NCBI GenBank assembly: GCA_965277805.1
Contig: OZ255842.1
Coordinates: 1,952,001-2,016,000 of the forward strand
Origin: Candidatus Lustribacter sp.
GTDB lineage: Bacteria > Vulcanimicrobiota > Vulcanimicrobiia > Vulcanimicrobiales > Vulcanimicrobiaceae
Direction: 5' to 3'
Length of the DNA: 64,000 nucleotides
Shown here: positions 1-64,000 of the stretch, in pieces
How positions within the stretch are numbered: the stretch's first letter is position 1
Layout: each line of letters opens with the position of its first letter
The notes under the pieces: generated by a model
What the model saw: the letters and a program-made list of their open reading frames with translations, nothing else
The model's database searches: none
Told to the model about the DNA's origin: nothing
Program-made: the position numbers and the translations under genes

Positions 1-351
1 ACCGGCGTTCGGATTGCGGGAGAACCCGGGCACTGCCGTTCCGAGACCTGCGAACGAGCCGGCACCCGCCGTGCCGAGAAACGCATTGTTCTGCGTGTTT
101 ACCACGTCGATGCCGTTGGTGGCTCTATCAGCTAAGAAGTAGAGGTGCTCCGTTTCGTCCACAAAGCTGATGTCGAATGACGTTGTATTCGGCGGATTGA
201 TTTTGGTCGTGAACGAGTAGGTCGTTGGTGGCGCAGTCACGCCCGGGAGAGGTTGCGTTTGCACGCCACCGCCACCGCAGGCAGTAAAACCCACGGCCAC
301 GACGGCGAACATAGCGAGTCTCCCCAGTGCGTACGGGGATGTGGAGGACAT
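1..351 (-). CDS. Lipoprotein with YncE-like beta-propeller (runs off the left end of the window)
   Basis: Not in the ORF track. Manual translation from ATG 351 (preceded by GAAGGAG) gives MSSTSPYALGRLAMFAVVAVGFTAC|GGGG...SFDISFVDETEHLYFLADRATNGIDVVNT. It has a lipobox-like FTAC and a propeller-blade motif, and the frame is open to base 1. Confidence 0.75.
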   Translation of the reverse strand, partial: MSSTSPYALGRLAMFAVVAVGFTACGGGGVQTQPLPGVTAPPTTYSFTTKINPPNTTSFDISFVDETEHLYFLADRATNGIDVVNTQNNAFLGTAGAGSFAGLGTAVPGFSRNPNAG

Positions 352-436
352 ATTTTTCTCCTTCGGCTTCAAGTCGCGGAAAATCGTCGGCCGCGCTTCC
401 CCGTACTCCCCAGCGTAGCAACAAACAAAACGAATT

Positions 437-455
437 ATGAACAGATGATGAACAG
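437..455 (-). promoter_or_regulatory. 11-bp-period direct repeat (TGTTCAT-N4-TGTTCAT), OmpR/PhoB-type site candidate
   Basis: ATGAACAG occurs at 437-444 and 448-455 on the + strand, upstream of the lipoprotein gene. An extended -10-like TGcTACGCT lies at 420-412. Confidence 0.5.
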
Positions 456-458
456 GCA

Positions 459-1817
459 TCATCCGCCGGGAGGTGCGAGTAACATATACCCACCGTGAGC
501 AGCGATGCGCTCGCCCTGCCGAAGACCGGCGGCAAGCACCGAAGTCGTCGCGTCACCCGCCCGCACGGCGACCGCTCGCATGCGAAAGTTTGAGTCGCCG
601 GTTTTTGCACGCGCGTCGTGCACGAATACGACGGTCTTGCCGGTCTGCGGATCTTGGACGATCGCAGCGGTCGGCACCATCACGCCGCGAACCTGGCCGA
701 CGACGATCGTTGCGCTCACCGCATCGCCGGAAACAGCATCGGCCGGCGCTCCGCGCACGATGACCGTCGCTGACTGCGTCGCGGGATCGACGGCCGGCAC
801 GACCGCCGTCACCGTTCCATGCGCGACTCGCACCCGTGAGGAGGTCACTTGCAGCGTGGCCGCGTCGCCCGCGCTGATGCGCCGTGCGGTTTCCGAGGGA
901 ACGGCGAGCGTTACGCTGTTTCCGGTTGCCGGCCCGATTTCGAGTGCGGGAACGGTCGGGTCGACGGCTTCACCGGGGTATTTGAGAATGGCCAGCACGA
1001 CGCCCGCTGACGGCGCGGTGAGCACGCCGTTCGCGTACGCGATCCGAGCCGACTGCAGCCGCGCTTGCGCCGACGCGGCTTGACCGTTCGCGGTTTGCAG
1101 ATCGTTGCGCGCGCTCGCTACGTCAGCTTGCGCCTGCTTGAGCGCAGTACGGAGATCCGTGCCGGCGGCGGCGGCCTTCGCTTCTGCCGCACGCTGGTCG
1201 GCCTCGTCGCTTGCAAGTTGCGAGCGCGCCGCATCGGCATCCTTACCGGCGATAACGCCTGCCGCGAACAGTTGATTTTCGCGCGCGACCGCAGCGCGGT
1301 CGGCATCGACCTTGAGTTGCGCTTGACGCGCGGCCGATTGCGCCGCGATACGGCCGGTCGAGGCCGCAGGTCCACCGCTCTGGAGCGTTGCGAGTTTGTC
1401 GCCGGCGACCGCCAAACGTGCTGCAGCGGCACTGCCGGCAGCCGCGCTCGCCGATTGCACATCGGCTTGCGCGCCGCGCACGGTCGCCGCTAAGGCAGCA
1501 CGATCGAGTTCCGCCAGCGGCTGACCGGCCTGCACCGCTTCGCCGACCGACACATCGACAAAACGGACGATGCCCGCTTGCGCGAACGCGAGCTTCGCAC
1601 TGCTGCCGGCGGGCGGTCCGACGCGCCCTTGCACATTGACGCGTTCGGCGAACGTCCCCTCGTGCGCCGTGACCAACGGTACGTCCGGCGTTGCATCGCC
1701 CGCATCACCGGCAGCCGGTGCGGGCTGCCGGTGCCCGAACGTCAGTCCGGTCGCGAGCGCCACAATAACGACAAGGAGCGCGATTCCGGCGATCCACCAC
1801 CGGCGTGCACTGCTCAT
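459..1817 (-). CDS. Efflux RND transporter periplasmic adaptor (MFP) subunit
   Basis: N-terminal TM anchor, lipoyl half-motifs (AGIVRFVDVSVGEAVQAGQPLAELD; LTAPSAGVV) and a long alpha-hairpin. Its start overlaps the RND stop codon. Confidence 0.9.
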   Translation of the reverse strand: MSSARRWWIAGIALLVVIVALATGLTFGHRQPAPAAGDAGDATPDVPLVTAHEGTFAERVNVQGRVGPPAGSSAKLAFAQAGIVRFVDVSVGEAVQAGQPLAELDRAALAATVRGAQADVQSASAAAGSAAAARLAVAGDKLATLQSGGPAASTGRIAAQSAARQAQLKVDADRAAVARENQLFAAGVIAGKDADAARSQLASDEADQRAAEAKAAAAGTDLRTALKQAQADVASARNDLQTANGQAASAQARLQSARIAYANGVLTAPSAGVVLAILKYPGEAVDPTVPALEIGPATGNSVTLAVPSETARRISAGDAATLQVTSSRVRVAHGTVTAVVPAVDPATQSATVIVRGAPADAVSGDAVSATIVVGQVRGVMVPTAAIVQDPQTGKTVVFVHDARAKTGDSNFRMRAVAVRAGDATTSVLAAGLRQGERIAAHGGYMLLAPPGG

Positions 1818-4800
1818 CGGCCGATCTCCACTTCGGTCGTCGCCGCCGCTTTCTCGAGATCGTAGCGGGCCGAGAGTTCGTCGACCACCGCTTGCGCGTA
1901 CGTCGATCGCGCGCTCGCCACTTCCAAACTCGATGACGCACCGTTCCGATAGCCGATCTCGGTTGCACGCAGTTCCGCTTCGGCCGACCGCCGTGCACGC
2001 GCCATTGCCGCCGCAGCACGCTGGGCGGCGCCCAGGGAACGCGAGGCGGCTGCGACGTCGAGCACGATCTGCCGTTCGGTCGCGTCGGTCTTGGCCTTCG
2101 CCTCAATCGCCTTGGCAGCGGCAACCGCGACGCGGTCGTGCGTGCCCGGCCCCAGCGGAATCGTCACGTTGGCATTGATCGACGGTGCATTGATCGGAAC
2201 ACCGGAGTCCGTTCCCACGACGTACCCGCCGCTGATCGTCAGCGTTGGGAACCCCGCGGCACGCGCGGAGGCAACCGCGGCTTGCGCGGCCTGCGCCAGA
2301 AGCTGCGCCGATGCAATCTCCGGGCGCAACTTGCGCGCCGCCGCGACAGACGCTTGTGGATCGAGTAACGCCGGCGCAATGGGCGGCAGATCTGCCGGCA
2401 CAGTCGCATCAAGTGCACTTGCGGCATTCGTTTCGGCACGCAACGCCTCGCCGGCGTTTTGGCCGGCCGCAACGGCTGCTTCGAGATCCGCTTGTGCTTT
2501 GGCCAGATCGACATCGCTGCGCATGACGTCCAGCGCCGGCGCGTCGCCCGTCTTCGCTCGCACGGCCGCGGCGTCGTGCTGCGCGACGGCGAGCACGAGC
2601 GCGTTGCGCCGTGCCTCGGCCACGGCTCGCGCCTTGAGCGCATCGAAATACAACCCGATAATCTTCACCTTTTCGGTATTCACTGCAGCGTTGGCGTCCG
2701 CTTGTGCAGCGGCGAGGTTCAGGGCCGCTTCGCGCACTGCCGGAGCGAACGCAACGAAATCGCCGATCGTCCACTGCAAACCTGCACTCACTTGACGCGA
2801 CGTGACGTTCGGCCCCGGCGGGTTGCCCTGCGGTACTTGAGCGTACGTCGAGACGAACGACGGCACGATGCCCGATCGCGCGGCGTCGAGCGCATACCGG
2901 CTCTCGTCGAGGCGCGCGCGCGCGCCGGCAACCTCCGGCGATGTGGCAACCGCCGCGCGTTCGGCTGCATCGAGCGAGAGATCGGCAAACACCGCAACCG
3001 CGGCCGGCGGCGCGTTCTGCGCTCGTGCCGGAAGCATTGACGCGAGCATCAACACGCCGGCCATGGCGGTCGCCGCCGGCGCATGGTGCGAAACGCGCCG
3101 CTCACCGGCAAACGCCGCGTACAGCACCGGGATGACGATGAGCGTGAAGATCGTGGCCGTCGAAAGCCCGCCGATCACCGCGATCGCCAAGGGCTTCTCC
3201 ATCTCCGCTCCCTGCCCGATGCCCAACGCCAGCGGAAAGAGGCCGCCGATCGCCGCGAGCGTGGTCATCACGATCGGCCGCAAACGGGTCCGGCCGGCAG
3301 CGACGAGCGCGTCGGACACGGTCGCACCATCAACACGCCGGCGGTTGGCAACGTCGATCAACAAAATACCGTTTTTCACCACCACGCCGACCAGGAGCAA
3401 CAAACCCATGAACGAGGAGACGTTGATGTGCGTTCCGGTGATGAATAACCCGAGCGCAACGCCGATCAGCGCCAGCGGAATCGCCGTGAGGATAACCAGC
3501 GGCAAGCGAAACGAACGGAACGTCGCGAGCATGACCGCGAACACGAGCGCGACCGCGATGGCGATCACGTTGATGAAGTCGCCGAACGATTGCGATTGCG
3601 AGAGCGCTTGGCCGCCGATCGCCGCCGTATAGCCCGGCGGCAGCGCGATCGTGCGCAGCACCTGCTGGATTCCCGCCGTCACCGAGGATAAGCTCGCGCC
3701 TTCAAAATTTGCGGTCACGTGGATCTGCAGCTGTCCGTTCTGCGTGGTGATATCGCTCGAGAGACGCCGCTTCGTGAGCGTTGCGACGTCGCCGATCGCG
3801 GCCGCGGCACCCTTCGCATAGACCGGTGTCGATGCGTCGAGCATGCCGTTATCGCCGACGCCGGCGGAGCCGACGAGCACGCGAACCGGAACCAGCGTTT
3901 GCGATCCGGGCAAGCTCGTTGCAACCGTGCCTTGACCGAGCGCCGAGACTGCGTCGCCGAGGTCGCCGGACGACATCCCGAGTGCAGCCAGCGCCGTAGC
4001 ACGCGGCGTGATGCGCAGCGACGGGCTATCGTATGTGACGCCGCTGGATGCATCGACAACGCCTTTGACGTTGCCGATCTGGTTCGCGATGTGCGTGGCA
4101 AGATCGATGAGCGTCTGTTGCTCGGGGCCTTGGACCACGATCTCGATCGGCGCGGGTGTGCCGGAAAGATCGTTGATCAAGTCCTCGAGAATCTGGTGGA
4201 AATCGTAGAGCGCCGACGGCACGGCCCCGCTGAGCTGGTCGCGCAAGCGCGCGCTGACCTCATCATACCCCGCACGTTGACTTGCAGGACGCAAACGCAC
4301 GCGCAACAGTCCGGCGTTGGGCGGTGTCGGTGAGAGGCCGTTGGAATCGATGCCCGTCAAGCGTCCGACCTCGGCCACCGCCGGATCGGCGATGACGATT
4401 CGTTCCATGCGCGTCGCGGCGGCGTCACTTGCTTGCAGCGTGGTGCCGACCGGCAGCGTATACGCGATTTCGAACTGGCCTTCGTCCATTTTCGGTAAGA
4501 AATCGCTCGGCAAGCGCGCAAGCAATGCGACGGTAACGATCAGCACGCCGGCCGAACCCGCCGCAACGATCGCGCGGTGCACGAGTGCCCAGCGTAACAG
4601 CCCTTCGTAGCGGCCGAGAAACACGCCGATCGAATCGCGACGGCTCGCGTGCTCCGTCTCGCGGCTCAGCAGCGCGCGCGCCACGATCGGAGCAATGAAG
4701 AGCGCGAGCCCAAGTGAAACGATCAGCGAGGCCGCCAGCGTAAAGGCCAGGGCGCGGAAGAAAAACCCCGTGACGCCGGTCAACAGCGCCAGCGGCAGAA

Positions 4801-6136
4801 AGACGACGACCGTCGTCGTGGTGGAGGCAATCATCGCCGCCGCGAGCTGATTCATCGAGAGCGCAATCGTTTCGTCGAGCGACCGTTCGGGAAACTCGCG
4901 GCGATTGCGCGCGATGTTTTCGATCACCACGATCGCGTCGTCGATGATCAGCCCCACCGCAACGGCCAAACCGCCGACGCTCATCAGGTTGAGGGTCTGG
5001 CCGGTCAGTTGCAGGGCCAGGAGCGCGATGGCCATCGCAAGCGGGATGACGGCGGCGGCAACGAGCGTCAGCCGGAAATTCCGCAGGAACGCATAGATGA
5101 CGACGATCGCAAGCAATGCACCGAGCAGGATCGCGTCACGCAGCGCTTGCTGGGAGGCCACGATCAGCGTCGTCTGATCCCAGAACGCCGTGAGCGTAAT
5201 GTCACGCGGCAAGCGCGGCACGACGGCGTCCAAACGCGCGCGAAACGCGGACGCCATCTTGACCGTGTCCGCACCCGGCAACGCATAGGCGTTGACGATC
5301 ACCGCATGATGGCCGTTGATGGAGACCTGGTCGCTTACGGGCGAAACGCCGAGCTCGATCGTGCCCAAACTCGAGAGCGGTACCGACGCGCCGTTCTTCT
5401 CCGGCACTTGTACTGCGCCAAGCGAGGCCCGGTCCCGGAGTGCGCCGTCGATCAGCACCGCATACTTCTGGTCGTACTGTTGGGTCACGCCCGCATCCTG
5501 AACGTGATTTGCGTCGGCCAGCGCACGGCTGACGTCCGCAGCGCCGATGCCCGCTGCGGCGAGTTGCGCCGGGTCGAGCGTGACGTGAAACTCGCTCGCC
5601 GGTCCGCCGGTAACCAGGAGCTGGCCCAAGCCCGGTGCGCCGTAGAGCTTCGGGACAATTTGCGCAATCGCTATCTCGCGCAGCACCGCTTGCGAGAGAT
5701 CGTCCGACGTGAGCGCATATGACAGCACCGGCTCGCGATTCGGGTTCACGATCACGGCGACGATGCTCAGCGCGGCCGGCGTGCCTGACCGCGCTTGCGC
5801 GATCGCCTGGTTCACAAAATTCAGGTCGGCTTGCGGGTCGGTCGAAGGCGCGAATGAAACGAAGAGCTCCGCCGAGCCTTGACTCGAGGTCGCCACGACG
5901 CTCGCGACCGACGGCAATGTTTGGAAGCTTTGTTCGAGCGGTCGTGTGACCGCTACGCGGACCTGGTCGGGCGGGAGGTCGCCGACGTCGGCCACGACAT
6001 CGATGCGAGCGAAGCTCATGTTGGGGAAGATGCTTTGCGGCGCCGTCAAAAATGCGCGAACGCCCAACAGCGCCAACACAAGCACCACGAAGACGATGAC
6101 CTTCCGGTTGCGCAGCGCAAACCGTGCAAGATTCAA
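1814..6136 (-). CDS. RND efflux permease (AcrB/CzcA family) fused to a C-terminal TolC-like outer membrane factor
   Basis: Probable TTG start at 6136 (MNLARFALRNRK); the ORF-track extension to 6484 is antisense to the response regulator. RND motifs: GLIIDDAIVVIEN, GVVVKNGILLID, RTRLRPIVMTT, PLAIAVIGGL. The last ~400 aa look like an OMF (LSLDAAERAA...SPEV; YRNGASSSLEV). Confidence 0.9.
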   Translation of the reverse strand: MNLARFALRNRKVIVFVVLVLALLGVRAFLTAPQSIFPNMSFARIDVVADVGDLPPDQVRVAVTRPLEQSFQTLPSVASVVATSSQGSAELFVSFAPSTDPQADLNFVNQAIAQARSGTPAALSIVAVIVNPNREPVLSYALTSDDLSQAVLREIAIAQIVPKLYGAPGLGQLLVTGGPASEFHVTLDPAQLAAAGIGAADVSRALADANHVQDAGVTQQYDQKYAVLIDGALRDRASLGAVQVPEKNGASVPLSSLGTIELGVSPVSDQVSINGHHAVIVNAYALPGADTVKMASAFRARLDAVVPRLPRDITLTAFWDQTTLIVASQQALRDAILLGALLAIVVIYAFLRNFRLTLVAAAVIPLAMAIALLALQLTGQTLNLMSVGGLAVAVGLIIDDAIVVIENIARNRREFPERSLDETIALSMNQLAAAMIASTTTTVVVFLPLALLTGVTGFFFRALAFTLAASLIVSLGLALFIAPIVARALLSRETEHASRRDSIGVFLGRYEGLLRWALVHRAIVAAGSAGVLIVTVALLARLPSDFLPKMDEGQFEIAYTLPVGTTLQASDAAATRMERIVIADPAVAEVGRLTGIDSNGLSPTPPNAGLLRVRLRPASQRAGYDEVSARLRDQLSGAVPSALYDFHQILEDLINDLSGTPAPIEIVVQGPEQQTLIDLATHIANQIGNVKGVVDASSGVTYDSPSLRITPRATALAALGMSSGDLGDAVSALGQGTVATSLPGSQTLVPVRVLVGSAGVGDNGMLDASTPVYAKGAAAAIGDVATLTKRRLSSDITTQNGQLQIHVTANFEGASLSSVTAGIQQVLRTIALPPGYTAAIGGQALSQSQSFGDFINVIAIAVALVFAVMLATFRSFRLPLVILTAIPLALIGVALGLFITGTHINVSSFMGLLLLVGVVVKNGILLIDVANRRRVDGATVSDALVAAGRTRLRPIVMTTLAAIGGLFPLALGIGQGAEMEKPLAIAVIGGLSTATIFTLIVIPVLYAAFAGERRVSHHAPAATAMAGVLMLASMLPARAQNAPPAAVAVFADLSLDAAERAAVATSPEVAGARARLDESRYALDAARSGIVPSFVSTYAQVPQGNPPGPNVTSRQVSAGLQWTIGDFVAFAPAVREAALNLAAAQADANAAVNTEKVKIIGLYFDALKARAVAEARRNALVLAVAQHDAAAVRAKTGDAPALDVMRSDVDLAKAQADLEAAVAAGQNAGEALRAETNAASALDATVPADLPPIAPALLDPQASVAAARKLRPEIASAQLLAQAAQAAVASARAAGFPTLTISGGYVVGTDSGVPINAPSINANVTIPLGPGTHDRVAVAAAKAIEAKAKTDATERQIVLDVAAASRSLGAAQRAAAAMARARRSAEAELRATEIGYRNGASSSLEVASARSTYAQAVVDELSARYDLEKAAATTEVEIGR

Positions 6137-6173
6137 CGGCGACGACCCGGAACCGGCATTTGCATGTAGTTTC

Positions 6174-6207
6174 CCCTGGAAACATGACAGCCCTGGAAAC
6201 ATGACAG
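6174..6207. repeat. Perfect 17-bp tandem duplication CCCTGGAAACATGACAG x2 in the RND/response-regulator divergent promoter
   Basis: Copies at 6174-6190 and 6191-6207. Each contains CTGTCAT on the minus strand. Confidence 0.9.
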
Positions 6208-6218
6208 GAGAATGAACG

Positions 6219-6890
6219 CTGAAGCTTCTGGTCGTTGAGGACGATGCGGCCCTTCGCGACGTGCTGCGGCGGGCGCTTGAAGAAACGGGGCATATCGTCG
6301 ACACCGCCGCCGACGGCGCAACCGCCGAGCTGATGGGTGCCGACGACTCGTACGATGCGATCGTCCTCGATGTGATGCTGCCCGGCCGCGATGGAATCGC
6401 CGTCGTCGGCGCGTTACGCGAGCTCGGCGTCGGTACGCCGGTGTTGATGTTGACGGCACGTATCACCGAAGAGGACGTCGTCAAGGGTCTCGATGCCGGT
6501 GCGGACGACTACCTGCGCAAGCCGTTCGGCATCGCCGAATTGCAGGCGCGATTGCGCTCACTCTCCCGCCGCGAACCACGCCAGCGGCCCGCGCCCATGG
6601 CGTTCGGCGGAATCGTTTACGATCCGATCTCGCTGCATGCAACCCGCAACGGCCGCCGACTCGATCTCACCCATCGCGAAGCGATCTTCCTCGAGTATTT
6701 TCTGCGCAACGCCGGTCGCGCGCTTTCGCGCGAAATGATCGCGTCGGCGCTGTGGCCGTCGGAGAGCGAGATCGGATCCAACGTGATCGACGTGTACATC
6801 CGGCGCTTACGCTCGAAGCTCGACGCTCCCGGCGAACCGCCCGTGCTGCACACGGTTCGCGGCGTCGGTTACCGGATGGGCGACCGGTGA
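6219..6890 (+). CDS. OmpR/PhoB-family response regulator (probable CTG start)
   Basis: KLLVVEDD, phospho-Asp in VLDVMLP, GADDYLRKPF, winged helix NVIDVYIRRLRSKL...TVRGVGY. An in-frame TGA at 6213 and AGGAG at 6206-6210 point to CTG 6219 as the start. Confidence 0.9.
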   Translation: MKLLVVEDDAALRDVLRRALEETGHIVDTAADGATAELMGADDSYDAIVLDVMLPGRDGIAVVGALRELGVGTPVLMLTARITEEDVVKGLDAGADDYLRKPFGIAELQARLRSLSRREPRQRPAPMAFGGIVYDPISLHATRNGRRLDLTHREAIFLEYFLRNAGRALSREMIASALWPSESEIGSNVIDVYIRRLRSKLDAPGEPPVLHTVRGVGYRMGDR

Positions 6891-8266
6891 CCAACCGAAT
6901 GGCGTTCGGAACACGCCTGACCGTGACATACACGGCGATCCTCGCGCTGGCGATCGTCGTGCTTGGAACGGTCGCGTTCGCCGCGGTGCGCATCGCGCTG
7001 GATACGGCGTTCCAGACGCGGCTCGAAACGACGGCGAAATCGATCCGCTCCATCGTCGACGTGCGGCATGGCCGCTTGGAAAAACTGCATGGGGAAGATC
7101 TGATCCAATTCCAGGCACTGCTCGGCCAAGGTCTGAACGGCGCGGTCCTCTGGCGCGATGGTTCGTTGATGACCTCGAACCTTGCCCAGCCTCCAGTCGC
7201 GCTGCTCGCTTCGCTCGCGCCCTCGGCCGGTGAACACACGGTCCGCACCGACCGGGGAAATATCGCCTACATAACGCTCGCTCTCACCGACGGGGCCACG
7301 CGTTACGGCACGATCGTCACATGGGCGTCGCGCAGCACCTATGAAGATGCGGAGTGGATCACGCTCATGGCGTTTGCGGTGACCGGCGCCATCGTCATCG
7401 CCGCCGCCGCGGCCGCAGGCGGCGCGCTCACCAGGCGAATGCTGCGGCCCGTTACGGAGATGAGCGCGATGATGTCGGAAATCGAAGCGACGGATCTTCG
7501 CGAGCGGCTTGCCTGGACCGGCCCCGACGATGAACTCGGCCGGCTTTGCGTCACGTTCGATCGGCTCCTCGACCGTCTTGAAGCGGCGTTCGATCGCGAG
7601 CGGCGCTTCATCGCCGACGCGTCCCACGAATTGCGCACGCCGCTCAGCGTCATGCGCGCCGAAGTCGAGCTGGCGTTGATGCGCGAACGAACGCCGGATG
7701 CCTATCGGGCAGCGCTCGAACGACTGCAACGTGAAACGCAACGTCTCGAAGCGCTGGCAAAAAGCCTGATCCTCACCACGCGCGACGGGGAGACCTGGCA
7801 GCCGCAGCCGTTGGATGCATCCGAGCTCGCAATGCGTTCGACCGAACGCATGCAGCCGCTGGCCGCGGGCCACGGGATCGCGCTGCGCTGCACGACGGCG
7901 GGTGCAGGCACCGTCATGGGCGACGCCGCCATGCTCGAAAGCGCCGTCGTTTCGCTCATCGACAACGCTCTGCGCTTCGCGCGCACGGAGGTTCGCGTTG
8001 CGGCCGAGCAGGACGAAAACCGCGTGACCCTGGCCGTCCGTGATGATGGGCCGGGGTTTAGCGACGCGGCGCTTGCATCGGCGACGAACCGATTTTGGCG
8101 CGACGACCCGGCGCGCAGCGGCGCCGGCACCGGGCTCGGCCTGGCGATCGTCCGCTCGATTGTCGAGCGGCATCAAGGGACGATCGAATTGCGAAATGGC
8201 CCTCATGGCACGGGCGCCGTCGTCGAACTGATGCTACCGGCGATCCTTATTGTCGCAGTTCAGTGA
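6887..8266 (+). CDS. Membrane sensor histidine kinase (HAMP-HisKA-HATPase)
   Basis: Two TM segments, HAMP, FIADASHELRTPL H-box, LIDNALRF, DDGPG and GTGLGLAIV. GTGA overlap with the regulator. Confidence 0.93.
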   Translation: MTNRMAFGTRLTVTYTAILALAIVVLGTVAFAAVRIALDTAFQTRLETTAKSIRSIVDVRHGRLEKLHGEDLIQFQALLGQGLNGAVLWRDGSLMTSNLAQPPVALLASLAPSAGEHTVRTDRGNIAYITLALTDGATRYGTIVTWASRSTYEDAEWITLMAFAVTGAIVIAAAAAAGGALTRRMLRPVTEMSAMMSEIEATDLRERLAWTGPDDELGRLCVTFDRLLDRLEAAFDRERRFIADASHELRTPLSVMRAEVELALMRERTPDAYRAALERLQRETQRLEALAKSLILTTRDGETWQPQPLDASELAMRSTERMQPLAAGHGIALRCTTAGAGTVMGDAAMLESAVVSLIDNALRFARTEVRVAAEQDENRVTLAVRDDGPGFSDAALASATNRFWRDDPARSGAGTGLGLAIVRSIVERHQGTIELRNGPHGTGAVVELMLPAILIVAVQ

Positions 8267-9321
8267 CCGATCTCAAAGAGCGGAGCCATCGCCTGCACCG
8301 TCGCATCGCCGGCGTGACGCAGATGATCGCCGAGACCTAAGGCATCTTCGATCGTCCGCAACAGGCTGTAGTGATCGTACGGCGTTGCATCGGCCAGCCT
8401 GCGGGGACCGTGATTCGTGATCACGATCGTCGGGATGTGGCCGCCGCCCGGGTCGTGTGCGTCGACGACGCAGCACGACTGCGGCGACCCCGGCGCCCGA
8501 TCGGCCTTGCCGTCCTCATCCCACGTGATGACGATCGCGGTGTTTCCGCGCGCCCAGATCGGCGACGCCTGCATTTCCGCAACCAGCGCGTGCACGACGG
8601 CGTCGCCGCGCCGGATCAGGCCCGCGTCGTCCTTTTGACAATCGGGCGGCGCCTTCGGTGAATTGATGCCGTGCATTTCATCGCACTGGTTGGGCACGAC
8701 GAGGGCGAACGGCGGTACGTTACCGGTGCGCAGATCAGCATGAAGGGCATCGAAGCCGACGAGTTCTTGCGTGAGATTCGGATCGGCGTGCACCGATGAA
8801 AAATTCGTGAAGCCCGTATGTTTGGCCGCGTAAAGCGCGGCCGGCTGCGTGTCGGTTTCCGGCGAGAACACGTCAAGCGAGCCGGGACTCGGGAGATTTT
8901 CGAGATACGCCCGCCACGCCAACCCCTTTGCGGTAAGTTGCGTCGCGAGATTCGGTCCGTCGATGAGGTGGACGGGGAAGCCCGCCGCATCCGAGCCCTT
9001 ACAGTTGGGGCGAGTCGAACCGGGAATGCAGTACCAGCTATCGTCGTCGGCAATGCCGAACGTATCGCCGCCGATCAGTGCGACATAGTTCGGCTCGCTC
9101 GGGTGACGCTCGGCGTACATCTGCGTTGCGACGCCGTAGGTTTTGGCCAGATCCGACATTGCCGGGGCGTAACCGTGATCCAGCACGGTGGCGTAGCCCT
9201 TGTTCTCCTCGATGATAACGAGGATGTGGTCGTAGTGCGGGACCGCTACATCGCGATCTGCCGCATCCGCGCCGGTCACCACAAGGGCAGCCAGCGCGAA
9301 TGCAGCGACGATCGCCTTCAC
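8260..9321 (-). CDS. Secreted phosphoesterase / acid phosphatase family protein
   Basis: Signal peptide, HILVIIEENK, HPSEPNYVALIGG, PNQCDEMH, ITWDE, YDHYSLLRTIEDALG. Confidence 0.85.
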   Translation of the reverse strand: MKAIVAAFALAALVVTGADAADRDVAVPHYDHILVIIEENKGYATVLDHGYAPAMSDLAKTYGVATQMYAERHPSEPNYVALIGGDTFGIADDDSWYCIPGSTRPNCKGSDAAGFPVHLIDGPNLATQLTAKGLAWRAYLENLPSPGSLDVFSPETDTQPAALYAAKHTGFTNFSSVHADPNLTQELVGFDALHADLRTGNVPPFALVVPNQCDEMHGINSPKAPPDCQKDDAGLIRRGDAVVHALVAEMQASPIWARGNTAIVITWDEDGKADRAPGSPQSCCVVDAHDPGGGHIPTIVITNHGPRRLADATPYDHYSLLRTIEDALGLGDHLRHAGDATVQAMAPLFEIGH

Positions 9322-12035
9322 AGCTTCTGCTGCAGCGTCAGGGTCAGCTGCGCCGGCGCCAGACCGAACTCTTCACTCGGCGACGGCGCCGCACCGCTCA
9401 CGGTGTTCGTGATCGGCGCCGTGCCCAAGCCGAGATACCCGTAGTCCTGAACGGCTTGGTTGAAGATGTTGGTTCCGCCGAGGGTGATCAACGTGCCCTT
9501 GCCGATCGAGCGGCTGAGGAAGGCATTGCTGCGCCAGTAGGCCGGCCGATTGAGCCCGTTGTTCGTCGATGTGTAGTAGTTATCGATCCGGAACTCCCAC
9601 TTTCCGGGCGCAACGTCGAGCGATATGGTGGCTTGGTGGAGCGGTATGCCCGGAATCTGTGCGCCGTTGACGACGGTCGGATTGCTGGCCAGGATTTCAT
9701 CGCTGATCCCGTCGTGCGTCGACGATTCGACGTAGTAGCCGTAGTCGATGTACACGATCGGACTGAGGCGCTGACGACCCGTAACCTCGATCCCGCGCGC
9801 CAGCGCCTGGGACGCATTGAAGGTGGTGGACACGGAGAGATACTGAGGCAGCGAAGCCATGGTGATGTTTTGACCCGGGCACTGCGACTGCAGCCGCGTG
9901 AGATACGTCTGCAGCGCGCCGGGCGCGAACACGACGTTTCCGAGGCCGTACTGCAGCAACGGCTGCGAGGCACCGAAGAGCTGGTTGGTGACCGACGTGA
10001 CGTAACCGTTGAGTTGAATATTGCTGTCGCCGTTGAAGCGATGACCGATACCCACTTCGAAGTCGTTCGCGCTCTCGGCTTGCAGATTCGGATTGCCGGC
10101 ACTGGTGACATCGTTGAAGCCGGTGCAGCTGACGCTCGTGAGGCTCGCACCCGGATCCGATGCAACCGCGGCGCCGGCCAGTTTGAGCTGCGGCGAGGGT
10201 GCGCCGTCCGAACGTCCGTAGGTGAACTGCACAACGTCGTTTCGCGTCGGCCGCAGCTGCAGCGTGGCGCGCGGATCGAACGTCGTTTGTGCGGTGACCG
10301 ACGAGTGCTTCAACCACGCATTGAGGAAGAATGACAATTGCTTCGTGATCGTGTACGTATCGCGCAGGAAGTAACTCCACTCACCGAAGTATCCGGTCGG
10401 GATCTCCGGGTTGATGCCCGAGGCATCGTCTTCGATGCCGTCTTGTAATTGGTGCCACGTGGTGAAGCCGAACGCGATGTCGTGGTTACCGAGCATAAAC
10501 TCGTCGGAAGCGAGAAAACCGAGCGTGTTATAGTAGTCGGCGAACGTGGGCGTGCCCAGCAGGTTGCCGTTCGCATCGACGCCGCCCGCGTAGCCGCTGT
10601 CTTTCCAGTAGGTGTAGTTATCGGCGAAACCCGAGAACGTGAAGTTGTGGATGCCCGCCGTGGTGGTGATGGAAGCACTGTAGTCGCGCAGGGTCGTCGA
10701 ACGGTTGCGGCCGGCACCGCCGCCGTCAGGACCCGAGGTCGCCGCGGCAAACTGCTGCGCGGTGTCGCACTGTGTCGTGCCGGCAATCGGATCGGTCGTC
10801 ACCGTATATCCCGCAACGCCGCTACCGGTGATGCAGTTCGTGGCGCCGCTCTGAACCTGTCCCAAGCGCGTCGAGAAGGGCAGGAAGTCGTTGTCCCCGT
10901 TACCGGTCGAGTCCGACCATTGGACGGCGTCGTAGGCTTCGGTATTGAGGTGTGTCGCCGGACTGAGCGCATACGTCAGTTTCGCCAAGCCTACCGTCTG
11001 CTGAGTGTTCTGACTGACTTCGTAGGTGTTGACGGCCAAGTTACACGCGCTGACGTCGGTCGAACTACCGGCGCAAGCGCCGTTCGGGTTGACCGAATTC
11101 GGCTGCACGTTGTCCGGACGCGCCGATTGCGCGCTCATGCCCGGATAGAAGTCGCCGTACTCGCCGAGGCGCCCGCCGGCCAAGGCATAACCGAGCTTGC
11201 CGAGCGTTCCGGTTGCAGTGATGCCGGTCGAGAGAATGCCGAAGCCGCCGATTTGCTGCTGGAACGAGAACTGGGGCGTAGCCGTCGGATTGATCGTCAC
11301 GAAATTCACGGCGCCGCCGATCGTATCGCTGCCGAACAGCCCTTGTGCACCGGAACCATAGGTGACGTTGACTTGGCTCAAGCCGAACGCCGGCCCGAGC
11401 GAGAAGTTGAAGCCGCCGCTGCCGACGCCGAGTGGTCCGACCGGATGTCCGTCGAGCAGCGCAGTGGTTTCATCGCTGCCGAAGCCGCGCAGATTGAGGC
11501 TGACGTCGTCGCCCACTGATGAACTCGTCGAGACGTTCGTTGCCGGCAGCGCCGCCAACTGATCGACGACGCGAATTTGACCGGTGCGCGTGAGGTCGGC
11601 CGCGCTGATCGACTGGGAAATCGTCGTCGCCGCGCTGAGTGCGTTCGAGTTGCTCACGCGGCCGATAACGGTCGTTTGACCAACGCTGGTCGCAGAACGC
11701 GACAGCCCGGCGTTTACCGACGTCGTGCCGGCAACGACGACGCCGTTGCTTTCCGAGATGTCATAGCCACTGGCCGAAATCGAAATGTTGTAAAGACCGG
11801 GAGCAACGCCCGCGATCGTATAGCGCCCACTTGCATCCGTTGTGCTCGAAGCAATGCTATTTGAATCCTGGCGAACGCTGACCGTTGCTCCCGCGATCGG
11901 GAGCGCACCCTTCTGGTCGACGACTAAACCGGTAATGGTTGCCGTCGCCGCTTGCGCGAACGCCGAACCACCCATAGAAAATAAAAGTGCGGCACATAGC
12001 AATGCCGCACAGACGCGTACGAATCCGTTTTTCAT
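9318..12035 (-). CDS. TonB-dependent receptor with N-terminal carboxypeptidase-regulatory-like domain
   Basis: Signal peptide, ITGLVVD..G.PIAGATV domain, plug motifs (LRGFG, LLDGHP, IGGAVNFVT), GNPNLQAESA and a beta-barrel-like C-terminus. Confidence 0.85.
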   Translation of the reverse strand: MKNGFVRVCAALLCAALLFSMGGSAFAQAATATITGLVVDQKGALPIAGATVSVRQDSNSIASSTTDASGRYTIAGVAPGLYNISISASGYDISESNGVVVAGTTSVNAGLSRSATSVGQTTVIGRVSNSNALSAATTISQSISAADLTRTGQIRVVDQLAALPATNVSTSSSVGDDVSLNLRGFGSDETTALLDGHPVGPLGVGSGGFNFSLGPAFGLSQVNVTYGSGAQGLFGSDTIGGAVNFVTINPTATPQFSFQQQIGGFGILSTGITATGTLGKLGYALAGGRLGEYGDFYPGMSAQSARPDNVQPNSVNPNGACAGSSTDVSACNLAVNTYEVSQNTQQTVGLAKLTYALSPATHLNTEAYDAVQWSDSTGNGDNDFLPFSTRLGQVQSGATNCITGSGVAGYTVTTDPIAGTTQCDTAQQFAAATSGPDGGGAGRNRSTTLRDYSASITTTAGIHNFTFSGFADNYTYWKDSGYAGGVDANGNLLGTPTFADYYNTLGFLASDEFMLGNHDIAFGFTTWHQLQDGIEDDASGINPEIPTGYFGEWSYFLRDTYTITKQLSFFLNAWLKHSSVTAQTTFDPRATLQLRPTRNDVVQFTYGRSDGAPSPQLKLAGAAVASDPGASLTSVSCTGFNDVTSAGNPNLQAESANDFEVGIGHRFNGDSNIQLNGYVTSVTNQLFGASQPLLQYGLGNVVFAPGALQTYLTRLQSQCPGQNITMASLPQYLSVSTTFNASQALARGIEVTGRQRLSPIVYIDYGYYVESSTHDGISDEILASNPTVVNGAQIPGIPLHQATISLDVAPGKWEFRIDNYYTSTNNGLNRPAYWRSNAFLSRSIGKGTLITLGGTNIFNQAVQDYGYLGLGTAPITNTVSGAAPSPSEEFGLAPAQLTLTLQQKL

Positions 12036-12104
12036 GTCCCCAGGATGTACGCGAGATTTCTTAACAGCAGTTGATGAATATCTTAAGAAAACATCATCAA
12101 GCGG

Positions 12105-12138
12105 CTGTCATGTTTTGTTCATCGAAAAGCGATAGCAT
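12105..12138 (+). promoter_or_regulatory. Pho-box-like site CTGTCAT-GTTT-TGTTCAT followed 10 nt later by a -10 element TAGCAT
   Basis: Half-sites at 12105-12111 and 12116-12122, TAGCAT at 12133-12138, GTG start at 12147 with no Shine-Dalgarno. Confidence 0.55.
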
Positions 12139-12146
12139 CCCTGTTT

Positions 12147-13049
12147 GTGTTGATTCCCGCACTTCCGCCACAGCCTGTTCCGGTGTTCAGTGGGTTCGAT
12201 TACGTCACGATCGACGCGCACCGCCGCCGCGTCTTTGCAGCGCACGGCGGCAGCAAAGCACTTCTCATCGTTGACGCCGACAGCGGTAAGGTCATCGGTC
12301 AGGTGCGCGTCGGCCCTATGGCGGGTTCGGCGGTCGAACCCACGACCGGTCACGTCTTCACCGGTAACGGCGATAGTGACAGCATCAGCGAGGTCGATCC
12401 CGTTACGCTGAAAGTCGTGCGCACCGTCGATGTCGGTGGGCCTGTCGATGCGCTTACGTACGATCCGGCCAACGGCCAAATCTACGGCGCGGAAGATGAC
12501 GGCACACATCTCTTCGTGGTCGATGCGAAGACGTTCAAGCTGATGAAGTCAATTTCGATCCCCGGCCATCATCCGGAGTTCCTCGTTCCGGATCCGCAAA
12601 CGCATGACGTCTACGTGAACATCGACGACTTGAGCGAAATCGCCGTGATCGACCCGAAGACGCTGACCGTGAAGCGCACGATCCCGACCCCGGAAATCAA
12701 AGCCAACCATCCGCTGCAATACGATCAGGATTTTCACCAGATCGTTGTGTCCGGGAATAACGGTGTGATGAGCGCCTATACACCGGCAGGTAAGCTGATC
12801 GGATCACTCACGGTACCGCGCTTCGACCAGTGCAACCTCGACCCGACGCAGCACGTCCTTGCGTGTGCCGGCGGCGGCGGTCTCACGCGTTATCAACTCA
12901 AAGCCGGGGCTGCGCCGGCACTGATCGACTCGGTCTCGGTGAACGCCGGCGTCCATACCACCGCAATCGATCCAACGACGCACGCCGTATTTACCGTGTG
13001 GTCGAACGCCGACGGATCAGGGGACTTCGTTCAGAAGTTCAACCCCTAG
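12147..13049 (+). CDS. YncE-family beta-propeller protein
   Basis: Repeated blades: FDYVTIDAHRRRVF, VEPTTGHVFTGNG, YDPANGQIY, PDPQTHDVYVN, IDPTTHAVF. Confidence 0.8.
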   Translation: MLIPALPPQPVPVFSGFDYVTIDAHRRRVFAAHGGSKALLIVDADSGKVIGQVRVGPMAGSAVEPTTGHVFTGNGDSDSISEVDPVTLKVVRTVDVGGPVDALTYDPANGQIYGAEDDGTHLFVVDAKTFKLMKSISIPGHHPEFLVPDPQTHDVYVNIDDLSEIAVIDPKTLTVKRTIPTPEIKANHPLQYDQDFHQIVVSGNNGVMSAYTPAGKLIGSLTVPRFDQCNLDPTQHVLACAGGGGLTRYQLKAGAAPALIDSVSVNAGVHTTAIDPTTHAVFTVWSNADGSGDFVQKFNP

Positions 13050-13084
13050 GATGTGATAGTTCCACTTTCGCGGAAAATCGCGAG

Positions 13085-14722
13085 GTGGAAACGTTGCACA
13101 CACCTGTGCTGATCGCGGGCGGCGGCCCGGTTGGGTTGACGCTCGCCATCGACCTGGGTTCGCGCGGCATCGCATGCACGCTGATCGAGCGGAAAGACGC
13201 GCCGGCGTTCTTGCCCAAGATGGAGCGCTGCAACGCGCGGACGCTCGAGATCTTCCGGCGCATGGGAATCGCGGATCGCGTGCGCGCAGCGGGGTACCCG
13301 ACGGCGTATCCGATGGACGTTTACCACATCATCACAATGATGGATCCGCCGCTCGCTCGCGTGCCGTATCCGTCGGTTGATGAAGCGCGGGCGGAGGCAG
13401 CGAGCCGCAACGATGGGATTATGCCGCTCGAGCCCTATCAGCTCATCTCGCAGTATACGCTCGAGCCGCTGCTCAAAGAAATCGCCGAAGAGAACCCGCT
13501 CGTCGACGTGCGCTTCGGTCACGAATTGCTTTCATTCGAGCAAGATCCCGACGGCGTCACCGCGCAAGTCCGCACGACGGACGGCCGCGATCTCGCGTTC
13601 CGTTCATCGTATCTGGCCGGCACCGACGGCGGCACGAGCACCGTGCGCAAACAGCTGGGCTTCGGGATGGACGGTCAAGCCGACATCCGGCGCATGGTGC
13701 AAGCGCTCTACCGGTGCGATACGCTCTACGACGTCGTGCCGATCGGTCATGGGCGACACTACAAGGTCTCCGATCAGTATAGCTCGGGCGTGGTGTGCCA
13801 GGATTCGTGCCGCCACTTCTCCATCAACGCCGAGAACTGCACGCCCGAAGAGATGAAGACCATTTTCGCGAACGTTCTCGGTGCGCCGATTCCGTTCGAG
13901 ATGATCGCGTCCGCGCCGTGGCGCCACAATCTGCTCTGCGCGCAACGCTATCTCGACGGTCGCGTGATGCTAGCCGGCGATTCGGCGCACTTAGTCATTC
14001 CGACCGCCGGCCTCGGCCTCAATACCGGCATCGGCGATGCGATCGACCTCTCGTGGAAGCTCGCCGCGCTCCTATGGGGCTGGGGCGGACCGCAGTTGCT
14101 GCAAGCGTACGAAGATGAGCGGCGGCAGATTGGCGTGCGCAACGTGCGCGCTTCGGGGAACGCAACGGCCGATCGGCGCGAACGGCGTGAAGAGCACTGG
14201 GTGCCGTGGATCAAAGAAGACAGCGACCGCGGCCGCGAGGCCCGCGAACGCGTTGCGGAACTCGCGGTGCTCGAGGCGCACAAGACCACGATCATCACCG
14301 GCATCGAGCGCGGGTATCGCTACACCAACTCCGCGCTGCTGTGGCCGGAAACGGGTGACGGCCCCGACCCCGACGCGATCGACTACGTCCCGACCACGTG
14401 GCCGGGTGCGCGGCTTCCGCACATGTGGTGCAAGGACGGCAGCGCACTGCTCGATCGCCTTGGACCGTGGTTTACGGTGCTGCGCTTTGGAAATGCCGTG
14501 GATACGTCCGGCATCGAACGGGCGCTGAGCGCGGCAAACGCTCCGTACGGCACGCTGGCACTCGACGACGACGAGCCCGCGCACGATGTCTACGGCGGCT
14601 ACGGCGCGTTCCTCATTCGGCCGGATCTGCACGTCGCGTGGCGCGGCACCGCAACGCCGCGCGACCCGGCCGCGATCGTCGCCGTTGCAACCGGCGGATC
14701 GGACGGACGACGCAAACCCTAG
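13085..14722 (+). CDS. FAD-dependent monooxygenase (aromatic hydroxylase, FAD_binding_3 type)
   Basis: VLIAGGGPVG, DG motif (GTDGGTSTVRK), GD motif (LAGDSAH...GLGLNTGIGDA), PGARLPH. Start is GTG 13085 or TTG 13094. Confidence 0.88.
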   Translation: METLHTPVLIAGGGPVGLTLAIDLGSRGIACTLIERKDAPAFLPKMERCNARTLEIFRRMGIADRVRAAGYPTAYPMDVYHIITMMDPPLARVPYPSVDEARAEAASRNDGIMPLEPYQLISQYTLEPLLKEIAEENPLVDVRFGHELLSFEQDPDGVTAQVRTTDGRDLAFRSSYLAGTDGGTSTVRKQLGFGMDGQADIRRMVQALYRCDTLYDVVPIGHGRHYKVSDQYSSGVVCQDSCRHFSINAENCTPEEMKTIFANVLGAPIPFEMIASAPWRHNLLCAQRYLDGRVMLAGDSAHLVIPTAGLGLNTGIGDAIDLSWKLAALLWGWGGPQLLQAYEDERRQIGVRNVRASGNATADRRERREEHWVPWIKEDSDRGREARERVAELAVLEAHKTTIITGIERGYRYTNSALLWPETGDGPDPDAIDYVPTTWPGARLPHMWCKDGSALLDRLGPWFTVLRFGNAVDTSGIERALSAANAPYGTLALDDDEPAHDVYGGYGAFLIRPDLHVAWRGTATPRDPAAIVAVATGGSDGRRKP

Positions 14723-15900
14723 TTCGGGATCATCCCGTGCGGATCGATCACGTACTTGTGCGCCGCGCCCTTGTCGAACTCAGCATAGCCACGCGGCGCG
14801 TCGTCGAGCCGGATCACTTCGACGTTGACGATATCGGCGATCTGGATGCGGTCCCAGAGAATCGCTTGCATCAGTTGCCGGTTGTATTTGAGCACCGGCG
14901 TTTGCCCGGTTGAGAACGAGAGCGATTTCGCCCAGCCCAATCCTAAGCGCAGGCTCAAATTGCCGGTCTTCGCGGCGTCGTCGCCGGCACCGGGATCTTC
15001 GGTAACGTACAGACCGGGAATTCCAACGGCACCGCCCGCGCGCGTGACGTTCATCATCGCGTTCAGCACGACGGCGGGCTGCTCGTGACCGTGGCCGTCG
15101 CTCGCCTCGAAACCCACGGCATCGACGGCTGAGTCAACCTCCGGCACGCCGAGAATCTGTTCGATTTGTTCAGGGATCGGCGCTTTCGAGACGTCGACCG
15201 TTTCAAAGCCGTGTTTTTTCGCGTGCGCAAGGCGATCCGGATTCAGGTCACCGACGATCACGCACGCCGCGCCGAGCAACCGCGCCGACGCTGCCGCAGC
15301 CATGCCGACCGGTCCCGCACCGGCGATGTACACGGTTGAACCGGGACCGACGCCGGCGGTCACTGCGCCGTGGAAGCCCGTCGGAAAGATGTCGGTCAGA
15401 CAGGTAAGATCGCGAATTTTCGCAAGCGCTTGCGCTTTGTCGGGAAACTTCAGCAAGTTGAAATCGGCGTACGGCACGGTGACGTACTCGGCTTGACCGC
15501 CGATCCATCCACCCATATCGACGTAGCCGTACGCGCCGCCCGGTCGCGCCGGATTCACGTTGAGGCAGATGCCTGTCTTCTGCTCCTTGCAATTGCGGCA
15601 TCGTCCGCAGGCAACGTTGAACGGTACCGAAACGAGATCGCCGACCTTGATGAATTCGACGTCCGATCCGGCCTCGATGACTTCGCCTGTGATCTCGTGA
15701 CCGAGCACGATGCCCTTCGGCGCCGTCGTGCGGCCGCGCACCATGTGCTGGTCGCTGCCGCAGATGTTCGTTGACACGACCTTAAGGATGACGCCGTGAT
15801 TGAGTTTGCGATTGCCGAGCTCGAGTTTCGGAAAGTCGATCGACTGTACTTCGACGTGCCCGGGTCCGGTGTAGACGATACCGCGATTAGAAGCCATCAT
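14719..15900 (-). CDS. fdhA: Glutathione-independent formaldehyde dehydrogenase
   Basis: TNICGSDQHMVRGRTTA, GHE, CGRCRNCK zinc ligands, GGAYGYVDMGGWIGGQAEY, GIPGLYVTEDPGA. Confidence 0.92.
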   Translation of the reverse strand: MMASNRGIVYTGPGHVEVQSIDFPKLELGNRKLNHGVILKVVSTNICGSDQHMVRGRTTAPKGIVLGHEITGEVIEAGSDVEFIKVGDLVSVPFNVACGRCRNCKEQKTGICLNVNPARPGGAYGYVDMGGWIGGQAEYVTVPYADFNLLKFPDKAQALAKIRDLTCLTDIFPTGFHGAVTAGVGPGSTVYIAGAGPVGMAAAASARLLGAACVIVGDLNPDRLAHAKKHGFETVDVSKAPIPEQIEQILGVPEVDSAVDAVGFEASDGHGHEQPAVVLNAMMNVTRAGGAVGIPGLYVTEDPGAGDDAAKTGNLSLRLGLGWAKSLSFSTGQTPVLKYNRQLMQAILWDRIQIADIVNVEVIRLDDAPRGYAEFDKGAAHKYVIDPHGMIPN

Positions 15901-15945
15901 TCCGTTGTTGGCCAGACGGCTGAATTGTCTTCGTCGATCGAGCGC

Positions 15946-17841
15946 TTACGGCTTGAGCGGTAAGAGCGCGCGGACTTCGGTGCCGCCGCTGCCACGTGCC
16001 TCGACGGAAAGGTGCGCGGCGAGCGCCTGCATGAGGAACAGGCCACGGCCGTTTTCTTCGAGCGGCTCACGTGGCGCGGTTCCCGGCCGCCGGATTATTC
16101 CGGGGCCTTCGTCGCGGACGGTGATCGCGAGTCCCTCATGCAAACGATCGATGAGCACCTCGACCTGGCCGGGCGCGTGCTGGACCGCATTTGCCAGCGC
16201 TTCGCCCAAAATGATCTGCGCGGCGAAGACCGCGTCATCATCCATCTCGAGCAGTTTGGTGAGTTTCGCAAGATCCGATCGCGCGTTCCGCGCGGCCGTA
16301 TTATCACTCGAATGGAAGCGCCAATGGCTATGCGTACTGCGCTGCGCGACCAGCAAGACCACGTCGTCGAGCGGCTGCACGCTGCCGAGCACGGCGTCGA
16401 GCACCGCCCGTGCCGGAGCCTGCGCCGAGGCCGCATCTGCTAGGGACGCGATCGCGCGCTTGATCGCATCTTCGGCAGCCGGAATGTTGCGCGCGAACTC
16501 CGTCAGCCCGTCGCTATAGAATGCCAGCACGAAATTATGCGGTAATGCAATGCGCTGCGTCGTGACCTGCGGGTCATCGGCGACGCCCAATGGCAGCCCG
16601 CCCCACTGCAGCTCGACCGGCGGCGCGCCCCCGCCCGGTGCGAGAAACGGCGGCGGGTGGCCCGCCGTTGCGTAGCACAGCTCCGTGCATTCACGATCGA
16701 TGTAGCCGAAGATTGCGGTTGCATAAATATCGGGGTGTCCGAAGCGCAGCACGCGGTTGAGGATGGTGAGCACTTCGGCCGGATCGGACGAGGTGAGCGC
16801 GCCGATCGTTGCCGCTTGGCGCAGTTTGCCGGCCGTCACCGCAGCCGAAAGACCGTGACCCGTCACATCGCCGACGCAAATCAGCGTTCGGCCATCGGGC
16901 AGCTCCGCCGCATCATACCAGTCGCCGCCGACGAGCGCGCCCTCTTCGGCCGGCATGTAGGCCGCATCGAATCGAAGGTGCTTCGAGCGCGGAAGCGTCT
17001 GCGGCAGGACCGCCGCCTGCGCTTCCGCTTCTTTTTTGAGCGTGACGTCGGTTGCGGCACCGATCCACTCGGTGATTTCACCGTTCGCATCAAGCAACGG
17101 AACGGCGTGCGAGTGCGTCCAGCCGAGCGTTCCGTCGACGCGAATGACGCGGTATTCCAACTCAAACGGCGTCTTGGTTGCGATGGCCGCCTCGATGTGT
17201 GCCAAGACGCCGGCCTGATCGTCCGGATGGATATATTTCTTTAACCAGCTGCGGTTGGGCGCGGACGTGCTGACGATGAAGTCGCGGCCGTCGAGCCCGG
17301 ACATCTCGCTCCAGTCGGGATTCATGCGGTACGCGACGTCCGAACTCGTTGCGACGAAGGCGCGAAAGCGCTGCTCGCTCTCGTGCAGCGTTTGCTCCCG
17401 GCGCCGCCGTTCGATCAGATCGGCCGCCTGACGGGCCAGAATGTCGAGCAGCCGCAGTTCGTGTTCCGACGGCTGATGCGGGCGCGACCAATGCGTCGAG
17501 ATCATGCCGAGCAACTGGCCGGTACGCGAGAAGAGCGCCTTGGCTTCGGTGCTAACCCACTGCCGGTATTCTTCCACGTCCGGCCTGAAACCGCACGACG
17601 CTAAGAGTCGCAGTTCGCCGCTTGCTCCCCGTTCCGGAAAGAGCATCTGCAACGATCCGGCGTCGGAGGCCATGATCGTAACCGCGGCCTCAACGAACTT
17701 TTCGTATAGCGCGTCCACGTTCTCTTCGTGGATCATCATCGCACTCAACGATTGCAGCAGCTTCAATTCGGAGAGCTCGGACGGGTTCACGCGATAGACG
17801 TCCTCCAAATTCGTGGTTTGCCCGCTTTCAGGGAAGCTCAA
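15946..17841 (-). CDS. GAF(short)-PAS-PP2C (SpoIIE) phosphatase fused to an RsbW-like HATPase
   Basis: PAS (IHPDD...EYRVIRVDG), VGGDWYD, GDVTGHG, YSDGLTE, DDV, then EALANAVQHA, DEGPG, GRGLFLM. Confidence 0.85.
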   Translation of the reverse strand: MSFPESGQTTNLEDVYRVNPSELSELKLLQSLSAMMIHEENVDALYEKFVEAAVTIMASDAGSLQMLFPERGASGELRLLASCGFRPDVEEYRQWVSTEAKALFSRTGQLLGMISTHWSRPHQPSEHELRLLDILARQAADLIERRRREQTLHESEQRFRAFVATSSDVAYRMNPDWSEMSGLDGRDFIVSTSAPNRSWLKKYIHPDDQAGVLAHIEAAIATKTPFELEYRVIRVDGTLGWTHSHAVPLLDANGEITEWIGAATDVTLKKEAEAQAAVLPQTLPRSKHLRFDAAYMPAEEGALVGGDWYDAAELPDGRTLICVGDVTGHGLSAAVTAGKLRQAATIGALTSSDPAEVLTILNRVLRFGHPDIYATAIFGYIDRECTELCYATAGHPPPFLAPGGGAPPVELQWGGLPLGVADDPQVTTQRIALPHNFVLAFYSDGLTEFARNIPAAEDAIKRAIASLADAASAQAPARAVLDAVLGSVQPLDDVVLLVAQRSTHSHWRFHSSDNTAARNARSDLAKLTKLLEMDDDAVFAAQIILGEALANAVQHAPGQVEVLIDRLHEGLAITVRDEGPGIIRRPGTAPREPLEENGRGLFLMQALAAHLSVEARGSGGTEVRALLPLKP

Positions 17842-17866
17842 ACTGCGCCATCCGGATAGCTGAGCG

Positions 17867-18666
17867 CTAGCTTAATCTCATCGCGGCCGTTAACCGCAAC
17901 CGGCTCGCTTCATCCGGGATCTGCACGACGAGACCGGAGGTTGTTCCCGGATCGGTTAGCGTCAAGGCTTCGTAGGTGAACGCCCCGATAGCAGATTCGA
18001 TCGTGCACGTGTTCGTCACTTGCGGATCGCGGACTTCATAGGCGTTCCAGAGCTCGCGCGTTTCCGGTTGAGCGATGAGTTGGGCTCGGAGTGTTTGCAG
18101 AGCGAGCAAATGCGGGCGCCGTCCAACCGACGAGCGGAGCATTGCTACGACGGGCGCGATGTTCGAAACGAAATGGGGCCCGTGCAGCTCCCGCGCTCGC
18201 GGGTCGAGAAACAGCCGTTCAACGGCATTGAACGTGACTTCGCTTTCGGCCGCCAGACGCGGCGAAAGGCCGCGTTCGAGGCAAGCACATCCCACGACGC
18301 GGCGATGATGTAGGCGGGAAAACTCAGCGCCGTGAGCGTTTCGCGCAGCAGGACGCTTGGTTCTTTCAGTTCCTCGGCGGGGGTTACGCCGGTGAGCGTC
18401 ATGAGATAGTTACGCTCGGACTCCGAAAGGCGCAGCGCGTTCGCAACAGCGAGGACCGTTTGCTCCGAGACCCCGGCGGCGTCGCCGCTTTCGAGAGCGG
18501 TATACCATGAGACGCCGATGCCGGCGAGTGCGGCAACCTCTTCACGCCGCAGGCCGGGGACCCGTCGCCGTCCGGTTACGGCGATTCCGGCTTCAGCCGG
18601 GCTCAGGCGCGCTCTGCGGTCCTGCAGAAACCGGCGCAGCTCAAGTCGTTGCTCTCGATCGTTCAT
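17867..18666 (-). pseudogene. XRE HTH / MmyB-like ligand-binding regulator split by a frameshift near 18250
   Basis: The N-terminal frame has [27 protein letters not shown] and PAYIIAASWDVLASNAAFRRVW. The MmyB-like part continues in another frame (FNAVERLFLDPRAR...RELW) to the stop at 17867. Confidence 0.75.
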
Positions 18667-18735
18667 CGTTACACTACCAAAGGTACGTTTGCGGGGCCGG
18701 TTTCTCCGGTCGCGCGCGGCGCCTATACTTGCGCT

Positions 18736-19134
18736 ATGAACATTCAGCGTGCGGGCTCGCAGCCATCAGCCAAGGGCCCTGGGGAACACTTTACCGGTTA
18801 CGTCCGGATCGATCCGTTATTCGCCGCCGAAGAGCCGGCTCGTGTTAGCGGCGGCGTGGTCACGTTTGAGCCGTGCGCGCGATCCGATTGGCATACGCAT
18901 CCGCTCGGTCAAAAGCTGATCGTTCTTTCGGGGTTCGGTCGCATTCAATCGTGGGGCGGTCCGATCGAAGAACTGCGGCCGGGTGACGTCGTCATCGCTG
19001 CGCCCGGCGAAAAGCACTGGCACGGTGCAGCTCCGGCAACAGCCATGACACACATCGCGATTCAAGAAGCGCTCGACGGCAAGAACGTCGATTGGCTCGA
19101 AAAGGTCAGCGACGAGCAGTACAACGCGAAATGA
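18736..19134 (+). CDS. Cupin domain protein
   Basis: [35 protein letters not shown]. Confidence 0.88.
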
Positions 19135-20213
19135 AATATACGAAACTCGGCAGCGGCGGAGCCGTCGTCTCTAAGATCGCGCTCGGCACGATGTACTTCG
19201 GCGATGAGACGTCGCAAAACGACGCCTTTGCGATTCTCGATGCATTCCTCGAAGCGGGCGGCAATCTCATCGATACCGCCGACGTCTATGCCGGCAGTGC
19301 ATCCGAACTGACCATCGGCCGCTGGCTGGCAGCGCGTCCGAAGGACATCACGGATCGCGTCGTTCTCGCAACCAAGGGGCGCAGTACCAGCGGAACTGAC
19401 GTGAACGACGTCGGTCTGTCACGGCGTCATCTCCACCGCGCTTTGAATGGATCACTTCGCCGGCTGGGCGTTGAGACGATCGATCTCTACCAGATGCACG
19501 CATCCGACATGCACACACCGGTCGAAGAAACGCTTGCGTTTCTAGACGATGCGGTCAATGCCGGCAAGATTCTTTACGCCGGCCTTTCGAACTTTACCGG
19601 CTGGCAACTTCAGCTGTTCGTCTCCACGGCCAAAGCGATGGGAATCCAACCTCCGGTCACGCTGCAGCCGCAATACAGTCTGCTTTCACGGGAAATCGAA
19701 TGGGAGATCGTACCGGCTGCGCGCTATAACGGTCTTGGTTTGTTGCCCTGGTCTCCCCTCGCCGGTGGATTCCTTACCGGTAAGTATCAGCGCGGCAGCA
19801 CGCCTGAAGCGCAAACGCGGGCCGGATCGCAGAAGAATCTCTATCAGTGGACGTCGGAAGAATACGCGGAGAGCGATCGCAACTGGGCGACGATCGATAC
19901 GGTCGTTCGCATCGCGAATGAACTCGGCGTGCCGGTATCGCAGGTTGCACTGAGCTGGCTTGCGGATCGTCCCGGCGTCACCGCCCCCATCGTCGGCGCC
20001 CGCAGCTTGAAGCACCTCGCGGAAAATCTCGGTGCGCTCGATCTCACGCTCGATGCGAAGACGACGGCCGAGCTTGACGCCGTGAGCGCGCCAAAGCCGG
20101 GCGGGTATCCGTACGGGGCATTCGGCGCCTGGCAGCGCGGCCGCGATCTTCGAGATGGTGCCGGAGCTCCACCGGCGCCGTTTTCGGCCGGCTCAGATCA
20201 TCCGACCGGTTAG
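19131..20213 (+). CDS. Aldo/keto reductase
   Basis: [49 protein letters not shown] overlap with the cupin gene. Confidence 0.92.
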
Positions 20214-20222
20214 GCCGGCTCG

Positions 20223-22253
20223 TTATCGATCGAGCTGCCAAGCGTTCCAATAGTCGCGGCCGAGCGGGTTCGGCGTAAAGGCGGCGAGCGCGTTGCGCAC
20301 CACGTACGTTCGCCGTTCGAACCCGAGCGGAACGACCGGCAACTGCTCGATGAGGATGGCGCCCGCGTTCCGGTAGAACGGCGCGCGGGTTGACGGATCG
20401 TACGCCCGGGCGCCGCGCGCTTCGTCGCGGTCGTACGCGGCGTTGCAAAAGAACATGGAGTTGCCGCCGCCTGGCGGCGTTGCGGCGCACCCGAAGAGGT
20501 ACGAACGATCGGGATCGAGCGCCGGCGACCATGATGTCAGCGCTAGGTCGTAGTGCGCGCTCTCGAGCACGCCGCCACGGTCTTTCGGGCCCCAGAATTC
20601 GGCTTCGGTATACGAGCGAATGTGCACGGTAACGCCCGCGGCTTCGAGTTGTGAGGCGATCTGGATTGCGGCGCTTGCGCTGTTGCGCCAGGCTGATGCG
20701 ATCGCGAGATCGACGGTGAGATGTTCCGGCCGCAATGTTGCCGCTGCCGCCGTTGCGTTGTGCGCCGGAAGCCGCTGCGTCGTGCGGTACGTTGGATCGA
20801 GTTGAACGGAGTCGGTGGGCACGAGCGTGCCGCGATAGACGGCCGACGCCAACTTCTGCCGATCGATCGCCATAGCCATCGCGCGTCGCACGCGTATGTC
20901 TTGCAATGCCGGGGAGTGAAGGTTGAACTGCAGGTAGTCCACGACGTTTGTGATGCGGCTTAGGATGTGCGTGTCAGGCACCGTGCGCGCGACGTCCACG
21001 CCGAAGCCGGTGACTTCGGCTACGTCGAGTTCGCCCGTGCGTACTTGCACCAAACGCGTTTGCGCATCCGGCACGATCGCTACGTCGACGCGCGGGCTTG
21101 CTGCCGGACCACGCCAGTAGTAGGGGTTGCGTACGAATGATAAGCGTTGGCCGCGCTCCCAGCGCAGCAGACGGAACGGTCCGAGGCCGACGGGGTCCGT
21201 GTCGAGCGAACTTTGGTCGAGCGATGCGTACTTCGCTGCGATGTGGCGCGGCAGAATTGCGAACGGATCGTTTGCGCCGAGCGTGAGGAATGATGAGATG
21301 AAGGGCGCCGACGGCTGCTTCAGTTGCACGACGAGCGTGTCGGGTCGCGGGGCGGACCACCTCGCGACGTCGGCCACGGCCGAGGTGTCGGGGACTGCAG
21401 TCCGGGGATTGCGCAGCGCGTCGATCGTGAAGCCGACGTCGCGGGCGTCGAAGGGGGCGCCGTCGCTCCAGCGGCCGGTGCGGATGCGGTAGGTGATGCG
21501 GCGCCCGTCGGGTGAGATGCCGCCGTTGGCGCGGGTCGGGAGGGCGCGGGCGCGGTCGGGAATGAGACGGCCGCGGTCGTCGACGAGGAACAGGTAGCCC
21601 TGGGTGAGCGGCGCCAGCAGCCAGCCGAACGGGGTATTGCGGATGGTGTTGAGCGAGTTGGGCTCGTCCTCGAGGACGAGAGTGGGGGGCCGGGAGAGCT
21701 CAGCCGCGGCAGCCGGCGTGATCCACGACGTCTTCTTGGGGAGGTAGTGCTGTTCGGCGGCGGCCATTTCGGCGGCGATGTTGGGGTTGAAGCCGAGCCA
21801 TTTGGCGCGCTGGTTGCCCTGCGGGTCGATGACGACCATCGAGGGGAAGGCTTGGATGCCGAAGGCTTCGGCGGCGGTTTGGTCCGGATCGAGGGCGACT
21901 TTTTCCATGGGGTGGGTGCGGGCGAAGGCGGCGACCAGCGGGGCCGGCTCGCCGACGTCGACCGAGATCACGTCGACCTCGGGGTGGGCTTTGGCGAAGG
22001 CCTGGATCAGGGGGATCGACTGCTGGCACGGCTCGCACCAGGTGGCCCAGAAATCGAGATAGGTCAGGCGGCCGTGCTGGCGGTCGATCGCGAAACGGCC
22101 GCCGTCGAGCGTGGTGAGGGCCACCGGCGGGGCCGGGACGATGGCATTTTCGGCTAGCCGGGGCGCGACGAAGAACTCGAAGAGCGCGAAAAGGACGATC
22201 AGGGCCGCGAGGACGTCGAGCCCGCGCGCGACCCACCGGCGAGCCGAAGACAT
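20223..22253 (-). CDS. TlpA-like thioredoxin fused to a family-5 ABC substrate-binding domain
   Basis: N-terminal TM, LDFWATWCEPC, then the SBP_5 motifs NGGISPDGRRITY, WSDGAPFDARDV, GLGPFRL, RNPYYWRG. Confidence 0.85.
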   Translation of the reverse strand: MSSARRWVARGLDVLAALIVLFALFEFFVAPRLAENAIVPAPPVALTTLDGGRFAIDRQHGRLTYLDFWATWCEPCQQSIPLIQAFAKAHPEVDVISVDVGEPAPLVAAFARTHPMEKVALDPDQTAAEAFGIQAFPSMVVIDPQGNQRAKWLGFNPNIAAEMAAAEQHYLPKKTSWITPAAAAELSRPPTLVLEDEPNSLNTIRNTPFGWLLAPLTQGYLFLVDDRGRLIPDRARALPTRANGGISPDGRRITYRIRTGRWSDGAPFDARDVGFTIDALRNPRTAVPDTSAVADVARWSAPRPDTLVVQLKQPSAPFISSFLTLGANDPFAILPRHIAAKYASLDQSSLDTDPVGLGPFRLLRWERGQRLSFVRNPYYWRGPAASPRVDVAIVPDAQTRLVQVRTGELDVAEVTGFGVDVARTVPDTHILSRITNVVDYLQFNLHSPALQDIRVRRAMAMAIDRQKLASAVYRGTLVPTDSVQLDPTYRTTQRLPAHNATAAAATLRPEHLTVDLAIASAWRNSASAAIQIASQLEAAGVTVHIRSYTEAEFWGPKDRGGVLESAHYDLALTSWSPALDPDRSYLFGCAATPPGGGNSMFFCNAAYDRDEARGARAYDPSTRAPFYRNAGAILIEQLPVVPLGFERRTYVVRNALAAFTPNPLGRDYWNAWQLDR

Positions 22254-22299
22254 GTTTCCCGGAGGTTCGCACCTATTGCAACGCGCATCCTACTCCTCG

Positions 22300-23247
22300 A
22301 TGCCTAGCAACCGTGCAGCGTCGGTGACCCTCGACGCGCGCGCCCTGCCCGCGACCAATCGAACGATGCGCATTTTTGATGCCTTCGATAAGTTGCCGGT
22401 CGGAGCAATACTCGAACTTAATGAAGAGAGCGACCCGCGCTCGCTGCGAAATGAATTTCAGCAGTACCGGGCGGGACGCTTTTCCTGGGACGCGCGTAAC
22501 CACGGCTCCGGCCGCTGGACGATTCGTCTCGAGCGGATCGACGAGCGCGCCGACACGCCGACCTTTCTTTCACACTGTCCGCCGTTTGCTTCGGCCAAAC
22601 AGGCGACCATCGCCGAACTGGCCGCGCTCGCGACCGAGCGCAGCTACCGCGCCGGCGAGACGATCTTTGACGAGGGCGAGGTTTGGCCGTACCTCGGTTT
22701 CGTGCGCAGCGGCAAGGTCGTCTACACGCTGCTCTCGCCCGACGGCAAGACGCACGCGCTCGGCGAGCGGCTCACGCACGATTCGATCAACGAATCCGGC
22801 ACCTTCGATCAGGGCGGCTCGACCACGCGTGCTGAGGCGCTCACGGATTGCACGCTCGTGCTGTTGCCGGCGGAAGCCGTGCTGCACGCGGTGCGAAACG
22901 ACGCGGAACTCGGGCTCGGCTTTCTTGCCGCGGCTTCGCAGGCGCGGCGGCGTTCGATCGACACGATTGCCGATCTTGCGTTCGCGCACGTGCTGCAGCG
23001 CGTCGCGAAGTTCCTGATGTCGTACGCGCCGGCGACCACCGGCATGGCATCGGGCTTGCCGGGCGTGGAGAATCTTTCGCAGGCGCAAATTGCGGCGGCT
23101 GCCGGAACGGTTCGCGATATGGCGGCGCGCGCGTTGATCCGGTTGAAGAATGCGAACGCGGTGGAACTCGATCGCGGACGCGTGCGTTCGATCGATCGCG
23201 CGCGGCTCGAGGCGTTTGCCCACGGCGTTCAAGCTCCGCCCGTCTAG
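22300..23247 (+). CDS. Crp/Fnr-family regulator with an N-terminal DUF2249-like domain
   Basis: LDARALP...IFDAFDKLPVG..LELNEESDPRSL...WTIRL, then a cNMP-binding domain (YRAGETIFDEGE) and HTH (LSQAQIAAAAGTVRDMAARAL). Confidence 0.82.
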   Translation: MPSNRAASVTLDARALPATNRTMRIFDAFDKLPVGAILELNEESDPRSLRNEFQQYRAGRFSWDARNHGSGRWTIRLERIDERADTPTFLSHCPPFASAKQATIAELAALATERSYRAGETIFDEGEVWPYLGFVRSGKVVYTLLSPDGKTHALGERLTHDSINESGTFDQGGSTTRAEALTDCTLVLLPAEAVLHAVRNDAELGLGFLAAASQARRRSIDTIADLAFAHVLQRVAKFLMSYAPATTGMASGLPGVENLSQAQIAAAAGTVRDMAARALIRLKNANAVELDRGRVRSIDRARLEAFAHGVQAPPV

Positions 23248-25366
23248 GGGCGGCAAAGCCCTCGTTGCGTTTGCTGCGCTAACGGCGCTGCTTGCGGCCG
23301 GCCCGGGCGGGCTCTTCTATCCGCCGACGCCCGTGCATCCGGTGGTAGATCACTACTTCGGTCATGCGGTCGTCGATCCGTATCGCTGGCTCGAAGACGG
23401 CAACGCGCCGGCGGTGAAGGCATGGGTTGGACGGCAAACGGCACTCGCGCTGGGCTTCCTGCACACCGAGCCGTCGTATCCGATCTACGCACAACGCGTC
23501 GCGGTGCTCGCTCATACGGCGACCCAGCGTTTCGGCTTGCGGATGGCCGGCGGAAATTACGTTTACTTGCGGCAAACGCCGCCGCAACTGCAACCGCAGC
23601 TCGTCGTGCGCGACGGCATTCGCGGCGCGGAACGGGTGCTATTCGATCCGCAGGCGGTTGCCGATCCCGGTGCAGCGCCGCCGGCGATCGAGACGATCGC
23701 GCTCTCGTTCGACGGCGCGAAGGTCGCGTTCACGACGCAACAGGGCGGCGCGGAAAACGAAACGATTCACGTCGTCGACACGGCGACGGGCACGATGCTC
23801 AGCGATACGATCGAGAACGCGGGCGGCGGCACGTCGCCCGTTGCGCTATTGTGGGATGGCGACGGTAACGGCTTTCTGCACACGCAATGGCCGCGCGCAA
23901 CGGACGGCTCACCCGCCAACTCGCACATCGAGATCTGGCACCACGTGCTCGGTGCCGACGCGGCCGGCGACACCTACGTCTTCGGCCGCGGCCTCTCGGC
24001 GCGCGCGGAGTATTCGCTGCTCGGATCGGCCGACGGTAAGTATCAGGCGATCTTCGAAACCGATGGCGACGGCGTGCACGGATCGATCTACGAACGGCCG
24101 GCCGACGGAACGTTTGCGCGCGTGGCAACGCCGGCTGCGGCGATCGGGTCGAGCGGCGCTCCCGCATCACGCTTCAGCGGAGATCGGCTGCTCGTCATTT
24201 CCGCGCAGCGTTCGCCGTTCGGTGAGGTCGTCGGCATCGATCCCGGGTCGACGTTCGAGCACGGCACGGTGCTCGTTCCGGCGAGCGCGAACGCGATCGA
24301 GCGAGTGCTGCCGGTACGCGGCGGCTTTCTCACGCTCGACAACGACGGCGGCGATTCGGCGGCGCGCTTCTTCAGCAATGACGGGAGGCACAAGACGTTG
24401 CCGCTGCCGCCGCAAGTGGCGATCACCGATGCGGCCGCCAATCTCGCCGGCAGCGATGTCGTGCTCGGGCTGACGGGTTACGGCGCGCCCTCGGTTTGGA
24501 TGCGCTACGATCCAGCGACCAACGCGTTCGGTCTTACGGGCATCCGCACGCTCGCGCCCGGCGACTTCTCGGAACTGATCGTGCGCCGTTCGTTCGTTCG
24601 CTCGCTCGACGGCACGGTGCGCATCCCGGTGGAGATCGTCTCGCTCCCGCGGGCGAAGCACGACGGCACCGCCCCGACGATCCTCTACGCATATGGAGCA
24701 TACGGGATCATTACGCGGCCGCATTTCATCGGCTCGATGCTCGCGTTTCTCGAGCGCGGCGGAGTGTACGCGCAAGCCATGGTTCGCGGCGGCGGCGAGT
24801 ACGGCGAACAATGGCACCTCGCGGCGAAATTGGCGACGAAAACGAAAAGCTCCGACGACTTAGCGGCCGTAGCGGCGTGGCTCGGCACGCACGGCTACGG
24901 TACGTCGCGGCACTTGGGCATCCTCGGCGGCAGCGCCGGCGGCTTCTTGATGGGGCTCGCGCTCACGCGCAATCCGGAGCATTACCGGGCCGTGCTCTCG
25001 GAGGTCGGCTTTTACGATCTGCTGCGCTCGGAGCGCACGCCGAACGGGGCGTACAATACGCCGGAGTTCGGAACGGTCAAGGATCCGGCGCAGTTCGCGT
25101 GGATGGTGAAGCAGTCGGCCTATCAGAACGTCGTCACCGGCCGTAAGTATCCGGCCGTGCTGATGACGACGGCTGAAAACGACCCGCGCGTGAACCCGTA
25201 TGAGTCGCGCAAGATGATCGCCCGCTTGCAGGCGGCATCGGCCGCGCCGTACCCGATTCTGTTATGGCAGAAGGCCGGACAAGGACACGGCATCTTCAAC
25301 TCGTACGCGCAACACGTGGCCGATACGGTCGCCACGCTTACGTGGTTCGATTCCCAATTGCGCTGA
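23216..25366 (+). CDS. Prolyl oligopeptidase family (S9A) serine peptidase, probably exported
   Basis: DPYRWLED, LYAYGAYG, RGGGEYGEQWH, GGSAGG nucleophile, ENDPRV, QGHG. The start is uncertain; TTG 23216 was chosen. Confidence 0.88.
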   Translation: MPTAFKLRPSRGGKALVAFAALTALLAAGPGGLFYPPTPVHPVVDHYFGHAVVDPYRWLEDGNAPAVKAWVGRQTALALGFLHTEPSYPIYAQRVAVLAHTATQRFGLRMAGGNYVYLRQTPPQLQPQLVVRDGIRGAERVLFDPQAVADPGAAPPAIETIALSFDGAKVAFTTQQGGAENETIHVVDTATGTMLSDTIENAGGGTSPVALLWDGDGNGFLHTQWPRATDGSPANSHIEIWHHVLGADAAGDTYVFGRGLSARAEYSLLGSADGKYQAIFETDGDGVHGSIYERPADGTFARVATPAAAIGSSGAPASRFSGDRLLVISAQRSPFGEVVGIDPGSTFEHGTVLVPASANAIERVLPVRGGFLTLDNDGGDSAARFFSNDGRHKTLPLPPQVAITDAAANLAGSDVVLGLTGYGAPSVWMRYDPATNAFGLTGIRTLAPGDFSELIVRRSFVRSLDGTVRIPVEIVSLPRAKHDGTAPTILYAYGAYGIITRPHFIGSMLAFLERGGVYAQAMVRGGGEYGEQWHLAAKLATKTKSSDDLAAVAAWLGTHGYGTSRHLGILGGSAGGFLMGLALTRNPEHYRAVLSEVGFYDLLRSERTPNGAYNTPEFGTVKDPAQFAWMVKQSAYQNVVTGRKYPAVLMTTAENDPRVNPYESRKMIARLQAASAAPYPILLWQKAGQGHGIFNSYAQHVADTVATLTWFDSQLR

Positions 25367-25388
25367 TACGGATCACCGAGCTCTGATA

Positions 25389-27032
25389 TCAAATATCCAG
25401 TTCCCAAGGGTTCCAAATCTCAGTCACGGCATGGGCCGGATGAAAGTTCTTCAAGTCGCTGTTGTAAACGTTCACGTTACGTACGAACCAGAGCGTCTCG
25501 AAGGGCCGGTCGGCAACGAGTAAGGTGGATATCTCGGCGTAAGCGCGTGCGCGCGTCGCCTTGTCATTCGATGCAATTGCCGCATTTTCGGCTGCCTGAA
25601 CGCGCGGATTGCAATAGCGCGAAATATTCCAGCCGGCGGGCGGAAATTGGTCGCAGCGATATAGGATCGAATCGTCCGGATCGACGCCATTGTACCAGCG
25701 GGTGAGCGCGACGTCCCATTTGCCCGTCAGCAGAATCCCGCCCTGAGCATAGCTCCCTCCAAACACGGGCGGGAGGTAATCCTTAACGATGAGCTCGACG
25801 CCGATTTGGTACCACCAACGTTGCGCTTCCAAGACGCTCGTCGCGGCAGCAACGTTGCCCGTTTCGTACGCCATGGTCAACGATAGCCGCTGGCCATCCT
25901 TGCGCCGAATGCCGTCGGTACCGACGTGCCACCCCGCAGCATCGAGCAGACGGCGGGCGCGACCGGGGTCGTAGGGAGCGAGCGGAATATGAGCGCTCCA
26001 GCCGTTGTAGGGCGCCTGATCGCCCTCCCCCGGAATCTGTACGTCGTGGGTCACGTTTTCAATCAAGGCGCGCCGATCGGTCGCAAGTACGAGCGCCTCT
26101 CGAACGCGCAGATCCGCAAGGATGGGGTTCTTCAAGTTGAAGTCATAGAACACGTACTGGTTGTCGGGGTTCAATTCGACCGTCGTGCCGGGAAGCCGGC
26201 GATATGACGCAATCAGCGACTGGGAGGCGCCCATCTCCAAGTCCGCCTCGTGCGTTTGGAGCTTGGTCAGGATCGTATTCTCGTTCGGAACGATCTCATA
26301 GTCGACTTCGTCGAGCTTCGGGCGGCCGCGCCAATAATCCGAATTGGCAACAAAGCGGATGTTCGACCCGCGATCCCATTTCACGACCTTGAACGGCCCG
26401 GTCCCGATCGGCTGCTGGTTGTAGGGGATCCGATTCATATCCGGATAGCGCGCAATCAGATGTTTCGGGAGCACCGGATACGTCTCGGCAGACATCGTGA
26501 AGAACGTCGCGGTGAACGGCGCCCAAGCGTGTTTGAGATGGATCACGATCGTCGCATCGTCGATTCTATCGATTCGCTCGATCAATTCGTAGCCGCTTCG
26601 CGATTGCACCGCATTTTTCGGGTTCATCACGGCTTCATAACTGAAAATAACGTCGTCGGCGGAAAACGGGACGCCGTCCTGCCAGCGCACACCGCGGCGC
26701 AAATGATACGTTATCGTTTTGCCGTCCGTCGAAATGCCGTGGTTTGCGACCGTCGGCAAAACCGTTGCGAGTTCGGGCACGAATCGATTGCGATCGTTCC
26801 AGTTGAAGAGATAGCCGGCCCAGAACATCGAGACGTGCACGTCGGTCTGAAGGTAGCCGACGATCGGGTTCAGCGAGTCCGGCTCCTCGGAATCGACGAT
26901 TCGCAGCACGTGCGGTTTCGTCCACGAGTGGCGAGCGCTGCCCGCGGCCTCGATCCTTGCACAGGCGGACAGTAGCAAGAGCACGCCCATCACGACGCCC
27001 GCGCGGAAGATCGTGCCGGCGACGGCATTCAT
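25389..27032 (-). CDS. Peptide/nickel-type (family 5) ABC substrate-binding lipoprotein
   Basis: Lipobox LSAC, EPDSLNP, WQDGVPFSADDV, IGTGPFKV, YWRGRPKLD. Confidence 0.9.
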   Translation of the reverse strand: MNAVAGTIFRAGVVMGVLLLLSACARIEAAGSARHSWTKPHVLRIVDSEEPDSLNPIVGYLQTDVHVSMFWAGYLFNWNDRNRFVPELATVLPTVANHGISTDGKTITYHLRRGVRWQDGVPFSADDVIFSYEAVMNPKNAVQSRSGYELIERIDRIDDATIVIHLKHAWAPFTATFFTMSAETYPVLPKHLIARYPDMNRIPYNQQPIGTGPFKVVKWDRGSNIRFVANSDYWRGRPKLDEVDYEIVPNENTILTKLQTHEADLEMGASQSLIASYRRLPGTTVELNPDNQYVFYDFNLKNPILADLRVREALVLATDRRALIENVTHDVQIPGEGDQAPYNGWSAHIPLAPYDPGRARRLLDAAGWHVGTDGIRRKDGQRLSLTMAYETGNVAAATSVLEAQRWWYQIGVELIVKDYLPPVFGGSYAQGGILLTGKWDVALTRWYNGVDPDDSILYRCDQFPPAGWNISRYCNPRVQAAENAAIASNDKATRARAYAEISTLLVADRPFETLWFVRNVNVYNSDLKNFHPAHAVTEIWNPWELDI

Positions 27033-27177
27033 GTCAGCATTAGTGTAACGAAGAGCAGCGGTTAGGGCATTGTCCAAAAGAACAAGTGGGTTCGCGGCCG
27101 TTGTACCGGAATGTCTCCCAGAAAAACATCCATAAAATTGCTTGCACGCCCTGCAAAAAGCCGCGTATAGTGGACGG

Positions 27178-28098
27178 GTGGACACACTCGTTTCGTCTGC
27201 TCAAGTCCCAACCATCGACGTCTCGGCACTCTTCAGCGGGCGCACGTCGGATCTCGAAGCGGTTGGCCGCGAGATCGGCGCCGCGGCTAAATCGATCGGC
27301 TTCTTCTCGATCGTCAACCATGGCCTCGAGCGCAACGTCGCCGAGGTCTTGGCGGAGGCCACGCGGTTCTTCGCTTCGCCGCTTGAGTTGAAAGAAAGCG
27401 TCGCGATCGAAAGCTATTTCAATGGCTATTCGCGGCTCGACCGGGAGAACGGCGAGCCGCACGAAGCCTACGACATCGGGCCCGACATTGCCGCCGACGA
27501 TCCCGACCTGAGTTCGGGCCGCTCGCTGTTTACGCCACGGCGGTGGCCCGATCTGCCCGGCTTCCGCGAACGGCTCTCGGAGTACTACGACCGCGGCCGT
27601 GAGCTGATCGTCCAGCTCCATCGCGCGATTGCGGTCGATCTCGGAGCCGACGTCGAATTCTTTACCCCGTATTTTACGCGCATGGTAAATCTGCGGATGC
27701 TGCACTATCCACCGCATCCGGAGGGCCGCGCAGGCTGGGGAATCCGGCCGCATACCGACTTCGGAAATCTGACGCTCCTGGCACAAGACAACTACGGCCT
27801 CGAATTGCAAACCCGCGACGGCTCGTGGCTGCCCACCGAAGCGCGAACCGACGCACTCATGTGCAATATCGGCGACTGTCTCATGCGCTGGAGCAACGAT
27901 ACGTATGTTTCGACGCCGCACCGCGTTCTGAACAGCACGGGGCGCTCGCGCCACTCGGTGGCTCTGTTCGGCGACGTCAACGGCGATGCGGTGGTCTCGT
28001 GTCTCGACTCATGCCGGGGACCCGGACGTCCGCCGAAGCATGAACCGATCTTGTTCTCGGACTTCGCGTCCTCGCGATTTTCTTCGGGCTACGACTGA
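27178..28098 (+). CDS. IPNS-family Fe(II)/2-oxoglutarate dioxygenase (type A)
   Basis: VPTIDVS, GFFSIVNHG, LRMLHYP, HTD, CNIGD, TPHRV, RHS. Confidence 0.9.
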   Translation: MDTLVSSAQVPTIDVSALFSGRTSDLEAVGREIGAAAKSIGFFSIVNHGLERNVAEVLAEATRFFASPLELKESVAIESYFNGYSRLDRENGEPHEAYDIGPDIAADDPDLSSGRSLFTPRRWPDLPGFRERLSEYYDRGRELIVQLHRAIAVDLGADVEFFTPYFTRMVNLRMLHYPPHPEGRAGWGIRPHTDFGNLTLLAQDNYGLELQTRDGSWLPTEARTDALMCNIGDCLMRWSNDTYVSTPHRVLNSTGRSRHSVALFGDVNGDAVVSCLDSCRGPGRPPKHEPILFSDFASSRFSSGYD

Positions 28099-29372
28099 GG
28101 CATCGCTCCAAAGTCGACGCGATGGGTGGCGTCGCCGAGGACGACCCGCGACTCGACGGCCGGCGACTCGGCAATGATCGCTCCCCGGCGCACGACGAAC
28201 AGCCGGTTGGCGCGCAGGCGAATTGCTTCGATCGGGTCCGACGCCTGCAGCACGACGAAGTCGGCATTTTTTCCCGGCTCGAGACCGTAGCCATCAAGAC
28301 CCAGCGTGCGCGCGCCATTGGCGGTGACGGCCATAAACGCACTGCGCATCTCGTCGCGCCCGGTTAAGTGGCCAACGTGCACCGCCATGTGCGCAACCTC
28401 CAGCATATCGTGCGATCCGAGACTGTACCACGGATCCCGCACGCAGTCGTGGCCGAAGGCGACGTTGATTCCGAGCGCGTTCATCTCTCGCACTCGGGTC
28501 ATGCCGCGGCGCTTTGGATACGTATCGTGGCGCCCTTGGATCACGATGTTGATCAACGGGTTGGCGACCGCATTGAGGCCGGCCTCGAGCATCAGCGGCA
28601 GCAGCTTGCTTACGTAATAGTTGTCCATGCTATGCATCGAGGTGAGGTGAGACCCCGTTACCCGGCCTTGGAGTCCGAGCCGCACGGTCTCTGCGGCCAG
28701 CGTCTCGACGTGCCGGGAGAGCGGGTCGTCGGTCTCATCGCAGTGCATGTCGACGCGCAGACCCCGGGCCTCGGCGATCTCGCACAGTTCGCGTACCGAG
28801 GCGGCACCGTCGGCCATCGTGCGCTCGAAGTGCGGGATCCCGCCCACCACGTCGACGCCGCGGTCGAGCGCCCGCAGCAGATTGGCGCGCGCGTTCGGGC
28901 TGCGGAGGAAGCCGTCTTGCGGGAAGGCGACGAGCTGCAGATCGATGTACGGCGCCATCTCGCGGCGCACGTCGAGCAACGCATCGACGGCCACGAGCGT
29001 ATCGTCGCAAATATCGACGTGCGTTCGAATCGCGAGGTTGCCGCGCGCAATCGCCCAGCGGCACAGCGCGTGCGCGCGTTCGCGGACGTCCTCGGCCGTC
29101 AGCAGCGGCTTCTGTTCGGCCCAAATCGCAATGCCTTCCAGCAAGGTACCCGACTCGTTGAACCGCGGCCGGCCGATGCTCAGCGTGGCGTCCATGTGGA
29201 AATGGCTGTCGACGAAGGGCGGAGTGACGAGGCGCCCGCGAGCGTCGATCTCGCGGGGGGCGCTTGCATCGAGGTGCGGGCGGATCTCGACGATGCGGTC
29301 ACCGCTCACACCGATATCGATGTCGCAGCGTCCGTCCGGAAGGTTGGCGCCGCGAACGATCAGGTCGAGCAT
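28089..29372 (-). CDS. codA: Cytosine deaminase-like metal-dependent amidohydrolase
   Basis: PPFVDSHFHMD, GTLLEGI, VAFPQDG, GGIPHFE, DMHCDETDD, FGHDCVRDPWY. Confidence 0.85.
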   Translation of the reverse strand: MLDLIVRGANLPDGRCDIDIGVSGDRIVEIRPHLDASAPREIDARGRLVTPPFVDSHFHMDATLSIGRPRFNESGTLLEGIAIWAEQKPLLTAEDVRERAHALCRWAIARGNLAIRTHVDICDDTLVAVDALLDVRREMAPYIDLQLVAFPQDGFLRSPNARANLLRALDRGVDVVGGIPHFERTMADGAASVRELCEIAEARGLRVDMHCDETDDPLSRHVETLAAETVRLGLQGRVTGSHLTSMHSMDNYYVSKLLPLMLEAGLNAVANPLINIVIQGRHDTYPKRRGMTRVREMNALGINVAFGHDCVRDPWYSLGSHDMLEVAHMAVHVGHLTGRDEMRSAFMAVTANGARTLGLDGYGLEPGKNADFVVLQASDPIEAIRLRANRLFVVRRGAIIAESPAVESRVVLGDATHRVDFGAMPQS

Positions 29373-29374
29373 AG

Positions 29375-30337
29375 CTACGTCCTCGCGATGAGCGTGTTGT
29401 TGAGGCGTCCCCGCAGGTAATCACCGGCAAGAACCGGTTCGAACAGCGGCCGTTCGCTGCCCCTGGCGCCGGGAAGACAGGCGACCTCCGTCTCGTTGTC
29501 GGGCTCGCAGAAAAACGCGATGGAGTAGCGCGACTTCCCGACGCGCGCGTCGGAAGGCACCGCGACGCGGTGTTGCGTCGAGCGAAATTCGAGGTTCGTC
29601 CACTGTTGCATCAGGTCGCCGATGTTAACCAGCATCGTGCTCGGAATCGACGGTGCCGAGAGCCAACGGCCGTCGGCCGCCATTACCTCGAGTCCACCGC
29701 TCGGATCCTGAAAGAGCAGGGTCATTGTCCCGAAGTCCGTATGCGAGCCGACCCGCATCTGGCCGTCCAATGGGCTGCGGGCGACCGGCGGATAGTGCAG
29801 CAAACGCAGCGTGCTGTTCGTGCCATGGCGGGAAACGAAATGGCTCTCCGGTAACCCGAAGCCGAGCGCGAAGGCGCGTAAGATTTCCGCGGCAACCGCC
29901 GCGCATCGTTCATGAAATGCCGCGAACGCATCGACTGATGCCCGGACCTCCTCGGGAAGTTCGTTATTGTTAGCCGCGGCCGGGAACGCCGCGCCGATGT
30001 AGCCGCCGTCCTGAAAGATGTCGAACGCCTCCTTGATGTCGCTCGGCTTCTTTGCATCTTCGTGCTCGCGCCCTTGCGGGACGTAGCCGCACTTGAAGCC
30101 GGCCTTCACACGATGCGCCTCGATCAGCGGTTCTTTAAGAGCGCTCGGCAAGGCAAAGAACGCCGCCGATTGCGCGAAGACGTCGTCGACCGCAGCCTGC
30201 GCGATACCCGCACCGGAGAGGTAGATGAAGCCCAGCGTCGCGCTGATTTCGCGAATCCGCCGCGCGATCGCATTTCGCTCGGCGGGCGCAGCGCTATAGA
30301 ATCCGGCGAAGTCGACGACCGGAATTTCGGTGTCCAT
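29375..30337 (-). CDS. IPNS-family Fe(II)/2OG dioxygenase (type B)
   Basis: IPVVDF, DIKEAFD, LRLLHYP, HTD, NIGD, TQHRV, RYS. Confidence 0.9.
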   Translation of the reverse strand: MDTEIPVVDFAGFYSAAPAERNAIARRIREISATLGFIYLSGAGIAQAAVDDVFAQSAAFFALPSALKEPLIEAHRVKAGFKCGYVPQGREHEDAKKPSDIKEAFDIFQDGGYIGAAFPAAANNNELPEEVRASVDAFAAFHERCAAVAAEILRAFALGFGLPESHFVSRHGTNSTLRLLHYPPVARSPLDGQMRVGSHTDFGTMTLLFQDPSGGLEVMAADGRWLSAPSIPSTMLVNIGDLMQQWTNLEFRSTQHRVAVPSDARVGKSRYSIAFFCEPDNETEVACLPGARGSERPLFEPVLAGDYLRGRLNNTLIART

Positions 30338-30338
30338 G

Positions 30339-33137
30339 CTAGCGGCCGACGTGAAATCGGAGCTGCATGCGAACGGTTCGCGGTGGTGTCGGCAGCAGGG
30401 TCGACGTTCCCGTCGTCAGGCCGGTGGCCGAACCCTCGACGAGTGGAACGCCCTGATAGGAGTAGGGCAGGTTGTAGAAGTTGTTCGTGTTGAGAAGGTT
30501 CTCGATTGCAACTTGAAGCTCGACCGAACGCGTGAGCGGCTGGCGCAGGGTTAGGTCGACCTGCGCAAGCGGCGGCTGATAGTAGGAGTTGTTTTTGCCT
30601 TCGTAATCGACGCCCAATGCAGCGTAGCCGCCGCCTTTCCAGGTGTAGGTCAGTTGACCATACCCCTTCAGATACGGGATGCAGATCGGGGTGTTAGGAC
30701 CCTCGATGCTCGTGCCGCATACCTGCACCCCGTTAGCAGGCGCCGATGGGCCGCCCGCATACACGGAGGCCGGTATCTGCGAGAGGTACGCGCGCTCGGC
30801 CGCGAGCGCGATGTTGTAGCCCAAGCCGGTGCGGGGAGCGTAGGCGTACTTGAGCGTCGCGAGTTGCATCAGCATCTGCGCGACGTTGATCGTTTCGTCG
30901 ATCGTCTCACCGGCCTGCATTGCCGGGAAGCTCAAAGGTTCGAACACATCGTGAATGATCGTATTCTGCAGGTCGATGGAGAGAACGGATCCGTTGTGAA
31001 ATCGCTTGTCGACGCCCGCATCGAAAGCGATGCTGCGCTCGGGAGCGAGAAACGGATTCTTCTCGATTAACAAGCTTTGATAGTTCGTGCCGGCGGCCGG
31101 CGGAAGGTACGAAGGTAATCCGCTCACTTGACCGGCGTACGGAAACGTTTCCGAGGTTCCGTAAGCGAACCGGTACGACACATCGGCGGTCGGACGGTAC
31201 GCGAAGGCGACGTGCGGATCGAAACGCGCGACGGTCCGATCCAGCGGGGCGAGGTTTGCGGTTTGGGTCGCTTGGTCGATGACGGTCTGGAAGCCGCCGA
31301 GCTTCCAGTCGGTGTTATACAGGCCGAAATTGATCGTCAGATTATGGGTCGGATGCAACTCGCCGGTCAACGAGAGCGTGGAGTAACGTATCGTCGTGTC
31401 CGGAACGGTCACATTGGCCGGTCCGCTGATATAGGCGAACGTATTGGTGGCGTGAGTGTCATAGGTGATCGTCAGGGAGCTATCGCCCATCGGGTGGATG
31501 AGCGATAACGTCCCGCCGTAAAGGTTGTCCGTTTCAAAGCTCACGTACGGTGGCTGAAAGCACTCCTCTTGTCCGTTCACAACGGCAACGGTATTACCGG
31601 GGCTATTGATTTGATAGTACGCGCTGGGATTGAAGCCGACCCCGCAATACTGTTCGAACGCGTTGCCGCCACCCGGCAGGCTCGTGCCGCCGTTCGGGAT
31701 CGGCGTGCCGGGCGCAATCGACGGCACCGTCCCGGGCGGCGAAAAGAACTGCGGGTAGGCCCCTTCGCCGCCGCCGTCGATCTGGCCGGGCCGAATCGTT
31801 CCTGCGTAGGGCCGAACGAGCAACGTGTTGTTGCCGAACGTCGTGCGCAGTTGCCCGTCGAAAATGGGCTGGTCGTTATAGACCGCGACGCCCGGATACC
31901 AAGCGTACGATGGAATCGCCTTTCCAACCAGCGAGTTATACGCCGGATTGTTACACTCGAGCGGCGCCGACGGCAGACAGGCAACGACCGTCGTGATGCC
32001 CTGATAGAGCCCGTACGACACGCCCTGCGGCACGTAACCGCCTTGGGTGCCGACGAAGCCGACCTCGAACGACGTCGCATCGGAGAAGTCGTATTTCAGC
32101 TTCAAGATCTCGCCGCGATTGAAAAACGACGCGCTCGTATCGCCGCAGAATTGAATGATCCCGACCGACGCAGGTGTGTTTATGGCGGACGGGTTGTCGG
32201 GCAGAACAGCGCATTGGTTGCCATGAAAATAGGGTCCGTTGTTGCTGCCATACCCGAGGCCGAGGACGTACGAGGCTTTGCCCGCCGACCCGGTCGTAAG
32301 CAAATTCGAATACTGCGAGCCGTAGTTGTCCGTGCCGACGACGAGTTCGGCCGTCGGCTTCTTCGTGTAACCGGGGGTGATGAGATTCACCGTACCGGAG
32401 ACGGCCAGGTTCGCAAACGGGGTCGTGTTGCCCGGGCCGGACTGCGCCTCCGCGCCGCCGACGAGATAGGACGGAAAATACTCGCTCAGCCAGACGCCAT
32501 ATTGTCCGAGTGCAACCGGATGACCGTCGATCAGCGTTTGCGTTTCGTATGGCTGAGCACCGCCGACAACGATCGCGGTGTCCGGTTCGCCGCTCGTCCG
32601 GGCAATGGTCACGTTCGGCAAATGCTGCAAGACATTGTTGATCTCGGGATTGGCAAAACTACGGAAGGCCGCGCCGGGAAGGTAACTGAGCGTCGACGTG
32701 CCGACGTTGATCGCGCCGCTACCGCCTTGCGAGCTGGACGTGACGCTGCCGATCGTGCGCAGCGAGGAGAGATCGGCTTGCGTCATCGTCACCGTCAGCG
32801 GCAGCGTCTGCCCGGCGACCACAGCAAGGGTGTTCAGCGAGACCGGTTGGTAACCGCTCTTCGCAACGGTCAGCTGGTAGAGGCCGGGCCCCAGCGTTAG
32901 GATGAACGTACCGCTCGCATCGGTGCTTGTACTCGCTTGCTGTGGCCCCGAGACGGAGACCGTCGCACCGGCGACCGCGTCGCCCGCCGGCGTTCTCACG
33001 GTGCCCCCGATGCCGGCCGCCGTCGCTTGTGCTCCGGCCGGCAATGGAGGAATGCACAGCGAGAACATGACGAGCAGCGCGAGCACCCGCAGACTGAGCT
33101 GCTGAGGGTTTCGAGTACGTGCAGCGGTCGAAATCAT
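30339..33137 (-). CDS. TonB-dependent receptor with N-terminal carboxypeptidase-regulatory-like domain
   Basis: ATG 33137 with GGAG, signal peptide, IGGTVRTPAGDAVAGATV, LIDGHP, GTVNLIT, NPFLAPERS and a beta-barrel. Confidence 0.85.
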   Translation of the reverse strand: MISTAARTRNPQQLSLRVLALLVMFSLCIPPLPAGAQATAAGIGGTVRTPAGDAVAGATVSVSGPQQASTSTDASGTFILTLGPGLYQLTVAKSGYQPVSLNTLAVVAGQTLPLTVTMTQADLSSLRTIGSVTSSSQGGSGAINVGTSTLSYLPGAAFRSFANPEINNVLQHLPNVTIARTSGEPDTAIVVGGAQPYETQTLIDGHPVALGQYGVWLSEYFPSYLVGGAEAQSGPGNTTPFANLAVSGTVNLITPGYTKKPTAELVVGTDNYGSQYSNLLTTGSAGKASYVLGLGYGSNNGPYFHGNQCAVLPDNPSAINTPASVGIIQFCGDTSASFFNRGEILKLKYDFSDATSFEVGFVGTQGGYVPQGVSYGLYQGITTVVACLPSAPLECNNPAYNSLVGKAIPSYAWYPGVAVYNDQPIFDGQLRTTFGNNTLLVRPYAGTIRPGQIDGGGEGAYPQFFSPPGTVPSIAPGTPIPNGGTSLPGGGNAFEQYCGVGFNPSAYYQINSPGNTVAVVNGQEECFQPPYVSFETDNLYGGTLSLIHPMGDSSLTITYDTHATNTFAYISGPANVTVPDTTIRYSTLSLTGELHPTHNLTINFGLYNTDWKLGGFQTVIDQATQTANLAPLDRTVARFDPHVAFAYRPTADVSYRFAYGTSETFPYAGQVSGLPSYLPPAAGTNYQSLLIEKNPFLAPERSIAFDAGVDKRFHNGSVLSIDLQNTIIHDVFEPLSFPAMQAGETIDETINVAQMLMQLATLKYAYAPRTGLGYNIALAAERAYLSQIPASVYAGGPSAPANGVQVCGTSIEGPNTPICIPYLKGYGQLTYTWKGGGYAALGVDYEGKNNSYYQPPLAQVDLTLRQPLTRSVELQVAIENLLNTNNFYNLPYSYQGVPLVEGSATGLTTGTSTLLPTPPRTVRMQLRFHVGR

Positions 33138-33243
33138 AGTCCAACTCCACGAGCATTCAGAGACAATGGAGAACTGACCGGAACGCAAGAGCGCGTTTCA
33201 GTTCACCCGCTTCGACCGTACCATACCGGAAAGAGGCGCCGCA

Positions 33244-33290
33244 TAGACAGATGTCTAGCGGAATCTGACCTGCATACACTCGGAATGTCT
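33244..33290. promoter_or_regulatory. Palindrome TAGACA-GA-TGTCTA plus CGGAATGTCT element, candidate GntR operator
   Basis: Palindrome at 33244-33257. CGGAATGTCT at 33281-33290 is also present at 27107-27116 in the SBP/dioxygenase promoter region. Confidence 0.4.
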
Positions 33291-33292
33291 TG

Positions 33293-33324
33293 AAAGAAAA
33301 CAAACGCGGCGAACCCTCGCGGCG
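33293..33324 (-). terminator. Probable intrinsic terminator after the permease gene
   Basis: Minus strand CGCCGCGA-GGGT-TCGCCGCG (one mismatch) followed by TTTGTTTTCTTT. Confidence 0.5.
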
Positions 33325-33328
33325 ATTC

Positions 33329-34675
33329 TCATTTGCGTGACTCGTACGCTACGGCTGCCGAAGCGGTGCGGGGCATGTGCCAGGCCAGATAGAGCCCGGC
33401 CGCTGCGAAAAACCCGACGAGATAGCCGATGTCGGTATTGCCGAGTAGTCTTGCAATCGGGCCGGTGTAGACCGAAGTCGAGGAGAACAACGCGATCGTC
33501 AACGCCGTAACGATCACGAAGATGGTCGCGCCGCTGCCCCAACCGCGCACGTAGGTACCTTCGCCGCGGCGGAGCCACCAATCGGCGAGCACGATTGCAA
33601 CCCACGGTGAGATCCAATATACGAGCAGCACCAGGTAGTTTGAGTACAGGCTCGCAAACTGACCCGCCCCAGCGACCGCGAGCAAATAGCCGAGACCTGC
33701 GGTGACGATGGCCGAAATCCAGCGCGGCAGTTTTACGCCGGCCGACATGAGGCTGTAGGCGGCTGTGTTGTCGTTCTGCGAGTTCACCGCGACCGAGGAA
33801 ATCGCCACCGCGAAGAGTCCGATCGGCGCAAAGCCGCCCATGAGGATCGTTATGCTTTTGATCAATGCGGTCGGCGAGGTGTCGGGAATCCGGCTCGCCG
33901 TTAGAAACCCGCACAGCTCGATTGCCGTGCCGGAAGCGAACATCCCCAGAAACGCAAGGGCGAAGATGGTCCGTGACGGCGTAGTTTTCGGTAGATAGCG
34001 CGTGTAATCGGCCGCGTAGGGTGCCCAGCCGATGTTATAGCTTCCGATCAGCGATAAGGCGAGCAGAAACGCGGCGAAGGTTACCGGTTGCGCCGGCGCT
34101 GCGATGCTGCCGCCCCTGGCGACGGCCATGGCGCCGACGATCCCAAAAACGACCAGCAGCGTATACCCGAGGTATTTCTGCAACAACTGCACGACGTCGT
34201 GTCCGTAGATACTGGCGATCAGCTGGAGCAACGCGAGAAGCGCAAGTGCGGCCCAAAATGGGGCCGAGAAGCCGGTCAGCGCCACGAGCGCGACCAGGGC
34301 GATCGTCGAGGGAACATTGTTCACCGCGTCCCAGCCGACGCAGCACAGCCAGTTGATAAACGATGGAAGGCGCGTTCCGGCTTGGCCGAAAGCGAAGCGC
34401 GAGTCTTCCATCTGCGTGAGCCCCGTCTTGGGGCCCATGACGGCACAGAACGCGACCGGTAGCGAGCCGAGCAAATTTCCGATGACGATCGCTGCCAGGC
34501 CCCACCAGAAACCGAGCCCGAGCGCCGCCGCCAGAACCCCGATCACCCAGCCCGATGCCCCGAGATTACGAGAAAAGTGACTCCAAAACACATGCTCGAG
34601 CGGCATCGTTTGCTGGTCTTCACTTACCGCATGCTCGACGACCGCGGTCCCGCTGCTCTCTACCCGGAGCTTCAT
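33329..34675 (-). CDS. Purine-cytosine permease (NCS1 family)
   Basis: About 12 TM segments, MGPKTGLTQM..SRFAFG, GWDAVN, GWAPYAADYTRYLP, WISPW. Confidence 0.88.
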   Translation of the reverse strand: MKLRVESSGTAVVEHAVSEDQQTMPLEHVFWSHFSRNLGASGWVIGVLAAALGLGFWWGLAAIVIGNLLGSLPVAFCAVMGPKTGLTQMEDSRFAFGQAGTRLPSFINWLCCVGWDAVNNVPSTIALVALVALTGFSAPFWAALALLALLQLIASIYGHDVVQLLQKYLGYTLLVVFGIVGAMAVARGGSIAAPAQPVTFAAFLLALSLIGSYNIGWAPYAADYTRYLPKTTPSRTIFALAFLGMFASGTAIELCGFLTASRIPDTSPTALIKSITILMGGFAPIGLFAVAISSVAVNSQNDNTAAYSLMSAGVKLPRWISAIVTAGLGYLLAVAGAGQFASLYSNYLVLLVYWISPWVAIVLADWWLRRGEGTYVRGWGSGATIFVIVTALTIALFSSTSVYTGPIARLLGNTDIGYLVGFFAAAGLYLAWHMPRTASAAVAYESRK

Positions 34676-34682
34676 TGCGGCG

Positions 34683-35645
34683 TCACGCCTTTTCAGCGTG
34701 AGCAACGGGGTGATAAGTCTCTCCCAAGCGGCGCTCGAGATACTCGGCATAGGTGATCGCCGCGTATTTCGGCGGCAGCTCCGGCGTGCTGCACTGCGGC
34801 ATGCATTCGATCAGCGCGTCACCGTTCGGGTCGCCGAAGAATGCGACCGAATAGCGCTCGCGCGCGGACGTGTTGACGACGCGGTGCGGCGTCGATACGT
34901 AAACGTCGTTGGTCCAGCGCATCAGCGAATCGCCGATGTTGCATACGAAGGCCCCGGGCATCGGCGCAACCGAGATCCACCGGCCGTCACGTCCTTGAAC
35001 CTCGAGACCACCCACGTCATCCTGCATCAGCGCCGTAATGTTGCCGTAATCCGTATGCGGCGCCGCACCGTAAAGGACGTCGTCGAACGCGACGGGGTGC
35101 GGCGGGTAGTGCAGCAGGCGCAGCACGCCGAGCGTGCGATCGAGCCGCGAATCGAAGAAATCCGAGGGCGCGCCGAGGTCGACGGCAACCGCGCGGTGCA
35201 GGTCGATGCAGAGCGCGTGCTGCGCGGCAAAAAACGCCAGCATCGGCTCGCGAAAAGGCGTCAGTTCGGGCCACAAGTTCAATCCGTGGAATGGCGTACC
35301 CGCGAGCACGTCCGGGTCGTCCGGCGCAAGATCGCGGCCCATGTTATAGGACTCTTTGAGATCGCCGGGCCGGTCCGGGTGCAGTTGCTCGGCACTCATC
35401 CGCGAGTAGCCGTAATAGTGCGGCGAGCGCTCGAACGCGATCGCTTCCTTGACCGCGTCGGGCAGGGCAAAAAAGGCCCGGGTTACGGCGAAGACCTCGT
35501 CACACAAAGGCGCTGGAATCCCGTGATTGACGACCATGAAAAACCCGATCCCCCGCGCTGCCGCGCCGACCTCGCGCGCAACCGTGGCGAGTCCGGTCGC
35601 GCCGGATCGGATCGGGGAGAGGTCGACGACAGGGATCTCGGGCAC
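34683..35645 (-). CDS. IPNS-family Fe(II)/2OG dioxygenase (type A')
   Basis: GTG start with GGAG, IPVVDL, GFFMVVNHG, DLKESYN, HTD, CNIGD, TPHRV, RYS. Confidence 0.9.
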   Translation of the reverse strand: MPEIPVVDLSPIRSGATGLATVAREVGAAARGIGFFMVVNHGIPAPLCDEVFAVTRAFFALPDAVKEAIAFERSPHYYGYSRMSAEQLHPDRPGDLKESYNMGRDLAPDDPDVLAGTPFHGLNLWPELTPFREPMLAFFAAQHALCIDLHRAVAVDLGAPSDFFDSRLDRTLGVLRLLHYPPHPVAFDDVLYGAAPHTDYGNITALMQDDVGGLEVQGRDGRWISVAPMPGAFVCNIGDSLMRWTNDVYVSTPHRVVNTSARERYSVAFFGDPNGDALIECMPQCSTPELPPKYAAITYAEYLERRLGETYHPVAHAEKA

Positions 35646-35821
35646 GCTAAACTCCAAAGGCTGCCTGCAAGCGAGCCGCTTTTCTACGTTAAACCGAGCC
35701 GACGACGAGGGCTTTAGCCATTTGGAAGTATGGACGAGCCTGAAGTACACCGTACTTGTTTGGAAACGATACAATCAGGGCTGCGTTACGCCTTGTCCGG
35801 CCCGCCGTGTGGAGGGCGAGA

Positions 35822-36808
35822 TTGCAAAGGAACCCCGGCACGAATATCCACTCGGACATCCCGATCGTCGACTTCGCGCACTTCAACAGCCAAGATGCGA
35901 AAAAACGCGCGGCCATCGCGGCGCTCATCTGCGGCATCGCGCGTTCGTTGGGCTTCGTGTATCTGCGCGGCATCGCGATCACCCAAGACGAGGTCGATCG
36001 TATGTTCGCACGGATGGCGGCATTCTTCGATCTGCCGATCGCCGCCAAGCGACCTCTGGCACGCGCGCGCCCGGCAGGCGTGACGTTGCGCTGCGGCTAC
36101 GTCCCGCGGGGTCGCGAACACGAAGATTCATCGACCCCGAGCGATATCAAGGAAGCCTTCGATCTCTATCGCAGGGATAGCTATTACCGGGTTGCCTTCG
36201 CGTGCTCGCGCGAGGACGAAGCGCCGTTTACGTCCGAGATTCAACAGCTCGTCGATGATTTCGCCGCTTTTCACCACCGCTGCTCGCTCGTGGCGAACGA
36301 CGTGTTGCGCGCCTTTGCGCTGGACTTCCGGCTGCCCGAATCCTACTTCGTCGAGCGCCACGGACAGAATAACATCCTGCGCCTCCTGCACTACCCGCCG
36401 ATACCGGAGCGGGTACTGACCGGGCAAATGCGCGTCGGATCGCATACCGACTTCGGCAGTCTCACGCTACTTTTCCAAGACCCCAGCGCCGGCCTCGAGG
36501 TGTTGTCGGCGGGTGGGCGTTGGCTGAAGGCGCCGTCGCTTCCGGGCACCGTGCTCATCAACATCGGTGACCTCATGCAGCAGTGGACGAACTGCGGCTT
36601 CCGCTCCACCCCGCACCGCGTCGATGTGCCCAGCGGAGAGGGAGCGCTGCGCTCGCGCTACTCGATTGCCTTCTTCTGTGAGCCGAATAACGAGACCGAA
36701 GTCGCCTGTCTGCCCTCAGTGCAAAGCGCGGGCGATCCGCTCTTCGTGCCGGTGATTGCCGGCGAACACCTCACCGCGCGCCTCGACCGCACCTTGATCG
36801 CTAAGTAG
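35822..36808 (+). CDS. IPNS-family Fe(II)/2OG dioxygenase (type B')
   Basis: TTG 35822 after GGAGG, IPIVDF, DIKEAFD, HTD, NIGD, TPHRV, RYS. Confidence 0.9.
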   Translation: MQRNPGTNIHSDIPIVDFAHFNSQDAKKRAAIAALICGIARSLGFVYLRGIAITQDEVDRMFARMAAFFDLPIAAKRPLARARPAGVTLRCGYVPRGREHEDSSTPSDIKEAFDLYRRDSYYRVAFACSREDEAPFTSEIQQLVDDFAAFHHRCSLVANDVLRAFALDFRLPESYFVERHGQNNILRLLHYPPIPERVLTGQMRVGSHTDFGSLTLLFQDPSAGLEVLSAGGRWLKAPSLPGTVLINIGDLMQQWTNCGFRSTPHRVDVPSGEGALRSRYSIAFFCEPNNETEVACLPSVQSAGDPLFVPVIAGEHLTARLDRTLIAK

Positions 36809-37475
36809 AAGTAAGCTCGGCGAGCAGTTGATCGTGCCCGTGCAGGATATGGCTTCGCATGAGCGCGACGGCGTCCTCAGTCCGTCGCTCGCGCAGTGCG
36901 TCGATCAGCCGCTCGTGTTCGACGGCGAGATCTTCTACCGAGCCCGAGAGCTGGGTCGTCAGCCGGACCGATAGCTGGAATTCGCTCAAAAGCGCCGCGT
37001 ACGCCAATTGCAACGGTAGGTTACGGGCGAGTGCGACGATCAATCGGTGAAAGGCGAGGTCGGCTTGAATGGCGCTGTTGAGTTCTGCCGACTTGGCGCT
37101 TGCGCGGAGCGTCCGCACCGCGGCGAGTAACTGCAGGAAATCCCCCTCTCCCGCGTAGCGCGCGAAGCTACGCACCGCGAGTTCCTCGAGCGCCAGCCGA
37201 AAGTCCACGAGTTGTTGCAGCCGTTCGGCCGCAAGCGGAGCAACGTAGCGGCCGCGATTGGGCTGGCTTATCAGCACGCCCTCCGACTCGAGCCGGCTCA
37301 GCGCTTCCCGAACCGGGCTGCGGCTCACGCCGAGCATGCCCGCGATGTCGACCTCAACAACACGGTCGCCCGGTCGCAAAGCACCGGTCGCGAGTTGCTC
37401 CCGAATCAGTTGCGCGACACGTTCGCTGGTCGAACGTCGCGCAAGCGATGCGTCTGCCCCGGCGCCCTGCTTCAT
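36801..37475 (-). CDS. GntR-family regulator with FCD domain
   Basis: LRPGDRVVE..IA..LGVSRSPVREALSRLE, RLALE, DLAFH, EHERLIDAL, MRSHI. Confidence 0.92.
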   Translation of the reverse strand: MKQGAGADASLARRSTSERVAQLIREQLATGALRPGDRVVEVDIAGMLGVSRSPVREALSRLESEGVLISQPNRGRYVAPLAAERLQQLVDFRLALEELAVRSFARYAGEGDFLQLLAAVRTLRASAKSAELNSAIQADLAFHRLIVALARNLPLQLAYAALLSEFQLSVRLTTQLSGSVEDLAVEHERLIDALRERRTEDAVALMRSHILHGHDQLLAELTST

Positions 37476-37496
37476 GGGCCGCCTTTTCGCCGCCGA

Positions 37497-38600
37497 ATGC
37501 GTTCACCCCACCGGTGGCGAAACCGTTTTGGCTTGCTGTTCGAACCGCTTACCCTGCGGAGCGTCACGCTCCGTAACCGCATCGTCGTCTCGCCGATGTG
37601 CCAATATTCATCCGAAGACGGCTTCGCGACCGACTGGCATCTCGTGCATCTCGGCAGCCGCGCCGTTGGTGGGGCCGGACTCGTGTTCACCGAGGCGGCG
37701 GCGATCGAACCGCGCGGGCGCATCTCGCCGCTCGATCTCGGTATTTGGCTCGACGAGCACGTGCCGATGCTGCAGCGCATCAACACGTTCATCGAAGCCC
37801 AAGGCGCGATTGCCGCGACGCAACTCGCGCATGCGGGACGTAAGGGTTCAGTCGGGCCGCCGTGGACGACGCCGCGCGGCTGGGTGACGCCCGATCAGGG
37901 CGGCTGGGAACCGATTGCGCCGACGGCTGAAAAGGATATGCCGTATTATCCGCTGCCGCACGCGCTCAGCACGGATGAGATTGCGCTGCTCGTGCGGCAG
38001 TTTGCCGATGCAGCGCGGCGTTCGGCTGACGCCGGGTTCAAGATTACCGAGATCCACGCCGCGCACGGATATCTGCTGCACGAGTTCATGTCGCCGCTCA
38101 GCAATCAGCGCGACGACCGCTACGGTGGGTCGTTCGAGAACCGCATCCGGTTTTTGCTCGAAACGACCGATGCGGTGCGTGCGGTGTGGCCCGAGAGCAA
38201 GCCGCTCTTCGTGCGCATTTCTGCCACCGATTGGGATGCCGGCGGCTGGACGATCGAGGATTCCATTACGCTTGCGAAGATTCTCAAGTCGCGCGGCGTC
38301 GACGTGATCGATGTTTCGAGTGCGGGGATCGGGCGCAGTCCGCTCGAGAGCGCGGCACAGGCGCCGCTCTATCAGGTACCGTTTTCGGAACGCATTCGGC
38401 GCGAAGCCGATGTGCTGACCGTCGCGGTCGGATTGATCACGACCGGCACGGAGGCCGAGTCCGTGCTCGAATCCGGCGGCGCCGACCTCGTCGCGTTAGC
38501 GCGCCGTTACCTCGGCGATCCGTACTTCCCCCATCGCGCAGCCACTCAGATCGGTGAGGATCTCCCGTGGCCGCGGCAGTACCGGCGCGCTACGCTCTGA
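37497..38600 (+). CDS. NADH:flavin oxidoreductase (old yellow enzyme, NamA/YqjM type)
   Basis: LRNRIVVSPMCQYS, QLAHAGRK, EIHAAHGYLLHEF, YGGSFENR, WPRQYRR. Start is ATG 37497 or TTG 37533. Confidence 0.9.
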   Translation: MRSPHRWRNRFGLLFEPLTLRSVTLRNRIVVSPMCQYSSEDGFATDWHLVHLGSRAVGGAGLVFTEAAAIEPRGRISPLDLGIWLDEHVPMLQRINTFIEAQGAIAATQLAHAGRKGSVGPPWTTPRGWVTPDQGGWEPIAPTAEKDMPYYPLPHALSTDEIALLVRQFADAARRSADAGFKITEIHAAHGYLLHEFMSPLSNQRDDRYGGSFENRIRFLLETTDAVRAVWPESKPLFVRISATDWDAGGWTIEDSITLAKILKSRGVDVIDVSSAGIGRSPLESAAQAPLYQVPFSERIRREADVLTVAVGLITTGTEAESVLESGGADLVALARRYLGDPYFPHRAATQIGEDLPWPRQYRRATL

Positions 38601-38616
38601 CCCCCACCGCGACTCG

Positions 38617-40194
38617 CTAGTGTGCCGCGGCCGGAGGCGGCGTTTCCACCGGGCCGGGCACGATGTTTGGATCTGCCGGCGGGATCGTCGGAATCGGTTG
38701 CGGCGGTAGATCGAAGGAGCGACCGTTGCTCGAGAGGCCGTTGGTCAGGACGTGGGGTGTGATCACGATGTAGAGGTTGGTGTTTTGCGAGCTGTTGTCG
38801 ACGTCGCGGAAAAAGCCGCCCACGAGCGGTAGGTTCCCGAGGCCCGGCACCTTGCGCAAGCTCTTGATCTCGGTTTCTTGCAGTAAGCCGCCGACGATCA
38901 GCGACTCGGAATCGCTTACCACGGCCGATGTGAGTTCCTGACGCACGGCGATGCGCGGCGTGTTTTGAACGTAGTCGATGATGCTCGACACTTCACAGAA
39001 AATCTGCGTGGTGACGCGGCCGTCGGCGGCGATGCGCGGCAGAATCTGCAAGCTCACACCGACGTTGATGTACTGCACCGATTGATTCACGATGGTTCCG
39101 GTGCCGCCGGGGATCACGACCGACGTGAAGATCGGCACGGCTTCGCCGCTGAGAATCGCCGACGGGCGGTTGTTGAGCGAGAGGATGCGCGGCCGCGCGA
39201 GAATCTTCGCTTCGCCGTTCTCCGCGAGCGCGTTCACTGCTGCGCCGAGATTGAAGCCGAACACGGGCTTGTTGCCGGTCGAGACGCCCATCGTCGCCGT
39301 CGTCAGCGTGCCGTTGGGCGAGAAGTCGATGCCGAGGTCCTTCGCGCCGCTAACCGTAAGCTCGACGATCTGCGTTTCGAGCAGCACGCTGCGGTCGGGA
39401 ATATCGAGCTGTGCCACCAGCGCTTTGTAGGCATCGACTTGTTCGCGCGTGCCGCTGAGGATTACCGCATTCAGGCGCCGGTCGATCGCAACGTGTTCGT
39501 CGAGCCGCACGCCTTGCGGGGAATCCTTCGGCAGCAGCGTCGCCGTGGGAATGGAAACGTACGTCGGCATCGCGGTCGCCGTGGTCGAGCCGGCGGCGGC
39601 CGGCGGCGGTACGAACGGCGAGCCGACATTGAAGACGTCGTTCGACGGGACGGCAGCGCCCTTCACCAGCGCGCCCGCGATCTCGCTCACATCGGCGTAT
39701 GACAATCTGACCATTTCGGTGACGAACGCGGCGGGATTGGCCGTAGGCAGCGGCGCGGCCGCGACCGGCAGCGGTGGCGGCGGCGCTTCGTGATCGCTGC
39801 GGCGCGCCGGTACGTGCACGATGACCTCGTTGCCGGCGGTTTCCGTGCGGACCGTGATGCGGTCGCGCGTGCGCAGATCGAGACGCATTCCGATTCCGGC
39901 AAAACCGGCAAAGGTGCCTTGGGTGATCTCACCGTGGCCCGACACGACCGGATGTTCGTTCCCGGGCAGTGCCGCCCCAATCAGCACAATGTGTACGGTG
40001 TGCTCGCCGCTGCGGATGACCCGCGTCTCGGGCGCCGCACGGTTGAAGCTCAGTGTGATGCGGGTGCTGCCGTCATCGGCAACCGTGCTGGAAACGTGCT
40101 GCAAGAGCGCGTCGCCGTTATCACCCGATGCTTGCAGTGGCGAGATGAAAACGAACGCAGCAAATGCAGCTGCCCATATGCCAAGAAAGCGCAA
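38617..40194 (-). CDS. Secretin (GspD/PilQ-like outer membrane channel)
   Basis: Signal peptide, IDRRLNAVILSG, VLLETQIVE, AKILARPRI, SLQILPRI, LIVGGLL, KVPGLGNLPLVGGFFR, IVITPHV. Probable TTG start at 40194 after GGAAGG. Confidence 0.88.
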   Translation of the reverse strand: MRFLGIWAAAFAAFVFISPLQASGDNGDALLQHVSSTVADDGSTRITLSFNRAAPETRVIRSGEHTVHIVLIGAALPGNEHPVVSGHGEITQGTFAGFAGIGMRLDLRTRDRITVRTETAGNEVIVHVPARRSDHEAPPPPLPVAAAPLPTANPAAFVTEMVRLSYADVSEIAGALVKGAAVPSNDVFNVGSPFVPPPAAAGSTTATAMPTYVSIPTATLLPKDSPQGVRLDEHVAIDRRLNAVILSGTREQVDAYKALVAQLDIPDRSVLLETQIVELTVSGAKDLGIDFSPNGTLTTATMGVSTGNKPVFGFNLGAAVNALAENGEAKILARPRILSLNNRPSAILSGEAVPIFTSVVIPGGTGTIVNQSVQYINVGVSLQILPRIAADGRVTTQIFCEVSSIIDYVQNTPRIAVRQELTSAVVSDSESLIVGGLLQETEIKSLRKVPGLGNLPLVGGFFRDVDNSSQNTNLYIVITPHVLTNGLSSNGRSFDLPPQPIPTIPPADPNIVPGPVETPPPAAAH

Positions 40195-40247
40195 CGTTCC
40201 GGCCTTCCGTACTCGCTGACACTCCGCCTGCTCCAACGAACGCAATA

Positions 40248-40278
40248 AAAATAGCCGGCCATAACAGCCGGCTATTTT
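40248..40278. terminator. Bidirectional intrinsic terminator
   Basis: Perfect 12-bp inverted repeat AAAATAGCCGGC-N7-GCCGGCTATTTT. Confidence 0.8.
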
Positions 40279-40295
40279 CGTACGCTGCGCTGAGC

Positions 40296-41312
40296 TTACA
40301 TCATGCTGTTTCCGCAGGAGTTGGTCTTTGTGATCGTGATCGGCGTGCCGAGCGGAATTATGACATTCCCTTGCGGATCGGTCGTCTTTTTACCCCAACC
40401 GCCGGTGAGCGAATAGGTGGGCTTCACCGAGCAGCGGAACGGCCACGGCGGTCCGGCGTATTGACCCTTCTTCTGTCCTTGGCCGTTGGGTTTCAACGCG
40501 GCGCCAAGGGCGGCTGAGACGAGCGTGCTGGTGCCGCCGGCTGCTGCTGCGCCGCCAAGTGCTGCGCCCGTTACGGTGACGGTCGTCGATGTGACGATCG
40601 GTGCCAATGCGGCCGCCGCTGTTCCGGCGGCGGGTGCTGCTGCGACAGCGAGGCCGGCCGTCAAAGCTCCCAAGAGAATGCTGCCGACGATCGCGGCAAC
40701 GGGCAGCACGCACGACGCGAGCGATTTGTGTTCAGCCATGTCCATCTGCTGTTGATAGCTGATCGTGAACCAGACGGCGCCCGTCGTGCGATCGAACGTT
40801 TGGCCCGGGCCGACGACACCGTAATACAAACACGCGACCTGGTCGAGGCTGACTTCTACGGGATAATTCGTATTGTTGACGATCGAAAAGCCCGGGCTTC
40901 CCGTGGCGTCGGCCTGTTCTTTTGCCAGTTGCTGCGTCGAAACGACCCGGTACCCACTGCCCGAAGACACGACGAGGAACTGCGAGTAGCTGGTTCCGGA
41001 AGACGTGTAGGCATCTGCAGCCTTGCCGCCCACGGTGGCGGTGATTCTCGTGATGAGGCACGCGCCGCGGCTCGTGCCCATGGTGGTCTGCGTCTGCGTT
41101 ATTCCTTTTGCCGTGACTGCTCCGCCGGCAATGGAGAAGTTATCGGAGCGGCAGGCCGCATAGTGGACGGTGCCGCTAACGGCGAGGTTCGTGCGATTGT
41201 ACACCGTCGCGCGGTCATATGCCGACGCGGGGCCGGCGGTATAGCCGATGATCGGAACGGTCACGAGCAAGAGACTTGCTATGTACCGTCTTACGGCATG
41301 GAGCTTTGTCAT
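40296..41312 (-). CDS. Secreted hypothetical protein with two Cys-containing beta-rich domains and an internal hydrophobic Ala/Gly segment
   Basis: GGAGG RBS, signal peptide ending ASA|Y, 338 aa, followed by a terminator. Confidence 0.7.
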   Translation of the reverse strand: MTKLHAVRRYIASLLLVTVPIIGYTAGPASAYDRATVYNRTNLAVSGTVHYAACRSDNFSIAGGAVTAKGITQTQTTMGTSRGACLITRITATVGGKAADAYTSSGTSYSQFLVVSSGSGYRVVSTQQLAKEQADATGSPGFSIVNNTNYPVEVSLDQVACLYYGVVGPGQTFDRTTGAVWFTISYQQQMDMAEHKSLASCVLPVAAIVGSILLGALTAGLAVAAAPAAGTAAAALAPIVTSTTVTVTGAALGGAAAAGGTSTLVSAALGAALKPNGQGQKKGQYAGPPWPFRCSVKPTYSLTGGWGKKTTDPQGNVIIPLGTPITITKTNSCGNSMM

Positions 41313-41569
41313 CTGGTCCTCCAGTTATAAGTGCGTATGGGATGGAGTCGTCTCGACCAACGCCGCTACGCACACGAGGCATAAAATGCCACGCGCACGG
41401 CTCGAAGGCCACCTATTCAATTGAGGATGTCCACTCGCATCAACGCCGGACCTTCGGGTTTCACTACGCGTTCGCAATCCCGTGACGCGAATCACCAAGG
41501 TAGGCAAAACGCGCTATGCACGCGCGTTTCGGCTTTGTCCGGTACCGAACACTAACATGGAACGCTTCG

Positions 41570-42313
41570 CTAGAGCAAGCGTCCGAGCGCGACAGCGTCG
41601 GCGCCGGCGGGGATGCGCATGGGCGATGATAGATCGGTGGCCGCGCGCCACACGGCTTCGGCCACGTCTTTCGGCCGCGTGAAAGACGCCGGCTCGGCCA
41701 TGCGCGCGAACAAGCCTTGCACGAGCGGGGCATAGGGTTCAGAGATGCTGTTTAGCATTCGCGGGCGCGCGTTTTCACCGAAGCGCGTTTCCGACGAACG
41801 GCCCGGCAGCACGAGGCGCACGCGAATGTTGAATTGCTCGAGTTCGAGCGCGAGCGACTCGGTGAACGCATTGATTGCGGCTTTGCTCGCCGTGTAGACG
41901 GATAGCAGCAGCAACGGGCGCAGCGTAACGGTGGACGAGACGTTGATGATGACGCCGCTCTTGCGTTCGCGGAATTGCGGCAGCACTGCTTGGGTGAGTG
42001 CGATCGTGCCGAAGGTGTTCGTTTCGAAGATTTCGCGGATCGCATCCATCGGCGTAGATTCGAGCGGGCTGATCAATCCGATGCCGGCGTTGTTGACGAG
42101 GACGTCGATCGGCCCGGCAGCTTCAAGGGTTTGCCGGATGCTCTCCGGATCGGTCACGTCGAGCGGAAGCACGCGCAGACACGGCGAGGGCGGCAACACG
42201 TCTTCGCGCGGGGTGCGCATCGTTGCGATGACGTGCCAGTCGCGTTCGAGGAAGTAGCGTGCGGTTTCGAGGCCATAGCCGGATGAGGCGCCGGTGATCA
42301 AGACGGAATTCAT
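41570..42313 (-). CDS. Short-chain dehydrogenase/reductase
   Basis: LITGASSGYG, VNNAG, NVSS, YTASK. Confidence 0.92.
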   Translation of the reverse strand: MNSVLITGASSGYGLETARYFLERDWHVIATMRTPREDVLPPSPCLRVLPLDVTDPESIRQTLEAAGPIDVLVNNAGIGLISPLESTPMDAIREIFETNTFGTIALTQAVLPQFRERKSGVIINVSSTVTLRPLLLLSVYTASKAAINAFTESLALELEQFNIRVRLVLPGRSSETRFGENARPRMLNSISEPYAPLVQGLFARMAEPASFTRPKDVAEAVWRAATDLSSPMRIPAGADAVALGRLL

Positions 42314-42386
42314 GGAGCTAGCATAGCGTCCGCGGATCGTACCTGCTACAATGAATAGTACGTATTTCGTTGTAGGGAGTCCACGC

Positions 42387-43286
42387 ATGGTCGATCCGCT
42401 AGCCGAGGTCGTTGGGTTGTTGCAGCCCGGTACGCCATTTTCCAAATTGATCGGCGCCGCGGGCCGCTGGCAGGTTCGGCGCTCGGAATACGGGCAGCCG
42501 TTCTACGGCCTGGCGCTCGAGGGGTCGTGCCGTCTCGCCATCGATGGCGCCGAGCCGATGATCCTCGAAGCCGGCGATTTCGTGTTGATTCCCTCAGCCG
42601 ATAGCTTCACGATGTCGAGCCTCGAGCCGCCGGACGTAGTCGAGCGTCCCGTGACGTTGGCCGATGGTGCGATCCGGCTCGGCGACCCGAACGGCCCACC
42701 GGAAATGCGCGCGCTGGTCGGCTACTGCGATTTTGCTTCGCCGGATGCGGCATTGCTCGTGTCGTTGCTTCCGCGGCTCGTGCACGTGCGCGGCGAGAAA
42801 CGGCTCGCGACGTTGGTGGAACTCGTGCGCGAAGAATCGCGCAATCAGCTACCGGCGCGCGACGTCGTTTTGGCGCGGCTGTTGGAAGTGCTGCTGATCG
42901 AAGCGTTGCGCTCCACCGCGGGCACGACGGCGTCGCCGGGACTCGTGCGCGGGTTGGCGGACGAGCGGCTCGCGGTTGCGATCCGGCGCATGCACGAAGA
43001 ACCGACGAAAGCATGGACGGTCGCGCAGCTCGCAAAGGAAGCTGCGCTCTCGCGTTCCGGCTTCTTCGTGCGCTTCAACCGTGCCGTCGGCCTCGCGCCG
43101 ATGGAGTATATGCTCGCGTGGCGCATGGCACTGGCGAAGAAGTTGCTGCGCCAAAACGAAAGCGCCGTCGCCGACGTCGCCGAACGCGTCGGCTATAGCT
43201 CCGCCAGCACGTTCAGCGTCGCGTTCACGCGTTATGTCGGACTACCGCCCGCGCGTTACGCGCGGGCGGCGAGTTCTAGCTCGTAG
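42387..43286 (+). CDS. AraC-family regulator (cupin + HTH)
   Basis: WTVAQLAKEAALSRSGF, PMEYMLAWRM, VGYSSASTFSVAF. Divergent from the SDR gene. Confidence 0.92.
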   Translation: MVDPLAEVVGLLQPGTPFSKLIGAAGRWQVRRSEYGQPFYGLALEGSCRLAIDGAEPMILEAGDFVLIPSADSFTMSSLEPPDVVERPVTLADGAIRLGDPNGPPEMRALVGYCDFASPDAALLVSLLPRLVHVRGEKRLATLVELVREESRNQLPARDVVLARLLEVLLIEALRSTAGTTASPGLVRGLADERLAVAIRRMHEEPTKAWTVAQLAKEAALSRSGFFVRFNRAVGLAPMEYMLAWRMALAKKLLRQNESAVADVAERVGYSSASTFSVAFTRYVGLPPARYARAASSSS

Positions 43287-43289
43287 CGA

Positions 43290-43532
43290 TTAGCGGTGGC
43301 AGATCCAGTGGCCGGGGATCCACACCCAGTGATTTCCGCGCGCCACGTAGTGACCGCGGCCCCATACGCAATCGTGGCGTGGCGGACGGCCGTAGACCTC
43401 GTGCCGCGGCGGCGGCTGCGGTCCGAGATGGATGTTGATACCCATCTGCGCAGATCCCGGGTTAGCAGCGGCGCCAACGAGGCAGCCGGCAAGGCCAACC
43501 GACCAGACGATCTTCTTCAACCAGGTTTTCAT
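43290..43532 (-). CDS. Small secreted YXWGXW/WXXGXW-repeat protein
   Basis: Signal peptide, then PPPRHE...VWGRGHY...WVWIPGHW. Confidence 0.75.
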   Translation of the reverse strand: MKTWLKKIVWSVGLAGCLVGAAANPGSAQMGINIHLGPQPPPRHEVYGRPPRHDCVWGRGHYVARGNHWVWIPGHWICHR

Positions 43533-43561
43533 GCGCTCGCTTTTCCCGCTCGCGCGAGCCG

Positions 43562-44329
43562 CTAAACCAAGTGCTCGGCTAGAAAGACGGACGCGCGCGC
43601 ATTGGCCACACGGGTCGCGTAGGGATTGTAGCCGCGGGCGGGCGGATCGTCGATGAAGCCGTGACCGGCGTCGTGCACCATGTAGGCGAAGTATTTGCCG
43701 GCCGCCTGCATGGCGAGCGCGAACTCGTAAATGCCGCTCGTGATTTTGCGATCCGTCACACCGTAATGCCCTTCGAGCGGCGCGCGAATTTTCGGGACGT
43801 CGCTTAGGGCCGGACTCGAGCCGTAATACATGACCCCGGCCGCGAGGTCGACGCCGCGTACGGCAAGCTCGCCGACGAGCTGTCCACCCATGCAATAGCC
43901 GATGGCGCCGATCCGCGTCACGTCGTTGCGCGATCGCAGATAGTCGAACGCACCATGGACGCCGTCAACGTAGTGCGCTTTGGAACGATTGGTCATCCAC
44001 TCGCGTGCGGCGCGCACGCCCGTGCGGCGCGGTTCCGGAATCTTCGCCATGCGCTCTTCCCAGTCGGGCTCGAGCGGCGATCCGTGCGCGAGAACGATAT
44101 TGGCAACGTCGATTCTTTGGAAGGCCGCATCGTTCGTGTAGAGGTCCGGCGCCAGCGTCAAGTAGCCGTCCGCGGCGTAACCGCGTACGATCCGCTCCAT
44201 TTGCGCCATGACGCCCGCGACCGGGTGACACACGATCAACGCCGGCCACGGCGGCGGCGTCGCCGGCTGCACGAGAAAGCCGCGGATCGCACCGCCGGCC
44301 GCATCGAAGCGAGCCCACTCCTCCGTCAT
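43562..44329 (-). CDS. Dienelactone hydrolase family protein
   Basis: APDLY, IGYCMGG, YYG, AGHGF. Confidence 0.85.
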   Translation of the reverse strand: MTEEWARFDAAGGAIRGFLVQPATPPPWPALIVCHPVAGVMAQMERIVRGYAADGYLTLAPDLYTNDAAFQRIDVANIVLAHGSPLEPDWEERMAKIPEPRRTGVRAAREWMTNRSKAHYVDGVHGAFDYLRSRNDVTRIGAIGYCMGGQLVGELAVRGVDLAAGVMYYGSSPALSDVPKIRAPLEGHYGVTDRKITSGIYEFALAMQAAGKYFAYMVHDAGHGFIDDPPARGYNPYATRVANARASVFLAEHLV

Positions 44330-45069
44330 CCGGCGAGCTTTGCGTCGAGCAGTCCGAACAACGCCTTCCAGTGACGTTCGGCGGCGGCTTCGTCGTAGAC
44401 GGGCAAGTCGGGCACGGCGAAACCATGCTTTGCGGGATACGTTTCGATCAGGTGGTCGACGCCGGCATCGGTGAGCGTCCTCTCAAGCAGTGCCTTCTGT
44501 TCGTCGGTGAACGATGGATCCTCGATGGCACCCGCGACGTACACGCGGCCGCCGACGCCTGCGAGGAACAAATGCGGGCTATCGGGCTTGTCGGTTGCCA
44601 AGCCGCCGCCGTGAAACGATGCGACCGCGGCAAATTCGTCTGGGAAGGCGCCGGCTGCGGTCAATGCGACGTTGCCGCCGAGGCAATATCCGGTCGCGCC
44701 GAAACGGTCGCCTTTGACGTCGGGACGCGCGTCGAGATATTCCAGGAACGCTTCCGCGTCGGCGACTTTCTTATCGTGATCGAGGCTCGACACCATTTTC
44801 ATCATCTCGGCGCGCGCGTCGGGATTCGTGAAAACTTCCGCCGGATTCTTCGGGGCATACGGTCCGGACCGGTAGTAGAGATCGGGCAATACGACGAGAT
44901 AACCGCCGTCTGCCAGCCGCTGTCCCATGTCCCACAGGGTTGGCCGGATACCCGGGCCGTCCATGAAAAAGATGACGCCCGGCCAGGGGCCCTTGCCTTC
45001 GGACGGCGTGAAGACCGAGGCGGGAGCATTCCCGTCGTGTGTTTTTATCGTGACTGCGGTTCGAGACAT
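44326..45069 (-). CDS. Dienelactone hydrolase family protein
   Basis: MDGPGIRP, PDLYYR, TGYCLGG, SFHGG, AKHGFAVPD. Confidence 0.88.
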   Translation of the reverse strand: MSRTAVTIKTHDGNAPASVFTPSEGKGPWPGVIFFMDGPGIRPTLWDMGQRLADGGYLVVLPDLYYRSGPYAPKNPAEVFTNPDARAEMMKMVSSLDHDKKVADAEAFLEYLDARPDVKGDRFGATGYCLGGNVALTAAGAFPDEFAAVASFHGGGLATDKPDSPHLFLAGVGGRVYVAGAIEDPSFTDEQKALLERTLTDAGVDHLIETYPAKHGFAVPDLPVYDEAAAERHWKALFGLLDAKLAG

Positions 45070-45204
45070 ACGCGCTCCTCATTAGACTGTCGCGATTTAT
45101 TCGCCGTTCCGGCCGACGCTCGCCTTGCATGTCGTTGCTGTGATATCACGCAGTCTTTACCTTTTTTCACAGGTGTATGCCAGCTAGACCCTAACGGCCC
45201 GGCG

Positions 45205-46152
45205 ATGCGTTTGTCTCCGAAGATAACCGCGCTCTTATTGAGTGCGGCGATCGTGTTTACTCTTGTCCCGGACAGTACCGGCGCGGCGGGCGAAAAACAA
45301 ATCCGCCGCGTCCGCGGGACGATCGGGTATCAGACTGCGGCAATGGCAGGCTTCGCGCCGGTGTTCGGACGCATGGATTTGCCCGACGACGCGTTTGCGA
45401 TCACGCAAGCGAAATCGACGGCGGAGCTGGTCATGCCGGATTCGTCGATCGTTGCGCTCGGCGAGAACACGCACGTGCAAGTCGGTGCGTTCGACAACGC
45501 GGCGAACGGACCGGGCGCGACCCTGATCGTCAACAACGGCGCGCTGCGCTTCGACGTGCGGCGTCCGGTGGGCGGCCGCGCGAACTATCGCTTCGTTACC
45601 GCGACCTCGCAAATCGCGGTACGCGGCACGATCGGACTGCTTTCGTTCGTCGGCGGGAACACGACCGTGACGTGCGTCGTGTGCGCGGCCGATAGCGTGT
45701 CGGTCACCGTGGGCACGCAAACGTTTACGCTCGCGACGGGACAAGTGCTCACGGTCGGCGTGACCGGCGCGGTGACGACCGCGCCCGCGACAGCGGCGAC
45801 GCTGCAAACGTTCATCGATGCGGGATTGAACCCGACCGCGACCGGTCCGGCCACGACCGGCGCCGGCGGTGGCGCCGGGACGGGCTTGGCTATTGCGGCC
45901 GGCACCGCGGCCGTTGTTGCGGGCGTCGTGATCGCAAATAACAGCGGCTCACCTGCGTCGTCGACAACGTCATCACCGGTGCCCGGCGCTTCGCCGACCG
46001 CGAGCCCCTCGCCGCGTCCGACGGCGACGCCGACGCCGGTCGTGACGCCGGCACCGACGGCCGCGCCGACCGCTACGGGATTGCCCGGCAACGTGAACGT
46101 AACCGGAACGCGCCGCGCTCTGCCCGCGGCTACGCCGAGGAGCGTCCGATGA
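45205..46152 (+). CDS. Exported FecR-domain protein with TM segment and Pro/Thr-rich tail
   Basis: Signal peptide, AELVMPDSSIVALGENT, VTATSQIAVRGT, hydrophobic GLAIAAGTAAVVAGVVIA, PT repeats. Confidence 0.75.
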   Translation: MRLSPKITALLLSAAIVFTLVPDSTGAAGEKQIRRVRGTIGYQTAAMAGFAPVFGRMDLPDDAFAITQAKSTAELVMPDSSIVALGENTHVQVGAFDNAANGPGATLIVNNGALRFDVRRPVGGRANYRFVTATSQIAVRGTIGLLSFVGGNTTVTCVVCAADSVSVTVGTQTFTLATGQVLTVGVTGAVTTAPATAATLQTFIDAGLNPTATGPATTGAGGGAGTGLAIAAGTAAVVAGVVIANNSGSPASSTTSSPVPGASPTASPSPRPTATPTPVVTPAPTAAPTATGLPGNVNVTGTRRALPAATPRSVR

Positions 46153-47945
46153 AACAGTTGCTCCTTGCGGGCGCGTTTGCATCGGCCGTCGCCATTGCTG
46201 CATGTTCGAGCGGCGGCGGCGGTTCTTCCAATGGTGCGCCCGTGCTGCCGGTCTCGGGCTCGGCCGTTCCCACCGCGGGTCCGCTCAGCGGCACGCGCGG
46301 CACGATCAGCCTCGTCATTCCAACTGCGAAGAGTTCTTCAGCGTCCGTACGCCGTGCACAGTTCGTTTCTTCTGCCGCGTTGTCGGCCGTCGTGACGGTC
46401 AACGGCGGGGTGAACGCGAGCTACGACATCAGCGGAACGTCAACATATTGCACGCCCGTTTCGGGTGGACGCGCATGCACGCTACCGATATCCGTGCCGT
46501 TGGGAACGACGTCGGCGACCGTGAGCCTGCAACTCTGGGACCACGCGGGCGGGACCGGGACGATGCTCGGCTCAGGTTCGGGCAACACGACGATCGCGAA
46601 TAACGCAACGTCGTTTACCGTTGCCGTCGACGTCAGCCCGGTCGTTGCAGGCGTCACGCTTAGTCTTCTCTTCCCATCGACAGGTTTGCCGCGCATCTCG
46701 ATCAGTCACGTGCAAACCGGCACGAATGCCGGCGTGATGACGATGACGTTCACTGATCCCGACGGCGTGGTGATTCCGTCCACCAGCACGTCGCCGTTTC
46801 TCGTCCCGGTCACGCTGAACGTGGCCGATCCGTCGGGCACCGTGTCGCTCACGCAAACGACGATCACCAATGCCACACAAAGCACCACGGTTTCGTACAC
46901 CGGCGGGTCGACGCTCGGCTCGAGCGTCACGTTCAACGCCCTTACGGGGACGACGCCGGTCGGCACGCTCGTCTCGAAAACATCCGGATATCAAACGAAC
47001 TTCTATCTCGGGTTGACGGGGACGTCGTTCTCAAAACAGCCCGACGAAATCACCGTTGGTTCCGACGGCAATCTGTGGTTCGCCGAATCGCACAACTGGG
47101 CTATCGGCAAGATGGACACGAGCGGCAATCTGCTCGGCGAATTCAACGTGCCCAATGCCGGCAGCAGCCCGGGCCCGCTCGCGATTACGGCCGGCCCCGT
47201 GAGTGACCCGCACGTTTGGTACACGGAACCGTTCGAAAACGGCGGCGGCCTCGGCGATTACTCGAACGTCGCCGTTCCGTCGGGCGTCGCGCCGGGATCC
47301 GCGTTCTTCACCGGCAACGCGAACAGTCAGCCGGTGGGAATTCGCTCGCTGGGCAGCAACATCTGGATGTCGCTGCAGGGCACGAGCCAGCTCTTCATCT
47401 TCGATACGACCGGCGCGCAAGTTGCCGGCAGTCCTGTCGCGCTTGCCGGCGGAACCGGGCCGAACGGCTTGGCTGTCGGCTCGGACGGGAATATGTACGT
47501 GACGGGCTATTTCACCAACAACATCTTGGCGTTCAGCCCGACGGCGCCGTTCACGCAAGTGGTGAACAAGACGATCCCGACGGCCGGCTCGTCTCCAATC
47601 GAACTCGACTCGGGTCCGGACGGCGCGATTTGGTTCACCGAGCAAATCGGCGGCAAAATCGGCCGCTTGCCGATCGGCGGCTCGATCGCTGAAGTTGCGT
47701 TGCCCGCAAACTACGGCGATCCGTGGGAGATCGTGAACGGCTCGGACGGCGGCATTTGGTTCACCGCCTACAACAACGTAACGAACTTCGGCCAAATCAT
47801 ACGCATCGATCCGGCCACGCACGCGTTCGTCGCCTATCAGTTGCAAACCACGCCGCAGACGTCGTACGGTCTCGTCTCTGGACCGGACGGCAACCTGTGG
47901 GCAACGGACTTCGTCGGGAGCTCGATCATTCGCATCCAGCCGTAG
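46149..47945 (+). CDS. Lipoprotein with virginiamycin-B-lyase (Vgb)-like beta-propeller
   Basis: Lipobox IAAC and repeats G(S/P)DGN(L/M)W / GPDGAIWFTE. Confidence 0.78.
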   Translation: MKQLLLAGAFASAVAIAACSSGGGGSSNGAPVLPVSGSAVPTAGPLSGTRGTISLVIPTAKSSSASVRRAQFVSSAALSAVVTVNGGVNASYDISGTSTYCTPVSGGRACTLPISVPLGTTSATVSLQLWDHAGGTGTMLGSGSGNTTIANNATSFTVAVDVSPVVAGVTLSLLFPSTGLPRISISHVQTGTNAGVMTMTFTDPDGVVIPSTSTSPFLVPVTLNVADPSGTVSLTQTTITNATQSTTVSYTGGSTLGSSVTFNALTGTTPVGTLVSKTSGYQTNFYLGLTGTSFSKQPDEITVGSDGNLWFAESHNWAIGKMDTSGNLLGEFNVPNAGSSPGPLAITAGPVSDPHVWYTEPFENGGGLGDYSNVAVPSGVAPGSAFFTGNANSQPVGIRSLGSNIWMSLQGTSQLFIFDTTGAQVAGSPVALAGGTGPNGLAVGSDGNMYVTGYFTNNILAFSPTAPFTQVVNKTIPTAGSSPIELDSGPDGAIWFTEQIGGKIGRLPIGGSIAEVALPANYGDPWEIVNGSDGGIWFTAYNNVTNFGQIIRIDPATHAFVAYQLQTTPQTSYGLVSGPDGNLWATDFVGSSIIRIQP

Positions 47946-48000
47946 TTCAGGGGCCGCGGCGGCAGCAGGCAGAATCGCGGGCGGTTGCGGATACCCCGCG

Positions 48001-48981
48001 ATGATGCTTTCTCGAGCCATTCGTATCGCCGCGGCGTGTTCGATCGCGGTGCTCACCGCGGGCATGCTGCGGACGCCGCTGCGGGCGGCGGATCTCGTGA
48101 CGATCCGCGTCGCGGTCTCGCCGTCGGACGACGACACGGCGCCGCTGCTCTACGCCAAGGCCACCGGCATGTTCGAGCGCGCGGGTCTCGACGTGCAGAT
48201 TCAGCGGCTCGGGAGCGGTTCTGCGATCGCGAGCGCCGTGACGGGCGGCGCGATCGACATCGGCAAGTCGAGCATCATTTCGCTGCTCGCCGCCCATCAG
48301 CACGGCATTCCGTACTCGATCGTCGGAACGTGCGCGCTCTACAGCAGCAACGTACCGTTCGAGGGCCTCGTCGTCGCGAAGGACTCGACGATCACGACAG
48401 GCGCCGATCTGAACGGCAAGACCGTCTCCACGCAATCGCTCAACGACATCGGCCAGTTAGCGGAAGAGGCATGGGTCGATCAGCACGGCGGCGATTCGAA
48501 GACGCTGCACGTGACGGAGATTCCCACCTCGGCCGCCCAGCCCGCGGTGGAATCGCATCGGGTCGACGCCGCCATTCTGCTCGAACCGGTATTGAGCACC
48601 GCGCTGGCAGCCGGCAAGCTACGGCTGCTCGGTCACGCGTTTGGTTCGATCGCGCCGGCGTTTTTGTTCTCGGCCTGGTTCACGACCAACGACTATGCGG
48701 CCCAGCACGTCGATGCGATCCGCAAATTCGTCACCGTCATCTATCAAGCCGGTGCTTACACGAACACGCATCATAAGGATGCAGCACCGATCGTAGCAGC
48801 GCAAATCAAAATGCCGGTCGACGCCGTCCAAAATGCCGAGTGGTCAGCCGCCGGAACATCGATCGACCCGAATCTGATTCAGCCGGTGATCGACACCGCC
48901 GCCAAATACGGTACGATCTCGAAAACGTTCTCGTACCGCGACATGATCAACCCGGCATTTCTGACCCTGAAGGCACGCTAG
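48001..48981 (+). CDS. ABC substrate-binding protein, NMT1/SsuA-like
   Basis: Signal peptide, GMFERAGLDV, GGAIDIG, ADLNGKTV, VDAAILLEP. Confidence 0.8.
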   Translation: MMLSRAIRIAAACSIAVLTAGMLRTPLRAADLVTIRVAVSPSDDDTAPLLYAKATGMFERAGLDVQIQRLGSGSAIASAVTGGAIDIGKSSIISLLAAHQHGIPYSIVGTCALYSSNVPFEGLVVAKDSTITTGADLNGKTVSTQSLNDIGQLAEEAWVDQHGGDSKTLHVTEIPTSAAQPAVESHRVDAAILLEPVLSTALAAGKLRLLGHAFGSIAPAFLFSAWFTTNDYAAQHVDAIRKFVTVIYQAGAYTNTHHKDAAPIVAAQIKMPVDAVQNAEWSAAGTSIDPNLIQPVIDTAAKYGTISKTFSYRDMINPAFLTLKAR

Positions 48982-49550
48982 ACGGATTCGAGTTGGGCGG
49001 TCTCGGCTTCGATCGGGTCGGCTTGGGCGTCGAACGCGGCGCGCTTCGACTTCGCCGCGGCGTCGGCGAGCGGCTGCGACGCCGGTGGCGTTTGGATCGC
49101 GGCGGCCGTGCGCGCAAGCGTTAGCTGATCGATGCCCTTCTTCACCGAGCCGAGCGCGGTCGTGAGGCGGTTGTCTAGATCGAACAGGACTTGCGCCGCG
49201 TAGGCGTCCGCGCCTTCGCGAATGCGTTGCGCGCGCACTTCGGCTTCGCGCAGCACGGTCTCGGCGGTGATGCGCGCGCGGTTGACGATCTCGTGATCGT
49301 CGACCATTGCGGCATGCGCTTCGGAGGCGTCGCTGACGATCGCCTGCGCGCGTTCCTGAGCCTCACGCAACACGCGGTCTTTGTCTTTCGCGATCAGCTT
49401 GGCCTGACCGACTTCCGCCGGCAGCGTCGAGCGGATCTTCTCGATGAACTCGAAGAGCCGCTCTTCGGAAAGCACGCGCCGTTTCAGCGGCAACACCGTG
49501 CCCTGACGCACGTAGGCCTCGAGTTTGTCCAACACGCGATAGATGCTCAC
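48978..49550 (-). CDS. Coiled-coil DivIVA/SepIVA-like conserved protein
   Basis: LP.EV.QAK.I...KDRVLREAQERA, GADAYA..VL. Lies directly downstream of coaD, the usual position for this family. Confidence 0.65.
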   Translation of the reverse strand: MSIYRVLDKLEAYVRQGTVLPLKRRVLSEERLFEFIEKIRSTLPAEVGQAKLIAKDKDRVLREAQERAQAIVSDASEAHAAMVDDHEIVNRARITAETVLREAEVRAQRIREGADAYAAQVLFDLDNRLTTALGSVKKGIDQLTLARTAAAIQTPPASQPLADAAAKSKRAAFDAQADPIEAETAQLESV

Positions 49551-50086
49551 GATGGGTGTTTCTCCTCGGATGGTTCGGTGGTTCGCTGGGAAGCGCGCTT
49601 GGCGCGCATGACGTGCAGTACGGCTGCCGGAACGTATTGATCGATCTCCCCGCCCAGGGAGAAGACTTCTTTGACCAGGCTCGATGACACGAACGAATAC
49701 ATCGGGTCGCTCGGCACGAACATCGTGTCGATCCCGCTCAGCGAACGGTTCATCAGCGCGGTCGACATCTCGTTTTCAAAATCGGAGATGACGCGCAAGC
49801 CCTTGACGATGACGCCCGCGCCGGTGGCCTTCGCAAAGTCGGCCAGCAAGCCGCGGAAATCCCGCACTTCGACGTTAGGGAGATGCTTCGTCGCCGCAAC
49901 GATCATTTGCTTCCGCTCTTCGAGCGTGAACAGCGGTTCGCGCTTCTGCGGATTGACGACGACCGCAACGAGCACGCGCGGAAACACCGCGGCGGCGCGT
50001 TCGATCACGAAGAGATGGCCGAGCGTCAGCGGATCGAACGAGCCCGGGTAGATCGCGCTCGGCGAGGCGTGCGGTTGTCCGTTCAC
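49547..50086 (-). CDS. coaD: Pantetheine-phosphate adenylyltransferase
   Basis: AIYPGSFDPLTLGH, KGLRVISDFENE, FVSSSLVKEV. Confidence 0.96.
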   Translation of the reverse strand: MNGQPHASPSAIYPGSFDPLTLGHLFVIERAAAVFPRVLVAVVVNPQKREPLFTLEERKQMIVAATKHLPNVEVRDFRGLLADFAKATGAGVIVKGLRVISDFENEMSTALMNRSLSGIDTMFVPSDPMYSFVSSSLVKEVFSLGGEIDQYVPAAVLHVMRAKRASQRTTEPSEEKHPS

Positions 50087-50637
50087 GCCGGCTCCGGTTG
50101 CAGGAAAGCGAGCGCAACTTCACCGTATGCGGCCTCGCGTTGCACGGCGAACGCCGGATCGGCCGGCGCCGGTTCGCGCGAGCTGTGTTCGTAGACGACG
50201 AGCGAGCGTTCGTCGATCGCGCCGCGCTCGCGCAACACAGCGAACGCCGCCGCGGGATACGCTTGCGCGTAGGGCGGGTCGGCGAACACGAGGTCGTAGC
50301 GGCCCGCGACCATGCGCGCGGCGCGCTCCGCCGACATCGCGAGCACGGTGGTGCGGTCGGTGAGCCCGAGTTCGTGCGCCGCGCCGCGCAACGCATCGGC
50401 CGTGGGGCGGTGCTGCTCGACGAACGTCGCGTGCGCGGCGCCGCGCGAGAGCGCCTCGAAACCGAGTGCGCCCGTACCTGCGAAGAGGTCGAGGACGTTC
50501 GCGTTCCTGACCCGATCGGCGAGGATCGAGAACAACGCCTCTTTGACGCGGGCGGGAGTGGGGCGGACCGCGCGTCCGGACGGTGTCCTCACGCTTCTGC
50601 TACGAAGCGTCCCTCCGGTGAGTCTCAGCGTACCCAT
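50083..50637 (-). CDS. rsmD: 16S rRNA (guanine966-N2)-methyltransferase
   Basis: RPTPARVKEALF, LDLFAGTGALGFEALSRGA, DPPY. Adjacent to coaD. Confidence 0.93.
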   Translation of the reverse strand: MGTLRLTGGTLRSRSVRTPSGRAVRPTPARVKEALFSILADRVRNANVLDLFAGTGALGFEALSRGAAHATFVEQHRPTADALRGAAHELGLTDRTTVLAMSAERAARMVAGRYDLVFADPPYAQAYPAAAFAVLRERGAIDERSLVVYEHSSREPAPADPAFAVQREAAYGEVALAFLQPEPA

Positions 50638-50668
50638 TTGGATGGACCGTTATCTTCGCCATAATGTC

Positions 50669-51370
50669 TCACGCACCTCGAACGATGCCGGCCAGCGCGT
50701 CAAGATGTTCGATCTGCGCGGTCGGCTCCGCCAGCTCCGCCGGGTACGCGTCACCGCCGCGATTCAGCCACACCGCGCGCAATCCGTATGCGCGCGCTCC
50801 GGCGATATCGGCAATTGGATTGTCACCCACGTACCAGAGCTCTGCGGGCGTGACGCCGAGCGCCTCTTCCAGCTGACGGAACGCTTCCGCTGACGGTTTG
50901 TATGCACCGAGGAGATCGCTCACCAAGACCGGCCCGGGAAACACGCCGAGTGCGTGCTCGATCTTCCGTTCCTGCAATTCCGACCAGCCGTTGGTGAGGA
51001 TGGCGACCGGAATACCATCGGCAACGAGCGCGCGGATGCACTCGACCGCGCCCGGCACCGGCACGACCATTTCCGCGACGAGGTCGTAGCAGATCTGGCG
51101 ATAACGGCCTGCCAGCTCCTCACCGTCGACCTGTGTCGCCGCGCAGTTGCTGAGGAACTTTGCCGCGAAGCGCACCATCATTGCGGCCATCGATTCTTGC
51201 GCCGTGCGGAACGGCACGAGCAGCGCCTCGACGGCGTCGTACGTCGGCGCTTGTTCGATGTCGAGCAGTGAACCAAACTGCGCGGCGAGCACGCCGAACG
51301 CGTGCCGTTCGAGGTGGTTATCCATCCCGAGCGTATGATCGAAGTCGAAACCGACCGCGGTCTTCTTCAC
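50669..51370 (-). CDS. HAD-family hydrolase
   Basis: FDFDHTL, ILTNG, YKP, VGDNPIADIAGA. Confidence 0.88.
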   Translation of the reverse strand: MKKTAVGFDFDHTLGMDNHLERHAFGVLAAQFGSLLDIEQAPTYDAVEALLVPFRTAQESMAAMMVRFAAKFLSNCAATQVDGEELAGRYRQICYDLVAEMVVPVPGAVECIRALVADGIPVAILTNGWSELQERKIEHALGVFPGPVLVSDLLGAYKPSAEAFRQLEEALGVTPAELWYVGDNPIADIAGARAYGLRAVWLNRGGDAYPAELAEPTAQIEHLDALAGIVRGA

Positions 51371-53409
51371 GCGGTCACCAACAACGCGCGGGCCGCCGCA
51401 ACGTCGTCGATCAAGGCGCGCAGCGCGAGGTGCTCGGGCGCCGCAAGTTCCGGATCTTCCGACACGATCGCTTCGGCCGAACCTTTGGCCTGCATGTAGA
51501 GCGAGAAGTCGTCGACGATGTTCCCGATCGTGTCGTTGGCGCCGGCTTGCGTCGTGCCGGCCAAGACGCCGGCCTTACGCATCCGCAAGTCGGCTTCAGC
51601 CACTTCGAACCCGTCGTTCGTTTCGGCCAGCACGTCGAGCCGCTCGAGGAATTCCTGATTGCCGGACGTCACGAGCACGCACGTCGAGGCGGCCGCACCG
51701 CGTCCGACGCGGCCGCGCAATTGATGCAACGTCGCCAGCCCAAACCGTTCTGCATCCAAAACCACCATCACGCTCGCATTCGGCACGTCGACGCCCACTT
51801 CGATCACGGTCGTTGAAACCAGCACGTCGATCTCACCAGCCTTAAACCTAGCCATGACGGCTTCTTTCTCCTTCGGCGGCATGCGTCCGTGCAGCAACCC
51901 GACGCGCAAATCCGGGAACACCTCGCGCCCGATGTATTCGGCTTCCTTGATCGCGCTGCTCAGTTCGGTTTCGCCGGCCTCGATCGCCGGCACGACGACA
52001 TACGTCTGATGGCCGAGCTTCACGTTCTCGCGCACGAAATCGTAGACGCGCGCTTTGCGGCTGTCGCGAATGACAAAGGTCGCAACCGGCGTGCGCCCCG
52101 GCGGCAGCTCGTCGATGATCGAGACGTCGAGGTCGGCGTACTTCGTCTGCGCGAGCGTGCGCGGAATCGGCGTGGCGGTCAGATAGAGGGTGTGCGGTGC
52201 GAGGCTCTTGGCCCGCAGCTGCGCCCGCTGTTCGACGCCGAAGCGGTGCTGTTCGTCGATGATCACGAGCCCGAGGCGCGCGAACTCCACGTTTTCGGTG
52301 AGCAGCGCGTGCGTGCCGACGGCGAGCCCGGCGGCGCCCGAGGCCAGCCGCTCGCGCGCGTTGCGGCGGTCGCGCACGCCTTGCGAGCCGAAGATCGCCT
52401 CGACCGCGATGCCGAACGGCAGCAGCAGGGGCGCGAGCTTCTGCGCGTGCTGCGCCGCCAGAATTTCGGTGGGCGCCATCAGCGCGCTCTGCAGGCCGCC
52501 CCAGTGCGCGACGACGATCGCGGCGGCCGCGACGAGCGTCTTACCGCTGCCGACGTCGCCTTGCAAGAGCCGGTTCATCGGCGCGGTGCGGCGCATGTCG
52601 CGCGCGATCTGCTCGATGACGCGTGTCTGCGCGCCGGTTGGCGCGAACGGCAATTCCGCTTTGAAGCGCTCGTACCAGTCCGGCGGCGGTTCGATCGGCG
52701 GCGCGCCGCCCGCCGCCTCGCGGCGTGCGCGCTTGAGCGCGGCGGCAAGCGCGATGCCGAAGAATTCCTCGAACACGATGCGGCCGCGGCCGCGTTCCAC
52801 GTCTTCCGGAACGCGCGGCGCGTGCACGCCGAACCACGCTTCGCGCAGCGGCGGGAAGTCGTGCTTGCGTACGAGCGCGGGCGGCAGCGCGTCGACGCGC
52901 GTTGCGATCAGGCGGTCGAGGTTCTTCGCGATCGTGGTGCGGATCGTGCGCGACGGCAGATCCTTCGTTGCGCCGTAGACCGGGACGATCTCGCCCACGT
53001 ACGGCTCGTCGCCGCGCAGTTCGCGGTGCGCGGTGACGTTGATTTCGGGCAACAGGCCGACTCGCGTGACGCGGCCGCTCACGAAGAGCCGGCCGCCGGC
53101 AGCAAAGCGGCCGAAGAGATGGCGGCGGCCGAAGAATTTCGCCGCGATCGCGCCGGTATCGTCGGCGAGCGTCACGGTGACGAGCGGAAAACGGCCGGCG
53201 CGTTCTTTCACGCCCACGATACGGCCGACGACGATCGCTTCGCCTTCGACCAGCGTCGCGATCGCTTGCGGCACCCGCCAGTCTCGGTATGCGCGCGGTA
53301 AATGCGCGAGCAGCTGCTCGGGCGTTTCGATCCCGAGTTCGGCAAACTTCGCCGCCGTCGACGGACCGACGCCGGCTAACCCTGCGAGTGAGTGCTTGTC
53401 GACGGTCAG
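51367..53409 (-). CDS. recG: ATP-dependent DNA helicase RecG (probable CTG start)
   Basis: MNRLLQGDVGSGKT, IIDEQHRFGV, TATPIPRTL, LHQLRGRVGRG. The conserved N-terminus (GVGP...ELGIET..QLLAHLPRAYRD) extends upstream of the ORF-track start to CTG 53409. Confidence 0.95.
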   Translation of the reverse strand: MTVDKHSLAGLAGVGPSTAAKFAELGIETPEQLLAHLPRAYRDWRVPQAIATLVEGEAIVVGRIVGVKERAGRFPLVTVTLADDTGAIAAKFFGRRHLFGRFAAGGRLFVSGRVTRVGLLPEINVTAHRELRGDEPYVGEIVPVYGATKDLPSRTIRTTIAKNLDRLIATRVDALPPALVRKHDFPPLREAWFGVHAPRVPEDVERGRGRIVFEEFFGIALAAALKRARREAAGGAPPIEPPPDWYERFKAELPFAPTGAQTRVIEQIARDMRRTAPMNRLLQGDVGSGKTLVAAAAIVVAHWGGLQSALMAPTEILAAQHAQKLAPLLLPFGIAVEAIFGSQGVRDRRNARERLASGAAGLAVGTHALLTENVEFARLGLVIIDEQHRFGVEQRAQLRAKSLAPHTLYLTATPIPRTLAQTKYADLDVSIIDELPPGRTPVATFVIRDSRKARVYDFVRENVKLGHQTYVVVPAIEAGETELSSAIKEAEYIGREVFPDLRVGLLHGRMPPKEKEAVMARFKAGEIDVLVSTTVIEVGVDVPNASVMVVLDAERFGLATLHQLRGRVGRGAAASTCVLVTSGNQEFLERLDVLAETNDGFEVAEADLRMRKAGVLAGTTQAGANDTIGNIVDDFSLYMQAKGSAEAIVSEDPELAAPEHLALRALIDDVAAARALLVTA

Positions 53410-54053
53410 CCCGCAGCGCGCCGCGCGAGTTCGTCGCCGATCTCGTCGAGCGTGACTTTACGTTCCGCCAGCAGCACCAGCGAGTGATAGAGCAAATCGC
53501 TCATCTCCCAGACGAGTTCGGCTTTGTCTTCGTTCTTCGCCGCGATCACGACCTCGGTCGCTTCTTCGCCGATTTTCTTGGCGATGCGATCGACGCCGCC
53601 TTCGAAGAGCTTCGCCGTGTAACTGCCTTCGGGCGGGTTCGTGTGGCGGTCGGCAATCGTGCTCGAAAGCGCGAGCATCGCCTCGGCGAAGTGCGCGCCG
53701 TTGGGCGTCGCTTCGGCGCCCGCGAGCGGGACGACTTCGGTGAAACACGTCGGCGCGCCGGTATGACAGGCCGGCCCATCGGGAATCACCCGGTAGAGTA
53801 ACGCGTCGTTATCGCAATCGATCGCCACCGCCACTACCTGCTGGGTGTTCCCCGACGTCGCGCCTTTATTCCAGAGTTCCGCGCGCGAGCGGCTGTAAAG
53901 CCAGGTGGATTTCGAAGCCAACGTCTTTTCCAACGCCTCGCGATTGGCGTAGGCGAGCGTCAACACGGCGTTCGTGCGCGCGTCGACGATCACTACCGGT
54001 GCGAGGCCGTCACCGTTCCATTTCACAGTCGACAGAAGTGCTGCGGCTTCCAC
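53406..54053 (-). CDS. hisIE: Bifunctional phosphoribosyl-AMP cyclohydrolase / phosphoribosyl-ATP pyrophosphatase
   Basis: SRSRAELWNKGATSG, DCDND, GPACHTG, KKIGEEATEV, DLLYH. Confidence 0.95.
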   Translation of the reverse strand: MEAAALLSTVKWNGDGLAPVVIVDARTNAVLTLAYANREALEKTLASKSTWLYSRSRAELWNKGATSGNTQQVVAVAIDCDNDALLYRVIPDGPACHTGAPTCFTEVVPLAGAEATPNGAHFAEAMLALSSTIADRHTNPPEGSYTAKLFEGGVDRIAKKIGEEATEVVIAAKNEDKAELVWEMSDLLYHSLVLLAERKVTLDEIGDELARRAAG

Positions 54054-54823
54054 TAGACGGCCACCGCTTCTAGCCGCACCGGGATATGGTGCGCGGCGAG
54101 TTCGCGTTTCACGTCGACGATCGCGAGCTCGCCGTAGTGGAAGAGCGTCGCCGCGAGCGCCGCATCGCTGCCGGTCTCTTCGAACACCTCGACAAAGTCG
54201 GCCTTCGTGCCCGCGCCGCCCGAGGCGATGATCGGCAGGTTGACGGCGGCGCGCATTGCGCGCAAGAGCGGCAGATCGAAGCCCGCCTTCGTGCCGTCGC
54301 GATCGATGCTGGTGACGAGCAGCTCGCCCGCGCCGCGCCGCTCGGCTTCTTGCGCCCACGCGATCGCGTCACGGCCGGTCGGCGTGCGGCCGCCGTCGAC
54401 CACCACTTCGAAATCACCGTCGACCGTACGCACGTCGATCGCGACGACGACGCATTGCGCGCCGAAGCGGTGCGCGGCTTCGTCGATCAGGCCGGGACTG
54501 CGCAGCGCCGCCGAGTTGATGCTGACCTTGTCGCAGCCGGCGCGCAGCAGATCGTTCATGTCCTCGACGGTCTTCACGCCGCCGCCGACCGCGAACGGGA
54601 TCGTCAGCTCGGCCGCAACCGCGCGCACCACGGCCAGGGTGGCCTTGCGCCCTTCGACCGTCGCCGTGATGTCGAGGAAGACCAGCTCATCGGCGCCTTC
54701 GTGCTCGTAGCGGCGCGCGAGTTCGACCGGATCGCCGGCATCGGCGAGTTCGACGAACTTGATGCCTTTGACGACGCGGCCTTCTTTGATATCGAGACAG
54801 GGGACGATCCGGCGGACGAGCAT
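54053..54823 (-). CDS. hisF: Imidazole glycerol phosphate synthase cyclase subunit
   Basis: [38 protein letters not shown]. Confidence 0.97.
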
Positions 54824-54833
54824 GGGTCTTTCT

Positions 54834-56216
54834 TTAGCGCTGCGGCGCGGCTTCCATGGTGGAGAACCCGGTATTGGTGCCGTCCTCATGCGCGAGGACG
54901 GTCATCGCGAGAATCGCCAGGTCGTCGGCGATCGAGCCCCCGTAGCGCCGTTCGGCCTCGGCCAGCAACACGTCGCAAATGCCTTGAGCGTCCAGCGGCG
55001 CCGCTGCCAGCAACGCCGAGACACCGTCGTCGCCCAAAAAGGTTCCGCTCGCGTCGCGCGACTCCGTGAGGCCGTCGGTCGCCAAGACGACGGTCGAGCC
55101 GACCGGCAGTTCGACGGTTCCGACGCCGAAGGTGCTGTCCGGACCGAGACCCACGATCGGTCCGGTCGGCGGCAGCTGCTCCACCGTGGCCCCGCGCCGC
55201 ACGAACGCGGTCGAATGGCCCGCACCCACGTAGCGCAGCGTGTGCGTGCGGGCATCGAACCGGCCGAGGAAGAGCACGACGAAGATGCCCGGGTCGTCGA
55301 ACGTATCGAGGAAGATCCGGTTGAAGCGCTGGACGACCACGCCCGGATCGTCGCGCTCTGCCGCAAGTGCGCGCAGCGCATACTGCACGAAGGCCGCATG
55401 GCGCGCGGCCTGGATGCCTTTGCCGCTGGCGTCGGCGATCAAAAACCAGCCCGTCTCCGGGCCGTCGCGCCAGGTGTCGAGCAGATCGCCGCCTACCAGC
55501 GCTTCGGCCGTCGCGGAGAGGTAGGCGTAACCGATCTCCGTGCGCGGCAGACGCGTGCCGCCCACGCGCAACGTCTGCTGCAACGCGCCGACGAGCGAAC
55601 GTTCGCGCTCCAAACGCTGTTCCGCCGTGGCGCGCGCGAGGCCGAGAATGACGGCCGCAAAAGCAAATAGCGCGACGATGCCGGCGCTGACGCCGACCGT
55701 GAGATTGATCGTGGAGCGCAACTGCGCTTCTTGACGCAGGCTCGCAACGGCCAGCGTATCGCGTAATTGCTGCGAGGAAGCGCGCAGCTGATCGGTCAGC
55801 AATTTCCCGTACGTTTGAACCGGCAGCGCGTCGCGGCGCCCCGGATCGCGCAGCAGCGGAAGGGCGACCTGGCGTTCCCACCGGTCGTGAGTCCGCTTGA
55901 TGTCGAGCACGACCGGGGCCGCCTCGGGGACGCCCGCCGCCGTCACGGCCTGCACGAGTTTCTCGACGGCCTGGTCGAACTGCGGGTTCGGCGGACCGTC
56001 GGGGTCGAGAAAATACTTGTCACGCGTCGAGACGAAACCGCGCAAGCCGGTTTCTTCGGAGAGCTGCTCGCGAAAGATTGCGTCGACGCCTTCGCGGGCG
56101 GCCGCGAGCCGCACTTGCGCGTTGGACTCGGCATCCAGCTGACGCACGCCCAATACGGGTCCGACTACTGCGACGGCCACGAAGGCCGCCAGCAGGAGCA
56201 GGATTGGAGGCGACAC
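54834..56216 (-). CDS. Membrane CHASE3-like sensor / PP2C (SpoIIE) phosphatase
   Basis: [10 protein letters not shown] (CHASE3-like), [30 protein letters not shown]. The start is uncertain; the nearest start that keeps the first TM intact lies inside tRNA-Cys. Confidence 0.82.
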
Positions 56217-56278
56217 CCAGATTCGAACTGGGGATGGAGCTTTTGCAGAGCTCTGCCTTACCACTTGGCTATGTCGCC
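56205..56278 (-). tRNA. tRNA-Cys(GCA)
   Basis: GGCGACATAGCCAAGTGGTAAGGCAGAGCTCTGCAAAAGCTCCATCCCCAGTTCGAATCTGGGTGTCGCCTCCA forms a cloverleaf with encoded CCA. Confidence 0.96.
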
Positions 56279-56283
56279 GATCC

Positions 56284-56357
56284 TGGAGCGGGTGGCGGGA
56301 ATCGAACCCGCGCGTCAACCTTGGGAAGGTCGCAGGCTACCATTACATCACACCCGC
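56284..56357 (-). tRNA. tRNA-Gly(CCC)
   Basis: GCGGGTGTGATGTAATGGTAGCCTGCGACCTTCCCAAGGTTGACGCGCGGGTTCGATTCCCGCCACCCGCTCCA. Confidence 0.95.
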
Positions 56358-56476
56358 GTTTCCGGACCAACGTCCAGCGGTTCGCGCGTTTCACTGACGG
56401 TCCTTTGCTCGGCTAAAATGCCCTCGCCTCCGGCCGAGAGCAGTGGAAACGGTCGACTTCGCGAACGAAACGGCCC

Positions 56477-57253
56477 GTGATACGCATGGCGGTCGTGCTG
56501 GCGGCTGCGATCCTCGTCGCGTTCATCCTGCTACCGCTCACGGGCCTCTTCTTCCATTTACAGCCCGGCGATATCATCGCTGCCCTGCAGACCACTGCAG
56601 CGCAACAGGCGTTGCGTCTGAGCATCATTACGACGCTCTGCTCGCTTGCTATCACCCTGGGCCTGGGCACGCCGCTTGCGTACGTTCTCGCACGCAGCAA
56701 CTTCCCGTTTCGCTCGCTCGTCGACGCGATCGTCGATTTGCCGATCGTCGCGCCGCCCGCCGTGGCCGGTCTCGCGCTCCTCCTGGCCTTCGGCCGAAAT
56801 GGCACGTTCGGCCCGCTCCTCGGCACACTCGGCATCTCGCTTTCGTTTAGTACGATCGCCGTCATCATGGCGCAGACGTTTGTCGCTTCGCCGTTCTACG
56901 TGCGCTCCGCGCGGGCCGGCTTCATCGCGACGGACCGCACCCTCGAAGCCGCCTCCGCGAGCCTCGGCATGGGTCCGCTGCGCACCTTCGCCTTCATCAC
57001 GATTCCGCTGGCCGCGCCCGCCCTGATCGGCGGCGCCGTGCTATCGTGGGCGCGCGCGCTCGGCGAGTTCGGCGCGACGATCATGTTTGCGGGCAATCTG
57101 CAAGGCGTCTCGCAAACGCTACCACTGGCGGTGTACCTCAACCTCGAAAGCGGCAATCTCCCGGTTGCGGTCGTGCTCTCGGTCATCCTCATTCTCTTCA
57201 GCCTCGTCGTCGTCGTCGCGGTGCAAGCGTCGGCGGAACGCCGCCCGGTCTGA
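56477..57253 (+). CDS. modB: Molybdate ABC transporter permease
   Basis: DLPIVAPPAVAGLALLLAFGRNG, EAASASLG, WARALGEFGATIMFAGN, TLPLAVY. Confidence 0.88.
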   Translation: MIRMAVVLAAAILVAFILLPLTGLFFHLQPGDIIAALQTTAAQQALRLSIITTLCSLAITLGLGTPLAYVLARSNFPFRSLVDAIVDLPIVAPPAVAGLALLLAFGRNGTFGPLLGTLGISLSFSTIAVIMAQTFVASPFYVRSARAGFIATDRTLEAASASLGMGPLRTFAFITIPLAAPALIGGAVLSWARALGEFGATIMFAGNLQGVSQTLPLAVYLNLESGNLPVAVVLSVILILFSLVVVVAVQASAERRPV

Positions 57254-57903
57254 TGCTGACGTTCGACCTGCATATGGAACTGCGCGAATTTTCATTCGAC
57301 GCAACGGGCGAAGCGCCGAACGGCGTGACCGTCGTCGAAGGTCCGAGCGGTGCGGGAAAGACAACGTTGCTGCGTTTGCTCGCCGGATTGATCCGTCCGA
57401 AAACGGGCACGGTCGCCCTCGGGGGACGAACGCTCACCGACACCGCGCAACGGCTGTTCGTGCCGCCCGCAAAACGCAACATCGCGATCCTCTTTCAGGA
57501 ATACGCGCTCTTCCCGCACTACGACGTCGCAGGCAATGTGGAGTACGGCTTGCGCGCGCGCAACGTCCCGAAGGAAGAACGTCGGGAACGCGTGATGCGC
57601 GAACTGCAGCGGCTCGACATCGGAACGCTCGCGCGCGCGCGCGTCACCGAACTCTCCGGCGGTCAGCGGCAGCGCGTCGCGCTCGCGCGCGCGCTCGTTG
57701 TGAAACCGGCCGCGCTGCTGCTCGACGAACCACTCGCCGCGCTCGACGTCGCGACGCGCAAGCTGGTGCGCGGCGAGCTCGCAACGATGCTCAAGCAAGT
57801 GAACGTGCCGACGCTTTTCGTCAGCCACGATCCGGGTGCTCGCCAGCTTTTCCCCGGCCCGGCGTTCCACATCGAACGCGGCACGCTCACGCAACTTCCG
57901 TAA
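57253..57903 (+). CDS. modC: Molybdate ABC transporter ATP-binding subunit
   Basis: GPSGAGKT, FQEYALFPH, LSGGQRQR, LLLDEP, VSHD. Confidence 0.82.
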   Translation: MLTFDLHMELREFSFDATGEAPNGVTVVEGPSGAGKTTLLRLLAGLIRPKTGTVALGGRTLTDTAQRLFVPPAKRNIAILFQEYALFPHYDVAGNVEYGLRARNVPKEERRERVMRELQRLDIGTLARARVTELSGGQRQRVALARALVVKPAALLLDEPLAALDVATRKLVRGELATMLKQVNVPTLFVSHDPGARQLFPGPAFHIERGTLTQLP

Positions 57904-57925
57904 CCGCACGACGGTAGGTACGAGG

Positions 57926-58114
57926 GTGAAGTTGCTGCTCGAGATCCTGCTCTCGATCTTTCTCCACCCGATCGCCGCGGTGCTGATGTGGATCAACCTG
58001 TTCGCCCGCACCGACCTCAACGATGCGCAGAAACTCATTTGGGCGATCACCGGCATCCTATGGGGCGTCGGCCCGATACTCTACTTCCTCGTCGGCGGGG
58101 GCGAGCTCTGGTAG
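57926..58114 (+). CDS. Small two-TM membrane protein (PLDc_N-like)
   Basis: GTG after GAGG; K.IW...I..GVGPILYFLVG pattern. Confidence 0.65.
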   Translation: MKLLLEILLSIFLHPIAAVLMWINLFARTDLNDAQKLIWAITGILWGVGPILYFLVGGGELW

Positions 58115-58121
58115 CTCGCAG

Positions 58122-58640
58122 TTAGGGCGCGGAACTGCTCCGCGCGCGCGGCTGAAGTCCGCGCATTTGCCGCGCCGACATCGAGATCATCAGCAAGAAA
58201 CGCCCGGCCGACGGCGGCCCGAAGCGTCCGCCTCCGGGCGGTCCCCCCGGCGGCGGTCCGGCTCCGGGCGGCGGACCGCCGGGCGGCGGGCCACCCGCAC
58301 TGCCCATCGCGGCACGCATGGCCTCGCGCGCCTTGGTCATCGCGGCAAGCACGGCTTTCTGCTCGTCGGGCGTGAGCAGCGCGTCGATTTGCCCGCTCGC
58401 CGCACGCCGGTCGAGCGTCCCCGCCGCAACTTGCGCGACGATCGCGTTCACGCTCGCCGCATGCGCCGGCGTGAGCGCCCCGTACGCGGCGCTCTTGGCA
58501 TCGGCGCGCACCTTCTCCAGCGCCGCCTGCTGCTGCGGCGTGGGCGGCCCGCCCATGCCGGGTGGACCTTGCTGGGCGAACGCGCCGGCCGGCACGGCAA
58601 GCAGCAAGCCGAGAGAACAGAGCATCCACAAGCGCTTCAT
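58122..58640 (-). CDS. Secreted helical Pro/Gly-rich protein (Spy/CpxP-like LTxxQ motifs)
   Basis: Signal peptide AFA|Q, PTPQQQ, LTPAH, LTPDEQK and GGPPPG repeats. Confidence 0.65.
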   Translation of the reverse strand: MKRLWMLCSLGLLLAVPAGAFAQQGPPGMGGPPTPQQQAALEKVRADAKSAAYGALTPAHAASVNAIVAQVAAGTLDRRAASGQIDALLTPDEQKAVLAAMTKAREAMRAAMGSAGGPPPGGPPPGAGPPPGGPPGGGRFGPPSAGRFLLMISMSARQMRGLQPRARSSSAP

Positions 58641-58754
58641 GCCACGCACATTACTCCGCCTACCGTAAAGCATCCTGAGAACGTGCTTAGAACGCAAAGC
58701 CGCCCCTCCCCCGCAGCCCGGTATCTCCCGATCGGAGCCGCGGCGCGGTGAGCG

Positions 58755-59015
58755 TCACGCGCGTTCGCGAACGACGTTCTCGGTCACGCTCTTGATGAGG
58801 TTTTCGATTTGGGTGATACGCTCGCGGTTGATCGTTCGCCGATTGTAATTTTCGGTAGAAAGCACGTAGCCTGACTGCTCGCTCTTCGACAATTCGACGT
58901 TCTCCGCGCTCATGGCGTAGAGTTGGCAGGCCAGATCGCGCAAGATTGCGTGGAGTTGGTGACGCTCGAAGTCATCCATTGGTACGACAAGCGCTCGCTT
59001 GACGAGCTGATGCAC
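58755..59015 (-). CDS. Small hypothetical helical protein
   Basis: Protein-like composition (MDDFERHQLHAILRDLACQL...). An alternative start lies at MDDF. Confidence 0.5.
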   Translation of the reverse strand: MHQLVKRALVVPMDDFERHQLHAILRDLACQLYAMSAENVELSKSEQSGYVLSTENYNRRTINRERITQIENLIKSVTENVVRERA

Positions 59016-59431
59016 AAACAGAACTAATTTCTCCGCTCCGGTACGCTAGCCTACGCCGCGGAAAAGCGCCTGTCGGTACGCTCGCTGACCGCGGCGTCCT
59101 CCAGCGTACCAAAGAGTTTGTATGTGCTCGGAGCAGGGTACACGTCATTGGTGCATGCGAGTGATCCAGTCACTGGCATGCCTATGTGTGTAACTTCGTC
59201 TCCGCGGGAGACGATGTGAAGTGAGTAAACGTTGCGAGAGCAGCGACTATCGAACACGCCGGCACTTACAAGGCGCCGGGAACTTGGCATTGAGATCCTC
59301 AGGCCGCGCGCCGTGGAACTCCTTGCGCGCTCGAGCTTTGCGCCGGTCCGGATGACCTGTGCGGCGCTCGGCGTTGCTTGCGGGAACATCGAGCCTGCCC
59401 GCGGCCGCGCGCCGGCGTTGGTCTAGCCGCG

Positions 59432-62400
59432 ATGGACGACGAAGAGGAACAGCTCCGGGTTGTGCTGGAGGCGACGCCGATTGCCATCGTGGTCGGCGAC
59501 AGCCGCGGCACGATCGTGCTCGCGAACACGCACGCGCAGACGGTGTTCGGTTATACCGCCGATGAAATGATCGGACGCGATTCCAACGTGCTCGTACCGG
59601 AACGCTTCCAGGCTGCATTTGCCGGCCTGCGCGCTGAGTATCTCGCGGCGCCGGCCGGCCGGCCGATGGACCGCGGTAATGAACTCTACGGCTTGCGCAA
59701 AGACGGAAGCGAAGTTCCGATCGAGATCGGCCTCAACCCCGTGCGAACGCGCCGCGGGCAATACATTCTGGCCGCCATCATCGACATCTCGGAACGTTTA
59801 CTCGCCGAAGAGCGGACGCACAGCGAAGAGCAAATGCGTCTGGTCCTCGACGGTTCGGCCGACGCTATGCTCGTAACCGATGCCGGCGGCCGCATCACGC
59901 TCGTGAATAACCGCTTCGAGATGATGTTCGGCTACTTGCGGCCGGAGCTGTTGAAGAACTCGATCGAGATGCTGATTCCGGAACGTTTCCGCGAGGCTCA
60001 CCGGGCAGAACACGGCAACCAGCTCGGGCGACCCGGCGCGGGGCGCCGCGAGTTCTGGGGCCTGCACAAGGACGGCCGCGAAGTGTCGATCGAGGTCGGG
60101 CTTAGCCCCCTGAATACGACGCGCGGTGAGTACGTGCTCGCCTCTGTCGTCGACGTCACCGCCCGCAAGCGCGCCGAAGAAATACGGCTGGCCGATGTCG
60201 CGCACGCCGTCGAAATCAGCGCGCTCAATGCGGAAAAGGCCGTCGTCGAAAAATCGCTTGCGGGGTCGGAACGGCGCGTTCGCCGGCAATCCGGCCGGCT
60301 TGCATCCTTGTGGCGAATCGTCAATACGCCGAGCCTGCACGGCGCGGAACTGGTCGACGCGATGCTGCGCGAAGCCGCGACCGCCATCCGCCCCGGACAA
60401 GTCTACGCCGGCATGCTGGGCCATATCGAGGGAGCCGATTTCGTATTGGATGCCGTTGCCGGACAAGCCGGCAGCAACGACGCCGTTGCGACCGAGCGTA
60501 TTCTTCGCTTCGGCGAACGCGTCGACGTGAACGAAACGCTCCTCGCGCGCAATGTTGATGGCGCACGTACGCAAGCGTGGGACGATTGCCAAGCTCTTCC
60601 CGATCTGCCGCTGCGCGCACGGGAAGCCGGCTTACGCAGTCAAATCGTCACGCATTTCTTCGCAAACGGCGCAGCGTTCGTGCTCTGCCTGGCCTCGCTC
60701 GAGGCGCCCTCGGAGGTCCCGTTTGGACCGCCGGATTACGAGTATGTCGAAGTGTTGGCGTCGTTCTTCGCGCGCCACCTCGAACAGGAACGGCTGGAAG
60801 GCTCGTTGCGTGCCGCCGAGGCGCGTGCGCGACAGCATGCCGAACGCCTCGCGGCCCTGTGGCAAGTTGCCAACAACCCGCTCTTGCGCGGCCAAGACTT
60901 GCTCTTTTCCATGCTGCGCCAAGGGGCGTCTGCACTCCGGTCGCAGCAACGCTTCCAAGGCTTGCTCGGACGCATCGAAGGTGACGAGGTCGTGGTGATC
61001 GGCATCGGCGCGGAGTCCGGTACCAGAGGCGCGATCGCAAACGTAAGGATCGGCCGGCGCACACCGCTCGACGAAACGCTGGTTCCGAGCACCACCGGCA
61101 CCCGTGCGTGGGACGACATCTCAGCCCTAAGCACGGCGCCCCCGTCGCTGGCGTTCCTCGGCTGGCGGTCGGCAATTACGACGCAGTTTACCGCCGGCGC
61201 GTCGCAGTACTGGCTGATCTTCGGGTCGTCCGAACCGACGGCCACCTCGTTCGACGAGGAGGACCACGCCTATATCGACGTGCTCGCTTCGTCATTTGCA
61301 AACCAGCTCCAAGTCACCACCCTCGAAGGCTCGCTGACCGAAGAGGTGGAGCGATCGCGCCGGCACATCGAGCGGCTCGACGCGCTGCAAAGCATCGTGA
61401 ACAACCCGGACCTGCAACATGAGGAATTGCTGCAGGCCATGTTGGGTCAAGCCGCCGCCGCCATTCGGCCCGGCCAGAACTTCCGCGGCGTGCTCTGGTT
61501 CGTCGAAGGCTCGGAACTCACCATCAAAGCGGTCGCGTCGAGCCGGCCGATTCTCGATGAGTTCCCGCCGGTCGGAAACTCGATACCGATCGCACAAACC
61601 TTCATCGGTTCCGTCATCGAGGGCGGTCGCGGAACCCATTCGTGGAACCACATAAAAACCGCCGAGCGCAGCCGGCTCGCACGCCGGTATGACACGGAAT
61701 CGCTGATCGTAACAACCTTTCGGGCCGGGACGACCAGTTGGGGCCTCTCCTTCGCATCGAGCGAAGCGACGCCCGACCCCATCGGTTCCGAGGACTACGC
61801 CTACATGGAAGTCCTGGCGTCGTTCTTCGCCAATCATCTGCAACAGCGTTGGCAGTTCGAGCGGCTCGAGTACCACCAGGCGCACGACGTGCTCACGGGC
61901 CTGCTCAGCCGATCGCAGTTTCGTTCGCAAGCGCGCGCCGCCGCGGCGCACTGCCGGAGCTTCGCGATCATTCTCGTGAACATCGACGCGTTCCGCGAAG
62001 TCAACGAGGCGCGCGGCCACATGATCGGCGACGCAGTGCTCGTGGAAGTCGGCAATGCGCTCCGCCAGCGCGCGATCGGAGACGAGATCGTCGGCCGCAT
62101 CGAAGGCGACGTGTTCGGAATCTACGTTCCCGAACCGGTCTCCCTCAGCGCCGTTCACAGCCGCGCGCTCGACTACGCCGGCGTGTTCGCGGCGGCATTT
62201 TCGACCGGCGACCGGGCCGGCACCGATCTGATCGCGCGCACGGGAAGCCTCGGCATCGCGGTTGCGCCGGAAGACGGTACGCTCATCGATGCGGTGCTTC
62301 TGCGGGCCGGCACGGCGCTGGCGAATGCGAAAACGCGCGGACATGGCTCGGTGGTGTTTTACGAAGCGGGCATGGAGGGGGACGCGACGCGACGCACCGC

Positions 62401-63169
62401 CCTGCTGAACGAAATCGCCGAAGCCCTGGTCAAAGATCAGTTCGTGCTCTACTACCAGCCGCACGTTGAAATCAGCACCGGCAAGGTGACCGGGTGCGAA
62501 GCGCTGATCCGCTGGAACCATCCCACGCGGGGTCTGCTTTTGCCGAGCCACTTCATCCCGTTCGCCGAGGCCAACGGCGCGATCGCCAACATCGATGCCT
62601 GGGTGATGCGCAACGCGCTGGCCGGCGCGAACGAGTTGGCCGCGTTGCGCCCGGGTTTCCGCGTCTTCTTCAACCTGTCCGGACGCCAAGCCGGTAATTT
62701 GAAAATCATTCGCGAGTTTACCACGGCTGCTCGCAACGGCGTGACGCTGGCCAATATCGGGGTTGAAATCACCGAATCGGACGCGATGCGCGACGTCGAA
62801 GCGACCCGCCACGTCTGTCGCGCGCTCCGCCGGCTGAACATCCGCATCGCAATCGACGACTTCGGCACCGGCTACTCGTCGTTGTCGTTCCTCAAGCGGC
62901 TCCCGGTGGACGTGGTCAAGATCGATCGCAGCTTCATATCGGGAATCTTGACCGACCCGCACGATGCGACGATCGCCGAAACGATCATCGCGATCACCAA
63001 AAACTTCGGCTTCGATTCGCTGGCCGAAGGCGTGGAAGATTTCGCGGAAGCGGATTGGCTGCGCGAACGCGCGTGCCGCTACATGCAGGGTTTCGCCATT
63101 TGCCGCCCCCTGCCGCTCGAGGGCTTCAAACACTGGATCGACGCCCGCAACGAACGGGAAACGGCTTAG
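59432..63169 (+). CDS. PAS-PAS-3xGAF-like-GGDEF(degenerate)-EAL c-di-GMP phosphodiesterase
   Basis: Two PAS domains, three internal repeats, HDVLTGL...RIEGDVF, CEALIRW, DDFGTGYSS, AEGVE, MQG. Confidence 0.9.
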   Translation: MDDEEEQLRVVLEATPIAIVVGDSRGTIVLANTHAQTVFGYTADEMIGRDSNVLVPERFQAAFAGLRAEYLAAPAGRPMDRGNELYGLRKDGSEVPIEIGLNPVRTRRGQYILAAIIDISERLLAEERTHSEEQMRLVLDGSADAMLVTDAGGRITLVNNRFEMMFGYLRPELLKNSIEMLIPERFREAHRAEHGNQLGRPGAGRREFWGLHKDGREVSIEVGLSPLNTTRGEYVLASVVDVTARKRAEEIRLADVAHAVEISALNAEKAVVEKSLAGSERRVRRQSGRLASLWRIVNTPSLHGAELVDAMLREAATAIRPGQVYAGMLGHIEGADFVLDAVAGQAGSNDAVATERILRFGERVDVNETLLARNVDGARTQAWDDCQALPDLPLRAREAGLRSQIVTHFFANGAAFVLCLASLEAPSEVPFGPPDYEYVEVLASFFARHLEQERLEGSLRAAEARARQHAERLAALWQVANNPLLRGQDLLFSMLRQGASALRSQQRFQGLLGRIEGDEVVVIGIGAESGTRGAIANVRIGRRTPLDETLVPSTTGTRAWDDISALSTAPPSLAFLGWRSAITTQFTAGASQYWLIFGSSEPTATSFDEEDHAYIDVLASSFANQLQVTTLEGSLTEEVERSRRHIERLDALQSIVNNPDLQHEELLQAMLGQAAAAIRPGQNFRGVLWFVEGSELTIKAVASSRPILDEFPPVGNSIPIAQTFIGSVIEGGRGTHSWNHIKTAERSRLARRYDTESLIVTTFRAGTTSWGLSFASSEATPDPIGSEDYAYMEVLASFFANHLQQRWQFERLEYHQAHDVLTGLLSRSQFRSQARAAAAHCRSFAIILVNIDAFREVNEARGHMIGDAVLVEVGNALRQRAIGDEIVGRIEGDVFGIYVPEPVSLSAVHSRALDYAGVFAAAFSTGDRAGTDLIARTGSLGIAVAPEDGTLIDAVLLRAGTALANAKTRGHGSVVFYEAGMEGDATRRTALLNEIAEALVKDQFVLYYQPHVEISTGKVTGCEALIRWNHPTRGLLLPSHFIPFAEANGAIANIDAWVMRNALAGANELAALRPGFRVFFNLSGRQAGNLKIIREFTTAARNGVTLANIGVEITESDAMRDVEATRHVCRALRRLNIRIAIDDFGTGYSSLSFLKRLPVDVVKIDRSFISGILTDPHDATIAETIIAITKNFGFDSLAEGVEDFAEADWLRERACRYMQGFAICRPLPLEGFKHWIDARNERETA

Positions 63170-64000
63170 CCGGCGAGCGCCTCGAGCGCAGCCGTCGCCC
63201 GTTCCCACGCTTCGAACGCCCGCTCGCTCTCCATCCGCACCCGGTCGAGTTCGAGCTGCAACGTGATCACCGCCGACGGATCTGCGTACAGGTCCGATGC
63301 CGCGAACCGCGCCTCGAGCCGCGCTTTCTCCGCATCCAGGTCCGCGACGCGCTTCTCCGCATCGAGCACGGCGCGCTTGCGCCGGCCCGCGTCGAGCTTC
63401 GCCTCGTGCGCGGCACGCTTGCCGTTCTGCCCGCCCTTCGCACCCGGCCGCGCATCGTTCGACGTCGCCGCCGTCGGCAACGTGTGCTGGCGCTGCTCGT
63501 AGGTCTCGTAATCGCCGTCGACGATCGTCGCGTGTCCGTCGCGTATCGCGATCACGCGTTCCGCCAAGCGTTTGAGCAAATACCGGTCGTGCGACACGAC
63601 GAACAGCGCCCCGTCGTACGAAGCGAGCACGTCTTCGAGCGCTTCGCGGCTGGGAATGTCCAGATCGTTCGTCGGCTCATCGAGAAACAGACAATCGGCG
63701 CGCTGCGCCATCAACCGCGCGAGCATGATGCGCCGCCGCTCGCCGCCGCTGAACGCCTCCACCGGCTTGTCGACCGCATCGCCGCCGAGGTTCAAGCGCC
63801 CGAGCAGCGAGCGCGCTTCCTCGCCGGTCACGCCCATCTGCTGTACGGCATCCGCCGCCGACATGCCGGCCGGCAGATCGTCGACCGAACTCTGCGAATA
63901 CGCTGCCGTCGTGAGACCGACGCCGTAGCGCACGCTCCCCTTGTCCGGCGTCATGTCGCCGGAGATGATGCGCAAGAGCGTCGTCTTCCCCGCGCCGTTC
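63166..64000 (-). CDS. ABC-F family ATP-binding protein (5' part lies outside the window)
   Basis: NGAGKTTL at the window edge, FSGGERRR, FLDEPTNDLD, VVSHDRY and a C-terminal coiled coil. Confidence 0.92.
   Translation of the reverse strand, partial: NGAGKTTLLRIISGDMTPDKGSVRYGVGLTTAAYSQSSVDDLPAGMSAADAVQQMGVTGEEARSLLGRLNLGGDAVDKPVEAFSGGERRRIMLARLMAQRADCLFLDEPTNDLDIPSREALEDVLASYDGALFVVSHDRYLLKRLAERVIAIRDGHATIVDGDYETYEQRQHTLPTAATSNDARPGAKGGQNGKRAAHEAKLDAGRRKRAVLDAEKRVADLDAEKARLEARFAASDLYADPSAVITLQLELDRVRMESERAFEAWERATAALEALAG

Follow-up and report, generated by a model that had tools for sequence, protein, structure and literature searches.

What does a bacterium do with four Fe(II)/2OG dioxygenases encoded beside a cytosine deaminase and a nucleobase permease? 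The question is raised by a ten-gene island at 25389..38600 of the window, the whole stretch of 64,000 nucleotides analysed here. The first-pass annotation had proposed that modified bases or nucleosides are imported by this island, oxidatively demethylated and deaminated. Its gene content proved correct, as Pfam and NCBIfam models place all ten genes at the coordinates given below. The island belongs to an uncultured soil bacterium of the Eremiobacterota.

Results

Four of the genes encode dioxygenases with Pfam DIOX_N and 2OG-FeII_Oxy domains: DioxA1 (27142..28098, + strand; E 2.9e-20 and 3.2e-20, respectively), DioxB1 (29375..30337, − strand), DioxA2 (34683..35774, − strand) and DioxB2 (35756..36808, + strand). 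Their iron and 2OG motifs are intact in four of four (HTD...H and RxS), as had been claimed, and all four also carry R-x-L-H-Y-P-P. They form two paralogue pairs (DioxA1/DioxA2 45% identity, DioxB1/DioxB2 60%, A-type versus B-type 29–34%); every DioxA copy falls into a single clade (97/97 support) and every DioxB copy into a second one (100/100). The 5.53-Mb genome holds 13 members of this family, and the presence of four within 10.5 kb is, by our rough estimate made by hand (~1e-5), far beyond chance. DioxA2 probably starts about 28–45 codons inside its ORF, with relatives aligning from residue 29–46, and the DioxB2 protein in the genome collection has 328 aa (P0021). DioxA1 and DioxA2 both fall into a PaIPNS-like clade; the closest solved relatives of DioxA2 are PaIPNS (PA4191, PDB 6JYV; 193 bits) and the reconstructed ancestor Anc357 (PDB 9OVH; 241 bits), all three belonging to the bacterial "IPNS-like" group.

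By sequence and fold, the best solved match of both DioxB proteins is fungal thymine 7-hydroxylase (T7H, PDB 5c3p; 160 bits, 33% identity; E 6.8e-46 for DioxB1 and 6.9e-46 for DioxB2), an enzyme of the same fold and family whose substrate is a free pyrimidine base. The predicted model of DioxB1 (pLDDT 88.8) matches it with a Foldseek TM of 0.83, although proteins of unknown function score almost as well (136–145 vs 160 bits; TM 0.79 vs 0.83). DioxB keeps the 2OG and Fe ligands of T7H together with Arg190, the aromatic residue after HxD (Phe/Tyr217), Phe292, Tyr324 and Arg328; these five residues recur in DioxA and are generic for the family. In T7H just one side chain, that of Asn87, makes a direct bond to thymine; DioxB1 has Lys at this position, and the clade is variable there. 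We regard the likeness of DioxB to T7H as modest. The fungal T7H gene is described as adjoining an iso-orotate decarboxylase (IDCase) gene (PMC6305744), whereas no linked one was found here; an Amidohydro_2 gene close to the DioxB–CodA pair in locus L098 was rejected, as it does not resemble IDCase. Unlike its fungal counterpart, bacterial DioxB has a cytosine deaminase as its partner, joined in relatives by the reductive pyrimidine pathway. That pathway already accepts thymine and uracil, so there is no obvious need for a T7H step. Our literature search found no bacterial T7H in print.

The deaminase gene (28089..29372, − strand) lies immediately downstream of DioxB1 and encodes a strong member of the CodA/Kpn00632 family (NF005748, 760 bits vs cut-off 438; E ~1e-114 against E. 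coli CodA structures and 6e-103 against 4r7w). In alignment the protein, the only CodA orthologue in its genome, retains the metal and substrate residues of CodA, and it is 72–77% identical to a conserved cytosine-deaminase subfamily spread over many phyla. Kpn00632 (PDB 4R7W/4R85/4R88) is one of the bacterial 5-methylcytosine deaminases. The discriminating Asp314 is replaced by Cys in the island protein (motif GHDCVRDPW) and by Ser in the Klebsiella protein, and this replacement is reported to be what permits 5-methylcytosine turnover (PMC6186785). Lacking Asp314, the island deaminase should likewise accept 5-substituted cytosines such as 5-methylcytosine. The loss was considered as a locus-specific trait and rejected: a motif census found GHD[C/S] in 120 of the 120 best relatives, so that the replacement is subfamily-wide and says nothing special about the island.

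Is the pairing of DioxB with the deaminase more than a local accident? The island is rare, DioxB being found in two of the 401 genomes sampled from the phylum. In a few Eremiobacterota relatives it is conserved, in three rearranged gene orders (L009/L091/L092; L010 with L012/L090/L095; L011). As the earlier proposal implied, the dioxygenases recur with codA and NCS1 genes elsewhere: a CodA-type gene lies directly downstream of DioxB in 11 of the 12 loci that have downstream sequence, the exception being L093, and DioxA orthologues neighbour NCS1 or xanthine/uracil permeases, adenosine-deaminase homologues and TonB receptors. In the reduced loci L094 and L098/L099 the pair forms the first part of a complete operon for reductive pyrimidine catabolism (PreT/PreA, dihydropyrimidinase, beta-ureidopropionase, aminotransferase). 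The L098 genes run DioxB, CodA, PreT-like, PreA (NF006183, 660 bits vs cut-off 335), dihydropyrimidinase (TIGR02033, 612 vs 393), CN-hydrolase and NCS1, with a divergent class-III aminotransferase. The island's own genome encodes this reductive operon at 1631447-1639176 (71–91% identity) without DioxB–CodA, 340 kb from the island. We know of no dioxygenase step in the reductive pyrimidine pathway. Outside the Eremiobacterota, the closest DioxB relatives are cyanobacterial (41–47% identity) and their nucleobase context is inconsistent.

A purine-flavoured twin cluster is found in the same genome (L149) and in genome G368 (L176), with genes for PhyH, a TonB receptor, an adenosine-deaminase homologue (TIGR01430, 280 bits vs cut-off 217), DioxA, NCS1, a second DioxA and a xanthine/uracil permease. 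Six of eight further DioxA loci contain a nucleobase-permease homologue, an adenosine-deaminase homologue or both. Around proteobacterial homologues, Bmp-type solute-binding proteins are encoded in 19 of 75 loci and isochorismatases in 17 of 75, and a CodA-like gene is also present in L019.

Three island genes are candidates for uptake. The NCS1 permease (33329..34750, − strand; PF02133, 97.1 bits vs cut-off 23.5) is a divergent protein on the CodB/CytX-like side of its family, scoring 107 bits against TIGR00800, under the cut-off of 353, and its sequence matches nothing in the PDB at E <= 0.001; a paralogue (56%) is part of the twin cluster. The TonB-dependent outer-membrane receptor (30339..33188, − strand) is recognised by its barrel (54.5 bits), its N-terminal CarboxypepD_reg domain (58.4 bits) and a Plug domain at 23.6 bits, just under the cut-off of 23.9, and has paralogues (45–50% identity) elsewhere in the genome, in three clusters with deaminase or amidohydrolase genes. 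The family-5 solute-binding lipoprotein SBP5 (25389..27185, − strand; SBP_bac_5 E 8.5e-79) probably starts near 27032 (MNAVAG..., lipobox LLLLSAC) and is an orphan, lacking a neighbouring ABC permease gene; its gene adjoins DioxA1 in L009, L010, L011 and L091/92, and DioxB2 in L100.

The GntR/FCD regulator (36801..37475, − strand; Pfam GntR and FCD), whose gene adjoins DioxB2 in L009, L011, L012, L091/92, L095 and L100, is presumably the island repressor. An operator-like imperfect palindrome, ATTGTCCAAAAGAACAAGT (27069..27087, + strand), lies in the SBP5/DioxA1 divergent promoter region and is kept among diverged flanks in the island, L009, L010, L011 and L091. A second such site, ATTGTATCGTTTCCAAACAAGT (35754..35775, − strand), lies in the DioxA2/DioxB2 divergent promoter region, within a block conserved in the island, L095, L011 and L009. 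The pattern derived from these same two sites matches twice in the window, against 0.02 expected, and four times genome-wide. The OYE-family flavin oxidoreductase (37212..38600, + strand; Pfam Oxidored_FMN from residue 109, real start near 37497) had been counted as a cluster member, but among the relatives only the closest, L011, has it, and it falls outside the conserved island set; apparent matches in L009 and L012 were rejected, as they cover a spurious N-terminal extension antisense to the GntR gene.

Discussion

We favour, with about an even chance of being right, a GntR-controlled island for the uptake and "upper pathway" processing of pyrimidine bases, or possibly nucleosides, that have to be tailored by oxidation. 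Beside the observed gene identities, island conservation, DioxB–CodA linkage, twin cluster and motifs, we infer every substrate and reaction of this route. At the outer membrane the substrate would enter by way of the TonB-dependent receptor, possibly helped by the orphan SBP5 lipoprotein, and the NCS1 permease would then carry it across the inner membrane. In the cytoplasm the conserved DioxB–CodA core would turn cytosine-type compounds into uracil-type ones, DioxB most probably oxidizing a substituent of the pyrimidine ring. By analogy with T7H, our preferred guess, a tentative one, is that this substituent is a C5 methyl or hydroxymethyl group. Because the DioxA clade also occurs in purine-type clusters, DioxA would act on a feature common to purine and pyrimidine substrates; examples are the sugar, a ring C-H or an N-methyl group. 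The uracil and thymine produced would then enter the reductive pathway encoded 340 kb away.

The rare operator-like motif common to both divergent promoters counts in favour of this route. Free bases are small molecules, for which a TonB receptor and a family-5 binding protein would be uncommon; this counts against the route. The Bacteroidales ddbABCDEF loci also place a TonB-dependent transporter in a nucleic-acid nutrient locus, with deaminated bases as end products; as far as their source describes them, however, they belong to a different phylum and combine nucleases with a SusC/D-like pair, without dioxygenases, deaminase or NCS1 (PMC12478041).

Could the imported compound be a nucleoside? 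DioxA would then hydroxylate C1' or C2' of (deoxy)nucleosides, and the base would be freed or converted before CodA and DioxB act, much as fungal pyrimidine deoxynucleoside 1'- and 2'-dioxygenases work on the sugar. A nucleoside fits the TonB receptor better than a free base does, DioxA co-occurs with purine-type and pyrimidine-type deaminases and so should recognize a common feature, the twin-cluster deaminase passes an adenosine (nucleoside) deaminase model, and Pfam and NCBIfam found no nucleoside hydrolase or phosphorylase family among the island genes. Bmp-type transporters, of a nucleoside-binding family, adjoin the proteobacterial homologues, but the proteins concerned form a clade distinct from DioxA; moreover, NCS1 and xanthine/uracil permeases mainly carry free bases, and the substrate of CodA is the base rather than cytidine. 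We consider this alternative unlikely but credible.

A small chance goes to oxidation without demethylation, in which ring hydroxylation would turn hypoxanthine into xanthine and then urate in the twin, and would yield hydroxylated pyrimidines from uracil or cytosine in the island. Exactly two DioxA genes follow the deaminase in the twin, as two successive hydroxylations would need, and sister clusters contain more 2OG oxygenases (PhyH, TauD). Fungal XanA does hydroxylate xanthine; it belongs, however, to the TauD family, unlike the island dioxygenases, we know of no DIOX_N-class member that hydroxylates a base at an aromatic carbon of its ring, and the DioxB–CodA operon of the relatives is reductive, not oxidative.

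We hold it improbable that the substrate is some other N-heterocycle or guanidino compound (creatinine/N-methylhydantoin, a plant or microbial pyrimidine natural product, a peptidyl-cytosine antibiotic or a triazine) imported by SBP5, the TonB receptor and NCS1. The deaminase subfamily is labelled "cytosine/creatinine deaminase" in sources, the island deaminase has AtzC as a structural relative (E 3e-49), family-5 binding proteins usually bind peptides, nickel or opines, and the island NCS1 is very divergent, in a family reported to include carriers of non-nucleobase cations such as metformin (PMC13390362). Against this stand the deaminase's CodA residues and its identity to cytosine deaminases, the PreA and dihydropyrimidinase genes sharing an operon with DioxB–CodA, and the adenosine-deaminase homologue and xanthine/uracil permease of the twin. 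Mere adjacency, with dioxygenases for amino acids or peptides (cf. EFE and arginine hydroxylases) beside a CodA–NCS1 cytosine salvage pair, is very improbable: EFE-like enzymes belong to the same family, a urea-type ABC transporter adjoins Nostoc homologues, and the neighbourhood includes SBP5 and a prolyl oligopeptidase, but the latter is retained in L011 only, the linkage survives three gene orders and reduced two- and three-gene forms, and DioxA again accompanies nucleobase carriers and deaminases at other loci.

The DioxB–CodA linkage, the twin cluster, the Bmp-type neighbours of the proteobacterial homologues and, although it is subfamily-wide, the loss of Asp314 connect the dioxygenases with nucleobases and so uphold the substrate class that the first-pass annotation assigned to them, whereas its demethylation mechanism is unproven given the modest T7H likeness, the loss of Asn87 and the missing linkage to an iso-orotate decarboxylase.

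In conclusion, the island points to an undescribed bacterial oxidative processing of nucleic-acid bases ahead of their breakdown. The physiological substrate of the PaIPNS/Anc357 group is described as "yet-to-be-identified" (PMC12329707), and the nucleobase context of the island provides a lead on it.

Results

Scoring of six-frame open reading frames against Pfam and NCBIfam bears out the gene inventory of the first-pass annotation. The island, which together with an adjoining OYE gene (37212-38600, plus strand) occupies 25389..38600, comprises SBP5, a family-5 solute-binding protein with a lipobox (25389-27185, minus strand, likely start at about 27032); the dioxygenase DioxA1 (27142-28098, plus strand); a cytosine-deaminase-type gene, CodA (28089-29372, minus strand, 760 bits to NF005748 against a cut-off of 438); DioxB1 (29375-30337, minus strand); a TonB-dependent receptor with a CarboxypepD_reg domain (30339-33188, minus strand); an NCS1 permease (33329-34750, minus strand); DioxA2 (34683-35774, minus strand); DioxB2 (35756-36808, plus strand); and a GntR/FCD regulator (36801-37475, minus strand; GntR 67 bits, FCD 74 bits). 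All four dioxygenases combine a DIOX_N domain (58-108 bits, cut-off 27.3) with a 2OG-FeII_Oxy domain (73-97 bits, cut-off 23), and each retains the motifs claimed for them as intact, HTD, the distal H and RxS. HxD...H is the iron triad of such enzymes and RxS binds the C5 carboxylate of 2OG. They form two paralogue pairs, DioxA1/A2 with 45% and DioxB1/B2 with 60% identity, and A-type and B-type proteins share 29-34%. By profile score the permease appears to be a divergent NCS1 family member, reaching 97 bits for PF02133 (cut-off 23.5) and 107 bits for TIGR00800 (cut-off 353), with no match among PDB sequences. The receptor scores 54.5 bits for the barrel (cut-off 27) and 23.6 bits for Plug, slightly below the cut-off of 23.9; its paralogues in locus L150 of the same genome score 47.9 bits for Plug, above the cut-off. 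Since the minus-strand genes for DioxA2, the permease, the receptor, DioxB1 and CodA adjoin one another or overlap, they look like a single operon, and DioxA1, DioxB2, SBP5 and GntR are separate units served by two divergent promoter regions. Elsewhere in the window, one minus-strand ORF of 1556 residues (1814-6484) combines a full AcrB/ACR_tran domain with outer-membrane efflux protein (OEP) repeats behind it, and represents either an RND pump fused to its outer-membrane factor or two genes joined by read-through for want of an intervening stop codon. Another family-5 solute-binding protein (20223-22253, minus strand) has a thioredoxin-like/AhpC-TSA domain at its N-terminus, which is an unusual fusion. 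Also on the minus strand, a second TonB-dependent receptor of the CarboxypepD_reg type (9318-12035) immediately precedes a phosphoesterase-family gene (8260-9321). The four data sets listed for the window all derive from one sample of one study, and none is RNA.

How closely DioxB is tied to the deaminase can be read from the 12 compared loci that carry a B1-type or undifferentiated DioxB together with downstream sequence. A CodA-type gene lies immediately downstream in 11 of them (L009, L010, L011, L090, L091, L092, L094, L096, L097, L098 and L099); in the exception, L093, DioxB adjoins a vanillate-demethylase-like gene fragment. Near-duplicate loci of single organisms are included (L009/L091/L092, L010/L090 and L098/L099), which brings the independent count nearer to six or seven. 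The first-pass annotation had proposed a search for recurrence of this neighbourhood, and for DioxB and CodA it does recur. Judged from gene order, DioxB and the deaminase are the core of the island. In L096 this core is found in a reduced form, consisting of NCS1, DioxB and CodA. In L098 it heads a longer series, DioxB, CodA, PreT-like, PreA (660 bits to NF006183, cut-off 335), dihydropyrimidinase (612 bits to TIGR02033, cut-off 393), CN-hydrolase and a canonical NCS1 (312 bits to PF02133), accompanied by a divergent class-III aminotransferase; by annotation this gene set is a complete reductive pyrimidine-degradation operon, and L094 has the left half of this order. The window's own genome encodes a reductive operon with 71-91% identity to that of L098 at 1631447-1639176, lacking DioxB-CodA, and its sole CodA orthologue is the island copy. 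The island can therefore be read as an upper pathway whose products would enter a lower pathway located at a distance of 340 kb.

Among species-representative genomes, the closest loci belong to Eremiobacterota metagenome-assembled genomes (MAGs), with DioxB1 identities of 84% in a Candidatus Lustribacter sp., 84% in an Eremiobacteraeota MAG and 71% in a Vulcanimicrobiota bog MAG. We searched ten island proteins and two flanking proteins by tblastn against all 79 species-representative loci and against the 12 of 59 metagenome loci with an identity of at least 57%. The full set of SBP5, DioxA1, CodA, DioxB1, TonB receptor, NCS1, DioxA2, DioxB2 and GntR recurs in relatives, namely in L009/L091/L092, where the receptor gene has been relocated to lie between DioxB2 and DioxA2, in L011, and in L010 combined with L012 (likewise in L090 and L095). 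L100 has its SBP5 gene immediately ahead of DioxB2. OYE, which the first-pass annotation had counted as a cluster gene, is retained in this comparison only in the nearest relative, L011, as are the secretin and the prolyl oligopeptidase, and these three were therefore left out of the member count; for OYE and the secretin, island membership is ruled out. The island is rare in the phylum: DioxB occurs in 2 of the 401 phylum genomes sampled, the window's own among them (E <= 1e-60), and DioxA in 11 of the 401, all within one family (E <= 1e-70). Its G+C content is 0.60-0.61, compared with 0.64-0.67 in the surroundings. On the L011 MAG contig, DioxA2, DioxB1, CodA and the TonB receptor are matched in fragments that lie in different frames; the breaks resemble frameshifts and are most likely errors of assembly.

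A 19-base imperfect palindrome, ATTGTCCAAAAGAACAAGT (27069-27087), is conserved as a footprint between SBP5 and DioxA1 in the window and in four relatives. A second, related site (35754-35775) shares its half-sites, has a spacer longer by 3 bases and falls within a conserved block ahead of DioxB2. The joint pattern has two matches in the window against 0.02 expected and four in the genome; the other two, at 260679 and 1754732, have no homologues of the panel's nucleobase genes nearby. The candidate operator would fit a single GntR-controlled regulon, which we treat as a lead only because the pattern was derived from its own two sites.

The deaminase aligns with E. coli CodA along the entire catalytic core, its SHFH, FPQDG, HCDE, GSH and GHD segments matching the CodA counterparts, in which we take HxH, Gln156, His214/Glu217, His246 and Asp313 to be the metal-binding and catalytic residues. 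Where CodA has GHDDVFDPW, the island protein has GHDCVRDPW, so that Asp314 is replaced by Cys. As one source describes, this second Asp (Asp315 in another numbering) excludes 5-methylcytosine, a Klebsiella 5-methylcytosine deaminase carries Ser in its place, and an Asp to Ala change gives CodA 5-methylcytosine activity (PMC6186785). Among the 120 best relatives of the deaminase, which span several phyla at 72-100% identity, the position is Cys in 114 and Ser in 6; Cys314 as an adaptation specific to the locus is thereby ruled out. Because the discriminating Asp is replaced, and replaced subfamily-wide, the deaminase should accept both cytosine and its 5-substituted derivatives, a range probably common to the subfamily as a whole. 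The Arg of GHDCVRDPW is Met in 118 of these 120 relatives, those with 92-94% identity included, and is thus a change private to the window's genome that adjoins the active site.

Among solved structures, DioxB1 and DioxB2 match fungal thymine 7-hydroxylase (T7H) best, at 160 bits with the runner-up at 136-145 bits. A confident structural model of DioxB1 (pLDDT 88.8) likewise has T7H as its best match (TM 0.83, 33% identity), followed by the uncharacterised CC_0200 (TM 0.79), and an ESM Atlas look-up of DioxB1 returned generic family clusters only. T7H oxidises thymine to 5-hydroxymethyl-, 5-formyl- and 5-carboxyuracil. Of the T7H residues named in PMC4787775, Arg190, Phe292, Tyr324 and Arg328 are kept in DioxB1, and Tyr217 is replaced by Phe (Phe or Trp being allowed); Arg190, Tyr217 and Phe292 belong to the substrate pocket. 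The retained residues also occur in DioxA1 and DioxA2; they are therefore generic and do not discriminate. Asn294 of T7H corresponds to Glu in DioxB1, and Glu122 would correspond to an invariant Asp of DioxB if IKEAFDI is aligned with DIKESYEI, which is our own reading and differs from the HMMER alignment. Asn87, the one residue whose side chain makes a direct bond to the base, at thymine O2 (PMC4787775), corresponds to Lys82 in DioxB1, in a column that is unconserved across an 18-sequence DioxB alignment. DioxA proteins have Anc357 (9OVH) and PaIPNS (6JYV) as their best solved matches, with T7H third for DioxA2 and lower for DioxA1; 9OVH is, according to PMC12329707, an ancestral reconstruction for PaIPNS-like proteins.

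In both Neurospora and Aspergillus, the gene that comes after T7H encodes iso-orotate decarboxylase (PMC6305744). The island differs in having no such linked gene: PF04909 (Amidohydro_2), the family of the decarboxylase, has no match within the 64-kb window and 67 elsewhere in the genome. Near DioxB-CodA in L098 there is one Amidohydro_2 gene; its sole PDB match is the uncharacterised BB4693, and the window's genome contains no homologue of this gene. Amidohydro_2 and the IPNS-like dioxygenases, with 67 and 13 matches in this 5.5-Mb genome, are large expansions. Both families are typical of aromatic and heterocycle catabolism.

Seventy-five further loci (L013-L087) come mostly from Alpha- and Betaproteobacteria. 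A homologue of the Bmp/PnrA-type binding protein, part of an ABC transporter, is found in 19 of the 75, an isochorismatase-family gene in 17 and a hydantoinase- or dihydropyrimidinase-like gene in 13, the last directly upstream of the dioxygenase in Paracoccaceae. In L019, Pfam gives a Bmp ABC transporter, an isochorismatase, the dioxygenase and a CodA-like amidohydrolase, in that order. L017-L050, L059 and L082 hold one orthologous group of proteobacterial IPNS-like dioxygenases, which accounts for the neighbourhood with the Bmp/PnrA-type ABC transporter (19 of 75 loci) and the isochorismatase (17 of 75) and within which Paracoccaceae instead show the hydantoinase-like gene. In the tree, the proteobacterial dioxygenases form a clade separate from DioxA and DioxB, and these loci support a family-level tendency, not orthology. 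Outside the phylum, the nearest relatives of DioxB are cyanobacterial (41-47% identity), and a search for nucleobase context around these genes gave no consistent signal. In the Nostoc locus L014 (8259-15061), the DioxB-like gene is followed by an FAD oxidoreductase (DAO) and a urea-type ABC transporter (Peripla_BP_5, 557 bits), a context different from the Eremiobacterota one; in L013, it adjoins a protein with a 5'-nucleotidase C-terminal domain.

The window's own genome holds a purine-type twin of the island at 4.685-4.693 Mb, where paralogues of the receptor (50%), NCS1 (56%) and DioxA (50-57%) are grouped (L149, G000:C1:4679001-4698000, genes at about 5733-18241 of the locus). By Pfam and NCBIfam the order is PhyH dioxygenase, TonB receptor, adenosine-deaminase homologue (280 bits to TIGR01430, cut-off 217), DioxA, NCS1 and a second DioxA, followed by an esterase, an NMT1-type binding protein, a luciferase-like oxygenase and a xanthine/uracil permease, and it is kept in another genome of the genus (G368, L176). 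Eight further DioxA loci contain an adenosine-deaminase homologue in three cases, NCS1 in three, a xanthine/uracil permease in three and a TonB receptor in four; in two of the eight, L180 and L181, no panel protein was found. Two more receptor paralogues of the genome, in L150 and L151, cluster with deaminase-superfamily genes. L150 (G000:C1:760001-780000) carries a molybdopterin enzyme, a P450, two adenosine-deaminase-like genes, a DioxA-like gene, TauD, an NMT1-type ABC transporter and a TRZ/ATZ-like amidohydrolase; L151 (G000:C1:1094001-1110000) carries a PRK07583-type cytosine-deaminase paralogue (597 bits), a second amidohydrolase and Amdase-family and polysaccharide-deacetylase-family genes, and has McrBC and GmrSD restriction genes on its flanks. 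The maximum-likelihood tree, built from 48 family members and lacking fungal T7H, unites all DioxA copies, whether from pyrimidine or purine contexts, in a single clade (97/97) and all DioxB copies in another (100/100), nested among cyanobacterial proteins without assigned function; other paralogues sit on long branches, with placement of low certainty.

Discussion

We rate the island as a putative nucleobase catabolic cluster with an oxidative front end of orphan IPNS-like oxygenases. The analysis establishes the genes, the families to which they belong, their conserved linkage, the twin cluster and the motifs, and from these we infer the following route. Modified pyrimidine bases or nucleosides would enter through the TonB receptor and NCS1, perhaps with the SBP5 lipoprotein; DioxB and the deaminase would turn cytosine-type compounds into uracil-type ones, the DioxA enzymes may act on a feature that these substrates have in common with purine ones, and the products would pass to the reductive pathway.

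What does DioxB oxidise? The resemblance to T7H and the predicted tolerance of the deaminase for C5 substituents lead us to prefer a C5 methyl or hydroxymethyl group, a tentative assignment that we hold to be possible and short of probable. Nearly as good a fit is N-demethylation preceding deamination, for example of N4-methylcytosine, which would suit a two-gene cassette heading a catabolic operon such as that of L098. Rivals to the route as a whole are hydroxylation of the sugar of nucleosides, hydroxylation of the ring, a substrate that is a heterocycle other than a nucleobase, and mere adjacency of the genes.

5-Methylcytosine and N-methylated and hydroxymethylated bases are released in quantity by dead cells; to our knowledge, their recycling by bacteria is largely undescribed, and we know of no substrates for the large bacterial 'isopenicillin-N-synthase-like' oxygenase family. 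In the literature we found no published bacterial cluster of 2OG dioxygenase, CodA and NCS1, in agreement with the first-pass annotation, nor a bacterial thymine hydroxylase. The nearest described link between a TonB-dependent transporter and nucleic-acid nutrients is the Bacteroidales ddb locus, whose construction is quite unlike that of the island (PMC12478041). A wider proposal, which we regard as possible and short of probable, is that bacterial IPNS-like dioxygenases, the orphan PaIPNS group included, are a general, unrecognised, deaminase-paired class acting on free nucleobases or nucleosides; if true, the class would strip or oxidise C5-methyl groups, N-methyl groups or the sugar, and modified bases from dead biomass would become usable. 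On this proposal, the island would contain a bacterial equivalent of the fungal thymine 7-hydroxylase route, the first of its kind, and, with its purine twin, would be the first example outside Bacteroidota of TonB-dependent import devoted to nucleobase-type nutrients.

In conclusion, the island, its purine twin and the proteobacterial loci beside nucleoside transporters offer a concrete substrate class to test for the IPNS-like family. These loci suggest an oxidative front end in the nucleobase catabolism of soil bacteria, and suggest that TonB-dependent receptors serve small nitrogen-rich nutrients in some outer-membrane bacteria. Eremiobacterota are known mostly through metagenome-assembled genomes from peat and soil, and for this poorly known group such a pathway would be a new trait.
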